A stretch of DNA of 64,000 nucleotides, from the NCBI RefSeq assembly GCF_000143415.4, contig NW_003314281.1:732833-796832 (forward strand), in the 5' to 3' direction. A program made the position numbers and the translations under genes. The notes under the pieces were generated by a model that worked only from the letters and a program-made list of their open reading frames with translations, did not search any database and was not told where the DNA came from. This DNA comes from Selaginella moellendorffii. Lineage: Eukaryota; Plantae; Lycopodiophyta. This document shows, piece by piece, positions 1-64,000 of the stretch (within the stretch, counting starts at the first letter, position 1; each line of letters begins with the position of its first letter).

Positions 1-210
1 CTCTCAGGGTGGTGTCGAGGATCTGGACATAGTTTTGCGGCAGAGATTGTTGCTCGCGAGTCGAGTGTGCGCGGCCATTTGCGGAGCTCCTGATTAGAGG
101 CTGGATCCCAGCTCTCCTCGACTGCCCAAGACTTGGTGCCGTGCCGCCAAGCATCATCGTGAATCTTCTCAAGGAATGTAAATACCTAAAGTAAAAGCAC
201 GTCATGACAA
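1..210 (-). pseudogene. 5' part of a third IPMS/MAM-like copy; continues left of the window
   Basis: Near-identical to 3990-4210, the region encoding ...NYVQILDTTLR plus its upstream flank. Confidence 0.75.
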
Positions 211-523
211 ACAATTTCCTGCTTTTTAAAGAGCGAGGTGACGTAGACGAGATAAATATTTCTTAGTTAAATGGTCTTCCCCTCTTATTTCTTCTCATGT
301 TTCTGTTGCATGAGCAGCCATTTTGTGTGCTTCTTCATTTTAGATGCTTTTGTGGTTTGTGGCTGTCCGAGTCTGTGCACCACCCATTCTGGCCTCCCTC
401 AGCCCAACTGAGAAGAGCCAATTGACCTTCGACGCGGAAGCTCTTCACTGGTCACGATCCTAGGCCCTCTTCTTTCGTTGCCAGGTCGTGTCATGGTATT
501 AGTTGTTGCAATGACGGGACTGC

Positions 524-567
524 ATTCTAGGAGGATTCTAGGAGGATTCTAGGAGGATTCTAGGAGC
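524..567. repeat. 11-bp tandem repeat (ATTCTAGGAGG) x4
   Basis: Directly visible; the last unit has one mismatch. Confidence 0.9.
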
Positions 568-1139
568 GAGCCATGGCTCCCAGGCGCTTGTTGTTGAGCA
601 CGGTGTCATGGGTTTTAGACATCATGGGGACTGAGCGCTTGTAGTTGTCTTCGGCAGTTGCCGGTTGCGCCTGTGAAGCCTTATCTTTTCCTCTTGCCCC
701 GTTTCTAGCAAGACTTCTTCTCTAAAAGCCCATCAACGGTGCAATGCCCTCTGAGCTCGTACTGTGTTCCTAGCAAAGGGTGTGGCCTTGAAACTGCTGC
801 CAGACAGTCTTAGCAAGCGAGTGGCAATGATCCACTTCAACAAATTTCATGCAAAAGTTTCCCAGATCGAATTGTGGTATTGTCCTTGAGAATTTAGGCT
901 TCAAATTTCAAATTTAAGAATTCAGAATTACATTACAAAAGTTTTTCTACAATGCACCCAGGTTGGACAGCTCTACTGTGTTGGAAATTCTTGCAGTCCC
1001 CTCCTCATAAACGCTCTGATTCGATAAAGCTTCAATCTGTCGTTGTTGTGGCTTTACAAGGGACAGGGACAGAGAGAGAGAGACAACACACCTACGCACG
1101 CACAGTTAGAGAGAGAGTTAGAGAGAGAGAGAGAGATAT

Positions 1140-1820
1140 TTTTAGGTCACCGTGGCACCAGTCTGGGGCGATGTTAGCGAGGATTTGTTGGCGTCGCTCA
1201 AGCATTGAAGGAAGGCTGCTCCCTGTCGACTCTATGGAGAGGAATCCCGCAAGCAAGGACGTGGTAGATTCTGGAAGGTATAGTTGCAGTCGTGTGTAGC
1301 CTGGGCAGCGAAAGATGGCATGTTCCACGTCCTCGATCTCCCTTTCACAGACTGGGCATCCCCAATCTCCCCAGGGGGTGGGGGACCGTCACCATGCTCC
1401 GATCACGCTATGGAGATTGTGCACTCTAGTCGGTATCTCGATAGCGTTTGCAGAGCGCATTTCCCGAGTGGGTTGTAGACTGAAGGCCCGATTGTTCGAG
1501 TGATGTTTACGTTGGTGAGATAGTATTGGAATTTTGTCTTGCAATCTGCACCATGAAGCCAGCCTGTAAATGCTAGGCTGATCCAGCTATCAAGGACAGT
1601 GGTAACTAGTTGCAGCATCCAGGTCGACTTTAAGTTTCTTTGTCCATCGCCTAGAGTCTTACCACCAGCCTGTGTTATGACTGTCTGCAAGTATGCATAG
1701 CAGTCCATATGGGAATCGGTTACAGAGACTCCATCATCAAGAAGTGGCGGTTGATGGCCTCGATGTCCGCTCACCCTTTGTCTGGTTGTCCTGGTGCCCA
1801 TGACACCCATGTAAGCACGA
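1140..1820 (-). mobile_element. Degenerate non-LTR (LINE) ORF2 C-terminal fragment
   Basis: Minus strand reads GDWGCPVCEREIEDVEHAIFRC, a C-x2-C...E...H-x3-C zf-RVT-like motif. It is preceded by RNLKSTWMLQLV, which resembles the post-RT 'NxALLxKWxWxL' segment. Confidence 0.5.
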
Positions 1821-1824
1821 AATT

Positions 1825-2349
1825 GCCCAAACCCAATGGCGGTAGCTCTGCAGCCTCGAAAATCTCGCACAAAACCTCTGGATTGGACATGTGGAGGAAA
1901 GGATTGCAATTCGATGTGATCCAAAGAGCATTGGAATGTCATGGCAGCCCAAGGATTTGGCACAGCGGTAGTGAGAACTTGCGAGGGTGTTTTGTTGAGC
2001 TTGTGTTTTATATGGATGTCCCCATTCATGGCTTGTCAGATGGCTCTCCAAGCAGTATCAATGTTGGATTTGACACAACGCGCAAGTCTGCAAATCACCT
2101 CCACTTCACCTTGGCCTTCTTCGTCTCGACCACGATGAGCTCCACTGCCCACGACTCCTGGGGCGATGTCTCGAGGAATCCTGCATCGTGATTCACGTCC
2201 ACTCGCAGCTTGGCCAGGTGCTTGGCACTGTCGAGCTTCTGCTGGATGGAGAAGCACACTCCCAAAGATTGTTCGCTGTCTCTAAGGGTGGTGCTGAGGA
2301 GCTGGACATAGTTTATGGGAAAGATTGGTGCCATGCCGCCAAGCATCAT
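1825..2349 (-). pseudogene. IPMS/MAM-like synthase pseudogene, copy A (truncated, frameshifted)
   Basis: YVQLLSTTLRDSEQSLG, QQKLD.AKHLAKLRVDV, VICRLARCVKSNIDTAWRAI and DIHIKHKLNKTPSQVL lie in different frames; paralogous to 3040-4155. Confidence 0.85.
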
Positions 2350-3039
2350 AAATCTTCTTAAGAAATGGAGTAGATGTCATGCTTTTTGAAGGGCAAGGCT
2401 TGTTGAGCCCAGAAGAAGGCGAAGAAGATACGACAGAAGGCGACAGTAAGCAGGCTCTGCTTCACTGGCTTTACGGCGGCAGCTGCGCGGCTTGCAAAGC
2501 TACGAGTTATTCTGCAAACGTCGAAGCTCTGGCGTCCGTCAAGAAAGCCCACCTTGACGGTTACCACGGATGGGCTCTCGGTGCATCGTGCGACGCAGAT
2601 ACGGGATGTGCGACGTCTGCCACATCAGCGACGAGGGTACCTGCCGGTGAGCCGTCTCCCCGGGCTCCAGGTTCCTTGTTGTCCCCAACGGAAGAAGCAT
2701 GCAAGCTTCTTCGTGCAAGCCCTTGTTCTGCAGACCGGGATGTTTTCATCTTCCAGCAGCCGCTGATCCGAGTGATCACCCACACAAAAGGCCTGCCAAT
2801 GACAAGTTTGATTTCGAGCAGCAGATCAAACCGTGGATGAAGCGAGCAGTCACAAGGATGATTCAGCCTCTGCGGGTGACCAAGGACGCGTACCAAGCGG
2901 TGACAAGTACAGCGAATTGCAAGACAGGCCCCATATGTCTGCCGTTTTTAGGGGGATCAAATCCATCATGCCAGCGAGTGAACAAGTAAGGAAAACTTCT
3001 TTCCTTTGTTATTGTACTGAACTAGCGTTAGATTGCTGC

Positions 3040-4155
3040 CCGAGAGTCTTCCACTAAGTACAAAGTTCCTTCCAAGAAACTTGGAGAGAACTTGTCAAGC
3101 TCTCTTACCGCTTGACTTGTTGGATATATGTGCTTGGTGTCAACCCCGTGTAAAGACCTTTCATGAGTGGATCTCTACTGCAGCACTTCACCGCCATCAC
3201 CACCTAGATCGCTCACGAGTGTCGACCAACCAATCAAAGTCTAACAGTTCTTCACAAATACCTCCTCGAGTGACGTGTTCCCAGCTCACTCTCCAATGCC
3301 ATTCATGGAGACTTCTAGCCCCGCAAGCGCTGCCGCGAGCGTGTTTGACGTGGTGAGGCCAAGATCATTGTGGCAATGACAGGAAATGGTTACTCCCTTG
3401 ATTCCCCGGTCCCCTGTTTCACCCGATTGACGAGGCTGGCGATCTCGGATGGAAACAAGTAACCAACAGTGTCTCCAATCCCAATGGTGGTAGCTCCGGC
3501 CTCGATTACGGCCTCGAAAATCTCGCACAGAAACTCTGGATCGGATCTGTGGAGGAAAGGATTGCAATTCGATGTGATCGAAAGAGCATTTGAATGGAAT
3601 TTATCTCCCAGAATCCTCAGCACCGAACTGGATGTCGTGGCAGCCCAGGGATTTGGCATAGGCCACCATCTCCGCGGCAGTGGCGAGAACTTGCGAGGGC
3701 GATTTGTTGAGCTTGTGCTTCATGTGGATGTCGCTGGTGGAAATGAAGGCCAGGATTCGCGGCTTGTGGGCGTATCGGATGGCTCTCCAAGCAGCATCAA
3801 TGTCAGATTTGACACAGCGCGCGAGTCCGCAAATCACTGGCACGTGTTGTTCTTCCTCGTCTGGACCACGATGCAGCAGATCTTCGCCTTGTTTGTAGCT
3901 CCCGACCTGGCGAGCGATGAGCTCCACTGCCCGCGACTCCTGAGGCGATGTCGAGCTTGTGCTGGATGGAGAAGCACACTCCCGGAGATCTCTCAGGGTG
4001 GTGTCGAGGATCTGGACATAGTTTTGCGGGAGAGATTGTTGCTCGCGAGTCGAGTGTGCGCGGCTGTAAATCTGGCTATTTGCAACTGTGGAGCTTCTCC
4101 TCGACTGCCTAAGACTTGGTGCCATGCCGCCAAGCATCATCGTGAATCTTCTCAA
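3040..4155 (-). pseudogene. IPMS/MAM-like synthase (DRE-TIM barrel) pseudogene, copy B
   Basis: [47 protein letters not shown]|[52 protein letters not shown]. Internal deletion after the DRE motif, a frameshift and a stop; no C-terminal regulatory domain visible. Confidence 0.9.
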
Positions 4156-5904
4156 GGAATGGAAACGGATAAAACTAGTAAATACCTAAAGTAAAAGAAT
4201 GTCATGACAACACAGGCAAAAAAACACCTTGGTTTATTGAGTGGGTAGAAATTACACCTTTTGCAAGTGATGAATCACATAAATTCTCACAACCACACTA
4301 TTGTAAAGCCTATGATAAAAGTAGATTATTGTATAGTAAATTATATGTAATATTTCAAATCCTTTAAAAATAAATTGCAATTTATCTTAATTCAAATTTT
4401 TCATTTTATATTTCATATATTTATTTCCTTAAACATATAATATGCATTCTAATAAAAAAATTTATTTTTAAAATTAAGAAAACATTATGAGTAAGATTTT
4501 AAAATATTGATATTATTATACTGTATGAGGTCCAGAGCCATATACTCACAACCCCAAAAAATATAAATATAAATCTTTAAATATAGTTAATATTTACATT
4601 TTATATATACTCTTTTTACTTACTTATGTAATTTACATTTTTTCTTTTTCTTTTTAAATTTTTTTAAATTTGTTTTATTAATTTTTATTAAAGTTTCAAT
4701 AGTAAATAACCTCTAAATGTATGATCTTGACATGATCACAAGTTTGTTAGTAGTCACATTTGAATTGTCCTTACACCTTCATATTACCTATGAGTTGCAC
4801 TTGCTCAGCTCCAAAAACAGTTCATAGTCAAAAGTTGAGTGCTACTGTTAAATCCAATCAAATAACATAGCTAGTGGTGTCCAAGTTTACTTCTTGAGTC
4901 ATCCAAATTGTTGGTTGCAGCGAAAATGTCTTCATTGTCACCATCATCTCGACGTTGACTTTTAAAATGTGCTGCCATACCACATAGAGGGGAATGTTTT
5001 GCTGACTCATGGATTTTCCAGCATTGTTGAGAACATTCATATAGTTAGTGGTGGTAGAACCCCAGAAAGGTTTGGATGCTGTTTTCTTTTGGCTCTTGTT
5101 TCCTTTTTGTGGCCACAGGGAAGTGGATTGCAAACAGGTCTATTGGACGATAGGTTTCTTGCTTGTTTGAGCCACCATTTTTTATGGATCTCATTTTGGG
5201 AGGTGTTTAATTTTATTTAACGTTTTTGTTAATGTCCAAAAAATTATGCATTGCTGACGTAGTTGAATTTGCTAAATGTGACATCATAGATGTTTTAGAA
5301 TATACAAGGAATTGCACCAAGAGCCCACCTTGGTCTAGATTGAAATTAATCCAACGGCTACCAAAATCTCATTACACTAATATTAGTATACGGCATCATA
5401 GCAATACACTTGCCCTCACAACTACAAATAAAGAACTTAATAAATTATTCTGAAGTAACTATTTTATTATCACAGTAAAATTATTCACTGAAACCATCTT
5501 TGACAACGGCTTCTTTCAGCCCTCTTCAATATCCACTCGTCCTTCTTCAAGAGCATTTTAAATAAAGCAGCAGCTGGCGAAGGAAGTATCAGCATTACAA
5601 TATCGTGACCATGCTGCTGATCAAGCTGGTGAATTGGTTGATCGTACGCAGAACCTTCAGCAGTCGAAGATTCAAAACTCTGGATTCGAACATACTTCGG
5701 CCATTTTACAAAACGATGGAGATCCTTCTTAGGTGGGCGTGCTTCGGCCTGCTTTCGAACAGAACATTCACAACCTTATGAACCTGAAGAGCAGCCTCAG
5801 CAAATGCAGCAAGTTGAACAAGGAAGCTACATACCTTTCTTGGCTTAGATGAGAACCAGCATTCGGCTTCCCACTTTGGAGCCTGTATTGCCTGTTCATA
5901 CCAT

Positions 5905-6250
5905 CGGAAGACGCTTTTGCAGTTTCGCCTTCCCAAACCCAAACCCAAAACCCCTAGCTCTGGAGTTTGTGACAAGGGCACGGCTGATCTCCACGAGCTT
6001 GCAAGCATGCAGCGCGGCACCATAGCAGGATTGGATCTGCGCGAAGATCAGTTTGCTTGCTGCCCAACTCAAGAGCTGCTCGGATTCCACATCGCTAGGT
6101 AGAGGCAGGACAATCCACGACTCCATCTTGCAGAGCAGCCACTACAGGAATCGCTACTTGACAAACAAGCTGGTCCAGATGTATGGCAGATGTGGAGATG
6201 TGGAACGAGCCAAAGCCGTGTTCGTGTTCGACCGCATTGTGAATCTGAAT
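5905..6250 (+). pseudogene. Truncated PLS-class PPR gene fragment
   Basis: LKSCSDSTSLGRGRTIH...LTNKLVQMYGRCGDVERAKAVF, after which homology is lost. Confidence 0.75.
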
Positions 6251-6929
6251 TTGAAAAAGAGAAACGCCCTTTATGATTTTTTCTGGGAGTTTGGGGTCAA
6301 GATCAGCCTGTTAGTGTGTACATTGTACGTAATTACGCAACAAATCAATCCAACATGAACCTGGATTAAGAAGTAAACAGCTCCCCTTTATGTTAACATT
6401 GCTGCTAGAATGTTTTGTTAATTGTTTTCGTTTTTGTGTCCTTAATGATCTACCTTTTGCTTCAGCTTGATTTAGGTTTCTTCAGGTTCGGATGCTTAGA
6501 GTTTTTTTCTGTGTATACGTACAATGTACATATCATCAGATGGCTAGAAAAACTCAAACCTTGAAATAGTAACGTATTAACAGTCTGTTTAGATTGTTGT
6601 ATGTGTTTTGGCTGTTATCTTGCTGTGAAAAATGAAGGATGTTAATTTGTCATGCTAAAAAACTGGAGGATGCTGATTTCTCCCTTGGTAATATAATAAG
6701 TTTGTTTTATACTATTCTGGTAGTGAGGCTGATGAACTGTACATTGTACATGAAGATTTCAGATGACAAAACCTCTGTAACTGTCCTCAACTAATGAGGA
6801 CAGAATATTTCTGGACAGCCCAAAGTTATGGTGCAGACTCAAGTTGGAGATGATCTCTTAGTCATTTTTCCAGAGCTGCTTCATGATAAGAGCTTGCAAG
6901 AGTTGGAGATTTTGGAGGTGGCCAGTGTC

Positions 6930-7058
6930 TTTGACTACTCCCCTTTGGATATCCAGGCCTCCAAAACTAAGTTTGACTACTCCCCTTTGGATATCCAGGC
7001 CTCCAAAACTAAGTTTGACTACTCCCCTTTGGATATCCAGGCCTCCAAAACTAAGTTT
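6930..7058 (+). repeat. Perfect 42-bp tandem repeat x3
   Basis: TTTGACTACTCCCCTTTGGATATCCAGGCCTCCAAAACTAAG x3; reads FDYSPLDIQASKTK. Confidence 0.95.
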
Positions 7059-8787
7059 ACAGACCTGCCATCATTGCCACCTTTTGAAGCTACACAGTTT
7101 TTGGAGTAGGGCATAGCATTGGTTTAGGAAGATCAAGACCTTAGCATGGTGCAAGATCTCCCCCCAATGGCCTTTTTCTTTTGCAATGAAGATCTAGCCC
7201 AAGTGTCAACACCAACTCCCCTGGCATTGTGTCTTACAATTTTGGATGCAAAAGACTAAGAGATCTAGCTGAACTTGGTAGAGGATAACATTGCAGATCC
7301 TTCTCCTTTATTTGGAGAAGTTTCCACTCCATAGTTTGTGGTTTATTTTGATGGAGCCTAGTGTCCACAATATCGACAAGGCAACATTGGTGTATGGATT
7401 ATCAACAATCAAGAGAAGTAGGCTCCAAGCTCTCCACACATTTGCCAGTCTCATCTACGAATGAGACTGAATACTTGGCCATGATCAATGCCATGCAATT
7501 GACAAAAGAACCCAAGCTCCACCATGTCCAATTCTTGGGAGATTTACAGTTAGTGACTTGCCAACTCAATAGTGAATACTAGGTTTGGCAAGGGTGCCTC
7601 AGAGACTTGTGGCAGTCGACAAACATCTTGAAGACACCACCTTCATCAGCATTCCTTGCAAGGATAATTTTTTGGGTTGATTAATTGTCACATGATGCAA
7701 TCATAACTGTATAGGAAGCCAAGAGCTTGGAATCCCAATATGTGGCCTCACTTTGGCTAAAATCCCAACCAAAATGGAGACTGAGACAAAGCCAGATCCT
7801 TGTTGCCAACAGATTTTCTTATCTAGAGACAAAGAACTATATCTATTTCTAGTGCTCTCAATGAGGAGGATGTGATATAGTTTATCGATTTACTCTAGAG
7901 CTTCAAGGATGTGTTTACATGGGACTCCCATGTGTTCCTATGGACACTCTTGTGCACAAGATCAAGTTCTTTAACAATTCAAATACATGCATGATATAAT
8001 CTATCTCTTCATCTTGCAGCCAAGGAAGAGGTCCAAAAGCTCTTGGCAGCAAGGTATATTGTGTCCATGGCTCATTCAAATTAGGTGTCCAAAATTATGC
8101 TGGTTTGAAAAGCCAATGGTAAATGTGGACTTCAAAGGATTACATATTGTGATCATATCTCAGACTCCATTTGTGGATGAGATCATCAATGAACTTGCTA
8201 GTTTCCCTTGTTATTCCTTCATGGATGGCTTCTCTAGGTATAACCAAATCATTGTGAATCCACTGGACAGAGATAAAATGTCATTTTGTACTCCTTGGGG
8301 GATCTTTGCTTATATATGATTCATTTTGGCTTTTCCAATGGTGGAGCAACTTTCCAATATCTTATGACATATGCATCTATGTAACATTGGCACAACTTTG
8401 TGGGTGTATATTGATGATCTTTGCTTAGCCTTACATTCCCTTCAACAGCATCTAGAGCACTTTTCTCTCATTGCTGATGACATTGTATTGTGTTAAATCC
8501 AAACAAATATAAATTTAAAGTATCCAAAGGTAAGTTGCAATCCCTCTCTATATAAACAAGTGTAAAGAGATCTCTTCATCCAAGCCACCAACTACTATGC
8601 ATTAGCTATGATGTTTTTTTGGGCAAACTAGCATTTTTTTTTTTTTTTGCAGTTTTTGCCCAATTCTAGAGCATCTTTGATAACTATAGTCCATAAGGAT
8701 GTTATTTTTGTGTGGGCTGATAATCACTAGGCTGTGTTTGAGTTATTTAGACAAATTTTTCAATTGACACTGATCTTGTAGCCATTG

Positions 8788-9287
8788 TGTAAACAACCAT
8801 AGAGAATGATTTGAGAAATGAGCTATGAGGTTCAAATATAAAAGAAAATGGCTCATAAATAAGAGTGGACTTTGTTTTCCAATCAATTAAGAGTTTTCAA
8901 ATATTTAGGGTTAAACATTCTTGGGTTTGAGTAGTATTAGGTTGGGTGATTTCTTAAGAAGTCTAAACTCAAAATCTTAGTATTAAAGGGGTCTTGAATC
9001 TGATTGTATTGGTTGGCTAGGGAAATCATACCAACTGTTGAGATTGACATTTTGTAGGTTTAGTTTGCACTAGTTAGGCTATTAACTTCTATTCATGAGG
9101 GTCTAAACTTGTAGAAAAATATAGTGGATTGTAGGCAATCAAAGAAAAAAGTTCAAGAGACAATCTATAAGAGTTTAAATATAGAGAGACAATTTATAAA
9201 AGTTTAAATATAAAGGGAAAAGGTTTATGAACGAAAATGCACCCCCTTTTTTCAATTGGTTAATGGTTTTGGGATATTTAAGGTTAA
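8788..9287 (+). mobile_element. Degenerate Cassandra TRIM copy (LTR, internal region, partial second LTR)
   Basis: Aligns by eye with the reverse complement of 10122-10713, including a decayed 5S segment at ~8908-8963. Confidence 0.8.
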
Positions 9288-10121
9288 TTTTCTTTAGGTT
9301 TGAATAATATTAGGTTGAATAACCTCTCAAATTCAAGAGATTTACACATTAATACACACATGGCCATTACAAAGTTGAAGAGGAAGTTTTTGGCATTTAT
9401 TATTGTTAGCGTAAGAATGATAAAACCCCATTCTATGTGATTTATTTTATACCTTGATTTTGAGAAAGAATGAGATGCAAGCATGTAATTGTCAAGGAAA
9501 GATTACATCATTTTCCAAGTTCAATTTAATATACTAACCTTCTTCTCCACAAGGTTTTATACACTTTAATTGTTTTGATCTAAAACTTTAATCTACAATT
9601 CTTTTTGAACATTACATATCTAAGTAAGGCTTTGGTTGCAGTTGCTCAACAAATATCTCTCATTTTAGCAAACTTTCAGAATATAATTACTTATATTCAT
9701 ACTAATAAGGCCCCTCTAAAGCTATCTTTGGAGTAGCACGCATAAAATTTTGTAGTTACACTTGTTTTAATAAAGTTCTTTATCAGTCTAACCTTTACTA
9801 CTTACTTGTGGCAATAGATTACTTCTCAAAATGGGAGAAAGTTATTATATTGTGCATAATAAATCATTTCTTAGTAAGGTGTTCAAGACTCTTATTAAAT
9901 CAATTTTTAGCATGTTTACAGTTGATCATCCTCAACATAGCATAGACACTTATCTACTACATTGTCAATATTTCATACCATATATAAGGTTAGTATTAAC
10001 ATAACTTTATTCTTTTATGTTTATAAGCAAAATATGATCCTTCCAATGGAAATTTAAATTTTGTCCATCCTTTTGTGTCACAATATGTGTTAGAGTTCTA
10101 GTTATTGGGGGAGGAGTAACT

Positions 10122-10713
10122 TGTAAGCTCCTGAGTTTGGACTTCCCGGGAGGTCACCCATCCCAGTACTATTCAAACCCAAGGACGCTTAACTCCAACT
10201 ATCCCAAGACCCTTAACCGATTAGAAAAGGGGGTGCACTCTTGTTCATGGGCCCTTTCCCTCTATATTTGAACCCCATGGACCGTCTCTCAAGTCGTTCC
10301 CTTTGGTTGCTTACAATCCACCACGCTTCCCTGCAAGTTCACGCCCTCGTGAACGGAAGCTGAGAGCTGCAGCTCTCCCGAGAGCCCCACTCTCTTGACA
10401 CCCTACCCCTCGGGTCGAGCCCAGCGGGAGCAAACTGGACCAGCCAGATGTCAATCAACATGTGGTGTGATTCCCTTAGCCAACCAACAGAGTCGGACCC
10501 GAGACGCTCCGATACCAAATGTAAGCTCCTGAGTTTGGACTTCCCGGGAGGTCACCCAGCCCAGTACTATTCAAACCCAAGGACGCTTAACCCCAAATAT
10601 CCCAAGACCCTTAACCGATTGGAAAAGGGGGTGCACTCTTATTCATGGGCCCTTTCCCTCTATATTTGAACCCCATGGACCGTCTCTCAAGTCGTTCCCT
10701 TTGGTTGCTTACA
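10122..10713 (-). mobile_element. Intact Cassandra-type TRIM (non-autonomous LTR element with 5S rRNA-derived segment)
   Basis: Two 194-bp LTRs (10122-10315, 10520-10713) with TGTAAG...CTTACA ends and 5 mismatches. Perfect TAACT TSD, tRNA-Met-type PBS TGGTATCGGAGC (10506-10517) and a PPT. The left LTR carries the 5S-like GTTAAGCGTCCTTGGG...TAGTACTGGGATGGGTGACCTCCCGGGAAGTCC (right LTR: GGCTGGGTG). Confidence 0.95.
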
Positions 10714-12543
10714 TAACTCTAAACACAAGTTTGGGAGTTTTTGAAATTGGATGAGACTTTTGGCAGCTGTGGACCATATCTATATATAAAAAGTCTAACT
10801 CAAGGCTTGGCAAGACCTTGAGATTTCTTTAACACCATTTTAGCAAAGTGACTTGGTTCTTTTTAAGGATTTATACATTCGTTTAAGTTTACACTAAAAT
10901 AGTTAAATCCCTACATCATTGAGCATCATAAAAGAGATAATTGTTATATCTTAGTGGATTTAATAACTAATAGTTTGAGCATGTATAGCATTACAACCAT
11001 CTTAAGACACTCTAATGTTGAATGGTTTTAACAATAATTTTCTTCTATTTTTTTCTTCTCTTTTCTTTTATTTCTTTTTGCTCTTTCACTATATTTCTAT
11101 TGCTCTTCTAAATTTTAAAAAGTAGATTTAGGCTTGGATCATAGTTTTTCTAAGTGGCATTAATTTTGATTATCTAAAAACTCAAGTTATTTTAGGTTTT
11201 GCAATGGTTATTACACTTTATCTTTCATTACACTTTTCACTTTTATTGCTTGCATTTTTATTTCTCTATCCATTTTGCCGTATGGTACCATAGTTTAACT
11301 TAACATTCTTTAGTCATTTACAAATATAAAGTATTCATAGAGATGGTAGCAAAGTTTCAATAGGAAAAATGTAATTATCTCCATTTAAAGCATTAATTTG
11401 TTTGAATATTATAGTTTTAACACATGTAATAGTGGAAGTACAAGTTGTTAGTGGTTAGTTGGGCCTTCTGTGCATGTATCCAAGTTCATTCCACACTATG
11501 GCTTTTTTTCCTATTTATTTCTTTTAATTTTTAATGGCTTCTTTTAGCAAAGATCTTGGGTTTGCCACATTTCCCAATATATTATTGCAAAGGAAATTAA
11601 TTTAACTAATTTTCTACTAAGTTCTTCCTTTTTTCTTCAAATTCTACATTTTATAATCTTTATGATTTCTTTCTTTTTTCTGTACGTTATAGGTTTTCTT
11701 CATGAAGTTGTTTGATCCACCTCTGGTCATTTATTGCAATGCATTTTAAAGTACAAATATTTTTAAAATATTCAATTCAAAGAATATTTCTAGAGCATCA
11801 ATTCAAGGGTTTAGGACAGAATAAATGATTGATAATGTATTTTTGAGCTTGATCTAAGCTTTCTTTGAGTGTGTTTAAGAGTGATAGGTATGTTATCTAT
11901 GTATCAACTCAAATAACTATTGACAAAGATGATGCAATTGCTATAAAATATTGTCATAGTTGTCAGTATGTCTAAATATATATTTGAAAATATATGGGAG
12001 AAGGTTCTAATCCACATATGGTTGCATTCAAACCATTATACCACTATAACACTATGCCTTAAAGACATGTAAAAAATTACATAAATATTTGAGCATTATC
12101 TAAAGAATGATATGTTGCATTAATTGTAAATTGATCAAATTAATAATACATATTATCCCTAAAATTTCTATAAATGAAATCTGACCAGATGTTAGGATTG
12201 GCAATAAGAGCAATAAAAGTTGCACTATACATCATAAATGCCACTATTAACTAGATTTAATTATCCAATTATAGTCATATAACATCAATCAATTACACCA
12301 ATTGCTACTCTAAAATGTAAGCAATTAAAGAAATAAATGATCCATTAAAGTTTAAATATAAAAGGAAAGAGCTTATGAATAAAATTGCACCTTATTTTTC
12401 AATCAATTATGGATTTAAATACTACTAGGTTGGATGAGAGGTTTCGTGTCTGACTTTATTAATTAGTTTAAAGGAATCATAAAATATGTTGAGATTGATA
12501 TGTGGTATATTCAATTTTCTTTTAGTTGGGCTCGACCTGAGAG

Positions 12544-15500
12544 TGTAAGCCACAAATTTTTCCTTTCCAATTTGTCAGCTTACCTCATCTATCCAACTAA
12601 TATTGCCTTATCTTCTTAGCTAAGTTCCCTCGCCAAGGTTCTCGCCTATTGTACCAACTCCTACTTAGTCCTATTTGGTTTCAATTATTCACTACACGAG
12701 CAATGGAGCATTAACCATCCACCCACGAATTCTTAAATATCTCCCAATCCCCCTCCCCAGGTTAGATTGGACTTAAGGTTCGGCTACACTCCCTACATGC
12801 ACAAGCAGGCAAACACACCAAGCCTCCAGGTTTCTAACATCCCTTGGTACAATAAGATTTGATCATAAGACCCTCTAAATCCCAAGCCTTGGGTGCAACA
12901 GTTGCTTCAGGATGCCAGGGCGAAACACCGTGGCCTAACGGCCTGGTATGGGTACCTCTACCCCCCCACTTCCATCCCAAAGGGGAGGCCCAACCCCTTA
13001 AGAAGGGTGAGGACTAATGAGCCACAAGGTACTCAAGTGGGGCACCACTCCATATGAGCTGAGAGCATTGTAGTCGGTTTCCCTTCCAGGAGTGGGAGTT
13101 GCTCTTGAGCACTTCCTTCAGTGGCCCCTTCGGCACCACCCGAGTCCATACTCACTCCCACTTAAGGCCCCTCAGTCCTAGTCTCAACCTCAAATCAGTT
13201 TGGAAGCACCACTGGAGAGTTCCTTCAAGACTGGTTTCTGAACCTCACTATCCCTACTATACTTTTGGAACCCCCTGTAGCCCCCCCCCCGGGAGACACA
13301 CGCTTTGGGCTTTCACCCCTTGACCTGTATTAGTACTCGAACTCGGTTTCAGATTTGATCTCGGACTCGATTTTGGACCCGACGGACTTGGTCTCAGACT
13401 CGATCTCGAACTCGACCTCAAACCCGATCTTAGACTCGATCTAGGACTCGGTGTCGGACCTGATCTTGGATCTCGGACTCTATCTTGAACTCGGTCTCAA
13501 ACTCGGTCTTAGAGTGGGCCTCAGACTCAATCCCGGACTCTATCTCGAACTTGGTCTTAGAGTCGGTCTTGGACTTGATCTCGGACTTGGTCCCATTTGA
13601 TGAACTTTTTAATCATTTCGGTCGTGCTTTCGGGGATCCTTTAGCCTACGACAAATTGGGGAGTTAGTTCCTTACAACTCCACCACCCATAGAAGAAGTT
13701 CGATGCCCACATCGAACGTCTCTTTTTAATCTTACGACTTGTTGACCATGTCTCCGGGGGCATCCCCCCACTTAGCGGTGTGCCTAAGTTAGCCTCCCTG
13801 GCCAAGAGCCCATGACAACGGAATATAAATGTCCCTATACCCCTCACGTCACCGAGCCTTAGTATGGGGTTGGGACTTGAACCCAACCTTGCTTTACTAG
13901 GGGGTTGGGACTCGAACCCAACCTCGATAGAATATGTATACAGATTCGACATCTCCACGAGGAGTCAGGTGTAGTTCCCTACGCCTGGTCGACTTAGCTA
14001 ACCCATGCTAATTAGCTTACCTTCGGTGCGCCTTCGGGTCCCAACATATGTCATTGCTCAACTTAATAAATTGATACTTTTAATTGAACTTTGCATAAGT
14101 ACATAGAGTTCTGCCATGTAGAAATTCTTTCACTAGATCTCGAACATTCGCTAGGTTCTCTTTCGGTTCCTATATTACTTTGCAGTGTGGAAATCCTTTC
14201 CACTTCACATGGAACTCTCTCATCTCGTGTTTTTGTCACTTGCTTTTGCGTGCATTGAGGATGGCCTCAACTTTGTATTCCTCTTCCCCTTGGATAACCT
14301 AAGGTAAAGGTTTCACTTGGTCCTTGCAAAGTGGATCCTCAAAGTACGGCATGAGTAAATTCACATGGAACATTAGGTGCATCTTCCCCATCTCTCGAGG
14401 AAGTTGAAAACGGTAAGCCACTTTACCGATTCGTGCCTCAATCTCATAAGGCCTCGTGAACCTGCTTAAAAAACTCAAGATCAGTTCATTTCCAAGAATA
14501 TATGCATCTTTACCTTTGGGTCAACTTTCGACTGATCCCACTTGGTAGCCTTAGGTTCTTGGTGTTCAATCACACCTTCTCCCCAAGTTAGAATTCTACT
14601 TTTTGGCACTTTTGGTTTGCATACTTGATTTGCCTTTGTTGAGCCCATTCTAAGGAATCCCTCATTAGATTCCAAATGTTGAGCCTTTCTACCGTGAATG
14701 CCTCCATTGCAAGTAACTCTCCATAATACTCGGCCACACCGAGTTCCATAGGACCTTCAATAACTCATCCATTGATGACTTCCCATGGACTCACCCCAAT
14801 ACTCGAGTGTGGTGAGTTGTTATAACACATTTTCGCAAGTCCCAAATGACTTACCCAATCAATCTAGTCTCCCGAGACATAGCATCACAAATAATCCTCC
14901 AGCTACCTATCCACCCTTTCCATTTGTCCGTTTGTCAAGAAGCGTTAGTGCCATCAAACTTGACTTAATACCCAATACCTGTCTATGGGTGATAAGTTGT
15001 GCTAAATTTCAACTTGGTGCGATATTGTTCCAGGAGAGTTTTCTAGAACCTACTGGTGAAGATTTTATCTCGATCTAAGATGATCTCTTTTGGCCTTCCC
15101 CGTACTTGAACCACTTGTTCAAAGAATAGCTTCGCCACACCTTCCGCATCCACTTCTGTTGTGGTGGGTATAAAATGTGCCATCTTCGAAAATCAGTCCA
15201 CCACCACGAATATCGCATTGAACCCCTCACTTGGGGGGAGTCCCATGATGAAGTCCATCGTAAGACAATTCCACGGGTGATCTGGAATTGGGATGCTTTG
15301 TAACAAGCCTTCATTAGCCTTAGTCATAGCTTTGACTTGCTGATATGTTAGACATGTCTTTACATAGTCTTGGATATCCTTAGCCATATCTGGCCAATGA
15401 TACTTCCTCTTGAGTAAACCCATCGTCTTGGGCACTCGGCCGTGTTCTGCAAGAGGTCCATCATGACACTCTTTTAAGATTACCTTCCTTAATTCCCCTT

Positions 15501-18500
15501 CTGGAACATACACTCTCATTTGTTTATAATAAATGAGTCTATTGCGTTTCCTATAACCTATTTTTTCTTCCATTGGCAACTCACCTCTTTGGTGAGTTTC
15601 TTGTGCCTCTTGGTTCCTCAGCAACATTTATTATGCTAGACCATTGCTCTCATACATTATTCGCACATTGTCCCAAAAGGTTGCTATTGTGCTAGATATC
15701 GCCAACTTCAAGCTTGCTTTTTGACTTAGAGCATCTACCACGATGTTGCTCTTCCCAGGTTTATACAAAATCTTGCAATCAAACTCAGCCAAAGCGTTAG
15801 CCCACTGACCTTGTTTCCCTCTTAGGTCGGGTTGTGACAAGAAGTGTTTCATTGCCACATTATCCATGTAAATTTTGAAATGCCTCCCAAGGTAGTGTCG
15901 CCACTCCTTGAGAACTTTGACCACCACAAATAATTTCTTCTCGTGGGCAGGCCATTTTCGCTAAGCCTTGTCAAACTTCTTCAAGAAGAATGCCACTGGG
16001 TGGTTGTCTTGCTTCAAAACTACACCCAATGCAAAGTCCGAAGCATCCAGTTTTACCTCAAAGTCCTTACCAAAGTCGGGTAACACCAACATGGGGGTCT
16101 TCCTCAACTTCCCTTGAGGTGGACAAATGCCGCCTCGCATTCCGCTATCCATACCATCTTCCCTTTACATGTTTGGTCTGTTAAGGGCAAGGTTATTCTC
16201 GAATAGTGTTTGATAAACTTTCGGTAGTAGTTGCATAGCCCCAAGAATGCTCTCAACTCATGTACATTCGATAGTCACTCCCATTATTGGATTGCTTGGA
16301 CCTTCTTAAGGTCCTCCTTGAGCCTGTCCTTGCCCACCACGTACCCGAGAAACTTTACCTTTTGTTGAGTAAAATCATATTTGCTCTCTTTAGCATACAA
16401 CTTGTGTTCCCTTAGTTTCTCAAACACCTTCGTCAAGTGTTTAGCATGCTCCTCTAGCATTTCGCTATAGATTAGGATGTTGTCAATATAAACGACCACG
16501 AAATGATCCAAATATGGTATAAAGATGTGGTTTATCAGTGTCGAAAACATTGCTAGCGCATTGCACAGCCCAAAGGGCATCACTAAAAACTCGAAGCTCC
16601 CATACTTTATTCGACAGGTTGTCTTCTCGACATCTTCCTCTGCTACCCTGATCTGGTAGTATCCTGCCCTTAGGTCAATCTTTAAGAAGTATTTTGCCTT
16701 TCCCAACCTATCAAACAAATCCTTAATCCTTGATAAAGGGTGTTTGTTTTTCTTTGTATACTTGTTGAGCAATCAGTAGTTTATGCACATGCACATAGAT
16801 CCATCTTTTCTTTTCACAAATAACACCGGTGCCTCATACAACAACTTGCTCAACCTAATATACCCTTTGTTCACCAACTCTTCTAGTTGGCACTTGAGCT
16901 CTTTGAGTTCCTTTTTGTTCAAATGATAGAAGGGACGAACCACTGCTTTAGCACCCTCAACTAACTTAATCTTGTGTTCTATTGGTTGTGTGGGGGGCAA
17001 CCCCACCGGTAGCTCCTTTGGCATGGTATCCTGGAATTGGTCCAACACCCGCTGGATTACTAAAGGTACTTCTTCCATTCCCATCTTTTATCACTCTTCA
17101 CCGAGAGTACACATAAAAATGCTACCTTAATTCCTTTAGTGAGTTGTCTTCTCGTGGACACCAGGTTTAAGCAGGAGTCTTTGGCCTTACTTTGTCCTAC
17201 CTTTAGATCTTGGGCCTCCACCCTGGATCGTTCTCCCCAGGCATTCGCCAGTACCACAAAGTTCCTCCCTTGTCCATGCAAAGCTACTATGAACCGATTG
17301 AACCAGTCCATTTCAAAGATTATGTCAAATCCCGCTATATCAAATGCAATGAAATCCATGTCTACTTTCTATGTCCTTATTTCGACTCTCGCTTGTCGAA
17401 GTATCTCATCGGTGCTTTGGCTACCTTGAACAAACTCTATCATCCTTGGTTCACCCAACCGCTGCACCGTTAGTCCAGCTTGCTGGATTATATCTACAGC
17501 TACAAAATTATCTGAAGTACCCATGTCAATAAAGATCTTAACAAAGCTACCTCCGAGCTTCCCTTGAAGGGCTCGTAGATGTCACGAATGACTCTCTACC
17601 AAAGTTGCTTGCGTAATGAGTAACTTTAAGCTAAGGATTAGATCACATACCTCAATTTGGATTTCACTTGACTTAATGGCCATATTGGATCTGGCCTTTT
17701 TCGGGTAGGGACATTCCCTCGAAAAGTGTCCCGCTTCATTGCAGTTGTAACATATGTTGTTTCCCACGCTGCTAACAGACTTGATATTCTTATCTATGGG
17801 TTTGTCTTTTTCTGCTTGACTCCCCCACGTACTTGCTCGCTGGCCACCAGATTTGCCTTTCCGGAACCCCGAGGACTTATTCTTAGAGAAACTCCTCTTG
17901 AATTTCCCTTTGCTATATGTTCCCCTTGGTTTGGCCCCTTTGCTAAATGTGGACCCCAACCCTGTCGTGTTCCCCTTTCGCAGGTTATCATTGAAATGCA
18001 TTTTGATAGCCACATTCAAATCTTCTTTGTAATTGGTCAGGTTCCAACACATCACCTCACCGCAAGCCCAGGTTTGCAAGCTTGATATGAAGGCATGGAA
18101 CGCATTCATATCACCCATATCCGTGACAAGTATCCTCTTTGCCATAAACCTATTCACATATTTTTTAATGGTTCTGGTTTGCTTCAGCCTACTCAGCTCA
18201 TCCCTTAGGTGCAGAGTAGCATTTGGATGAACATAAGTCACATAGATCCTTGCCTTCATCATTTCCCAAATGGCCACCGGTCCTTCGTTGGCCTTTGTTA
18301 TTCTCCACCAAGACTTAGCATTATCTGCGAAGTATAGCTTTGCACATAAGACTTTCTTCGAGCTCGGTAACCGCAATGCTCGGAAGTAGTCTTCCATATT
18401 GTGAAACCAATCCTCCACCACCTTATAATCATTCACTCCTTTGAAGACTAGTGGGGGTTTTGGTTTGTACTTGGGAACTGCCTAAGGGACTGATTCCACT

Positions 18501-19035
18501 TTGGTCTATTCAACTTTGTTCAGTTCTGCCTCAGTCCCTGCTGAAGGGTCCACACCTTCTGCGCTACTAGCATCTGCAGTCTTTCGCCTTTTCTTTCGTT
18601 TTTTATCACGTTTTAGCTTGCGTATGAAAGTCTCTAACATGGCATTGGTCTGTGCCAATTGTCCTTCTAGAATGTCCAATCGAGTCTTGGATGACCGAAC
18701 CTCACCACCGGATTCCTGTTTGGAAGTTTCCTCACTTGATCTCAAACTCGACCTCGAACCCGATCTTGGACTCGACTTCGAACTCGACCTTGAACTTTGT
18801 CTTGGACCCAATCTCAAATCTCGGACTCTGTCTCGAACTTGATCTCGAACTCAATATTAAATTTGGCCTTGGAGTCGGCCTCGAACTTGATCCCGGACTC
18901 TATCTCGAACTTGGTCTCAAAGTCGGTCTTGGACTCAATCTCGAACTTGATCCCATCCGATGAACTCTTTATCATTTCAGTCCTACTTTCGGGGATCCTT
19001 TAGCCTACGACACCTTGGGGAGTTGGTTCCTTACA
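12544..19035 (-). mobile_element. Ty3/gypsy chromovirus, decayed (gag-PR-RT-RH-INT-chromodomain)
   Basis: TG...CA ends and TSD GAGAG/AAGAG. Full 3' LTR at 12544-13676, partial 5' LTR at ~18735-19035. Gag knuckle CYNCNEAGHFSREC; RT KIDLRAGYYQI and YIDNIL; RH DASDFALG; INT MDFIMGLP; chromodomain EEEYKVEAIL...FHVKWKGF...EPKENL at ~14115-14290. Many stops and frameshifts. Confidence 0.95.
13335..13592. repeat. Degenerate short-period (6/12-bp, GACTCG/AACTCG-type) array in the chromovirus LTR; second copy at ~18735-18950
   Basis: Directly visible in both LTR copies. Confidence 0.8.
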
Positions 19036-20419
19036 AAGAGGTAAGATATTGGGTGTCAAGAGTGTGGGGCTTTTGGGAAAGTTGTGGCTCTTAGCTTTCA
19101 TTCACAAGAGTGTGAATTAAATATAAATCAAAAGTATAAATCTAAATACTCCATATAGACAATGAGAGTTACCCTTCACCTCCACTAATATGATTGTATA
19201 GAATACAAAAATATGTATATTCAATTTGCCCAAAACCTTAGTTTATATATATATTTTAAATTTAAATCAATTTTATAATTATCAAAACCTTAATATATTT
19301 AGAATGGTATATGGTATTATAGATATAAAAATTATAAAAATTATAAATATTTTTTATTTTTATAATATTTAAAAGTTATTATAACTATATTTATTGAATG
19401 CAAAAAAGCAATATTTTCTAATATAATACAACAATATTAAAAGTTATATATCCAATACTGATGAAAATATTAATATCAGATATCTTTATAATGAAAATTC
19501 TAGTCTTTCTAAGTTTGTACTTTTTTATTCTATAGAAATATCTTCTAAAAATTAATTTATTTATTGTTAATTTTATATAGTTTCAATTAAAATTGTATGC
19601 ACTTATTCTGTTGATACTAATGCATATTATATTTTCTTTATTTATAATAAATTTTAATTGAAATCATATAAATTATAAGAACTTTGAAAGTTATAACATT
19701 ATATGAAAGATGAATATCTTTTGAAAAGCGTAAAATTTATATAATATTAATATTAAAAAAGAGTTTTCAATATGTTTTATTAACTAAGTTGATGTAAAAA
19801 TATCAATTTTGGCAAATATATTAACTTATTTTAAAGTAACAATATGAAAGAAATATTACTTAAAATACAGATGCAATGAATATTAATAAAATTTTCTAAA
19901 TTTTCTAAAATTATTTATTCATAAAATCTTAATTTTTTAGCTACAATATGTTTTTATTTATATCATTATTTCAAAATTGGTGGCACCCTTAAAAACAAAC
20001 ATTAATGTATAGACTAAGGTTTAAAACTCAAAAAGTGAAAAAATGTTACAGAGCTATAATTAAAAACATAATGGAAAATCGCATTTTTTAATTGTAAATA
20101 ACATATCAGAACTATTTTATAGAATCATATTCAATAAAAAGGTGCCTAGGTTTGTGCGCGCTAATTAAACTCGGTGAAAACATTTAAAACCCCTTTTTTA
20201 GGTCTCACGTATTAGGTTTAGGGCTTGTGGCGAAGAGTTCTCTGCTTCGCTGCTTCGCTCTTGACAATCCCGGGAGCGGGAAGCTCCACAAAGCTCCGCT
20301 CTGGGCGCGTGGGCCACAGGTGAGGTGTGATTTCCACAGCGCTGGGAGATTCTTCTTGTTTTATCGTAGCTCCGCGTGTGGGTGATCTTGAGCTCAGCCA
20401 TAGCTGCTAGCATTGTAAA

Positions 20420-21669
20420 ATGGGAGCGCCGAAACAGAAATGGACTCCAGAAGAGGAAGCGGCATTGCGCGCCGGCGTGGAGAAATATGGAGCGGGGAAG
20501 TGGCGGGCAATCCAGAAGGATCCAAAATTTGGCCCCGTTCTCAAATCTCGCTCTAATGTCGACTTGAAGGTACTGTGACCCGAGAAATTGGAACTTCCTT
20601 TTCTCTCTTTGGTTCTTCCCTCTCCTCATCTTCTTCTTTCGTTTTGATTTTGGTCTTGGCAGGACAAATGGAGGAATTTGAGTGCTTGTTCTGGTCCCGG
20701 CGGTCCAAGGTCCTCCAAAGTCCTGGGACTGCCGAGTGGAGGCGGCATGAGGAAATCCATGGACGCTGGATTGAGTCCTTTGCAGATTGACCCCTTGGGA
20801 GCTTTCCCCGATCCAGCAGCTTATCAAGAAATGAGAGAGATGGCATCAACACCCAGTGAAACAAGTCCGCAAAGGTGACAAATTTTTCTTTTTGTGACTA
20901 GTTTCCCTCTATCTCTGAAGAAACTTACGGGCTTGCTTTCCACAGTTATGACGACTTTATTTTGGAAGCCATTATAGTTATGAAACATCCCGGTGGTTCT
21001 AGTAGTGCGGCGATTGCTAACTTCGTGGAGGTACACTTCTCATCCATCGTCTGCGAGGTTTTGATCCATTTCTCTCTTACAGGAGCACCATATGGTTCCG
21101 CCAAACTTTCGGAAACTTTTGAACGCGAAGCTAAAAGCTTTAACAGTGCAAGGCAAGTTGATGAAAGTAAGTCGTGTTTCTTTGCCATGAAACGATTCAA
21201 TCCATGGTGAATGCTCTCGCAGGTGGATCAAAACTACAAGATCAATACAGGCTCTTCCAAACCCAGGGGAGGACAGAGGCCCGACAGCGACGACGAGAAA
21301 GCATTCGGCCGGGACGCTAAGAGGGCAGTAAAGTCGAAGAAGCCAAAGATGGACATAGAGACAGCAACACTGATAGTTAGGGAGTCGGAGGAGGCATCGT
21401 TGGTAGCCGCGACGCGCGTAGCCGAGGCGGATGCTCTGGCGCAGGAAGCCGAGATGGCAGCTCGGGAGCTGGAAACCGCCGAAGCTCTAGCTTTCGAGCT
21501 CGACGTCGCTGCGGAGGTTGCCGCTTATGCTTTGAGGCCGCACAGAAAATGTGAGAAACCTTTCCTTTCTTTCGTGACAAAATCTCTCGAAGTTTTGACG
21601 AATGTGTTCTTCGCAGCTCGGGCGTCCCTCGGGGGAGTGTACTGTAATCCCATTGCCAATCAAAGCTAG
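20420..21669 (+). CDS. TRB: Telomere repeat-binding / single-MYB-histone protein (multi-exon)
   Basis: [28 protein letters not shown]...RSNVDLK|DKWRN telobox Myb domain, GH1 linker-histone domain (ILEAI...[12 protein letters not shown]) and a C-terminal coiled coil; GT-AG introns. Confidence 0.93.
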
Positions 21670-22163
21670 GATGATTATAAAAGAAGAGGAAAAATGGAGA
21701 GCATTTTTTTTGTTTTTCCTTTGATGAAGATGGCTGGCTGGCGGCCGTTGGATGTGTCCATTCCAGCCGTTGGATCTCCTGACCACCAAGGTGCTGTTTT
21801 TTTTATATACTCTCTCTCTCTCTCTTGTGTGTGGTGTCTATTCTTAAAGGCTGGAAGAACATGAATCTTTGTCTGGCAATCACATGGAACCATTTTTCCA
21901 TCCCAAAAAAAAGATCTAGCAAGCAAGCAAAAGAAGAAAACCATGATCTTGCTTTAACTGGAAGATTTGAGTGATCCATGGTTTGATGCTCCAGGTTTTT
22001 GAGACAACATTGTCAATGTTCTAAAGTTTTTTCCTGGAAAGGGAAAGAGCGCCAACTTTTCTGCAAAGCAAATTTGATAGCTGGCACGCCATAACGATCA
22101 TTGCTCAATGCTTTTGATCATCAAAATATTTTTGGTGAAACATCTCCTGTTATGTTGCTGTTT

Positions 22164-22263
22164 NNNNNNNNNNNNNNNNNNNNNNNNNNNNNNNNNNNNN
22201 NNNNNNNNNNNNNNNNNNNNNNNNNNNNNNNNNNNNNNNNNNNNNNNNNNNNNNNNNNNNNNN
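22164..22263. other. Assembly gap (100 N)
   Basis: Run of N. Confidence 1.
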
Positions 22264-23260
22264 ATGTTGCTGATTCGATGGATTTAGATGATCGATCTAA
22301 CGTCACAAAAGCGGTAGCCAAAAATTCAACATTGCGTGGAATCAAATATTTTCTTCCATCAGCTTTGATCGAGTCAATCAAACCGCTTTCCTTTCTGGAG
22401 GTTATTACATGTGGCAGGACAAAACAGGGATGACGTGGCGTACGACTACTGGCCGGAGGCTGACATGCTGTCCTTACACGTCACTAAAAGAATTGGAAGA
22501 AAAGAGAGAGAGAGAGAGAGAGTGTGTGTCACTGGTGGTGCGTGTGCGTGCTTTGTTCTTCTTTAGTTTTCTCTCTTGTTTCTCTCCAGCTCCAGCGCGA
22601 GAAGAGATGGGCGACGAATCAATCAATGCGAATGTTGATGTGTGTGGTGATTCAAGGCACTAGCGACTGGCATTGTGGCGTCCCCGTCAATCTGGAGCTC
22701 TGAGCAACGAGAGGGAAAGAGAGAAAGAAGAAGAAGAAGATAAAGGGGTTTCTTTCGGGTCACATTGTTTCTGCTTCTCCAGCACCATAGCGAGCGAGCG
22801 AGCGAGCGAGCGTTTTACAGTGATGGGTTCTCGCGCAGGAGCTGGATCCAGGTACCATTTTGGCAGCATTGGATTGGGTTTCCCGGGGATGGGAGATATG
22901 GAGTTCTAGAGCTCCATTTCTTCGAGATTTCGGCATAGGATAGCGGCTAGCTCGCTCGATCATAGATGAACAGGGGCAGGCATGGCTTCTTCCCAAAGCT
23001 TTCGAGGCAAGTTTGCTACTCCTCCATAGCATCATAGATTGGGGAGGCTTTGGATTCAAGGAAGGCGATGGATGAACAGCCAAGGCAGGATGGCTAAGCT
23101 AATCTCGATGGTGGCGCTCTAGATCTCGCCAGTCGCCTAGTTAGGTGGCGAGTTGTGGGTGATGATCTTGCAGTGCAAGCTAACCGATACCCCACAGAGA
23201 AAACGAAGAAGTTCGCGGTAGCTGGAACGTAGCAACAGGAAGAACACAAGAGAGAAGAGA

Positions 23261-24951
23261 ATGTCTATGTCCACAGGAAGACCACTCCAGCAGCATCCAA
23301 GCAATGTGAGAGTGGTGAGGAGAAACCAGTGGAGCAAAGCTCTCAGCCCTGCGAAGAAGAAGAAGAATGGCGACGAGGAAAAGGAGGAGGAGGAGGAAAA
23401 GGAGAAGATCAAGCGGCCATCGCCGATTCTCAAGAAGGTTTCCAGCTTCGACACGATAGAAGTGAGCAGTAGTGACGATCAACACTGCAATGGTGGCGAA
23501 GGATTGGACTACCAGAGCCCGCTGAGAAAAGATGGGTTGATCATGGATCCGCCAACACCGATGTTCTTCAGCTTCACTTACGGCCTCTACTCCGACTCCA
23601 CCACCAATTCCAGCTCGAATTCCCACGACAAAGAGGAAGCCATGGCCATCGCCAAGAACAGCACCATCGACGAGGAGTCCTCCAGCAGCTGTAGCAGCTG
23701 CGTGGAGGATCCTTCGCCGCCACCTTGGAAGTCACTGGCGGAGGTGGCGGCGGCGGACGAGAGCGCCAAGAAGAAGAAGAAGAAGAAGGTGACGTTTGCG
23801 GTGCCGGAGGCTGTTACGTTCGCGGAGAAGGAGATCGAGGCTCCTCCTCCGCCACCTTTGATCTTGAGCTCGCCGCGAGGGTCTCGAGCTCTGGGGAGCT
23901 CTTACAGTCCGATGAGGAGCCCGAGCTCGATCCATCCCGGGTGGAAGAAGCAAAGCTCGCCGAAGGCCGGGCGGGTGGCTCCCGAGGGATTGGTCGACTT
24001 GGCATCGGCCGCTCCAGATAAAAAACGCTGCTCGTGGATCACAACTCAGAGTGGTACGTAAGTTTCCGCGATTCTTTTTTTCGTTTCTTGTGCTCGTTCT
24101 TGCTTGCATTCATTCTAGCTTAGTTTTTTGCTACTGAAAAGAGCGTGTCTCGTGGCTACAGACCCGGCGTATGTCGAGTATCACGATTCCGAGTGGGGCG
24201 TTCCCGTCCACGATGATAAGTAAGCTCGTTTTCTTCTCTCATCAACTTGTTGATCTTCGTTTTTTAGGAAGCTATTCGAGCTTTTAGTGTTTGCTGGTGC
24301 GCAGGCCGAGCTAAGCTGGTCTGCACTACTGAGCAAGCGAGAGCACTACAGGTAAAGAAAAAGAAACGAGCTCGTTCTTCCTGCTAAAAAGAGTTTTTTT
24401 TTTTTTTTTTTTTTTGTGTTCTCTAGAGCTGCGTTCGCTGGATTCGATGCCGAGGTTGTGTCGAAGTTCGATGAGGCGAAGATCTCTTCCCTGTCTGCCG
24501 ATCCGGAAATACTCCAGCACGAAGGGAAGATACGGCAAATCGTCGACAACGCAAAGTGCATAGTCGAGGTGAGACAAACAATTCCAAAGTTTCCATGTCG
24601 TGATTCATTCTCTTCCAGGTGGTGCAAGAGTTTGGATCTCTGGACAAGTTCGTGTGGAACTTCCTGAGCCACAAGCCGATTGTCAACCGGTACCGGACGC
24701 CGCAGCAAGTGCCAATCAAGTCGGCAAAGTCGGACTTGATGAGCCGGGATCTCATGAAGCGGGGCTTCCGTTTCGTCGGGCCAACCATCATGTACTCGTT
24801 TATGCAAGCCGCCGGGATGACGAACGATCACGTCCTCCACTGCTTCCGCCACCAGGAATGTATCGCAATCTCCTCCCCGCCATCGCCATCGCCATCGCAA
24901 GAACACAAACTCCCGAACGAGTCTTCCGCCGAGAAATCGCCACAATCCTAA
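23261..24951 (+). CDS. DNA-3-methyladenine glycosylase I (TAG) family protein with long disordered N-terminus
   Basis: KRCSWIT...YHDSEWGVPVHDD, LFELL...QAELSW, KRGFRFVGPT..YSFMQAAGMTNDH...C; five exons. Confidence 0.92.
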
Positions 24952-25107
24952 TACGAAACTAGCAAAACTACTATGATAGAGTGATCTTTATAAAGGGCAT
25001 TTTTCTTCGCTGTAGCCAAGTTTCCTCGGAAGAGTAGCCACGTCGCAAGCTTAGAAAATTGACACGTGTATCCGACGTTGCACTTTTAACGGTCAAGATG
25101 ACTTCGT

Positions 25108-25123
25108 CGCGGATCGATCCGCG
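25108..25123. promoter_or_regulatory. Two plant histone octamer motifs in inverted arrangement
   Basis: CGCGGATC GATCCGCG about 175 bp upstream of the H2B ATG; AACGG and a reverse CCAAT lie nearby. Confidence 0.75.
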
Positions 25124-25296
25124 CCATCGCCTTGGGCGTCGCTGATTGGTCCAGCTGCGCATTTATAATCTCCCCCAAGTTAGTTTGTTGTTGTGCTGGT
25201 TCTTCTTTCCCAGGGCGGCGGCATCCACAGTTCTTCGCACGATCGATCGCAAATCCTCTCGCGTTTTGATTGATCCTCTCCAGTTTCGTTTCCTAC

Positions 25297-25755
25297 ATGG
25301 CCAAGGATTCGTCGTCCGAGCAGAAGGCGAGCAAGGCGGCCAAGGGCGAGAAGCAGCCACCCAAGCTCAAGCCGGAGAAGAAGCCAGCGCTCAATCTCAA
25401 GGAGGGATCGGGGGCAGGAGGAGGAGGAGGAGGAGGCGGCGGCGGAGGATCGAGCAAGAAGAAGCGCGCCAAACGAAATGCTGAGAGCTACAAGACGTAC
25501 ATCTTCAAGGTGCTCAAGCAGGTCCATCCCGACACGGGGATCTCGTCCAAGGCCATGGGGATCATGGACTCTTTCATCAACGACATCTTTGAGAAGCTCG
25601 CGCAGGAGGCGTCGCGGCTGGCGCTCTACAACAAGAAGCCCACCGTCACCTCTCGCGAGATCCAGACCGGGGTGAGGTTGATTCTCCCGGGAGAGCTCGC
25701 CAAGCACGCCGTCTCCGAGGGGACCAAGGCCGTCACCAAGTACACGAGTTCTTGA
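25297..25755 (+). CDS. H2B: Histone H2B (divergent variant)
   Basis: [20 protein letters not shown]...[18 protein letters not shown]; intronless CDS. Confidence 0.97.
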
Positions 25756-25829
25756 GAGGATCAATCCTTTGCTCCTCTTCTCTTCTTTCTCTCGGCTATT
25801 TAGCGATCTAGCAATGGAAGGAAACAAAA

Positions 25830-25831
<2 letters not shown>

Positions 25832-25869
<38 letters not shown>
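25832..25869. repeat. (CT)n microsatellite
   Basis: Directly visible. Confidence 0.9.
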
Positions 25870-25871
<2 letters not shown>

Positions 25872-26145
25872 CTCGTGCATCAAAGTGTACAGTAGGAAGA
25901 ACTTGGAAATTCAATGATCTTACAATTCTTTCTTTCGATGATCTCTAGATCTTTTTCGAAAGATTCAATGATCTTACGATTCTTTGTTCATCTTAAGTTC
26001 GTTTGAAACGGAGAAGTTGGAACCAATGATCTTACAATTCTTTCTTTCGATAGTTTTTCGAAAGATTCAATGATCTTAATTCCTCCCCAAAAAATACACC
26101 TGATTGATGGAATGAATAATTCTTTTGGTTCTAAAATCAAGATTT

Positions 26146-26958
26146 TTACTGCTGCTTGAGGCTCTCGACACTGATCTCTGCCACTGGCTGCGATGATAGC
26201 GCGCTCCACACGGATCCAGCCGAGTATCTTACAATCTGGAAGATCTTCCGGACGAAGTTCCAAATCCCCCACGAAAACGTGAACCATCCTGCCCATCCAG
26301 CGCAAGTAAAAAACGAGTTTTTCTAAGATCCAAGAACAAAGATATACGAGAGTAGTGAAGTAGTACCGGCAGCCATGATCATCCCGCAGATGCTAAAGAA
26401 TGTGAGGCTGGAGATGGTAACTCCGGCCGCCAGGAGCGCTCCAACATACACAGCCGTGAGGGACGTGAAGAAGGAAGCCATCAAAAACCCCACCAGCGAG
26501 ATCGAGAGTATCAAGCTGATCATCATCGCATTTGCGGTCGCTGATACGAACACCACCACAAACGTTGCGAGCGCTACCAATGCCGCCAATCCAACCAGCC
26601 CAACCTGGAGAAAAAGATCATCATCGAAGAAAAGATTAAAGAGAGTACTCACAGCGCCAAGAAGGGCGATCTTGAGATGGCCGCTCTCTTGCATCCAGCG
26701 ATGGAGATCCGCCATGGTTTGCCTAGCGGCAGTTTGGGCTCTGGGGCCTTTTTCGTAGGCCAGAGCTCGCATCCTTGCCAAGACGCTGTCCCTGCCCTGC
26801 TTGGATCCCGACACGAGCTCGCCCAAGTAATCGCGAGCGAGCGCCATGAATCCCGCGCATTCCTGCCGCTGCTGCTGCTGCTGAGCCGGCGGTGGATGAT
26901 CCAGCGCCGCCACTCCATTCGCAGCATTCGCTCCTCCTCCGCCCCGCGCGACGGCCAT
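26146..26958 (-). CDS. LDIP: LDAP-interacting protein (LDIP/promethin-like) lipid-droplet membrane protein
   Basis: Long hydrophobic hairpin ATANAMMISLILS...GFLMASFF...VYVGAL...AA|GW resembles Arabidopsis LDIP as recalled; three exons. Confidence 0.7.
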
Positions 26959-27203
26959 CGCTCTTCCTCCCCCCAAAACAAGAGAAAGAACAAGAAAACT
27001 TAAAAAGCCCTAGCCGCCAGTTGGTACCCAGGACACGTGTCCGCCTGCCAAGGTGCCACGTAGATTCAAAGAAGATGCTTTGGCGGGAGGAAATGGATCT
27101 TTCTAAAATTCTATTTTGGAGAACTTTAGTTCAGTGCTGCAACACCAAAAATCTTTCCCACTTGGAGAAAACGAGTGTAAAAAAGCGCGAGCGCTAGCGC
27201 GAT

Positions 27204-29793
<2,590 letters not shown>

Positions 29794-30124
29794 GCTGTTC
29801 TAATCCGAGACTGCTAGACGCAAAGGATTCCAATCAAGGGGGCCGAAATTTCCAGAAATCGACGCTGCGAGCGCTGCAACACGAACCTCTCACCTCGATT
29901 CACTACGCGCTGCAGCGCTGCCGGGAAGGAAGAAATCGATCGAAGCCGCGTTCTCTCCACACAGAGACGTTAGCCCTAGAATGGGACCGACCTATGTTTC
30001 TCTTTCACGATTGCGTGAGACGGTATAATCTTTGGCGTCCAGTGCCGTACCGGAATCTAATTATAAAATATTCGCATGTACGGCATCGTTTATGAGACTG
30101 ACACTACATTCATGCGTGATATGA

Positions 30125-31059
30125 TCATCCGAGGCTCGCCGTGAGGTCCTTGATTTCGTCCGCAGAGATCGTCTAGAGTTTGGAAGATCGAAACATATCG
30201 TTAGTTCGTGGCGATCGATTGGAAATACTTTTTTTTTTTCTCTGGAAATCTTACTTGGTCTTTGCCAGCAAAATCGTTCTCTGGAGTGAGGAAGAGCATG
30301 CAGTGACATTCCTTCCTGTAAAGCAAATCGTTTGCGAGTGAAGATGAAAAGAAAGAAAAAACCAAGATCACGAAGAAAAGAAAGAAGGATCCAACCTTTC
30401 CCTCATGGGAACGCAAGGGCAGTTCCAAAATCCTTGTGACGCTTCCGCGGGTTTGTCATCGTAATGCCTGCCATAGAAGCATCCAGAGTGAATTCACGAA
30501 GCTCTAGAGTGAAGAATATGATTCTACCGGCAAGGACACAGCGGAGCTCCCAAGGTGTCTTTGTGCTCCGCTAGACCCTGTAACTCCCAGTGTCATTGAA
30601 AATTCGAGAGCAAAGGAGCTAGAGCTGGAATCCACTACAAACAGAAGAGAAGAAGAAAACACAGAGAGAACAAACCTTGATCACCACAGAAGTGACGCTC
30701 TTGTCCGCGCAAAAGTAAGTCCCAGATCGTCTAGCGTACTGCTCCGAGAATTTGCGCATATTCTCGATGCTCTTGGAGGAAGGCTCCGCTAGAAAAAACA
30801 CATTTAGAAGCAGTAGAAAACGAAGCACTGGAAGCGAGAAAGCATCGCATTCGAATCAATCCATGCAGAGCAAGGCCAGGAATCACGGCATCGGCGAGCA
30901 TCGCCTACATTCTCAAACAATCCGCGAGAAATCGAAACAAAGAACGCACTCACAGGACGCCCGCACGACATGGATCCTCCGCCGAGGTGTGGACGATGGA
31001 TTGACGAAGGCGCCGCCGAGATTTCTCGAGGTTGTCGCGATGGAGGCCATTGCCGCCAT
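30125..31059 (-). CDS. FTRC: Ferredoxin-thioredoxin reductase catalytic chain, chloroplastic
   Basis: MRKFSEQYARRSGTYFC, LCPC|RHY, WNCPCVPMRE|RKECHCMLFL; transit-peptide-like first exon. Confidence 0.95.
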
Positions 31060-31151
31060 AGCCAGCCACAGAAAAATAGGGCGGACAAACAATTAGTTCT
31101 CTCGCTCGGGATTTTTCTTTACCCTAATGCTTGGCGAGGAGGCGGCGGCGC

Positions 31152-32437
31152 ATGGCAGCGAATTTCTGGACGTCGTCTCACTGGTATGAATCGCGATCGC
31201 CATCGCCGTGCTGCCGCATTGCTGAATTGTGGTTTCCCGCAGCAAGAGGCTGCTTGAGCAGGAGGAGATTTCAGTGGTTTCTAACGACGATCGCGACCGT
31301 GGCCTCACGCAGGAGGATGTGAAGATCATCAAGATCTACTTCTCTTCTTGTGAGTTTCGTGAGTTCCAAAGAAGCGTATAACATTTTTGCTTCATTAACT
31401 GGGCAGACATAAAGAAATTGGCACAGCGTGCAAAAGTTCGCCAACGGTAGCTTCTCTCTTCTTTTTTTTTTTTTAATTTCTTCGTTCTAGCTAGCTCCCT
31501 GAATCTTTCTTCGTTTTCTCTTTGGATCATTTCGGACTGACTTTGGGATTTTGATCAATGCAGTGTTGTGGCGACAGCGATCGCATATTTCCGACGGGTT
31601 TACACCAGGTAACTCTACTGAAGAATTCTTCTTTTGGTGTGCTTACGAAACTTGTTTTACAGGAAAAGCTTTTCAGAGTATGATCCTCGGCTTGTGGCAC
31701 CGACATGCCTGTACCTCGCTTCAAAAGCCGAAGAGAGTACCGTTCAAGCCAAGCTTCTCATATTCTACATGAAACAAATCGGTACCTGGCATTCTTTCGT
31801 TCAGCAGCTTCACTGACTTTCACTTCCTTGAAATGCAGGGTCAGATGAGAATGGCTTTCGCTACGACATCAAAGACATCCTGGAAATGGAAATGAAGCTC
31901 CTGGAGGCGCTAGATTACTACTTAGTTATCTATCATCCTTACAGGCCGCTTGTCCAGTAAGTCTTGCTTTTTAGAGCTTCCTAGATCTTCTGTTCTGGAT
32001 GATTGATTATACTTTCAGGCTGCTGCGAGACGCTGGCCTGTCGGACATGATCGAGATGTGCTGGTAACACTTTGCGTCTCGTTTCTAAGCTGTCAATCAC
32101 GCCGTGCTTGCCTTGCAGGTCCATAGTGAACGATTCGTATGGAACCGATCTCATACTGATGCATCCACCGTACATGATCGCTCTGGCGTGCATCTACATC
32201 TCGTGCGTGATCAACGAGCGGGACAATCGCCTCTGGTTCGAGGAGTCGAGGGTGGACATGACCGTGGTGAGTGACGAGACTCTTTTGCGCGTTCTTGTTC
32301 GTCTTTTAACTCCTGGATCTGCCGTGCTCCAGATCAAGAACATAGCAATGCAAATATTTGACTTCTACGATAACTATAGGCTTGGGTTTGAGGACCGAAT
32401 TGGCGCAATCTTACTCAAGCTTTCCCAGAAATCATAA
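31152..32437 (+). CDS. CYCC1: Cyclin C
   Basis: MAANFWTSSH start; VATAIAYFRRVY, YDPRLVAPTCLYLASKAEE, MEMKLLEALDYYLVIYHPYR; multi-exon. Confidence 0.95.
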
Positions 32438-32669
32438 CTATATAAACGTTTGATTGGTTTAAACGTAAGTCTTTATATATTAGGTCTAGTAGGGTCTGGT
32501 CAAATTTGGACATTGTGGAATATTCTTAGATGCGATTAGGGCTTGCGAGGGTGAGAGTGAAGAGAATTGGCTATGGCGATATTTTGGATCTAGATTAGGT
32601 CAAGGCGCGCGCGAGAGAGAGCGCGGCCGCGCGGGGCGCTGGGCCGGGAAGAAAGGGGGATTTTCAGCC

Positions 32670-34433
<1,764 letters not shown>

Positions 34434-34636
34434 TTCGTCGCCCTTGTGCGTGGTCTCTTATATGAATCCATAAGATTTACTCTCTGACGTCTCCTTGGTT
34501 TGTCCCGTTCGTTCCCATGCGATTAGAAATTGACTGTATTCTTTTGCAAGTATGTTCGAAGTCACAAATTGAGCAGTTTTGTGGCATTAAAGAGCTTTTA
34601 TTTGTTGATGAAACTATTGGTGAAAGTTATAGGACA

Positions 34637-35146
34637 CTCCCACAAGCGTCGAGAGCACTGATGAAACAAGCCTCGTCCAGTGTAAATCCCTCCAGGTCCA
34701 TGCAAACGAAAACTCGAAACCCTTCCTTGCCATGCCCGCTCTGGACATATGCGACCAGCAGAGCAGTCCACAGAACAACGTCTTTGCTTTCAGCACTGTC
34801 AAAATCTCTCTTGCCCGATCAAACTCTCTCGATCTACTGTACATGTTTAGCAGCGAAGTTGCCACCATCAGGTTTGATTCGTATCCACTTTGAGCAGCAA
34901 AACTGTGAATCAGTCGACCAACCGTTAGATCTCCAGCGTCACCGCAAGCTTCCAACACGCTCACAAAGTTAGTGTCGTCGGGCTTGACACCTTCGACGCT
35001 CATGAGCTGGAACAGCCGGATTGCCAAATTGGAATGCCCGTTCTGGGCATATGCAACCATCATGGCATTCCATGTCACCTCGTTTTTGGTCCGCATCGCA
35101 TCAAACACAGCCTTGGCCTCTTATCTCCACATTTTCCATACATGTC
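34637..35146 (-). pseudogene. Inverted internal fragment of the PPR gene at 40219
   Basis: Near-identical to ~40795-41310 on the opposite strand, with small frameshifting deletions. Confidence 0.9.
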
Positions 35147-35157
35147 GATTTAGTATT

Positions 35158-36175
35158 TAGGAATTTCAAATCCAAGTATACATGTTTAATGCTTCAAAAT
35201 ACTCAAGTTTGGTTTTGTATCAAAATGATGATGGCCTGATTGTTGGCCTTTTAGATCATGCTTGAAAACTGGACCATATCTTTCTGATAGATCACCTAAT
35301 GGTCAATAATAATTAAATGTGTATAATCATAAATAAAGTTGTGTTTATTTATGGAATATGTCAAATTTTTAAGAGTATTTAGTTTGTGTTAGATTTTTTT
35401 TTCAATTTTACATATATGAAAATTGTATTAATATTTTTATCTAGTACCAAAAAATATATTTCTTTCTTGTGCATCCTAGAGAACAGATGAATTAAATATT
35501 TCTAATAATTTAATAGTTCTTTTATTAATACTTGGAGACTTTCCTGTATATGAAGATTAATATAAATCCATGTCTTGAATAACCTTAGTGTTTTACTAAA
35601 AATATATTCCGTCAATCCTATAAAATATAGTTTTACTCTACATTGTACAATATTTTGGTTAAATATATTGGAGTGTAAGGAATAATCCTAGAATATCCAG
35701 GTATATTCTAGGATATTTCTCAATCAAACGGTTGTGATTTTCCCGTATAAGTTCCATTCACTGTTATTATCTGCTAACTCCCAACGACGCTAACTTTGTG
35801 AGCATAGTCAAAGTGGATATATTCAATGTTAACTTGATGTCAAGTTTTTGGTTTGCTTAAGCAAACCTATAGGGGGACTGGATGGTATTGGATATACCTA
35901 GAATATTCTTGGATATTTTAGGATATTTTACCATCTAACGGTTGTTATTCACTTAGATTAATCTTGTATTTATAATTTATAAACATGTTTATAATTTATA
36001 AACTTTCTTAAACCTTTTCTAGTATATTCTTTTTTATTCTACCATCTAATGGTTGGTATGCAATAAAATTAATCTTGTATATATAAATTACAAACATGCT
36101 TATAATTATAAACTTTATTTGATCAATTGGATTAATAAGTAATAATAACACTAGTATTAAGCAAACCAAGCATTG
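35158..36175 (+). repeat. AT-rich duplicated segment paralogous to ~42880-44375, including a lectin-gene fragment
   Basis: Shared blocks GAATTTCAAATCCAAG...GGACCATATCTTTCTGA and ...AATAACACTAGTATTAAG.AAACCAAGCATTGC. Confidence 0.8.
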
Positions 36176-36220
36176 CTGCAACGCGTAGCAATTTATTCAT
36201 ATTAGAAATTAAATATTGAA

Positions 36221-38029
36221 TTAGTTTATTGCTAACCTGGAAACAAACACATGAACAAGCTCGGGAATACCGTGAGCAAACCTGCAGTTGACTCCATTAC
36301 GACAGTGCCCCTTGGCGAAGTATCTACAGAGCCGCGTCTTGTAGAATGGGTCGTGAAGATCCATTTCGTCACTGGCGCTTCCATCGTCCGAGAAATCTTC
36401 TTCCTCTCTAATAATGTAGTGTTCGTCCCAAAGCTTACAGGTGCACATTTGTATCTTATTCCGGTACTCCATGCCACAAGTATAACAAAACTCGTAGCCA
36501 CACCTATAGCACCAGAACACCAAGTATCGTACACAAGAAAAAGAACGAGGCAGAAAAACCATACCTGCAAGTCATGTGGTAGCACCCTTCCAAGAGCTCA
36601 ATCATCCACCTACACTTCTTGCACTGCCTCCACTTCTGGTTCTCCGCGAGCCTGTAGAGCTTTGCGTCCGCGGCATCTTTTAAGTCGAGAGGCAGCCGCT
36701 GGTATCCAGCACAAGTCGAGAATGTATGCCAGGGAACTCGGCAGTCGAGGCAGAAGTACCTTTGGCAAGCTCCACACAACTTCCGGGGCTTGGGGTCGAG
36801 GAAAGTCCTTCTATCCATTAAGTCCGAGCAGTTTGGATACGGGCAGTAGACTCTCTGCGCGTCAGGGATGCGCTCCTCCTCTATCTTCTTCATGAAAACT
36901 TTGAGAGCCGCCTCGGACAGCAGCTTCTTGCACTCGCCCTCGGTGAACTTCTTCGTGCACTCGACTTGCGGGCAAGCCACCGGGAAAGTCCGCCCGGTTG
37001 TCACTGTAGCCTCGACGTGCTGCTTCACGCACGATGAGCAAAACTTGTGAGAGCACTCGGTGAGAGTGTAAATGTCCGCATCCTGGACGTCCTCGAGGCA
37101 AATGACGCAGTGAAACATGGACCTGCTGCTGGAAGCCGTGTTTTGCCTCTGGCTGATCGAGACCGACTTCGCTACATTGTCTGCTGGCCAGTTCTCTCCG
37201 TGGAGCGCAAGGTTGATATCAAACGACTCGAAACTATCGATGAGCCCGATTGCCTTGTCATACTCGGCCATCATAGCCTTTGTAGAGACCCTCCAATATC
37301 CCTTGATCTAGGAAATAAAAAGAAACGAAGCGTTTGAATCAGGAAAGTTGGCGAAAGAAGAGAAGAACAACCAACCTGGTTATGGAGAGGGCCAGAGTCC
37401 GTGTAAGCAATGATCTTGCGAGCTCCCATGGACTGAGCCGACTTGAGAACGTCAACGAGAGCATAGTACTGCGCGACGTTCTTCCCGGTGGGAGTTGCGA
37501 CGTATCTCTTGAGCTGGAGGAGCTCGTTTCCACTGGAATCCCTGATCGATCCACCAAGAGCGGCACCAACAATCACACCACCCTCGGACACCGAGTAGCC
37601 TTTGAAATAAACCCGGAAGAACGTCCCCGTGATCCCCGACTGGAAAGGCCGCTCGTACAAGTCACCGTTCTCCTCCCACTCCCTCTCGTCCATCTCATCG
37701 ATCTCGCGAGCCATGGCGTCGTCGTGGAGCAGCTGGTCCGCGCTCTCGTTCAGCTCTTTGAGCAGCTTGGCCGCTATCTCGCGATCCTTCTCCTGCTTCT
37801 GGAGCGCCTCCAGCTCCATCTCCTGGACGCGAATTGCCAGCGCCGCGTCGTCCTCCACGCCCAGGAGTTTGTTCCTCCATCCAGCTAGGCCGAGCAAGCA
37901 ACGAGAAACCATCCGCCCAAACACAAACAGAAGCAAGCAATGGAGGACAACTACAACGAGCGCATCGCCCACCGACATTTGGAATGCAAGATCGGAGTCG
38001 GAGGCGCTAGGCGCGACCGCCATCGCCAT
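36221..38029 (-). CDS. RBR E3 ubiquitin ligase with RNase H-like domain and C-terminal CCCH finger, copy 1
   Basis: FRVYFKG...IRD...AQYYAL...TDS (RNase H-like), RING1 CVIC...CSHKFCSSC, IBR YCPYPNC, RING2 CKKC...GCYHMTC|RCGYEFCYTC, then YKTRLC-x7-C-x5-C-x3-H. Confidence 0.9.
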
Positions 38030-38899
38030 TCTTTGCTAGGATTCTTCACTGCCAGGTGGTATTCCACTAGTTTCACTTTTCCTGAACAGTTTAAAACAAG
38101 CCAAAGTATATATTTCTATTGGTCCTTTGTTCATATTGAAAATTTAATATACGAAAATCAAACTAATTACACCATCTAGTGCAAGATAGAAAGTTTTAAA
38201 TATAAACTGTTTCTAGAATATTTGTGTGAAACTTTGGAGTATGAGTAATTATAAGGTTTTACTAGTTAGTAAGTTCTTTAAAATATAAAATATTGGAATT
38301 TAGAGCACAATAATATAAGAAAAATTCAAATGGTATTTTTAAACTTTAAACAGCTTTTTCCACCATTCTATAAAGTTTATTAATTTTCTTGTTTTACTTG
38401 GTGTTATAGTGGTGTTTTATATGAAGGCATGGATCAAAGTTACTCTAATACTTGTTTAGAGAGTGTAAGATGTCATTTGATATTATTTGACATGTCATCA
38501 GTAATTACCATGACTTGGTCAAAATTTGATTACAGTTTTATAAGAAAGTGTAGAGTTGTTGTAGAAATTTATAACTTCATCAAAGGGTTAATCACCAATA
38601 TAGGATGTGGACTTTGTAGGGATTCTTGGTTTTGGTCTGTCTTTTTGTTTTAAAATCCAAGGAGCTTTAGGAATTGCAAGAAGAGTATGATTCTATAGAA
38701 AATAAACTTGATAATTTTTCTAGTACCAAATAGTAGTGGTGATCTTTGGAAGCTAGCTGAGTGAGTATAGTGGCAAGTTATTTTTATGGATTTAGTGTAC
38801 TATTCAACAAAACCAAATTGCCAACTTAGGAAAGCTTTTGCAGATTCTTCATCAAATCTATGCTTTCTTTACTATGAATTGTTTCATATATTAAAAAGC

Positions 38900-39470
38900 T
38901 TGATGTTAACTTTTATTCATCATTTTAAGTTGAATGAGCCTTAATTGCAAGTCCTTCTTATCACTTAGTTCATATTTTATGTGTGGTTTTGTAAACTTAT
39001 AATGATATAGTAACCATTTTGTCCCAATTTTTCTTTTTTTCAACAATCAATTTTTCTAGAATATTGCACAATACACTATTTATTCTTTCCACCAACCAAT
39101 TAGCTTCTGAATAGTATGATATTGACTTTGATATTTAATCAATAGCTTCCTCATTAGTGTTTTAAATACTTCATTGAATAAATATGAGTTTTGGTCAATA
39201 ACAAAATGAAGCCAAACAAAGGTAAATGCTATTTTAGCATAACATGAAAATATAAATACTCGATCAACTACTGAACTTGGGATCAAAGTCAAATGCAAAA
39301 CAAGAACATATACATTTAACAAGAAGTTATATAATGCCTCAAGTTGGTCAGTTATATCTAATCTACTCATTATCCTTACTATACATTTTGAACCCCTAGC
39401 AAATCCATCAATAAACCTTTAATAATAACTTGCAAGTTCTACAAACCACAATATCTTTCTTATGTTTATT
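38900..39470 (-). mobile_element. Degenerate gypsy integrase fragment
   Basis: Minus strand reads IDQNSYLFNEVFKTL and YYSEANWLVERINSVLCNILEKL...NWDKM...YKTTHK, matching integrase core motifs. Confidence 0.7.
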
Positions 39471-40218
39471 AGAGTGAGCATTTAGTATTGTGGTTGCCAC
39501 AAACAAAAGAGGTGAGACTTCTTACGAGTGTTATCATGATGCAGCTGCAAAATATGGTTGGCCAAAATGATATGAGGAGATTGTGCACATGACTTTAATC
39601 TGATAGGGATGGTGTGGTTTCTTTTATGTGAGACACATCAGATGGATAATCAGGTGGTTAAGATTAGAAGAATTATTTTTATGATGTCTGCAGATCATCA
39701 AAAGTTGTTTATATTACAAAGGGAATTGCAAATGGAGAAAGGCAGGATCCTTTTAATGGCAGATCCATGGCGCATATACAGTATTCAAGAGGTTTTCTAT
39801 CCAATTTTGAAAGACAAATTCGCTGCTCAAGCATGTTGCAGCTTGGAACCTACATACTGTGAGAACTGCCACAGCAAACCAAGGATGCCAGCCGAGTATT
39901 TCAGCCACAAGAGCGTCTGCAAGCATATATATATATATAATCATCTTTGCACAAAAATTTATGCAAGCTCGTAGAAACCTTAACGAGGAAGGATTGACCA
40001 TTGCCTGTTTGAGAATTTGCCACCACAGCTAAATTGTCAAAAGGTTTGAATTGACTTTCACTGCAAGGGTACTACAGCTGTGTAACATTGCATTTGCAGT
40101 AAGATCCATCAGAAGCATTGGCTTCTAAGTATTCTATTCAAGAGTAGCAACCCCTGCATGCCCTACTAGATTAAAAATATTAAATCAAAACTCTTAATTC
40201 AAAAGGGGTAACCGTTGG

Positions 40219-41937
40219 ATGCTATCGAGGAATAACCTTGTGGATGTTTGTCATGAGAAAACTGAGAGAAGATCATATGAAGCTTTGCTCAGTCAGTGCA
40301 AGTCGATCACAACAGGCAGGAAACTCCACCAAAGCCTTCTGGAGGCAGGATATCTTTCTCAATCCGATTCATTCTTTGCCAACCTTCTCATACGCATGTA
40401 CGGAAGGTGCAACAGCATCAGCGATGCTAAAAACATCTTCGATTCAATCTCTAAGAGGAGCGTTTTCTCCTGGACTATCATGCTTGCCGCATATGCCCAG
40501 AATGGGCATATCCGCGAGGCGAGAGATATCTTTGACAAAATGCCCTCGACACTCAAGAATGTTGTTTCATGGAACTCAATGATTTCTGCATACTCTCAAG
40601 CTGGGAATTCTAAAGAAGCCTTTTGCATATTCAAGCTCATGGATCAGGAAGGGATTCGACCAAATGAAATTACTCTGATTAGCATTCTGGATGGATTCTC
40701 CAGTTGCAATGCCTTAGAACAAGGCAAGAGTGTTCACAAGAGCATTGATTCCACTTTCATTCTTTGTGACGTTCGAGTGGGAACTGCGCTGGTCGACATG
40801 TATGGAAAATGTGGAGATATTGGAGAGGCCAAGGCTATGTTTGATGCGATGCGGACCAAAAACGAGGTGACATGGAATGCCATGATGGCTGCATATGCCC
40901 AGAACGGGCATTCCAACTTGGCAATCCGGCTGTTCCAGCTCATGAGCGTCGAAGGTGTCAAGCCCGACGACGCTAACTTTGTGAGCGTGTTGGAAGCTTG
41001 TGGTGACGCTGGAGATCTAACGGTTGGTCGACTGATTCACAGTTTTGCTACTCAAAGTGGATACGAATCAAACCTAATGGTGGCAACTTCGCTGCTAAAC
41101 ATGTACAGTAGATCGAGAGAGTTTGATCGGGCAAGAGAGATTTTTGACAGTGCTGAAAGCAAAGACGTTGTTTTGTGGACTGCTCTGCTGGTCGCATATG
41201 TCCAGAGCGGGCATGGCAAGGAAGGTTTTCGAGTTTTCGTTTGCATGGACCTGGAGGGATTTACACTGGACGAGGCTTGTTTCATCAGTGCTCTCGACGC
41301 TTGTGGGAGTGTCCTCGCTGTGAACGAAGGAAAACTCGTTCACGCGAGCTTGCTAAGTGACTATAAATATTATCTTAGCACCAAGATCCAAAATGCGCTG
41401 GTTCACATGTATGGACAGTGTGGTCATCTCAGAGAAGCGAGAAAGATCTTCGAGGACATGAGATCAAGGGATAAAGTGTCGTGGAATGGGATTCTCACGG
41501 CCTATGCCCGCCACGGGCAGATCCACGACACTCTCGACTTGTTCTTGAGAATGAACCTCGAGGGCATACCACCCAATGCAATAACTTTCACAAACGTTCT
41601 CTCTGCTTGCAGCCATGCAGGCAAGCTCTCCAAAGCGATGTTTTTCTTGGCTTCCATGCAAGGCGACCATGGAGTTTGCCTCGAGAAAGACCACTACGCG
41701 TGCGCCGTCGATCTGCTCGGACGGCTGGGACAGCTCCACGAGGCAGAGGCTTTGACGGACGGGATCTCCAGTGGCATTGGATGGATGGCGTACCTGAGCG
41801 CTTGCAAAGCTCACGGGAATGTCGAGGCGGCAGCGAGAGCTGCTGATAGAGTTCTCAAGCTGGATCCAGAGAACTCGGCACCTTACGTCTTGTTCTCGAG
41901 CACCCAGGGAGCTAGTAAAAATCTGGAAAGCTTTTAG
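40219..41937 (+). CDS. PLS-class PPR protein with E-like C-terminus, no DYW
   Basis: 572-aa intronless ORF of P-L-S repeats ending HYACAVDLLGRLG...ACKAHGN...DPENSAPYVL. Confidence 0.93.
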   Translation: MLSRNNLVDVCHEKTERRSYEALLSQCKSITTGRKLHQSLLEAGYLSQSDSFFANLLIRMYGRCNSISDAKNIFDSISKRSVFSWTIMLAAYAQNGHIREARDIFDKMPSTLKNVVSWNSMISAYSQAGNSKEAFCIFKLMDQEGIRPNEITLISILDGFSSCNALEQGKSVHKSIDSTFILCDVRVGTALVDMYGKCGDIGEAKAMFDAMRTKNEVTWNAMMAAYAQNGHSNLAIRLFQLMSVEGVKPDDANFVSVLEACGDAGDLTVGRLIHSFATQSGYESNLMVATSLLNMYSRSREFDRAREIFDSAESKDVVLWTALLVAYVQSGHGKEGFRVFVCMDLEGFTLDEACFISALDACGSVLAVNEGKLVHASLLSDYKYYLSTKIQNALVHMYGQCGHLREARKIFEDMRSRDKVSWNGILTAYARHGQIHDTLDLFLRMNLEGIPPNAITFTNVLSACSHAGKLSKAMFFLASMQGDHGVCLEKDHYACAVDLLGRLGQLHEAEALTDGISSGIGWMAYLSACKAHGNVEAAARAADRVLKLDPENSAPYVLFSSTQGASKNLESF

Positions 41938-41939
41938 AT

Positions 41940-42030
41940 TGAAATACTTTGGTCCTAGCTTAGCAATGACAAACAACCTTAGGAAGAAACAGACGTGCTT
42001 CAGTGCGCCCTTGGGATTTTCCTGCGCCAT
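41940..42030 (-). pseudogene. Internally deleted Dabb gene remnant
   Basis: MAQENPKGALKHV joined almost directly to the 3' end of the gene seen intact at 45270-45661. Confidence 0.75.
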
Positions 42031-42117
42031 AGCTCCCTCTCTACTGGAACCTGGCCTTGGACTCTCTCCTAGAACACTATTTTTCTCCCGTGAAACAAAA
42101 TATAAAAGCTTTTACCG

Positions 42118-42260
42118 GCGAGCAAACCTGCAGTTGAGTCCATGACGACAGTGCCAGAACGGGTTCTCGATGTCACTATCGCTTTCATCGTCCAATAATT
42201 CTTCTTCCTCTTGCGGTCGTCCCAGAGGTTGCAAGTGCACATTTGTATCTTATGCCACAG
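42118..42260 (-). pseudogene. Remnant of the RBR-CCCH last exon
   Basis: Matches 45820-46010 with deletions. Confidence 0.75.
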
Positions 42261-42454
42261 AAGAAAACGCAGAAAAAATCAAGGCAGAAAAAGTTAATTC
42301 CATTAGAATATCCTAGTATACACTAAAAAACTTTAAACAAAAAAACAAATGTATAAAACTTAAATGTAATCATTTTGTCTTCTTCATAAAAGATAACTTA
42401 AATTGGAAGTATAAATTACTTTATTTATTTAATAACCTTAAATACTTAGAATAT

Positions 42455-43355
42455 ATGGATATGAGAAAGATATTACTCTTCTAAGCTGTTACTTTTTCCT
42501 TTTATTAAGTTCATGCTTTGGTATGCAGTTATTTCGAGAAAATCCAAATTCTATATTACCTCGAAAGTTTATTTTAGATCTTATTTTGAAAGAAATAAAA
42601 AGAATACCTGGTAATCAACCATATTATAGAGAGATGGTTTTAGCAAACATTTTAAAAATTAATAATAGACTATTAGAGGTATCTATCAGATGTGGTCATC
42701 TGGATGGTCCATGGTATTCAAATATGATGTGTAATATATTTCCATCTTGGGGTGTAATGCAACCCGGATTAAGTTTGCGTTATAACTTTGAGAGATTATA
42801 TAGATTATTGGCTGCTCAAGACATTAGTAATTATGGTACAGTAGAAATAACACAAGGAAATAAGCTATTCAATTAGTAATGAGGAATTTCAAATCCAAGA
42901 GTACATGTTTAATGTTTCAGAATACTCAAGTTTGGTTTTGTATCAAAATGATGATGGTTATTCTGTTGGCTTTTTAGATCATGCTTGAAAACTGGACCAT
43001 ATCTTTCTGAAATATCAACATTAAAAACCAATAGAATGCTTATATCACCTAATGGTCAATATTATCTTGTTATGCAAGATGATTGTAATCTTGTACTTTA
43101 TAAAGGAATAACTCATACTCCAAACTATGCTATATGGGCAACTAAATCATCTAAGCCAAGAGGATGGTCTTGTTACCTTACATTTCATATGAATGGTAAC
43201 TTGGTTATTTATACATCTATAAATGGAGCATTATGGAATTCAGGTGTGAGATGTAATGGATATTGTTGGCTAACATTAATGATATGTCTTGAAATACAGG
43301 ACAAGTCGCTATAAATGATTATCAAGCTCAAGTTTGCATATGGAGTTCTAAAATG
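42455..43355 (+). pseudogene. AT-rich disrupted gene: signal-peptide-like start, unidentified domain, GNA/bulb-type lectin domain
   Basis: SPNGQYYLVMQDDCNLVLY (QxDxNxVxY), IWAT and HMNGNLVIY...LWNSG at 42985-43300; upstream 117-aa ORF separated by frameshifts and stops. Confidence 0.7.
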
Positions 43356-44544
43356 TAGCAATGATAGGTTTTAGTTTTAATTGTTTTTTTTTTATCTTCA
43401 ATAGTGCCGGTTTGTATTTTCAATTTTACTATATATGAAAATTATATTAGTATCTGATCTAGTAACGAAAAATATATTTCTTTCTTGTGCATCTTAGACC
43501 GTAGATATTTTTAATAATCTAATAGTTATTTTATTAATACTTGGAGACTTTCCCAAGATTGATATAATACTCTTATTATCTACCCTATAAAATATATTTT
43601 TGCCTTTGTACAATATATTCTGGTCATTTTATGAATAATAATATGACAATGAATACTCTAACGATTAGGGAGTGAACCTTAGGCTAACCTCCTCAAACTA
43701 AGTGCAGAAAACCTTTATCAAATTACTTTAAGAGGCCTTAAAGTTGATGTAGGAAGCATAACTTCTAAGCTTCATCATAAAAAAAATCAATCTTCATTTG
43801 TACTCACAAGGGTTGTGAGCTTAACAACTTTCCTATGACTCTAACCAACAATTGACATTTTAGTTATCAGAAGATATTGTGACGATTTCCATCCCACAAT
43901 ATCACAAGGGATGTAATGAATATTATTAAGATATCCAAGTGTCTTATAGGATATTTTCAATCAAACAGATGTGATCTTCCTATATTATATACTTTCTTTA
44001 ATTCTTTTATAATCTAGAACTCCATTTACACGTATTATTTCTTATTTAAAATTAGATGACTAGAAAAGATAATTCTACTGTTTTACTTGCACATTATTCT
44101 CTTTGCTTAAGCAAACCTGTAGCAGGTAGTGAATATACCTAAAATATACTTGACTATTCTAGAATATTCTACCATCTACTGGTTGTTATTCATTTAGATT
44201 ATTTATAATTTATAAACTTTCCTAAACACTTTATTCTAGTATATTCTACCATCTAATAGTTGATTAATATTGTGTTTATAAATTATAAACATGTTTATAA
44301 TTATAAACTTCCATTTAATCAATTAGATTAATAAATAGAAATAACACTAGTATTAAGAAAACCAAGCATTGCAATTCCAATATATATTTGATCATAGATT
44401 TCTGGTGGTAAGAATTCATAATAAACAATGATTTTCTACTTTAGTGATTAATCTTTCATTTGAACTTATTGGCCTTAAACATGTCAAGGAATAGTGTCCA
44501 AGAGGAAAGGAGTATGACGCTTGCACCAGGCATATCCGCTACCT

Positions 44545-45253
44545 CCCAACGACGCTAACTTTGCGAGCATAGTAGAACCCTAATGTAGGCATTTGGCCGA
44601 GGTAAGAATCAGATGAGAATAAAAAAGAAAAAAACCGAAGTTTTGGGGACTGCTTTGTTGGTCGCATATGGAAAGGTTTCGAGTTTTCGTTTGCATGGAT
44701 CTGGAGGGATTTACACTGGACGATGCTTGTTTCGTCAGTGCTCTCGACGCTTGTGGAGTGTCTCCGCTGTGAGCGAAGGAAAACTCGTTCACGCAAGCTT
44801 GCTATAGATCGTGTCTCAGTACCAGGATCCAAAATGCGTTGCTACCAGTGTGGTCGTCTCAGCGAGAAACGAAGACTTCCGATCGGATACAGAGTCGTGG
44901 AATACGGCCTATGCTCACCAAGACTTGTTCTTGAGAATGACCCTCGACGGCATACCAGCGTTCTCTCGGCTTGCAGCCATGCAGGCAAGCTCTCCAGAGC
45001 GATGTTTTTCTTGGCTTCCATGCAAGGCGACCATGGAGTTTGCCTCGAGAAAGACCACTACGCGTGTGCCGTGGGACAGCTCCACGAGGGAGAGGCTCTG
45101 ATGGACATGGATGGCATACCTGAGCGCTTGCAAAGCTCACGGGAATGTCAAGGCGGCGCCGATAGAGGTCTCAAGCTGGATCCAGAGAACTCGGCACCTT
45201 ACGTCTTGTTCTCGAGCACCCAGGGAGCTAGGAAAAACTTGGAAAGCTTTTAG
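44545..45253 (+). pseudogene. Decayed copy of the 3' half of the PPR gene at 40219
   Basis: Same C-terminus (DPENSAPYVLFSSTQGARKNLESF) with many deletions. Confidence 0.9.
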
Positions 45254-45269
45254 ATTCAACAGCTTTGGT

Positions 45270-45661
45270 TCAGCTGCGATGACAAACAACCTTTGGGTGG
45301 AAATCCAAAACGATCACCTTGTCCAGAGCCGGAAGGAGCTTATTTGCGTAGGCCGTGTGCGCGGGATGGACAAGGTACGCATCTCGCCCCTCCGGAGACT
45401 CGAAAGTGGAGGTGAAAACATGAGTGAAATCCTGGTGGAGGTTCTCCACGCTCACATCGGTGCCCCTGTCACAGAAAGAGGTTGGATGAGAAGGAAAAGA
45501 AAGGAAGATACATACCACTCAAAGCCTTTCATCGCTTCAATCGACTGTGGAAGCGCCTCGTAACCAGCAATCAGAGATGCAACCTCTTCTTCCGAGATCT
45601 CGGGCTTGAATCTCGCCAGCAATACGTGCTTCAGTCCGCTCTTGGGATTTTCCTGCGCCAT
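45270..45661 (-). CDS. Stress-responsive A/B barrel (Dabb, HS1-like) protein
   Basis: LKHVLLARFK...MKGFEW|GTDVSVENLHQDFTHVF..TFES...YLVHPAH...DKVIVLDF; two exons. Confidence 0.92.
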
Positions 45662-45795
45662 AGAATGCCTTTCCTCTCCACTAAGCTCCGAGATCTAAAA
45701 ACCTGGCCTTGAGAGTCCCTCCTAAATCTAAAAACCTGGCCTTGACTCGCTCCTAGAACTCTATTCTTCTCCCGGAAAAAAAAAGTATAAAGATT

Positions 45796-47599
45796 CTATC
45801 TCAGCTCGTGATTACCGTGAGCAAACCTGCAGTTGACTCCATGACGACAGTGCCCGTTGGCGAAGTATCTACAGAGCTGCGTCTTGTAGAACGGGTCGCG
45901 AAGATCCATTTCGACGTCACTGCCACTTCCATCGTCCGAGAACTCTTCTTCCTCTCTAATAATGTAGCGGTCGTCCCAGAGGTTGCAGGTGCACATTTGT
46001 ATCTTATTCCGGTACTCCATGCCACAGGTATAACAAAACTCGCAGCCACACCTATAGCACCAGAACACCGAGTATCATTCACAAGAAAAAGAACGAGGCA
46101 GAAAAATCATACCTGCAAGTCATGTGGTAGCACCCTTCCAAGAGCTCAATCATCCGCCTACACTGCTTGCACTGCCTCCAGTTCTGGTTCTCCGCGAGCC
46201 TGTAGAGCTTTGCGTCTGCGGCGTCTTTTAAGTCGAGAGGCAGTCGCTGGTATCCAGCACAAGTCGAGAATGTATGCCAGGGAACTCGGCAGTCGAGGCA
46301 GAAGTATCTGTGGCAAGCTCCACACAACTTCCGGGGCTTGGGGTCGAGGAAAGTCCTTCTATCCATTAAGTCCGAGCAGTTTGGATACGGGCAGTAGACT
46401 CTCTGCGCGTCAGGGATGCGCTCCTCCTCTATCTTCTTCATGAAAACTTTGAGAGCCGCCTCGGACAGCAGCTTCTTGCACTCGCCCTCGGTGAACTTCT
46501 TCGTGCACTCGACTTGCGGGCAAGCCACCGGGAAAGTCCGCCCGGTTGTCACTGTAGCCTCGACGTGCTGCTTCACGCACGATGAGCAAAACTTGTGCGA
46601 ACACTCGGTGAGAGTGTAAATGTCCGCATCCTGGACGTCCTCGAGGCAAATGACGCAGTGAAACATGGACCTGCTGCTGGAAGCCGTGTTTTGCCTCTGG
46701 CTGATCGAGACCGACTTTGCTAGATTGTCTGCTGGCCAGTTCTCTCCGTGGAGCGCAAGGTTGATATCAAACGAGTCGAAACTATCGATGAGCCCGATTG
46801 CCTTGTCATACTCGGCCATCATAGCCTTTGTAGAGACCCTCCAATATCCCTTGATCTAGGAAAGAAAAAGAAACGAAGCGTCTGAATCAGGAAAGTTGGC
46901 GAAAGAAAAGAAGGACCCCAACCTGGTTATTGAGAGGGCGAGAGTCCGTATAAGCAATGATCTTGCGAGCTCCCATGGACTGAGCCGACTTGAGAACGTC
47001 AACGAGAGCATAGTACTGCGCGACGTTCTTCCCGGTGGGAGTTGCGACGTATCTCTTGAGCTGGAGGAGCTCGTTTCCACTGGAATCCATGATCGATCCA
47101 CCAAGAGCGGCACCGACGATCACACCACCCTCGGAAACCGAGTAGCCTTTGAAAAAAACCCGGAAGAACGTCCCCGTGATCCCCGACTGGAAAGGCCGCT
47201 CGTACAAGTCACCGTTCTCCTCCCACTCCCTCTCGTCCATCTCATCGATCTCGCGAGCCATTGTCTCGTCGTGGAGCAGCTGGTCCGCGCTCTCGTTGAG
47301 CGCTTTGAGCAGCTTGGCCGCTTTGCCGCGATCCTCCTCCTGCTTCTGGAGCGCCTCCAGCTCCATCTCCTGGACGCGAATTGCCAGCGCCGCGTCGCCC
47401 TCCACGCCCAGGAGCTTGCTCCTCCATCCAGCTAGAAACGAGAAACCAGTATCACCATCTGCCAAAATCCGGTCGTCTTCTCACCTTTTCCGCGATCATC
47501 CAGCGTGTCAATGCCCATCGATGCCGCCAGCGCCTCGTTCATCTGCATTTGGAAGGCGAGATCGGAGTCGGAGGCGCTGGGCGCCACCGCCATCGCCAT
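45796..47599 (-). CDS. RBR E3 ligase with RNase H-like domain and CCCH finger, copy 2
   Basis: Close paralog of 36221-38029; four exons with GT-AG introns; YKTQLC-x7-C-x5-C-x3-H. Confidence 0.92.
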
Positions 47600-47669
47600 T
47601 CTCTTTTCTAGGGTTCTTCACTGCCAAGTAAGAAAAAAGAAAGAAAGAAAATGTGAAGAGCCCTAACTG

Positions 47670-49111
47670 ATGGGCGATCCTCCCCTATCCAGGCCAGGGC
47701 CACATCAATCCACTGCTCCAGCTCTTCCTGGCGCTGGCGTCCACGATGGGATTCCGCGTCACATTCGTCAGCACCAGGAAGAATCACGGCGCCATTGTGC
47801 TGTCGCCAGAGGATCGCGGCATCGGCATCCACCTCGCCACGATTCCAGATGAGATGTTGCCGGAGCGAAGCAAGCAGGACATCCCGAAATTCATCGCTGC
47901 TACCAGGAGGATGGAGGAGCCGTTCGTGGAGCTGCTGGAGGGGATCGTTGGCCGATCGTCGTCTTGCCTGGTCGCCGGTGAGCTTCATTGTGTCGGATTC
48001 TATCCTCGGATGGGTGGAGGAAGTGGCTAGGAGATTCGCATTCTATCCACTGCCAGTCGCGACGTTTCTATCGGAGCAAGGTATTCCTTTGCTCTTGGCT
48101 GCTGGAAAGATCCCCATCGATCGAGGTAAGCTCACGGCCACAGCAAAGAAAAAATTCCATTCCACCAGTTCTTCGCAAGCTTTCATCCATTGGAAGTTCT
48201 TCGTCTCACTCGAACGTTTTCTTGGCAGACACTGTGAAGAGTGACGATGTTGTCGAGATTCCGGGGCTTCCTCCTTTGCATCCCACCGACTTCCCGACTT
48301 CGTCAAGAGCTCTTTCGATGACACTGGCTATGACCCCGCCATTCTTCGCAACCAGGGGCTCAAAAACGCTGCCTGGATCATCGTCAGCTCCTGCGAGGCT
48401 GGAAGGCAGCGAGATCGCAGCAGCTCGAGAGCAAGGATTCCCTCAGCTGGTTCCAGTAGGTCCTCTACTCCCTGCCGAGTTTTTGGAGGCTGACTATCAA
48501 TCCATCCGACATGGGAATCACAGGAGCTCTCTGGGGAGAAGAGGACGTCTGCATGGAGTGGCTAGACAGGGAACCCCCACGCTCGATCCTCTACGTTTCA
48601 TTTGGGACCATCTCGAGCATCTCGGTGGCGGAACTGGAAAGTCTCCTCGACGGCTTGGAGAGATCCAAGGAGGCGTTCCTGTAGGAAGAATCTCATTGCC
48701 AACATGGCCGAGGAGGTGTGGAATCGCTGCGTCGAGAGAGCCAACAGGCACGGCCTCGTCGTTCGCTGGGCTCCTCAGCTGAAAGCTCTCCGACACCCGT
48801 CGGTCTCAGCGTTCTTGACGCACTGCGGATGGAACTCGACGCTCGAGAGCATCTGTGCGGGCGTCCCAATGATCTGCTGGCCGTGCTTCTTCGAGCAGAG
48901 GTTGAACTGCAAGGACGTTGCGGACGCCTGGAAAGTTGGGATTCGACTCGACGATCGTGGGAGAGATGGAACCAGGGGTGACAAGTTTCCTGCAAGGGTG
49001 GAAGAGGTTGTTCGTGGGATGATCAAGGATGAGCTGGGATTGCGGACAAAGGAGAAAATTTGGGAGCTTAGAGATGGTTGCAAGGAAAGCCTGACGTTTC
49101 CACCAGTGTGA
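47670..49111 (+). pseudogene. UDP-glycosyltransferase pseudogene
   Basis: PYPGQGHINPL N-terminus and PSPG box WAPQ...HCGWNSTLESI..GVPMICWP..EQ, separated by several frameshifts. Confidence 0.88.
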
Positions 49112-49374
49112 CAGTCCAAAGCTCAACTCTTTTATGTTTCTTTGCGATTTCGGATCCATCTCGGGCCCAAGGTATGGATTTGACTTTTCCTTTTCGCGAT
49201 CTTTGGATGAAAAACTTTCGTTGCAGGACGGGTTCGCAGCCACCGGGGATATTAAGAAGTTCGCGCTCACACAGCGTGGAGGCTCTTTACGCTGCCACTT
49301 GGCAGTGAAATCGCGACCGTCCACGTCCTGCTTATTTGTTCTTGCGCGAGCCCTCAGTGGATCACTTTTGCACT

Positions 49375-52137
49375 ATGGAGTCATCGGATGCAGCACCGCG
49401 CTTCGAGATTTGTATCGCGGTTGCGAGCAGCAAGCACAGCCCCGGGTCTGACGACGATGCTGTGGCGAGCTATATCAAGGCGTTGAAGAATACTGGCCTC
49501 GTCGTTGAGATCGAAGAGGGCTTGGATTCGATCAGATTCATCAAGGTAAGTTTGCTTATACGCTTTTGCTTTCGTTTACTTGTGGCTTTTCAGATCGCGG
49601 CACCTATCGAGGTTGTCGGTCGCACAGCGGAGAAGCTCAACATCAAGAAATCGACTTACCTTGGTTTGTTTGCCGATCGAACAAAGGCTAAAACTTTTCT
49701 CACTTTCATTCTTCCTACAGGATTAGAAGTACCATTTGTTTGGGAGAAGCGAGATGCATTTGTGCGACAAGCAATCAGCAACTCGTTGTTTACCTGGACA
49801 GAAAAATACAGTTGCATGGAGTACCTGTTGTATAGTGTGGTATGGCATCGTTTAATGCTTTCTGTTGCGGTTTGACTGGCACTTCTCTCCAGGCTAATGA
49901 GAAAGACCATCCTGTGAAGTTCACGGTGGGTGAATCATCGGAGCTAGAGCTAAAACCGGGAGAGAACATCCTTGCAGTGCTCAAGGCTTCTGAAGTTGTT
50001 AAGGATGTCTTCGTGCTTCACGGTCTGTTTCTAGCATGCAGTTGTTGCCTTTTTTATTATTTTCTTTCATTTTCTTTTCCTCAGATGAAACTACGCGTAA
50101 TGAATTGTTGAAAGGTTGGGCAATGAACTTCAAAGGGCTTACGTCGCAACCTGTAGATGCCATCCACGCGTATTTCGGTGCCAAGGTGATTGGCAATTTT
50201 TGAAAACAAGTGTGTCTTATGATGTTTAGAATTTCAGGTGGCTATATATTTTGCGTTTCTTGGAATGTATACGCAGTGGCTTGTCATTCCGTCTATAGTG
50301 GCGGCTTTCTTTTATTACAAGGAATCAAGGTAATCTCGTTTCCTTTCGCATTGCTGTGTTTCACTTAATTTTTGCTGCAGACCATGGGGAACTGCTCTCC
50401 CTGTAGTCCTTTCTGTAATGACTGTGGTTTGGTCAGTGCTCTTCTTGCAGTTTTGGAAAAGAAAAAACGCAGCACTGCTTACAAGGTTTGTTTGGGAATT
50501 AAACTTGTCTTGGCTTGATAACTCCTGAGCAGGTGGGGAGTTTCTTTAGATCGCAGCGAAGGGCCTGAGGAGGCGGAGAACATAGATTTTGCGGCGGTGA
50601 CAAACGAGGGCGGGATACAGGCAGGAAGAATCCATGAGATGGATATCAACAAGCTGCAGAAGCAGGCATTTCAGAAGAAGGAATGGCTGGAACAGCTGAA
50701 AAGTGCGAGAAATAATGCGATTGTTATTGTGGGAATCATATTCGTTCAACTTCCTTTCGAGCTTGCATACGCACACATGAACAAGATGGCATCATATGAA
50801 GTACTAAGGTGATTCTGCTGGTCTCACTGTCTCTCAAGTTTTCTTGACTTCCATCTTGCAGGTATTTTTTAACGGTGATATATCTCTTAGGAATTCAAGT
50901 GTTTACCAATCTTGGAGGGAAGATTGCAGTGAAGCTTACCAAGACCGAGCACTATGGTAGCAAAGAGGCTGAATCAGATGGACTCATCTATAAGGTAGGG
51001 TGCCATTGTTAAGTTTTTCTTCTTAAAAGCTGTTCTCGTGTACAGGTGTTTGGGATTTATTTCATGCAGTCTTACATCGGCTTGTTTTACCACGCATTGT
51101 TTCATCGAGACTTCATTGTGCTACGGCACTTCCTTGTTCAACGACTGATAATCGCCCAGGTATGGCTGCATGATTTAACAGAAAACGTCGTGAAAGCAAC
51201 ATTTTTTGTGTACAGATAATGAGCAACATTTCTGAAAATGTGGTACCATGGTTCTCGTATTTGTATGCGAAACATAAAGCTACGAAGTAAGTTTGTTTGT
51301 ATCTTAGCATTGCGTTTTAACATTCAAGCAGGCATGACGAGGAACATAAAAAATCGGATGACAAGAAAATACGCTCGCCAGTCGAAGAGGAGTATTTGAA
51401 ACCAGAATATAGTTCCAGTGTTGGAGACGATCTGGAAGATGGACTATTTGACGGTACTATTGAAATCTTACTGCCTTGGTTATATACTCACGACCTTAAT
51501 TCTTTCCAGATTTCCTAGAACTCGCGCTACAGTTCGGCATGGTTACCATGTTTGCTTGCTCGTTTCCCTTGGTCTTCGTTTTTGCTCTCATCGTAAGTCA
51601 TCTCACTCAAAACACACTCTTTTCATCATAGTTAAGCAAACCTCTTTGCTATCAGAACAATTTGGTGGAGATACGCTCGGATGCAATCAAACTCTTGCTG
51701 ATGTTTCGAAGGCCCAGACCACGAGAGGCGGCATCCATTGGAGCGTGGCTCCAAATCTTTCAGGTTTGTGTGACCCGAGAAATCACATCTCACTGCTCTA
51801 TCATATCATATTTGTTGTTGCAGTACATGGGTGTGGTGGCTATCTGTACAAACTGTGCACTGCTGGTGTGCCTATATGACGAAGCTGGCCAGTGGAACGT
51901 AGAACCGGGGATGGCCGCTATACTCGTGATGGAACACCTCTTGTTACTCGCAAAATTTGGTTTCAAGTGCTTTGTTCCTGAGGTGCGTACTTCACTGGTC
52001 ATGGAGCTCTCTCGCTCACATTGTTTTTAATCTTTCAGGAGCCCGCGTGGGTCAAGGCAAAGCGCGCGAGACGATCCCGTCTCCAGGAGAAGTACACATT
52101 GCAAATCCTGAAAGATGGAAAACATAGAGACTTGTAA
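49375..52137 (+). CDS. Anoctamin/TMEM16-like protein (multi-exon)
   Basis: [13 protein letters not shown]|[44 protein letters not shown]...RRP.PR.AASIGAW, MEHLLL. Confidence 0.92.
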
Positions 52138-52303
52138 AGGACGAGCTTTCGTAGGTTTGAAGTGTGAGCAGCTTACTCTTATACAATTTGTCACAGTTTT
52201 GGAGCTCCTGCGAAATGTTGCTACTTCTCTTTTGATCAATTCAATTTGCTCGATTACTGTTCGAAAAGAAACAAACATGAAAAAGCAAGATCGTTTGCAT
52301 GGC

Positions 52304-54797
52304 TTACCCCCACTTTCGAATGTCCAGCAGCAGGAGGACGATATCACGCATTGAAGGACGGTGAGAGACTTCCGGTGCCAAGCACCTCATCCCCAGCTCA
52401 AGGTACCAGTTGAGTTTCGCCCTGTGCTCTGGAACCAGCAGCTCCGGATCCACATGCGTTTCTATGAAGTGTTGGACGCCGCGCTTCGTAAAGCTGTTCT
52501 TGAGGAGCTGCTTCGCGGCCTGGATTGTCACTAGCCTCAGCATTACCACCCCAAAGCTGTACACATCGCTCTCCGTGGATAGAACTCCGGCTGGATCAGC
52601 GTAGTCCTGTCCAAAACGATGAGAAGCTTACAGCTTTGATTTAAAAGCCACGTACCTCGTACTGCGGCGCTTCTAACGACAATGGATACTTGATCTTTCC
52701 CTCTGAGTTGTCTCCACTCAAGAACACGGTGATTGGGTGGACGTTGCCATGAACTATCTCGAGTTCATGCAAGTGATAAAGTCCTCTTGCAGCTCCTATA
52801 GCAGTATCAATTCTTCGCGTCCAGTCTAGTGAAACACTGTTGTATCTGTGCCCTGGACACAAATCGCGTTACTCCTAGAGAAGTTGAAAACTCTTACCAA
52901 AATGGAGGTGCTCAATGAGGCTTCCCTGCGTGATGTACTCGCTCACGGTCGAGAATCGTCCTCCCTCGTTGCAATAGCCGATGAGCTTCAAGATGTTTGG
53001 ATGGTTGACTCGACAAAAGAAGTTGAGCTCGGCCTCCACAATGCCCGATGGCAAGACTTCCACAGCCACCTCCTCTCCAGTGACCAGTCTTCCCCGGTAA
53101 GCTGATCCCTCGCTCCATTTGCTCTCGTTTCTCGTCAAGGCCTCTGCGATTTCCGGCTGTGAGAACGTCCTGACTCGAGAGCTCGTTCCAAGTTGGCTGT
53201 CAAAGGCTTCGTACCAGCAGCTTCTTCCGCTTAGCACAAGCGATCGTAGACGCTTCAAACGGTCACAGATCTCTCCAAAAGTTGGCCGCTCCTCGGCATT
53301 ACGGTTCCAGCACCTCCGGATAAGTGTCGTTAGCTCCTCCGGGCAGTCCACAGGTAGCTGCGGACGCTTGTTTTCAGCACAGACCAGTATCGCAAAGTCA
53401 ATCCTTTCGATGATGTCTTCGAACGGCAGCCTTCCGGTCACCAGGTAACAGCAGATGATTGCAAAGCTGTAAACATCTGCCTTCTTCGAGTACTTTGCCT
53501 TCTCGTCCGTGTTCTCAGAGCGGAAGACTTCTGGTGCTCGGTAAATCTTTGTGCCAACTCCAACCGTGGCACTCGCAGCTTGAGACGTAGAGAAGTTCGT
53601 TTTGGCCGTGCCAAAGTCCGAGATCTTTGTGAGGATCCCAACTTCCAAGTACTTGACAAGGATGTTACGCGGCTTGAGATCCCTGTGTATGACATTCTTC
53701 GAGTGTAAGAATGCCATCCCTTCCGCTATCTGCAACATAATCGACACTGCCGTGACGAGTGGAACTCCTGCAGCCCCCTTATGCTCGCCTATAAATTTCT
53801 CCAGATCCATACTCATCCTCTCCATGACGATTGAGTACTGCTTGCCTTCGACATCACGCGTGAAGCCGATGATGCTGACAACGTTGGGATGCTGCTGCAA
53901 CGTTACCAAGGCAGTAAACTCCTTCTCGAAGCTGTAATCTCCCGGCCTGAATATCTTCACGGCAACAATTTGATCGAGCCAACCCGCTTCGTAAACCAGC
54001 CCGAAAGTGCCAGAGCCGATGAGTTTTCCCAACACCAGTTGCCTGTGGTTGATCTCGAGCTTCCCTCGGTCACCTTCCCAAAGCATGATCCTTTTGAGCT
54101 CCTCATACCCCCTTCGCCGTTTGCTCAGCTTTTCTAGAACGACGCCCTTGTCCAGAGCTGCAGCATTCTCTAGTTCACTGCGTAGACCATCCATATCAGC
54201 AACCGAAACCATAGTCATCACTCTGACATGGTATTTACTGACGTGAGGAAGATCTTCGTCTCCCAGCAGCAAAACACTCACCAGGTGTGTGAGATCCCGG
54301 AGCTGCTGGAGCACGAATTTGAATTCTTCCTCGATAAACAGCGTCCTGACCTTCCATCCTTTCCTGCTTCCCGAGGAGCTCGGGATGATCTGCAAACCCG
54401 TGTGCATGACACGCAGGAGCTCCTTGATCGCCTCGTTGCAGCTGCCTGTGCTCAAGTAGCCAGATCGCTCCCATCCTACCAGGCGGCTTGCAACCGTATG
54501 GAACGCGGAGGAAAGAAGCTTGCGCTCGGCCTCCCAGACCCCAGCGCTGGAGCTGCTAGTATCCCGAGCTCGGTCGCTGATATGAACGACACCTTCTGCA
54601 AGGCCACAAACTTGCCCGCGAGAATCTTCTGAAAGGCACCGCAACAAACACGCCATGAGAGGTGAAAGATTTCCCATCGCTACTTGCTTGTAAAGACTAT
54701 AGAGCAATCGCACCTTGAGAGTCTCGGTACAAGCTTTGTCGTATTCCTTGTGGTTTTGATCCCTGCATTGCTTGCCACGCGCGCCCAGCTTTGGCAT
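52304..54797 (-). CDS. Tandem kinase protein: DUF1221-like helical domain + active kinase + RLK-type pseudokinase; start at 54797 or 54677
   Basis: Kinase 1: GSGTFG, VAVK, HRDLKPRN, DFG, APE. Kinase 2: FSQPEI, VAVE, HPNILKLIGYC, LDWTRRI..A.GAARGL.HLH, HGNVHP, SDVYSFGVV. Three exons. Confidence 0.88.
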
Positions 54798-55404
54798 GGC
54801 TTGGATGGATGGATATATTCATGGGCGATAGCGTCCATGATCGATCCCTCCTGCAAAGAAACAGCGAAATTTTACTGTAATCCTCGCAGTCCAAAGAACA
54901 CGAAGAAATTCTACGCACAAAACAAGAAATCGACGAACTATACCGAAATTTCACGCAGAATTCGTCCCGATGTCTTCATCCGGTAGAAATTCTACGCGCA
55001 AAGCAAACCAATCCAAGAAATCGCTTTCTGGAGGAACAATACCGAGATTTCACGCAGAACTCGTCCCGATCTCGCTGGCGCTCCATCCGGTAGATGAAAT
55101 GCGAGGGCGAGCGCGAGATTAAAATGCACTCCATGGCGCGATCGCTCCATCGCGCTATCGACGCTATGCTCTAAAACCCTAGCAAGAACAAATCCCTTTT
55201 GGGGGTTTTATTGGGAAGCTTTGAATGAATGGAGGATCAGCCACCGAGCAGGGAGAATGCCGCGTGTTCGCTGCCTGATCCTTCACTTGCACTCGTTGCT
55301 CTCTCCCATCCGAGAGCAAATTCGTGCACAAATCTCTCATTCCATCCTCTAGGGCAAAGCTTTTCTTGCCCTCTCCTTCGATCGATCGATCAATCCTCCT
55401 CGCC

Positions 55405-56778
55405 CTAGGCGACGCGGCAGAGGTGAGCTCCCCAGCTCCCATCCGCATTGCAATCACCGCTAGCGCCAGGCGAGGCTCCGCCCCATCCAGGCGACCTTTG
55501 CATGATCTTGCACGACGACAATGCCGCTGGCGATGCCACCAGGAAGGAAGAAGAATTGGAAGAACAGCACGGCGGCGATCGTCCAAACAGAGAGGGTGAG
55601 CTGGTGATGGGAATCGAATTCTTGCTCGTAGTCTCACTGGATCTCATTAGGCAGAGCTCCTGGATCCCATTCATGGCGTAGAGCGACGCGGACGAGATCC
55701 TCTCGAAATTCAGCCTTCGGATTTGCTCACGCAGGATCATGTTCTCCTCGCTCTCGCTAGGGGGGAGCTGGAGATCGCTGGGAGCCTCTGGTAAGCCCGT
55801 GATCGCCGAGAGCTCTTCGAACTGATCGCTGCCAGGCATGGACATGTCCACCGAGAGATCAAAGAGCGACGTGTAAATGGAGTCGCCCTCTCCGCCACTC
55901 TGGACGACCAGCTCTTCCAGCCCCGAGAGAGTGTCGCTAAGATCATCCGAGCTGGCTGGAGAGTTCCGGCAATCGAGCTCCTGGGCTCCTGGAGGAGGAG
56001 CTCCTGGAAGAACTTCCATAGCCGCTACTCCAAAGCCGTCAAAGGTGGTAGCCATACTTCCCTGGTGATCGCTCATCCCTGGCGTGGTTTTGGCAGTGAA
56101 GAGATCGCGCTGCTGCTCTTGGTGGTGGAAGAACTTCGGGAAGCCATCGTTGGCGAGCAAGGTGGTGAAGGATTGGACGTGGAGTGGCTGTGCCTGGACG
56201 TTGCCGAGCTCTTCCTCGTCGCCAAAGTAGTGGAGCTGGTTAAAGCTGTAAGTCATGGCTTGAGCTTCGTCTTCCCCTTTCTTTGGAGCTACAGTGCATG
56301 GATTTGATGAGCTCTTCCCTCTGGCCGATTTCAGGCGCTGGTGGAGCGTCCGCGCGGCCTTGGACGGAAGAACTGAGCCGCTCGAGGGCGATGCCGCCGG
56401 TAAGAAGTTCGTGCGCGTGTTGACGCCCCGGAGCATGCAAGCCGCCTCGTCGTAAGCTCTGGCGGCGTCCTCCGCCGTGTCGAAAGTCCCCAGCCATAGC
56501 CGGATCTTCTGCGTCGTGTCTTTGATCTCCGCCACCCAGCGCCCCGACGATCTTTGCCTCACTCCCACGAACTTCTTCTTCCTTCTCCCGCTCGGCCTGC
56601 TGCTGCTACCAAGCTTCTCGCTGCTGCTCAGCACTGCCTCTCTTTCCAGTGACTCCGCTTGTGGCTTGAGCCTCCGCTGCTGGTACTTTCGCCTCCCGGT
56701 CTCGAGTCTATAGAAGGGGAAGCTCGCGTCTTGATCTTCTCCATCTCCAGCGAAAGATAGCACGCTTTGTTCCGACAT
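55405..56778 (-). CDS. AP2/ERF transcription factor, ERN1-like
   Basis: [31 protein letters not shown]...[12 protein letters not shown], plus C-terminal [17 protein letters not shown] motif; intronless. Confidence 0.9.
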
Positions 56779-58145
56779 CTCAGACTGGAAACTGCGTAAG
56801 TTGCTGGAGAATTCTAGCTGGATTCTTAGCTGCTAAGTTCGCATCCTCTTTTTCTTCTCTCCTCTACAAGTAAGAACTTAAGCTCTGTTTGCTTTGTGCA
56901 GGATCTGCCCCCATTCCTATGATATATATATATATATCCCAGTCTTCTCCGATCCTGGCCGTCCGAACTCTCGCCACAGGTATAGTAGATTGCAAATAGA
57001 AAATCTTCGAAGCCATTCTATACTGTTTCGATTTTTCTTTGCTTTCGCCTTCGTGTTTTTCTTTAATGCAGGTTGCTTGTGCTGCTCTCACAGAGATGTC
57101 ATCGACGTATGTCTTCTTGTTACGAAGGAGATTCTTCACACCATTTGGAGCGCAATGCTGTACAGGTCACAGGTATTTCTTTTCGATCCATTTGGTGGTT
57201 TATTGCTTGGAAGGGAATTTAGCGAGGCATTTGATCTGCTCTTGTCTCACTTAGGCTGTTCGTGGCTGTAAGTTCGGGGGGATTTCGGCACTGTTCCTGG
57301 GAGTTTTTTCACTGTTCTTCTCGGCGGAAGCGTTCAACGCTTATACTTTGCAAGTGAGTTGTTGTCGTGTTTTTCTTTGAGAAAGAATGGTTCCGATCAA
57401 CTCATTCTCGTTGCGACCAGGTCAATCAACACGCTAAGTAGCACCACTCGATCCAGCGTTTGGATTAAGCTCAAGCAATCTAGTAACTCAAGCCCAGTCA
57501 AAGCACGCTGCCGATAGCTCCAAAGTTTGCAAATGGATGGAGCAAACTCGACCGGGGCGATTTGGCGTGACTTTGCACACAAATCTACGGGAAGGGGACG
57601 AGCTCTTTGGCATCACTCGCGAGATCTAGAGGCCGACGACGCAAGATTGTCCCCATCAGTTTTTTTGGGATTGTTGGTGGAGAACGACGTCGAGCCTGTT
57701 GTGACCGTCGTGATCCAAGCGAGCGTCCAAGCCCGTGATCTAAGCAAGGTTCCAAACTCTTATAATGTGGATCCAAAACTTTGGAGTCCTGCCTTGTTGG
57801 TCTCTAAATCCAAAACAAGGATCAAAGGCTGGACTGGTCAAGGATGGATGTTCTTGCCGTTTTCTCCTTGTTGCTTCTCCATGGGAGATTTTCTTACTGC
57901 CTGTTTGACCGGACAAAAGGGACCTTTTTTGCTTGGAATGCCTCCACGTGGAAACGCTACCGCGATTCCTGCACAGTGCTATAGATCCCCCTATCCACGT
58001 GGAGACTACACAGGGCGTCAACACGCCCGCAAGTTGCTGGTCCTGTCCCTTGACCCCGCGACATTTGGCAATGATAGCATGGATTTAGTTACAAAAAATC
58101 TACAAAAAGGCAAAAAACATTATGTCAATCGAGAGACAAATGTCT

Positions 58146-58218
58146 CGCCGTCCGTGGGAATCGAACCCACGACCACGTGGTTAAAAGCCACGCGCTCTAC
58201 CGGCTGAGCTAGGACGGC
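58146..58218 (-). tRNA. trnK-UUU: tRNA-Lys(UUU)
   Basis: GCCGTCC acceptor stem, TAGCTCAGCCGGTAGAGC D-arm, CTTTTAA anticodon loop, GGTTCGATTCC T-arm; downstream T-run. Confidence 0.97.
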
Positions 58219-58463
58219 AACCACAATGATTTTACCAAAACTTCTTTACAAGACAAATCAAAAGAAAGGTGGTGCAAAAGATGGATGAGACGGGCTGCTG
58301 GAGAAGTGCGTGGACTCACTGGTGTACTTCTAGAAATTATGTAAGAAGTAGAAAACTTTGTTTGAAATCAAAGATTTAAGATCATTAAAATTGAAATATC
58401 AAAGCATCAGGAATTCTTTGGACTTTAGGAAAGAAGTGAATCACCGTGCTTGAGCTTGTGCGG

Positions 58464-60773
58464 CTATCCTGCGTCGCAAGAAAAAGAGATTTGCAACAAG
58501 AGAGTGTAGGCCGAGGCCAGCGACGGAGCTCCCGGTGGAAACAGAAGAACGAGGTGGCGGAAAGACTCTTGGCCTCGACACAGATCGAGCTGATCCTTGG
58601 CGCACCCCAGCAGCGTCTGCCACGCCAGAGCATTCGGCTCAAAAGGCATGCACTCGAGCAGCTCGTGTGCCTGTGAAAGCTCCCCCGCCCGAGCCAGTGC
58701 ATCGATCAAGCACACATAGTGCTCCAGGCTCGCTGCAACTCCGGCAAAATCCCTCGCTGCCACTGCAGCGAAGAGCGCCATGGCATGGACGAGATGCCCA
58801 GCTTGGCTGCAAGCGGCCAGGAGAGACACGAAAGTGATGGCGTCCGCCTGGATCCCTTGCAGCTGCATCGTGCCAAAGAGATCCAAAGTCTGCTCCAGCG
58901 CCGCTGGAGTGAAACAGGCCGAGCCATTGGCAGCGATGAGCGTGCTCCAAGTCACTACGTCCCGGGCCTGCGCTTGCATGGCGTCGAACACCTCCCTCGC
59001 GGCCTGGAGCATCCCACGCTTGGCGTACATGTTGAGCACCGCGTTCGCCACCTTCGTCACCTGGGCCAGGAGCCGGCCATCGTCCACCTCGGCTATGATC
59101 TCGTGCACTCCACGCATCGCGCTGAGGCTGCTCTCGCTGCTCCCGCTCACTGCCTCGACCAGGCTCACGTAGCTGACATCGTCGAGCTTCACGCCTTCCA
59201 GATCCATGGCGCAGAATGTGGCCAGTGATGCCCGGCTATGCCCGGCTTGGGCATACGCCGAAACGATGGTGTTCCACGACACGGTGTCCCGCTCGTCCAT
59301 GGCATCGAAGGTGGCCTTCGCCTGCTCGATGTGCCCGAGCTGGGCATACGCCCCCGCCACGATGTTCCACAGCACCACGTCTCGAGCAGGTACTCTGTGC
59401 ATGGCCGCGTTCAGGGCGTCGTCGCTGCACACCGCCAACAGGCTCGTCCACGACACCAGATCCCGCTCGGGCATCTCGTCGAAGAGCAGCTTCGTCCCCG
59501 GAGAGTCTCCGGCACGGCTGTAGCCGGCGAGCATGGCGTTCCAAGCTGTGACATCCCAGCAGGCCATCCTGGTGAAAACTTCCCTGGCCAGGTCTAGATT
59601 CTTGGGACTGTGTTGCTGCTCCGCTAGCGCCATCACCATCGTCGTCCAGGAGAACAAGTCCCGGTGATAGCACAGCTCCTGGCTTGCAAACATGCTCGCG
59701 GCCCCTGGAAGATCTCCGCCCCTAGCAGCTGCATGGAGGGCGACGTTGCGAGCCACCAGGCTATGGGACGGGATCTTGCCCAGGAGCTGCTCCAACACGA
59801 CCAAGCTCCCAGCCGCGGCAGTAGCTCTGGCGACGAGCACCCACGACAATGCATCCCTCTCGCGCATCCTGTCAAACACGAGCTTGGCATCATCCGGCAT
59901 CCCATGGCTGCCGTAGGCCGCGATGAGTGCATTGCAGGTGACAAGGTTGTGGAGCGGCATTGCATCAAACACGGCCTTGGCTTGCTCCGTGCAGTGATTC
60001 TCGACGTAAGCTTGCATGAGCGAGTTCCACGAGACCACGTCCCAGGCCGGCATTCGCTCGAACACGGCAGTGCAGCGCTCGAGGTGGCCGGAGAGCGCAC
60101 AGGCCGAGATGAAAACGTTCCAGCTCACGCTGCTGCGCTCGGGCATGGCCTCAAACACGGCCCGCGACTCGTCCAGCTTCCCGGCCCGCGCCAGCGCCGC
60201 CACCAGCGTAGTGCACGCGACGGCATTCCACCCCGGCATTTGCCCACAAACGAGCGCCGCCTCGTCGGCTTTCTCGGCACGGGCAAATGCTGCAGCGAGG
60301 CTCGCCCACGATATCACGTTCCTCTCAGGCATCTCGTCGAAAACACTCTTCGCCTGCATCGCTGCGCAGTCCTCGCCGAGCGCCCATAGCATGTCGTTCC
60401 AGGACACAATGCTGCGGAGGGACATCTTTTGAAAAGCATCTTTCGATCCTTCCATATGCCCAGACTGGGCAAATGCATGAAGCAGGATGTTCCACGAGAA
60501 GACATTGCGCTCCTGAAGACTCGTAAACACCAACGTCGCCTCCTCTAGCCTCTCAAAGCTGCCATACATCCTAACGAGAAGATTCCCAAGGAAGGTGTCT
60601 CCGCCATAGCCACGCTTGATTATCTCGGAGTGCAACCTCTTCCCCTCGTCAAGATCCCGGCATCCTCTCAACCGCTGCCCGTAGTCATCCGTCACGTATG
60701 AGAGCTTGATTCCACGAGAGAAAATGCGGAAGATCCAGGAAGGTCTTTGCCTCGTATCAATCCATGACCACAT
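58464..60773 (-). CDS. PLS-class PPR protein rich in short (S/SS) repeats, E-like end
   Basis: Long intronless ORF with tandem ~31-aa 'VFDxMPxRxxVSW' repeats and HYVCLIDALARAG...MPFEPNALAW; start codon uncertain. Confidence 0.9.
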   Translation of the reverse strand: MWSWIDTRQRPSWIFRIFSRGIKLSYVTDDYGQRLRGCRDLDEGKRLHSEIIKRGYGGDTFLGNLLVRMYGSFERLEEATLVFTSLQERNVFSWNILLHAFAQSGHMEGSKDAFQKMSLRSIVSWNDMLWALGEDCAAMQAKSVFDEMPERNVISWASLAAAFARAEKADEAALVCGQMPGWNAVACTTLVAALARAGKLDESRAVFEAMPERSSVSWNVFISACALSGHLERCTAVFERMPAWDVVSWNSLMQAYVENHCTEQAKAVFDAMPLHNLVTCNALIAAYGSHGMPDDAKLVFDRMRERDALSWVLVARATAAAGSLVVLEQLLGKIPSHSLVARNVALHAAARGGDLPGAASMFASQELCYHRDLFSWTTMVMALAEQQHSPKNLDLAREVFTRMACWDVTAWNAMLAGYSRAGDSPGTKLLFDEMPERDLVSWTSLLAVCSDDALNAAMHRVPARDVVLWNIVAGAYAQLGHIEQAKATFDAMDERDTVSWNTIVSAYAQAGHSRASLATFCAMDLEGVKLDDVSYVSLVEAVSGSSESSLSAMRGVHEIIAEVDDGRLLAQVTKVANAVLNMYAKRGMLQAAREVFDAMQAQARDVVTWSTLIAANGSACFTPAALEQTLDLFGTMQLQGIQADAITFVSLLAACSQAGHLVHAMALFAAVAARDFAGVAASLEHYVCLIDALARAGELSQAHELLECMPFEPNALAWQTLLGCAKDQLDLCRGQESFRHLVLLFPPGAPSLASAYTLLLQISFSCDAG

Positions 60774-62355
60774 ACACAACGATGATCCAAAACGAAACAC
60801 TCACCAAAATTCTTCATCATCGCATTGCAGCGACAACTCCGGTATGCTTGTCAAGCTCTCAACCTCGCGTAGCATGTTACCGGCAAATGGCGACCATCTT
60901 CCAGGATGCAAACCGCTAGTTCTAATTTCGCTGATCAAGGCTTGCAGCCATCAAGCTCTGCGAGAGAACTGGACCCAGGTTGATGGTCAGCTCGTCAAGA
61001 TCACGTCCCTGGAACAGGCTATGGCACTACACTCGCAGGCCTCGCTCCAAAATCTCGACTGGAACGTTTACGTGGCCAGCAGCCTGGTGGATGTTTACGC
61101 AAAGTGTGGCACCATGCACGACTCGCAGTGGGTCTTCGATTCCATCCCGCAGCGCAACGTTGTATCGTGGACCTCGCTCATCGCGGGATATGCCCGGAAC
61201 GGGCATGGCACCACCGCGCTGGAGAGGTTCCAGGAGATGCATTCCAGGGCCCGGGCAGCTCCAAACGCTCAAACTTTCGTCGCTGCTCTTCAAGCCTGCG
61301 CTGCCATCCTCGAAGAAGGGTGCGGCAAAGATCGCGTTCTTGAGACATGCATGGCTCTCCACTTTCGCGCTGCAAAGCTGGGCCTCGATTCGGATGTTTT
61401 CCTTGCGAACAGCCTCGTGGATGTGTACTCCAGGTCCGGAAGTCTCGAGGACGCTCGCAGAGTGTTTGAGGGAATGCCGAACCGGGATGTGGTAAGCTGG
61501 AACTCCATGATGGCTGCATTCGCTCTCCACGGGCATCCACAGCAAGCTCTCGATTTGTTTGTCGGCATGAAGTTCCAAGGCTGTGCTCCCAGCGCTCAAA
61601 CTTTCGCCGTCTTGCTAAAGGCCGCTGCCAAGCTCGGAGCGTTGCAGACCGGGAAGATACTCCACGCGGAGATTTCTCGGTACTGCTGCTTGGATCCTGA
61701 GCTCCAGACGAACTGCTTGGTGGATTTCTACGGCAAATGCGGGAGCATGGTCAATGCCCAACGAGTTTTCGATTCCACGAGCTCCAGTGACTGCTCCATC
61801 GTGACTTGGAACTCTTTGCTGGTCGGATATAGTCGCCAGGGAGACACCACCCGCGTCTTTGCTCTTTTCGAGGCTCTCGATCGAGTAGCTTTGAGGCCGA
61901 ATGGAGTAACTTTCTCGGCTCTTCTCGCGGCTAGCAGCCACGCCGGTCTCGTCGACAAGGGACTCGAGCACTTCCACTCGATGCTCTCCAGCTATGGAGT
62001 CTCTCCCGACGCTCAGCACTGCCGTTGCATGGTGGACGTGCTGGGACGAGCAAACCGGCTGGAAGAAGCCGTGCAGATGGCGAACATGGTGCCCTGGAGC
62101 TCGGTCGCTTGGGTCACTCTCCTTGGTGCTTGCCACAAGTGGAAGAACGTAGAAGTCGGGCGGCTGGCTTTCGATACTTTGCTGAGAAGTCGAGAGCCTG
62201 TTGCGATCTCGTGCTACGTGATGATGGCCAGTATCTATGGAGCCGCGGGAATGTGGGAGAAGAAGCTGGAGATCGATGCAATGAGGAGTAAGGCCGAGGA
62301 CGATGGTCGAACGAGAGATCATCGCGAAGGAGAGTTTGAGCTTCGTCCGGCGTAG
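60724..62355 (+). CDS. PLS-E PPR protein; start at 60724 or 60844
   Basis: P-L-S repeats and HCRCMVDVLGRAN...YVMMASIYGAAGMW E-domain; no DYW. Confidence 0.9.
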   Translation: MRKIQEGLCLVSIHDHIHNDDPKRNTHQNSSSSHCSDNSGMLVKLSTSRSMLPANGDHLPGCKPLVLISLIKACSHQALRENWTQVDGQLVKITSLEQAMALHSQASLQNLDWNVYVASSLVDVYAKCGTMHDSQWVFDSIPQRNVVSWTSLIAGYARNGHGTTALERFQEMHSRARAAPNAQTFVAALQACAAILEEGCGKDRVLETCMALHFRAAKLGLDSDVFLANSLVDVYSRSGSLEDARRVFEGMPNRDVVSWNSMMAAFALHGHPQQALDLFVGMKFQGCAPSAQTFAVLLKAAAKLGALQTGKILHAEISRYCCLDPELQTNCLVDFYGKCGSMVNAQRVFDSTSSSDCSIVTWNSLLVGYSRQGDTTRVFALFEALDRVALRPNGVTFSALLAASSHAGLVDKGLEHFHSMLSSYGVSPDAQHCRCMVDVLGRANRLEEAVQMANMVPWSSVAWVTLLGACHKWKNVEVGRLAFDTLLRSREPVAISCYVMMASIYGAAGMWEKKLEIDAMRSKAEDDGRTRDHREGEFELRPA

Positions 62356-64000
62356 CTGTTTGCCAGTAGCACAAAGGCCGCGCCATCTTTTTCCTGGATC
62401 CTCTCGAAGGCTGCTCTTCCAGCTTCTACGTTTTCCCACTTTCGACTTGATGCCAGGATGCTCGTCCAGATGGTGGAGTCCGGCTCCATAGGCATGCTTT
62501 TCACTACAGCCAGTGCCTCCTCAAGATGGTTCGCGCGACCTAGGAGATCGACCATGCACGAGTAGTGCTGGATCGTTGCATACTCTCTGTAGTCCTCGAG
62601 CAGTGCGTGAAAGTATTTCCTGGCTTGGTCGACGAGTCCAGTGTGGTTGCAAGCGCTGAGCACCGAGAGAAAAGTCACACCATCGGGGCGTATCTTCTCG
62701 TGCTGCATGCGCTCGAAGAGATCGAAGACCTGGCAAGCGTCACCCTGTTGGCTATAGCCGGAGATGATCGCGCTCCAAGTCACTAAATCTCTCCTCTTGA
62801 TGGGAATGGCGTCGAAAACTGCTCGGGCTTCTTCCATGCACCCACATTTGCCGTAGAAAGTGATGAGAGAGTTTGCAATGACAAGCTCACTTTGGTGATC
62901 CATATAACCACTTCTGCTTCGAATCTGTTCGTGAACTCGTCTTCCTCTCTCGAAGTCTGCGAGATTTCCACACGCCTTGATAACAGCCACGAAAGTCCGA
63001 GACTCCGGATGCAACTGCTGCTGAATCATACTCTCGAACAGCTCCAAAGCAGTGCTGTTCTCCCCAAGCTCGGCATAGCCCAGGATCATCGATGTCCACA
63101 TCGCTAGCGAAGAACTTCCCAGCATCACACTCCTGTCAAAGACCGACCGAGCCTCCCCAATGCTCCCGCAGTTGGCATACATGTCCACCAGAGAATTCGC
63201 CACGAAAACATCTGGCTCGTGTCCCTTGTTCCTGAGCTCCAAGTGTATCAGCCGGCCTCTCTCGAGTGACTTGAGCTTGAGAACTCGAGCATCCCCACCG
63301 AGCTCTCTTCCTTCTTGGGCTGCGAGGCTAGAGCAAGCGTTGAGTGCTGCAACATAAGTTCGAGCCTGCGGTGTCAAACCTTCCTCTTGCATAGCCGTGA
63401 AGAGCTCCAGAGCCGCATCACTCTCGCCATTCTGTACGCATCCAAGAATCATGGTCGTCCAAGAAACTACGTTTCGTTGCTGCATCTCCTCGAACACCTC
63501 TCCAGCCTCAGCTAAGCTTCCACACTTGGCGTACATGTCCACGAGCGAATTTTCCACGTATATATCAATCGCTACCTTACGTCCCAGATTTTTAAGCCGT
63601 AGATGGATAGCTCGGCCCTTTCCAAGCGACACCACCTTGACTAGCTTCCCATTTACTTTCTCTGCTTCTTCCGCTGAAGCCAAGCTTGAGCAAGCACCTA
63701 TCGCGGCGACGAAGGTCCGAGCATCTGGATCGACACCCTGGTCGAGCATTCTCGAAAACATCTCTAGCGCTTGCTCGCCGTCACCGCTCTGTGCGTAGCC
63801 ATGTATGATAGAGTTCCACAGCACCACGTCGTGGTGACTTGTCTGCTCAAACACTGCTCGAGCCTCGAGCATGCTCCCACACTTTGCAAGCATGTCCACG
63901 AGACTGTTTCTTACGAAGGCATTGAGCTTCTGGCTGTTGTCACTCGTTTGGAGAAGCGACTGTATGCTCCTGCCTTTCCTGAGAGCCTCGACCTTTACAA
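62319..64000 (-). CDS. PLS-E PPR protein; 5' end outside the window
   Basis: Frame open to the window edge; HYSCMVDLLGRAN...MPMEPDSTIW...FVLLANSY. Confidence 0.92.
   Translation of the reverse strand, partial: VKVEALRKGRSIQSLLQTSDNSQKLNAFVRNSLVDMLAKCGSMLEARAVFEQTSHHDVVLWNSIIHGYAQSGDGEQALEMFSRMLDQGVDPDARTFVAAIGACSSLASAEEAEKVNGKLVKVVSLGKGRAIHLRLKNLGRKVAIDIYVENSLVDMYAKCGSLAEAGEVFEEMQQRNVVSWTTMILGCVQNGESDAALELFTAMQEEGLTPQARTYVAALNACSSLAAQEGRELGGDARVLKLKSLERGRLIHLELRNKGHEPDVFVANSLVDMYANCGSIGEARSVFDRSVMLGSSSLAMWTSMILGYAELGENSTALELFESMIQQQLHPESRTFVAVIKACGNLADFERGRRVHEQIRSRSGYMDHQSELVIANSLITFYGKCGCMEEARAVFDAIPIKRRDLVTWSAIISGYSQQGDACQVFDLFERMQHEKIRPDGVTFLSVLSACNHTGLVDQARKYFHALLEDYREYATIQHYSCMVDLLGRANHLEEALAVVKSMPMEPDSTIWTSILASSRKWENVEAGRAAFERIQEKDGAAFVLLANSYAGRSSNSPSR

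What the first reader, a model, noticed from the sequence alone, without database searches (positions are those of the whole stretch)
1..4210. Tandem IPMS-derived gene array with MAM-type active-site substitutions in an apparent lycophyte
Seen: at least three tandem copies. Copy B reads [23 protein letters not shown] and [10 protein letters not shown]; copy A reads TAIGFG at the last site; neither shows a C-terminal regulatory domain. Known (from memory): plant IPMS has RIHTFIATS, DVEFSPEDAGR and TTLNIPDTVG. Brassicales methylthioalkylmalate synthases (MAM) arose from IPMS by losing the Leu-feedback domain and gaining pocket-widening H>L, S>G, N>G/T and P>G changes. All four changes are present in copy B. 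Inference: an independently evolved MAM-like 2-oxo-acid chain-elongation family, implying an undescribed specialised-metabolite pathway. The two copies fully inside the window are broken, so any functional member lies elsewhere, possibly just left of the window.
Basis: partly seen in the sequence, partly recalled or inferred. Interest (0 to 1): 0.8.

Follow-up and report, generated by a model that had tools for sequence, protein, structure and literature searches.

The report
Spikemoss MAM-like synthase gene with dead copies
This stretch of the spikemoss Selaginella moellendorffii holds two dead partial copies and the start of one intact, selectively maintained gene derived from the leucine-pathway enzyme isopropylmalate synthase; it has lost its leucine-sensing domain and carries four of the five pocket changes that define mustard-family MAM synthases, so the plant may run an undescribed acid chain-lengthening pathway.

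Summary
Window 1-4210 (Selaginella moellendorffii scaffold GL377585.1) holds, on the minus strand, three copies of an IPMS-derived gene.

- **Copy B (4140 to ~3063)** is a pseudogene with frameshifts, a 59-nt deletion, a dead splice donor and a stop codon.
- **Copy A (2349 to ~1827)** is an older, more decayed pseudogene.
- **Copy C** starts at 157 and runs off the left edge. There it is an intact 9-exon gene encoding 452 aa (P0267). A second intact copy sits on scaffold GL377651.1, which I read as the other haplotype (RefSeq "2-isopropylmalate synthase A isoform X1").

Evidence on copy C:
- All 8 introns match the first 8 of the canonical Selaginella IPMS gene in position and phase.
- It stops just before the LeuA regulatory domain.
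- It keeps all catalytic residues.
- It carries H167L, S216G, N250G and P252G, four of the five MAM-defining changes.
- dN/dS between the two copies is 0.14.

It lies inside streptophyte IPMS and apart from Brassicales MAM, so the resemblance is most likely convergent. The likely function is a leucine-insensitive 2-alkylmalate synthase for a bulkier 2-oxo acid. The scan had already noted copy C from the adjoining window (s1-385083). This is a new member of a known kind.

The parts
1..157 (-). Start of the intact gene, copy C. The ATG is at 157-155. These are codons 1-52 of the 452-aa product P0267, ending in ...NYVQILDTTLR. The rest of the gene lies left of the window (L003 10001-11890; 9 exons).
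   Evidence: Window 1-14125 equals L001 14125-1 at 100%. Exon structure with 8 GT-AG introns is.
158..210 (-). 5' flank of copy C, duplicated together with the gene. It matches the 5' flank of copy B at 4166-4210.
   Evidence: Direct repeats D3 and D10 at 94-96%; alignment.
211..1826 (.). Spacer between copy A and copy C with no IPMS-like sequence. It holds a CT-rich microsatellite (about 1095-1150) and a short tandem repeat (about 520-560). It is syntenic with L002 8610-9929.
1827..2349 (-). Pseudogene copy A (older, about 14.6% diverged from C). It covers exon 1, intron 1 and part of exon 2. It has at least ten deletions (3 to about 86 nt) that remove RILAFISTS and [10 protein letters not shown], several stops, and the intron-1 acceptor changed from AG to AT. 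It keeps T-A-I-G-F-G at the N250/P252 site.
   Evidence: Alignment to copy C; divergence; Pfam HMGL-like 1.4e-8 on 2095-2349.
2368..3062 (.). Spacer between copies B and A, unrelated to IPMS. Positions 2435-3060 are a repeat present twice on the second scaffold.
3063..4140 (-). Pseudogene copy B (about 5.5% diverged from C). It covers exon 1 to 46 nt into intron 4. Lesions:
- 10-nt deletion at about 3989, giving a frameshift after LRD.
- 59-nt deletion at about 3953, removing DIAKRLARLRVDVIDAGFPAT.
- Intron-1 donor changed from GT to AT at 3604-3603.
- 1-nt deletion at about 3409.
- Intron 2 precisely absent at about 3334/3333.
- 9-nt deletion removing ARQ.
- CGA changed to TGA at 3288-3286.
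- 1-nt deletion at about 3144.
- Homology ends at about 3063.
   Evidence: Alignment to copy C with exon mask; frames; ORFs; Pfam; best PDB match 6E1J.
3724..3759 (-). RILAFISTSDIH in copy B. Leu stands at MtIPMS His167 (BjMAM1-A Val182).
3604..3636 (-). [11 protein letters not shown] in copy B. Gly stands at MtIPMS Ser216. Gln stands at BjMAM Glu223. The catalytic Glu227 equivalent is kept.
3462..3491 (-). [10 protein letters not shown] in copy B. Gly/Gly stand at MtIPMS Asn250/Pro252 (BjMAM Ala253/Pro255).
4141..4210 (-). 5' flank of copy B, duplicated from the 5' flank of copy C.
   Evidence: Repeats D3 and D10.

Best explanation
The region is a local duplication cluster of one neofunctionalised isopropylmalate synthase (IPMS) paralogue of Selaginella moellendorffii.

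**What is shown**
- Copy C is a live gene that arose by DNA-level duplication of the plant IPMS gene. Only its first 157 nt lie in the window.
- Copy C was cut 16 codons into exon 9, so it lacks the Leu-binding LeuA_dimer domain.
- Its catalytic machinery is intact.
- Four residues that line the 2-oxo-acid pocket, and that do not vary in bona fide IPMS from bacteria to angiosperms, are replaced: H167L, S216G, N250G and P252G.
- The two gene copies on separate scaffolds have evolved under purifying selection.
- Copies B and A are partial, unprocessed duplicates of this already-modified gene and have decayed.

**What is inferred**
- The enzyme condenses acetyl-CoA with a 2-oxo acid bulkier than 2-oxoisovalerate, using the usual Claisen-type chemistry (metal on Asp/His/His; base His388 equivalent).
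- It is not feedback-inhibited by leucine.
- It therefore acts as the committing step of a 2-oxo-acid chain-elongation route feeding specialised metabolism, as MAM does in Brassicales.
- The substrate is unknown.
For: **Identity and position**
- The window is 100% identical to GL377585.1.
- The intact 452-aa product P0267 has HMGL-like and HCS_D2 domains but no LeuA_dimer.
- No relic of the regulatory exons exists. A convergent Cys-protease gene starts 170 nt downstream.

**Origin from plant IPMS**
- All 8 introns share position and phase with introns 1-8 of the canonical gene.
- The gene sits inside streptophyte IPMS at 100/99 support.

**Integrity and constraint**
- The gene has 9 exons and all introns are GT-AG.
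- A second intact copy, P0387, lies on GL377651.1 with the same neighbours.
- The two copies differ by 17 synonymous and 8 nonsynonymous changes. dN/dS is 0.14 and the binomial p is 3.8e-6.
- The AF2 model has high confidence through most of the barrel. Its best PDB match is the MAM structure 6E1J, with TM 0.87-0.88 normalised to the target.

**Active site**
- Equivalents of R89, D90, Q93, E227, T257, H288, H290 and H388 are all kept (using the roles given in PMC8468904).
- Four of the five MAM-defining changes listed in PMC8490860 are present.
- HCQ is changed to HCH, and DGMLKxKGTYEIM to DGILKNRATYEILSP, as in MAM.

**Rate**
- P0267 is 62% identical to Selaginella IPMS. Selaginella IPMS is 84% identical to Marchantia IPMS.
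- The stem branch is 0.81-0.84.

**Recurrence**
- The same quartet of changes occurs independently in other regulatory-domain-less or divergent IPMS paralogues.

**Pseudogene status of B and A**
Against: - There is no biochemical, expression or metabolite evidence.
- No orthologue above 61% identity was found in any other species, so constraint rests on one pairwise comparison with 25 differences.
- Intron divergence between the two copies (2.3%) is lower than dS (5.4%), so the neutral rate is uncertain.
- Leu143 is not changed to Ile.
- No partner genes (aminotransferase, isopropylmalate isomerase or dehydrogenase, P450) lie within the 64-kb window or 10 kb to its left.
- The L/G/G/G quartet also occurs in a legume relative of the FEN1 homocitrate-synthase clade, so it does not identify the substrate.
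Confidence: 0.6

Rival explanations
1. Copy C is still a genuine IPMS using 2-oxoisovalerate. It has merely escaped leucine feedback by losing the regulatory domain, like tomato IPMS3 or the banana splice isoform, and so boosts Leu or iso-C5 supply.
For: - The regulatory domain is absent.
- Such feedback-free IPMS forms are documented (10.1101/2021.09.28.462264; PMC12994207).
- NCBIfam NF002086 (2-isopropylmalate synthase) is just passed, at 546 against a cut-off of 532.
Against: - The four pocket residues H/S/N/P are invariant in the bona fide IPMS aligned here, from Chloroflexota to angiosperms. All four are replaced in copy C.
- TIGR00973 is failed, at 503 against 598.7.
- The whole-protein rate is strongly accelerated.
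Confidence: 0.12
2. Copy C is a citramalate synthase (pyruvate plus acetyl-CoA), like apple MdCMS. It would open a threonine-independent route to 2-oxobutyrate, Ile or esters.
For: MdCMS is also an IPMS derivative without the regulatory region, and it branches outside typical IPMS (PMC7826400).
Against: - The changes are to Gly at three pocket positions, which enlarges the pocket. Specificity for the small substrate pyruvate is not expected from that (inference from PMC8490860).
- No MdCMS sequence was available here for comparison.
Confidence: 0.08
3. The whole cluster, including copy C, is functionless or on its way to decay. On this view the MAM-like residues are drift in a released duplicate.
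For: - Two of the three copies are dead.
- No orthologues were found elsewhere.
- No expression data could be obtained.
- The branch is long.
Against: - The reading frame and all 16 splice sites are intact on both scaffolds.
- dN/dS is 0.14, p 3.8e-6.
- Every catalytic residue is kept.
- 187 of 226 columns that are near-invariant (at least 17 of 18 rows) in the streptophyte reference set are unchanged.
- Copy B carries 55 unique changes against 7 and 12 in the two C copies over the same 1.1 kb.
- The four changes match those of functional MAM residue for residue.
Confidence: 0.07
4. The gene shares ancestry with Brassicales MAM through plant-to-plant transfer or contamination, rather than converging on it.
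For: - The AU test does not reject a clade of the Selaginella gene with Brassica MAM (p 0.31).
- The best PDB match by sequence and by fold is MAM.
Against: - The gene is present on two separate scaffolds, with Selaginella neighbours and Selaginella-sized introns of 52-123 nt.
- It is less identical to MAM (56-57%) than to IPMS (60-63%).
- MAM nests with Tarenaya IPMS2 in the rosids with strong support, with or without the pocket columns.
- PDB holds no canonical plant IPMS to compete with the MAM structure.
Confidence: 0.01

Closest known systems
Methylthioalkylmalate synthase (MAM1/MAM3; BjMAM1-A, PDB 6E1J) of Brassicales
   Same: - IPMS-derived.
- Ends at the same point, just before the LeuA regulatory domain.
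- Same replacements H167L, S216G, N250G and P252G.
- HCH metal motif and the DGILKNRxTYEILSP motif.
- Best sequence match (E 1e-138) and best fold match (TM 0.87-0.88).
- All catalytic residues are shared.
   Different: - Separate origin. MAM nests with Cleomaceae IPMS2 in the rosids, while the Selaginella gene branches from the base of land-plant IPMS.
- Only 56-57% identity.
- Leu143 is kept.
- It has a 13-residue acidic insert before PVICG.
- It lacks the P-x-Y-[IV]-P...D motif that precedes NYVR in both IPMS and MAM.
- The substrate is unknown.
Canonical Selaginella IPMS (XP_002992921.2, P0370)
   Same: - Same genome.
- Identical positions and phases for 8 introns.
- Same TIM-barrel and HCS_D2 architecture.
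- 62% identity.
   Different: The canonical gene has three more exons encoding LeuA_dimer, H/S/N/P pocket residues, the HCQ motif, and slow evolution (84% identity to Marchantia).
Other IPMS-derived specialised enzymes: apple citramalate synthase, tomato IPMS3, patchouli 2-isobutylmalate synthase, legume FEN1 homocitrate synthase clade
   Same: Recruitment of IPMS with loss or disabling of Leu feedback. Apple CMS and SlIPMS3 also lack the regulatory domain. The Phaseolus FEN1-clade protein shares L/G/G/G.
   Different: The cases documented in the papers read here are all eudicot, and none was found there for a lycophyte. PcIBMS1 keeps the regulatory domain and changes Leu143 to Met. SlIPMS3 is described there as a true IPMS.
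Uncharacterised look-alikes: Adiantum nelumboides P0334, Cephalotaxus 'MAM-like' P0269/P0328, Cryptomeria P0275, Asteraceae P0351/P0352/P0379/P0394
   Same: They carry the same or nearly the same pocket quartet and the HCH motif. The fern and Asteraceae proteins also end before the regulatory domain.
   Different: They are not demonstrably one clade with the Selaginella gene. The weak grouping (79/85) disappears when the pocket columns are removed. The Asteraceae proteins nest in the asterids.

Membership tests
2-isopropylmalate synthase, LeuA type (EC 2.3.3.13) | HMGL-like TIM barrel with the R-D...H-x-H metal/substrate site, plus the post-HMGL subdomain | tested here: met
   Pfam PF00682 at 2e-81 and PF22617 at 1e-27 on P0267. 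Equivalents of R89, D90, H288, H290 and H388 are present.
2-isopropylmalate synthase, LeuA type (EC 2.3.3.13) | C-terminal LeuA_dimer allosteric (Leu-binding) domain | tested here: not met
   P0267 has no PF08502, whereas P0370 has it at 1e-29. tblastn finds no relic in the flanking DNA.
2-isopropylmalate synthase, LeuA type (EC 2.3.3.13) | Pocket residues His167, Ser216, Asn250 and Pro252 (MtIPMS numbering) | tested here: not met
   The residues are Leu, Gly, Gly and Gly in P0267, P0387 and copy B.
2-isopropylmalate synthase, LeuA type (EC 2.3.3.13) | Curated equivalog score thresholds | tested here: inconclusive
   TIGR00973 scores 503 against a cut-off of 598.7 (fails). NF002086 scores 546 against 532 (passes narrowly).
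Methylthioalkylmalate synthase (EC 2.3.3.17) | IPMS derivative lacking the regulatory domain | tested here: met
Methylthioalkylmalate synthase (EC 2.3.3.17) | Active-site changes L143I, H167L, S216G, N250G and P252G (PMC8490860) | tested here: inconclusive
   Four of the five are present. Leu143 is unchanged (ICGLARC).
Methylthioalkylmalate synthase (EC 2.3.3.17) | Descent within the Brassicales MAM clade | tested here: not met
   MAM groups with Tarenaya IPMS2 at 98/93 and 99/92, while the Selaginella gene sits elsewhere. The AU test alone cannot exclude a joint clade (p 0.31).
Methylthioalkylmalate synthase (EC 2.3.3.17) | Activity on 4-methylthio-2-oxobutanoate and its elongated homologues | not testable with these tools
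   This needs a recombinant enzyme assay.
Processed (retro-copied) pseudogene, considered for copies B and A | Absence of all parental introns | tested here: not met
   B keeps introns 1 and 3 and part of intron 4. A keeps intron 1. Only intron 2 is missing from B.

The most novel reading that the evidence does not exclude
Selaginella runs a leucine-independent 2-oxo-acid chain-elongation pathway, gated by this enzyme, that yields homologated amino or keto acids for an undescribed class of lycophyte metabolites. In addition, the Leu/Gly/Gly/Gly pocket plus loss of the regulatory domain would be a predictable, repeatedly evolved solution across vascular plants (lycophyte, fern, conifers, Asteraceae, legumes, Brassicales). 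It could then be used as a sequence signature to find such pathways.
Probability: 0.35. Interest if true: 0.7.

Novelty: new member of a known kind. Interest (0 to 1): 0.55.

Why it matters
Recruitment of IPMS into specialised metabolism is a textbook case of enzyme neofunctionalisation. The cases named in the papers I read here are all eudicot: MAM, apple CMS, tomato IPMS3 and patchouli IBMS.

A lycophyte gene with the same domain loss and the same four residue changes would show two things. First, the route from IPMS to a broad-pocket alkylmalate synthase is highly repeatable over about 400 million years of plant divergence (a figure from general knowledge). Second, it points to unexplored chain-elongated metabolites in Selaginella.

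On the practical side, the RefSeq name '2-isopropylmalate synthase A isoform X1' is probably a misannotation. The UniProt entry D8RNW2 (SELMODRAFT_413264) is an artefact stitched over two pseudogenes.

Tried and rejected
1. **Processed-pseudogene reading of B and A.** Rejected, because parental introns are retained.
2. **Bacterial horizontal origin.** P0267 is nearly as similar to Chloroflexota LeuA (55-59%) as to plant IPMS. Rejected on eight shared intron positions and phases and on the tree.
3. **An ancient 'MAM-like' clade joining the Selaginella, fern and conifer proteins.** It has weak support (79/85) that disappears when the pocket columns are dropped. It cannot be claimed.
4. **A biosynthetic gene cluster.** The window's larger ORFs are PPR proteins, a kinase, an AP2 factor, RBR ligases and retroelement parts. 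To the left lie a Cys protease, an unknown 711-aa protein and a polyprenyl synthase. No pathway partners were found.
5. **Short-piece protein search for truncated relatives.** It returned only ordinary IPMS fragments at 48% identity or less.
6. **Literature search** for the locus tags or for Selaginella IPMS/MAM. Nothing relevant was found.
8. **LINE remnant after copy A** (EIEDVEHAIFRCP-like ORF at 1092-1328). No Pfam hit, so left unverified.
9. **Joined models of B or A.** I built no joined or repaired model of either. Searches with spliced products used only the database proteins P0267, P0387 and P0370, by id.

Full report
**What is in the window**

The minus strand of window 1-4210 carries three related stretches.
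- Copy B runs from an ATG at 4140 down to about 3063.
- Copy A runs from an ATG at 2349 down to about 1827.
- Copy C starts at an ATG at 157 and runs off the left edge.

Copy B has [23 protein letters not shown] and [10 protein letters not shown]. Copy A has TAIGFG. The pieces match Pfam HMGL-like (E 1e-8 to 1e-14). The best solved structure for B's first exon is the Brassica juncea MAM synthase 6E1J (E 1e-26, against 5e-13 for the best bacterial IPMS).

**Organism and flanks**

An exhaustive profile search found one near-identical protein, EFJ26150.1 / SELMODRAFT_413264 of Selaginella moellendorffii. Its locus showed that window 1-14125 is 100% identical to scaffold GL377585.1. That 500-aa model is an artefact. 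It strings open frames of copy B, the spacer and copy A together.

The same fetch gave 8.6 kb to the left of the window. There copy C continues as a 452-aa gene model (P0267) with HMGL-like and HCS_D2 domains and no LeuA_dimer.

**Copy C is intact and derives from plant IPMS**

- Fitting P0267 to the DNA gives 9 exons and 8 GT-AG introns of 52-123 nt.
- All 8 introns lie at the same codon and phase as introns 1-8 of the canonical Selaginella IPMS gene (P0370; 12 exons). Copy C stops 16 codons into exon 9, exactly where the LeuA allosteric domain would begin.
- No relic of the last three exons exists. A convergent cysteine-protease gene begins 170 nt downstream.
- A second intact copy (P0387, 454 aa; RefSeq XP_002988001.1, '2-isopropylmalate synthase A isoform X1') lies on scaffold GL377651.1 with the same neighbours. 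I read this as the other haplotype.
- The two coding sequences differ by 17 synonymous and 8 nonsynonymous changes. dS is 0.054, dN is 0.0078 and dN/dS is 0.14. The binomial p against neutrality is 3.8e-6. Introns differ by 2.3%.
- An AlphaFold2 model has mean pLDDT 79, with high confidence through most of the barrel. Its best PDB match is 6E1J, with TM 0.87-0.88 normalised to the target.

**Active site**

I used the 6E1J alignment with the residue roles given in PMC8468904. Copy C keeps Arg89, Asp90, Gln93, Glu227, Thr257, His288, His290 and His388.

PMC8490860 lists the five changes that separate MAM from IPMS: L143I, H167L, S216G, N250G and P252G. Copy C has Leu, Gly, Gly and Gly at the last four and keeps Leu143.

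In my alignment these four positions are His/Ser/Asn/Pro in the bona fide IPMS rows, from Chloroflexota through streptophyte algae, Marchantia, Adiantum and Selaginella to angiosperms. The Ginkgo and Nymphaea rows depart at one or more of these sites and look like diverged paralogues.

Copy C also has HCH instead of plant HCQ. It has DGILKNRATYEILSP instead of DGMLKxKGTYEIM, as MAM does.

Copy B carries the same residues. Copy A has Gly-x-Gly at the last two sites. The changes therefore predate both duplications.

**Rate and phylogeny**

- Copy C is 62% identical to Selaginella IPMS. That enzyme is 83-84% identical to the Marchantia, Adiantum and Closterium enzymes.
- No protein in 5.8 billion clusters is more than 61% identical to P0267 apart from its own cluster.
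- A careful ML tree places it inside streptophyte IPMS (100/99) on a long stem (0.81).
- Brassica MAM nests with Tarenaya IPMS2 in the rosids (98/93). The truncated Asteraceae proteins nest in the asterids.
- AU tests reject neither a clade with Selaginella IPMS (p 0.29) nor one with Brassica MAM (p 0.31). The exact point of origin is therefore unresolved.
- A weak grouping with a fern protein and conifer 'MAM-like' proteins (79/85) vanishes when the pocket columns are dropped. It probably reflects convergence.

**Copies B and A are dead**

Against copy C, B has the following lesions.
- A 10-nt deletion just after LRD.
- A 59-nt deletion removing DIAKRLARLRVDVIDAGFPAT.
- GT changed to AT at the intron-1 donor.
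- Two 1-nt deletions.
- A 9-nt deletion.
- CGA changed to TGA at 3288-3286.
- A precise loss of intron 2.
- Homology ends 46 nt into intron 4.

A has at least ten deletions and a dead intron-1 acceptor, and it ends in exon 2.

B is 5.5% diverged from C and A is 14.6% diverged. The two C copies differ by 1.85% over the same stretch. B carries 55 unique changes against 7 and 12 for the two C copies.

No copy B was found at the corresponding place on the second scaffold. Both are unprocessed duplicates, because they retain parental introns.

**Mechanism proposed**

Shown:
- a live IPMS paralogue without the Leu sensor;
- an intact catalytic set;
- a pocket in which one His and three other residues are replaced by Leu and three Gly.

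Inferred:
- it still catalyses acetyl-CoA addition to a 2-oxo acid;
- it is blind to leucine;
- it accepts a substrate larger than 2-oxoisovalerate, and so opens a chain-elongation route.

The same quartet occurs in a legume relative of the FEN1 homocitrate-synthase clade and in uncharacterised fern, conifer and Asteraceae proteins. It therefore signals a widened pocket, not a particular substrate.

**Comparison with the known**

Papers in the library describe repeated recruitment of IPMS within eudicots: MAM, apple CMS, tomato IPMS3 and patchouli IBMS. I found no paper on a lycophyte case or on these locus tags. The gene is in public databases only under an automatic IPMS name.

**Limits**

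- The selection test rests on 25 differences between two copies.
- No partner genes are nearby.
- I built no joined or repaired version of B or A. Spliced products were searched only as database proteins, by id.

Noticed in passing
window about 3334/3333 (copy B): Pseudogene B lacks intron 2 (70 nt in copy C) precisely at the exon junction, while keeping introns 1 and 3. This is a clean intron loss in a dead DNA-level duplicate.
   Followed up: partly
window 1403-4140 (gene model SELMODRAFT_413264 / EFJ26150.1 / UniProt D8RNW2): The annotated 500-aa 'pyruvate carboxyltransferase domain-containing protein' is a chimera. It is stitched from out-of-frame pieces of pseudogenes B and A and the spacer between them.
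   Followed up: yes
P0334 (Adiantum nelumboides), P0269/P0328 (Cephalotaxus), P0275 (Cryptomeria), P0351/P0352/P0379/P0394 (Asteraceae), P0417 (Phaseolus): The same or nearly the same Leu/Gly/Gly/Gly replacement of the IPMS His/Ser/Asn/Pro pocket recurs in several other plant lineages, often together with loss of the regulatory domain. The Ginkgo P0396 and Nymphaea P0401 'IPMS' proteins are also partly altered.
   Followed up: partly
window 2435-3060: The spacer between copies B and A is a repeat found twice on the second scaffold (L002 3450-4076 and 7139-7711). Copy B itself has no counterpart at the corresponding place there.
   Followed up: partly
window about 6930-7060: A 42-nt tandem repeat encodes FDYSPLDIQASKTK three times within an ORF at 6828-7109.
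   Followed up: no
window 6053-6358; 40219-41937; 58464-63899: PPR-repeat genes or fragments, including three or four adjacent long PPR ORFs at the right end of the window.
   Followed up: partly
window 36251-38029 and 45808-46822: Two copies of an RNase H-like (RVT_3) plus RING-IBR gene.
   Followed up: no
window 7987-8319 and 17582-18436: Retrotransposon remnants. An RT-like ORF is judged by eye only. A gag plus zinc-knuckle ORF has Pfam hits at 1e-10 and 4e-7.
   Followed up: partly
window 1092-1400 (minus strand): An ORF reading ...EIEDVEHAIFRCPGY... resembles the zinc-finger tail of plant LINE ORF2, directly downstream of copy A. Pfam gave no hit.
   Followed up: partly

Follow-up and report, generated by a model that had tools for sequence, protein, structure and literature searches.

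Plant MLKLs and tandem kinase proteins (TKPs) are two recently recognised classes of immune proteins outside the NLRs. To our knowledge, both have been studied almost solely in Arabidopsis and cereals. Can the parts that define these two classes occur together in a single protein, and what might such a protein do? This question is raised by a locus of the lycophyte Selaginella moellendorffii, contained in the window analysed here (the whole stretch of DNA, 64,000 nucleotides). The gene lies on the minus strand at about 52241-55134, and RNA contigs and RefSeq models show that it is expressed and spliced. It encodes one chain that opens with a short unstructured leader, followed by an MLKL-type four-helix bundle and a brace; then come a TKL kinase (K1), a linker and, at the C-terminal end, an RLK/Pelle-derived pseudokinase (K2). 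Its RefSeq name, 'dual specificity protein kinase pyk3' (XP_024533722-26), is uninformative and is corrected by this reading of the domains.

Gene span, exons and transcripts

The transcript features, given as positions in the window, are as follows.

52100-55167, minus strand: transcribed span from RNA contigs, continuing past 52100 at the 3' end
55043-55167, minus strand: first exon with the 5' UTR and the annotated start ATG at 55134 (MECIL...), from RNA contigs
54714-54850, minus strand: second exon with two alternative starts in frame, MNISIHP (RefSeq isoform X3) and MQGSKPQ, from RNA contigs and RefSeq
54629-54713, minus strand: intron, 85 nt long (88 nt if 54626 serves as acceptor); joints in RNA contigs X1, X2 and X10; GT..AG
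52898-54628, minus strand: large exon encoding the four-helix bundle, brace, K1, linker and K2 N-lobe, from RNA contigs and RefSeq
52853-52897, minus strand: K2 intron of 45 nt, phase 1, after ...HLHF; RNA contigs, RefSeq, GT..AG
52607-52655, minus strand: K2 intron of 49 nt, phase 0, within what is left of the activation segment, retained in one contig; RNA contigs, GT..AG
52257-52307, minus strand: last intron, 51 nt; RNA contigs, GT..AG

The first-pass annotation had spanned 52304 to 54797. These positions are the ends of uninterrupted open reading frames (ORFs) and not of the gene, which has extra 5' exons and a last exon. The terminal exon is only 16 nt long (52256-52241) and carries the stop codon TGA at 52241-52243; when the last intron is unspliced, the protein ends after ...KWG and is four residues shorter. 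At the 5' end, the first exon has an alternative donor at 54944, and the first-intron joints are 54851-55042 (192 nt) and 54851-54943 (93 nt), both GT..AG. Use of the 93-nt intron brings a stop into the MECIL frame, which thereby becomes a uORF. Acceptor choice at the intron 54629-54713 is of the NAGNAG type and adds or removes one Glu, as in isoforms X1/X2 (P0242/P0243 versus P0001/P0241). In RefSeq isoform X4, the acceptor of the 45-nt intron lies 7 nt further in, which results in a frameshift and a stop after the K2 N-lobe. There is also a form that skips 50 nt in the region 54150-54260, either an allelic difference or an event at the RNA level.

Neither of the start codons proposed earlier can be upheld. 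The ATG that opens the ORF at 54797 (MPKLG) was ruled out, as it is out of frame in spliced RNA after removal of the intron 54629-54713. The second, MGNLSPLMAC (54648-54677), is absent from spliced mRNA and is held only by one low-depth unspliced contig. The idea of a lipidated N-terminus falls with it because this stretch sits within the same intron.

Spliced contigs of the gene were found in four runs from at least three studies, and the gene is present steadily in the RNA contig sets of at least ten studies. The RefSeq isoforms P0241, P0243, P0244 and P0246 match the exon translations of the window exactly. Do the transcripts end after K1? In a single RNA contig reaching from 54433 down to 52308, each of the three K2 introns has been spliced out, other contigs agree, and the full-length splice form is in the main contigs of three of the four runs. 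The K1-K2 fusion is therefore real, since individual RNA contigs run from K1 through every K2 exon. All seven splice sites are GT..AG, alternatives counted in, and the reading frame is kept in both haplotype copies (RefSeq models matched exon by exon), so the architecture is not that of a chance ORF. The gene is single copy per haplotype. Spliced K2 was analysed through the RefSeq proteins P0001 and P0241, which agree piece by piece with the window's exon translations, and the exons themselves were also searched.

The helical N-domain and the two kinases

The domains and kinase motifs occupy the following positions.

54261-54623, minus strand: MLKL-type four-helix bundle (HeLo-like), N-domain helices 2-25, 32-54, 61-80 and 91-122, predicted by AlphaFold2 (AF2)
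54072-54242, minus strand: brace helices linking the bundle to the kinase (AF2 helices 129-140, 145-169 and 171-185)
53256-54035, minus strand: K1, a TKL-group kinase with a complete set of catalytic motifs (Pfam PK_Tyr_Ser-Thr)
53994-54017, minus strand: Gly-loop (GSGTFG) of K1
53949-53966, minus strand: VAVK of K1
53664-53687, minus strand: HRDLKPRN of K1
53601-53618, minus strand: DFG of K1
53526-53543, minus strand: APE of K1
53136-53255, minus strand: K1-K2 linker with an RLK-type juxtamembrane-like motif (R.FS..EI..A.T) at its end, from alignment with the RLK consensus and SymRK
52241-53192, minus strand: K2, an RLK/Pelle-derived pseudokinase (exons 53192-52898, 52852-52656, 52606-52308 and 52256-52241)
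53052-53069, minus strand: VAVE of K2
52728-52751, minus strand: HGN catalytic loop of K2
52680-52697, minus strand: KYP of K2 at the DFG position

The helical region comprises residues 58-250 of the ORF 52875-54797 (window 54048-54626) and had been likened to DUF1221 and MCAfunc. Neither the ORF nor the N-domain nor the RefSeq protein matched the Pfam families DUF1221 (PF06760), MLKL_N (PF22215) and MCAfunc at E-values up to 1. A phmmer search with the N-domain alone against 1.84 billion protein representatives returned zero matches at E 0.001, and a word-index search recovered its own gene cluster only. Since these searches failed, the placement of the N-domain rests on profiles and a moderate-confidence model. 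A profile of 25 non-Selaginella N-domains matches the Selaginella N-domain (E 3.9e-8), and hhalign gave E 4.7e-5. When the two Selaginella copies are added to these 25, the resulting 27 aligned N-domains include 15 that pass Pfam MLKL_N and 3 that pass DUF1221. The N-domain aligns with AtMLKL2/3 over 180-181 residues, a stretch that takes in the brace of AtMLKL2/3, and Asp159, a brace residue, is invariant in 27 relatives. In a protein language model, the neighbours of the N-domain are MCAfunc, MLKL_N, RPW8 and DUF7792 (0.86-0.93). AF2 predicts a four-helix bundle and brace (pLDDT 73), and the best PDB matches of the predicted fold are MLKLs; Foldseek retrieved these entries by TM-score only, with no significant E-value for the helical model. 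An ESM-Atlas shape search with the N-domain was weak, its best family-bearing row being a fungal SesA (TM 0.51). The fold and profile evidence are not independent because the AF2 alignment contained MLKL_N relatives. Profiles, language model and predicted fold all place the N-domain in the MLKL_N/MCAfunc/DUF1221 group. The earlier likeness is thus kept as a predicted bundle with such neighbours, and the Pfam thresholds for DUF1221 and MLKL_N are not reached.

K1 matches Pfam PK_Tyr_Ser-Thr over ORF residues 255-514 (E 6e-54), and the alphaC Glu is present along with the motifs listed above; the Lys of VAVK is ORF residue 281. Its closest solved relatives in a PDB sequence search are AtMLKL2/3 (5-6e-34), with Raf next. 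In a tree built without grass sequences, K1 lies inside a clade with support of 99, 38 of whose 48 rows come from bundle-bearing proteins. It separates from the RLKs with support of 100, and the proteins closest to it come from mosses, ferns and lycophytes. The description of the first kinase as intact and Raf/TKL-like is borne out. Judged from sequence, K1 is part of a large bundle-kinase clade of seed-free land plants. These bundle-kinases of mosses, ferns and lycophytes form a large and essentially undescribed family, and many of them carry extra C-terminal domains.

K2 is of a different origin. In a separate tree it lies inside the RLKs with support of 100. Its PDB sequence matches are SymRK (1.7e-24), Pto, PBL2, BRI1, FERONIA and IRAK4. 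Identity to LRR-VIII and CrRLK1L relatives is 31-35%, and the nearest group is RLK/RLCK/IRAK with no single subfamily. Compared with the RLK consensus, the Gly-loop of K2 has a 6-residue deletion, VAIK is changed to VAVE, HRD to HGN (with His and Thr in place of the catalytic-loop Lys and Asn) and DFG to KYP. Thirteen residues are missing from the activation loop, and APE has lost its Glu. Because GxGxxG, VAIK, HRD, DFG and APE are all lost or deleted, K2 is a pseudokinase. The RLK scaffold motifs LDW..R..GAARGL.YLH, SDVYSFGVV and RPSM are retained. The AF2 model of K2 has a pLDDT of 84.5 and a pTM of 0.86, and Foldseek matched it to SYMRK, BRI1, FERONIA and IRAK4 (E 1e-20 to 1e-18). From its motifs, K2 is unable to transfer phosphate by the standard kinase mechanism, yet it is predicted to keep the kinase fold. 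Motifs, sequence, tree and fold thus agree with the first-pass annotation on a shrunken RLK/Pelle-type second domain.

The combination of a bundle, a TKL kinase and an RLK-type kinase has also been found in Ceratodon purpureus (M758_2G183000, P0027) and Adiantum capillus-veneris (GOP47_0016691, P0046). Both are unnamed and unstudied proteins. The moss and Selaginella proteins align in one block of 599 columns over K1, linker and K2 with 32.6% identity, and the moss gene shares the position and phase of the intron 52853-52897 (phase 1). The second kinases of the moss and fern proteins keep HRD, unlike K2 with its HGN; in the moss DFG is changed to DFS, and the fern domain has all motifs. In the fern gene model the first kinase has no catalytic loop, whereas K1 is complete. 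A single origin of the whole design was rejected for the K1 domains (AU p 0.0009) and was not rejected for the K2 domains of moss, fern and Selaginella as one clade (AU p 0.12); this AU test was post hoc, as the group was chosen after the first tree had been viewed. An RLK-type second kinase was apparently gained separately in moss, fern and Selaginella. The presence of the same design in moss and fern, by apparently separate gains, speaks for a benefit from joining a receptor-type kinase domain to a bundle-kinase.

Possible roles of the fused pseudokinase

What could such a protein do? The reading preferred here, held tentatively and at somewhat less than even confidence, is that of a self-contained intracellular switch of the MLKL/kinase-fusion type. 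At rest, the bundle would be held packed and inactive by the brace and kinase region, as in AtMLKL tetramers. K2 would mimic the cytoplasmic domain of a receptor kinase and serve as an input module, either as bait or as a docking surface. Binding or modification of K2 by a pathogen effector or a partner kinase would alter the contact between K2 and K1, and K1 would then phosphorylate itself or the brace. The released bundle would oligomerise and act on a membrane (ion leak, Ca2+ entry, cell death) or signal defence in another way. Executor bundles are normally found at the extreme N-terminus. In the Selaginella protein 18-76 extra residues precede the bundle, varying with the start codon, and this leader counts against the executor reading. 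If the bundle is the executor and K2 the input module, the protein would be a compact, testable model in which a kinase switch governs an MLKL-type bundle with no helper NLR involved, and it could show early land-plant recruitment of decoy-like domains. If not, it would still be a clean case of recurrent domain fusion.

RLK pseudokinases and RLCKs pair with receptor kinases. K2 could likewise be a docking module for the kinase domain of a membrane receptor kinase, the protein being a downstream transducer whose bundle serves membrane or cytoskeleton attachment and not killing. This alternative is considered somewhat unlikely. The retained RLK scaffold and juxtamembrane-like motif are consistent with it, as is the well-predicted kinase fold of K2. 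The second kinase retains HRD in moss and fern, and every motif in the fern, and could be an active RLK-type partner there. Work on AtMLKLs has also separated their immune role from cell death and found them associated with microtubules (10.1101/681015). On the other hand, no transmembrane or receptor gene is linked to the locus within the window, and the activation segment and P+1 region, often used by pairs of kinases, are mostly deleted in K2. By sequence, docking and bait are indistinguishable. K2 might instead regulate K1 internally, as JH2 of JAK acts on JH1, in a non-immune role in stress or development, with the bundle as an old family feature without an executor role. Kinase-pseudokinase tandems self-regulate elsewhere (JAK analogy in PMC6170490). 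One copy per haplotype and steady presence across studies are more housekeeping-like than expected of a fast-evolving receptor. A motif scan of the 64-kb window in six frames found no NB-ARC or TIR signature, and the lack of an NB-ARC motif there leaves no genomic hint of an immune pair. Against such a role, the studied plant bundle-kinases (AtMLKLs, Pm13, R3AK) are all immune proteins according to published work, and repeated fusion of RLK-type domains to bundle-kinases is easier explained by sensing or decoy use; internal regulation is judged unlikely.

Is K2 simply a decaying remnant of a captured RLK/RLCK gene, with the bundle and K1 as the functional product, as in isoform X4? The loss of all catalytic motifs and the two internal deletions would fit, isoform X4 is annotated to stop inside K2, and the first JGI annotation made K2 a separate partial gene. 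This reading is very improbable. The K2 frame is intact over three spliced exons in both haplotypes, the main contigs in three of four runs have the full-length splice form, and K2 combines conserved structural core motifs with a confident predicted fold. The haplotypes differ at 3 of about 270 residues in K2 and at about 7 of 275 in K1, so K2 carries no sign of decay. Between the window and the RNA contigs, synonymous versus non-synonymous differences number 11 versus 7 in K1, 6 versus 4 in the N-domain and 2 versus 3 in K2, too few to gauge selection on that domain.

The preferred reading, a self-contained switch, can be extended to other lineages. Seed-free land plants may have repeatedly fused a receptor-kinase-derived domain to an MLKL-type bundle-kinase, creating single-chain immune proteins that combine sensor, switch and executor, and in Selaginella this domain would have been reduced to a pseudokinase bait. 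This extension is doubtful. If true, the Selaginella protein would be a hybrid between MLKLs and tandem-kinase receptors that works independently of NLRs, and the integrated-decoy logic of cereal kinase fusions would have arisen outside flowering plants, in seed-free lineages.

Relation to MLKLs, kinase fusions and tandem kinases

The HeLo domain of AtMLKLs causes cell death, and the brace and pseudokinase bury it (10.1101/681015). Plant MLKLs (AtMLKL1-3; 10.1101/681015; PDB 6lba, 6ka4) and the Selaginella protein have in common a HeLo-type four-helix bundle, predicted in the latter, and a multi-helix brace. AtMLKLs pass Pfam DUF1221, and the Selaginella N-domain does not. The kinase-like domain of AtMLKLs is a pseudokinase, whereas K1 has all catalytic motifs, and AtMLKLs end in a serine-rich tail where the Selaginella protein ends in a predicted folded RLK-type pseudokinase. 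Plant MLKLs have been described as a seed-plant family (10.1101/681015), and Selaginella is a lycophyte. Animal MLKL is a pseudokinase activated by a separate kinase, RIPK3; the Selaginella protein has an active-looking kinase built in and a second, unrelated pseudokinase appended.

The grass MLKL-K or 4HB-kinase fusions (Pm13, R3AK) have repeated fusion origins, and kinase-dependent execution of cell death has been proposed or shown for them (PMC10951266, PMC11297308, 10.64898/2026.08.07.743466). Pm13 consists of a bundle and an active kinase, and its cell death depends on the kinase (PMC10951266, PMC11297308). Grass MLKL-Ks and the Selaginella protein each unite a bundle, a brace and a kinase with key catalytic residues in one chain. 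The grass proteins have one kinase and no C-terminal pseudokinase; Selaginella adds K2. MLKL-Ks have been reported as restricted to Poaceae, whereas K1 groups with bundle-kinases of seed-free plants in trees that were built without grass sequences.

Cereal TKPs (Rpg1, WTK1/Yr15, Sr62, RWT4, WTK3/Pm24; PMC6170490, PMC8761531) resemble the Selaginella protein in having an active kinase followed by a pseudokinase of RLK/Pelle origin in one cytoplasmic chain, the activity of K1 being predicted from its motifs. In Sr62/RWT4, the pseudokinase is freed on effector binding (summarised in 10.64898/2026.08.07.743466). Some cereal TKPs are fusions of unlike kinases (PMC6170490, PMC8761531). Both TKP domains are RLK/Pelle-derived, with no other domain in the 2018 set, whereas the Selaginella protein joins a TKL/MLKL-type K1 to a bundle. 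Several TKPs depend on a linked NLR; no NLR motif was found in the 64-kb window around the Selaginella gene. The proposed likeness to cereal tandem kinases therefore holds for the architecture of kinase and pseudokinase in one chain and no further, as K1 is a TKL kinase not derived from RLKs and no NLR motif was found in the window. One expressed lycophyte chain thus unites the defining parts of two classes that have been described separately until now.

Gene model and transcripts

The kinase gene (about 52241-55134, minus strand) encodes an N-terminal helical domain with a brace, a TKL-type kinase (K1), a linker and an RLK/Pelle-derived kinase-like domain (K2). It is annotated and uncharacterised. 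The first-pass annotation had described a helical region, a complete kinase and a second kinase-like domain, and this order was confirmed on the minus strand with a corrected gene model. The longest ORF (52875..54797, minus, 640 aa) covers the helical region, the complete kinase and the beginning of K2, which is carried on by the ORF pieces 52641..52862 and 52304..52564 (minus). The database protein that matches best is the RefSeq entry "dual specificity protein kinase pyk3" of Selaginella moellendorffii; its 90% cluster holds two isoform sets on two contigs, representing both haplotypes of the assembly. XP_024533722-26 (P0243, P0241, P0246, P0244) are identical to the window exon translations, and the second set (P0001, P0242, P0245) shares 96% identity with them. 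In the first JGI annotation, the K2 part alone was modelled, as the partial gene EFJ26157.

Contig sets from four public runs, whose RNA type was a guess, were compared with 52100-55300. At the joints listed below, every skipped part was GT..AG on the minus strand, and the contigs were therefore taken as spliced RNA.

Introns of the kinase gene
52257-52307, minus, 51 nt; last intron
52607-52655, minus, 49 nt; kept unspliced in one contig
52853-52897, minus, 45 nt; inside K2
54629-54713, minus, 85 nt; alternative 54626-54713, 88 nt; NAGNAG acceptor, plus or minus one Glu, isoforms X1/X2
54851-55042, minus, 192 nt; alternative 54851-54943, 93 nt

Two contigs (54433 to 52308; 54144 to beyond 52100) cover both kinase domains with all three K2 introns spliced out, placing K1 and K2 on a single mRNA; transcripts ending after the first kinase, which would have spoken against the proposed fusion, were not obtained. 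The stop codon (TGA, 52241-52243, minus) lies within a tiny last exon. The proposed start at ATG 54797 was abandoned, as it is out of frame once 54629-54713 is spliced out, and the possibly lipidated start MGNLSPLMAC (54648-54677) sits within that same intron. The in-frame candidates are MECIL (55134, requiring the 192-nt intron), MNISIHP (isoform X3) and MQGSKPQ. None of the three opens with Met-Gly, so N-myristoylation is unsupported.

Several further features of the transcripts were observed. The interval 54920-55080 contains a tandem duplication that takes in the 3′ end and donor site of the first exon (...ctgcgtgaaat[c/t]tcg, then gtat...), and this duplication accounts for the alternative 192- and 93-nt first introns; with the 93-nt intron, the MECIL frame meets a stop and turns into an upstream ORF. 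In the brace-coding region, a stretch of exactly 50 nt (54179-54228, minus) is skipped in contigs of three studies; its ends are non-canonical and read TG..CA on either strand. The same runs also have read-through contigs. The skip alters the frame past ORF residue 190 or so and may reflect an allele, an unusual splicing event or an artefact. In RefSeq isoform X4 (659 aa, annotated for both haplotypes), the acceptor lies 7 nt into the second K2 exon (52845-52852), and the resulting frameshift leads to a stop behind the N-lobe of K2; the joints reported for the four runs do not include this one. One RNA contig of 4595 nt extends about 2.7 kb beyond the stop codon to coordinates below 52100, either as a long 3′ UTR or by overlap with a neighbouring transcript.

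Neighbouring features
55405-56778, minus, AP2/ERF ORF, 457 aa, intronless; DNA-binding motif recognised by eye
58464-63899, alternating strands, three PPR-type ORFs of 778, 549 and 526 aa; repeat pattern recognised by eye
48.6-49.1 kb, UGT-like fragment

A gap of about 240 nt separates the end of the AP2/ERF ORF from the kinase gene's first exon, which lies downstream of it. Across all six frames of the 64 kb window, no NB-ARC or TIR motif was found.

The helical bundle and the first kinase

The N-domain had no Pfam match, retrieved only itself in a word search, and found nothing in an exhaustive phmmer search of 1.84 billion representatives. Full-length alignments to moss relatives are colinear across it, and it was placed in an alignment of 27 sequences that includes the N-regions of 25 kinase relatives (moss, fern and other). 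In this set, MLKL_N was passed by 15/27 and DUF1221 by 3/27. A profile built from the 25 non-Selaginella N-regions matches residues 93-229 of the window ORF (E 3.9e-8 for one target, 19 bits), and hhalign gave E 4.7e-5 and a probability of 68% spanning helices 1-4. In a language-model feature search independent of the alignment, the nearest named clusters were PUB10_N/DUF7792 (0.93), MCAfunc (0.91), RPW8 (0.89) and MLKL_N (0.86-0.88), all from Streptophyta; these are taken to be plant helical-bundle families of the same kind. The predicted fold has MLKL structures as its best PDB matches.

Best PDB matches of the predicted N-domain fold (score; residues aligned)
AtMLKL2 (6lba): 13.8; 180, brace included
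Human MLKL executioner domain (6zz1, 6zvo, 6ux8, 2msv): 12.8-13.6; 137-147
AtMLKL3 (6ka4): 12.0; 181, brace included

On the combined evidence, the N-region is accepted as a diverged MLKL_N/MCAfunc/DUF1221-type bundle with a brace.

K1 matches Pfam PK_Tyr_Ser-Thr (ORF residues 255-514, E 6e-54), and its catalytic motif set is complete. Among solved structures, those closest to it in sequence are AtMLKL2 and AtMLKL3 (5-6e-34), with EGFR and Raf kinases marginally behind. Among the 119 database relatives closest to K1, about 88 have a bundle that the N-domain profile recognises; they come from Sphagnum, Ceratodon, Physcomitrium, Adiantum, Diphasiastrum and metagenomes. Many relatives carry an added C-terminal module (second TKL kinase, PP2C, Sel1, jacalin, LRR, ARM or TPR), and two TKL-type domains occur in about 40 of the 119. 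In a FastTree analysis of 83 kinase domains, K1 fell in a 48-row clade (support 99) distinct from oomycete and protist TKLs, with 38 rows from bundle-bearing proteins. Given this placement and these relatives, the bundle and K1 belong to a large bundle-kinase family of seed-free plants. In the literature searched, the family receives a passing mention as NLRtracker "MLKL" hits (PMC11218826); plant MLKLs have been described "across seed plants" (10.1101/681015). One Sphagnum troendelagicum protein (P0010, 938 aa) has two N-domain profile matches (1-185 and 504-670) with a kinase after each, so that a single chain carries the bundle-kinase module twice; its second kinase has HLD instead of HRD.

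The second kinase domain in Selaginella, moss and fern

The spliced K2 was analysed through RefSeq proteins and the individual exons of the gene; the results that follow are for RefSeq residues 555-822. Its top solved relatives are SymRK (1.7e-24), Pto, PBL2, BRI1, BIK1, FERONIA and IRAK4; in the wider database, LRR-VIII (HPCA1-like), CrRLK1L and RLCK kinases match best (28-35% identity), and the search returned no closer homologue. The AF2 model is a confident kinase fold (pLDDT 84.5, pTM 0.86) nearest to SYMRK, BRI1, FERONIA, LYK3 and IRAK4 (E 1e-20 to 1e-18). Compared with the consensus of 40 RLK domains, all catalytic motifs are lost or deleted; K2 retains its RLK scaffold motifs, the alphaC Glu and, ahead of the domain, a juxtamembrane-like motif of RLK type. 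The earlier domain interpretation (MCAfunc-like helical domain, TKL-like K1, RLK-derived pseudokinase K2) is supported. A match of the K2 motif VAVE to PDB 6m0u was dismissed as coincidence, 6m0u being a K625E mutant.

The same order of bundle, TKL kinase and RLK-type kinase occurs in Ceratodon purpureus (P0027) and Adiantum capillus-veneris (P0046), whose second domains fall among RLKs in the 83-domain tree. Between P0027 and the Selaginella protein, one unbroken alignment of 599 columns extends over K1, linker and K2. Unlike K2, both second kinases retain HRD; the moss one has DFS for DFG. In P0046 (Adiantum locus L002, 6001-9613) the roles look swapped: as modelled, the first (TKL) kinase has no catalytic loop, and the second kinase has all motifs. 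The moss locus (L001) shares a K2 intron in place and phase with Selaginella 52853-52897, and another lies 1 nt off 52607-52655; the fern second kinase has no introns. A further moss intron (L001 8261-8565) lies in the Gly-loop of the second kinase, where Selaginella K2 has a 6-residue deletion.

Do these proteins descend from one fusion? All three second kinases lie within RLK/Pelle (support 100), and a single clade for them was not rejected (AU p 0.12). A single clade for the three K1 domains, a group named post hoc, was rejected (AU p 0.0009). The simplest reading is that RLK-type domains were fused repeatedly onto bundle-kinases; the alternative is a single old fusion behind the moss, fern and lycophyte design, followed by many losses.

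Proposed working and known systems

In AtMLKLs, the brace and pseudokinase bury the bundle, which kills by itself (10.1101/681015). In Pm13, kinase-dependent cell death is triggered by a brace-kinase fragment (PMC11297308), and in Sr62/RWT4 a pseudokinase is freed upon effector binding (10.64898/2026.08.07.743466). On these analogies, the most likely working is that K2 would serve as the input module, as bait or docking surface, K1 as the switch and the bundle as the output. A leader of 18-76 residues precedes helix 1, and no NLR motif was found within the 64 kb window; both points count against a classical executor role. As rivals to the input-switch-output working, K2 may dock the protein onto a true receptor kinase, or merely regulate K1 in a non-immune pathway. 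That K2 is a remnant is the least probable of these readings; the haplotypes differ by 3 residues in K2, by about 7 in K1 and by 7 in the N-domain, a comparison with no sign of decay in K2 and counts too small for a test.

The combination of a bundle, an active TKL kinase and an RLK pseudokinase was found in none of the literature searched, and the protein is therefore rated new as a combination. Its design is rated as a variation on plant MLKLs, kinase fusion proteins and tandem kinases.
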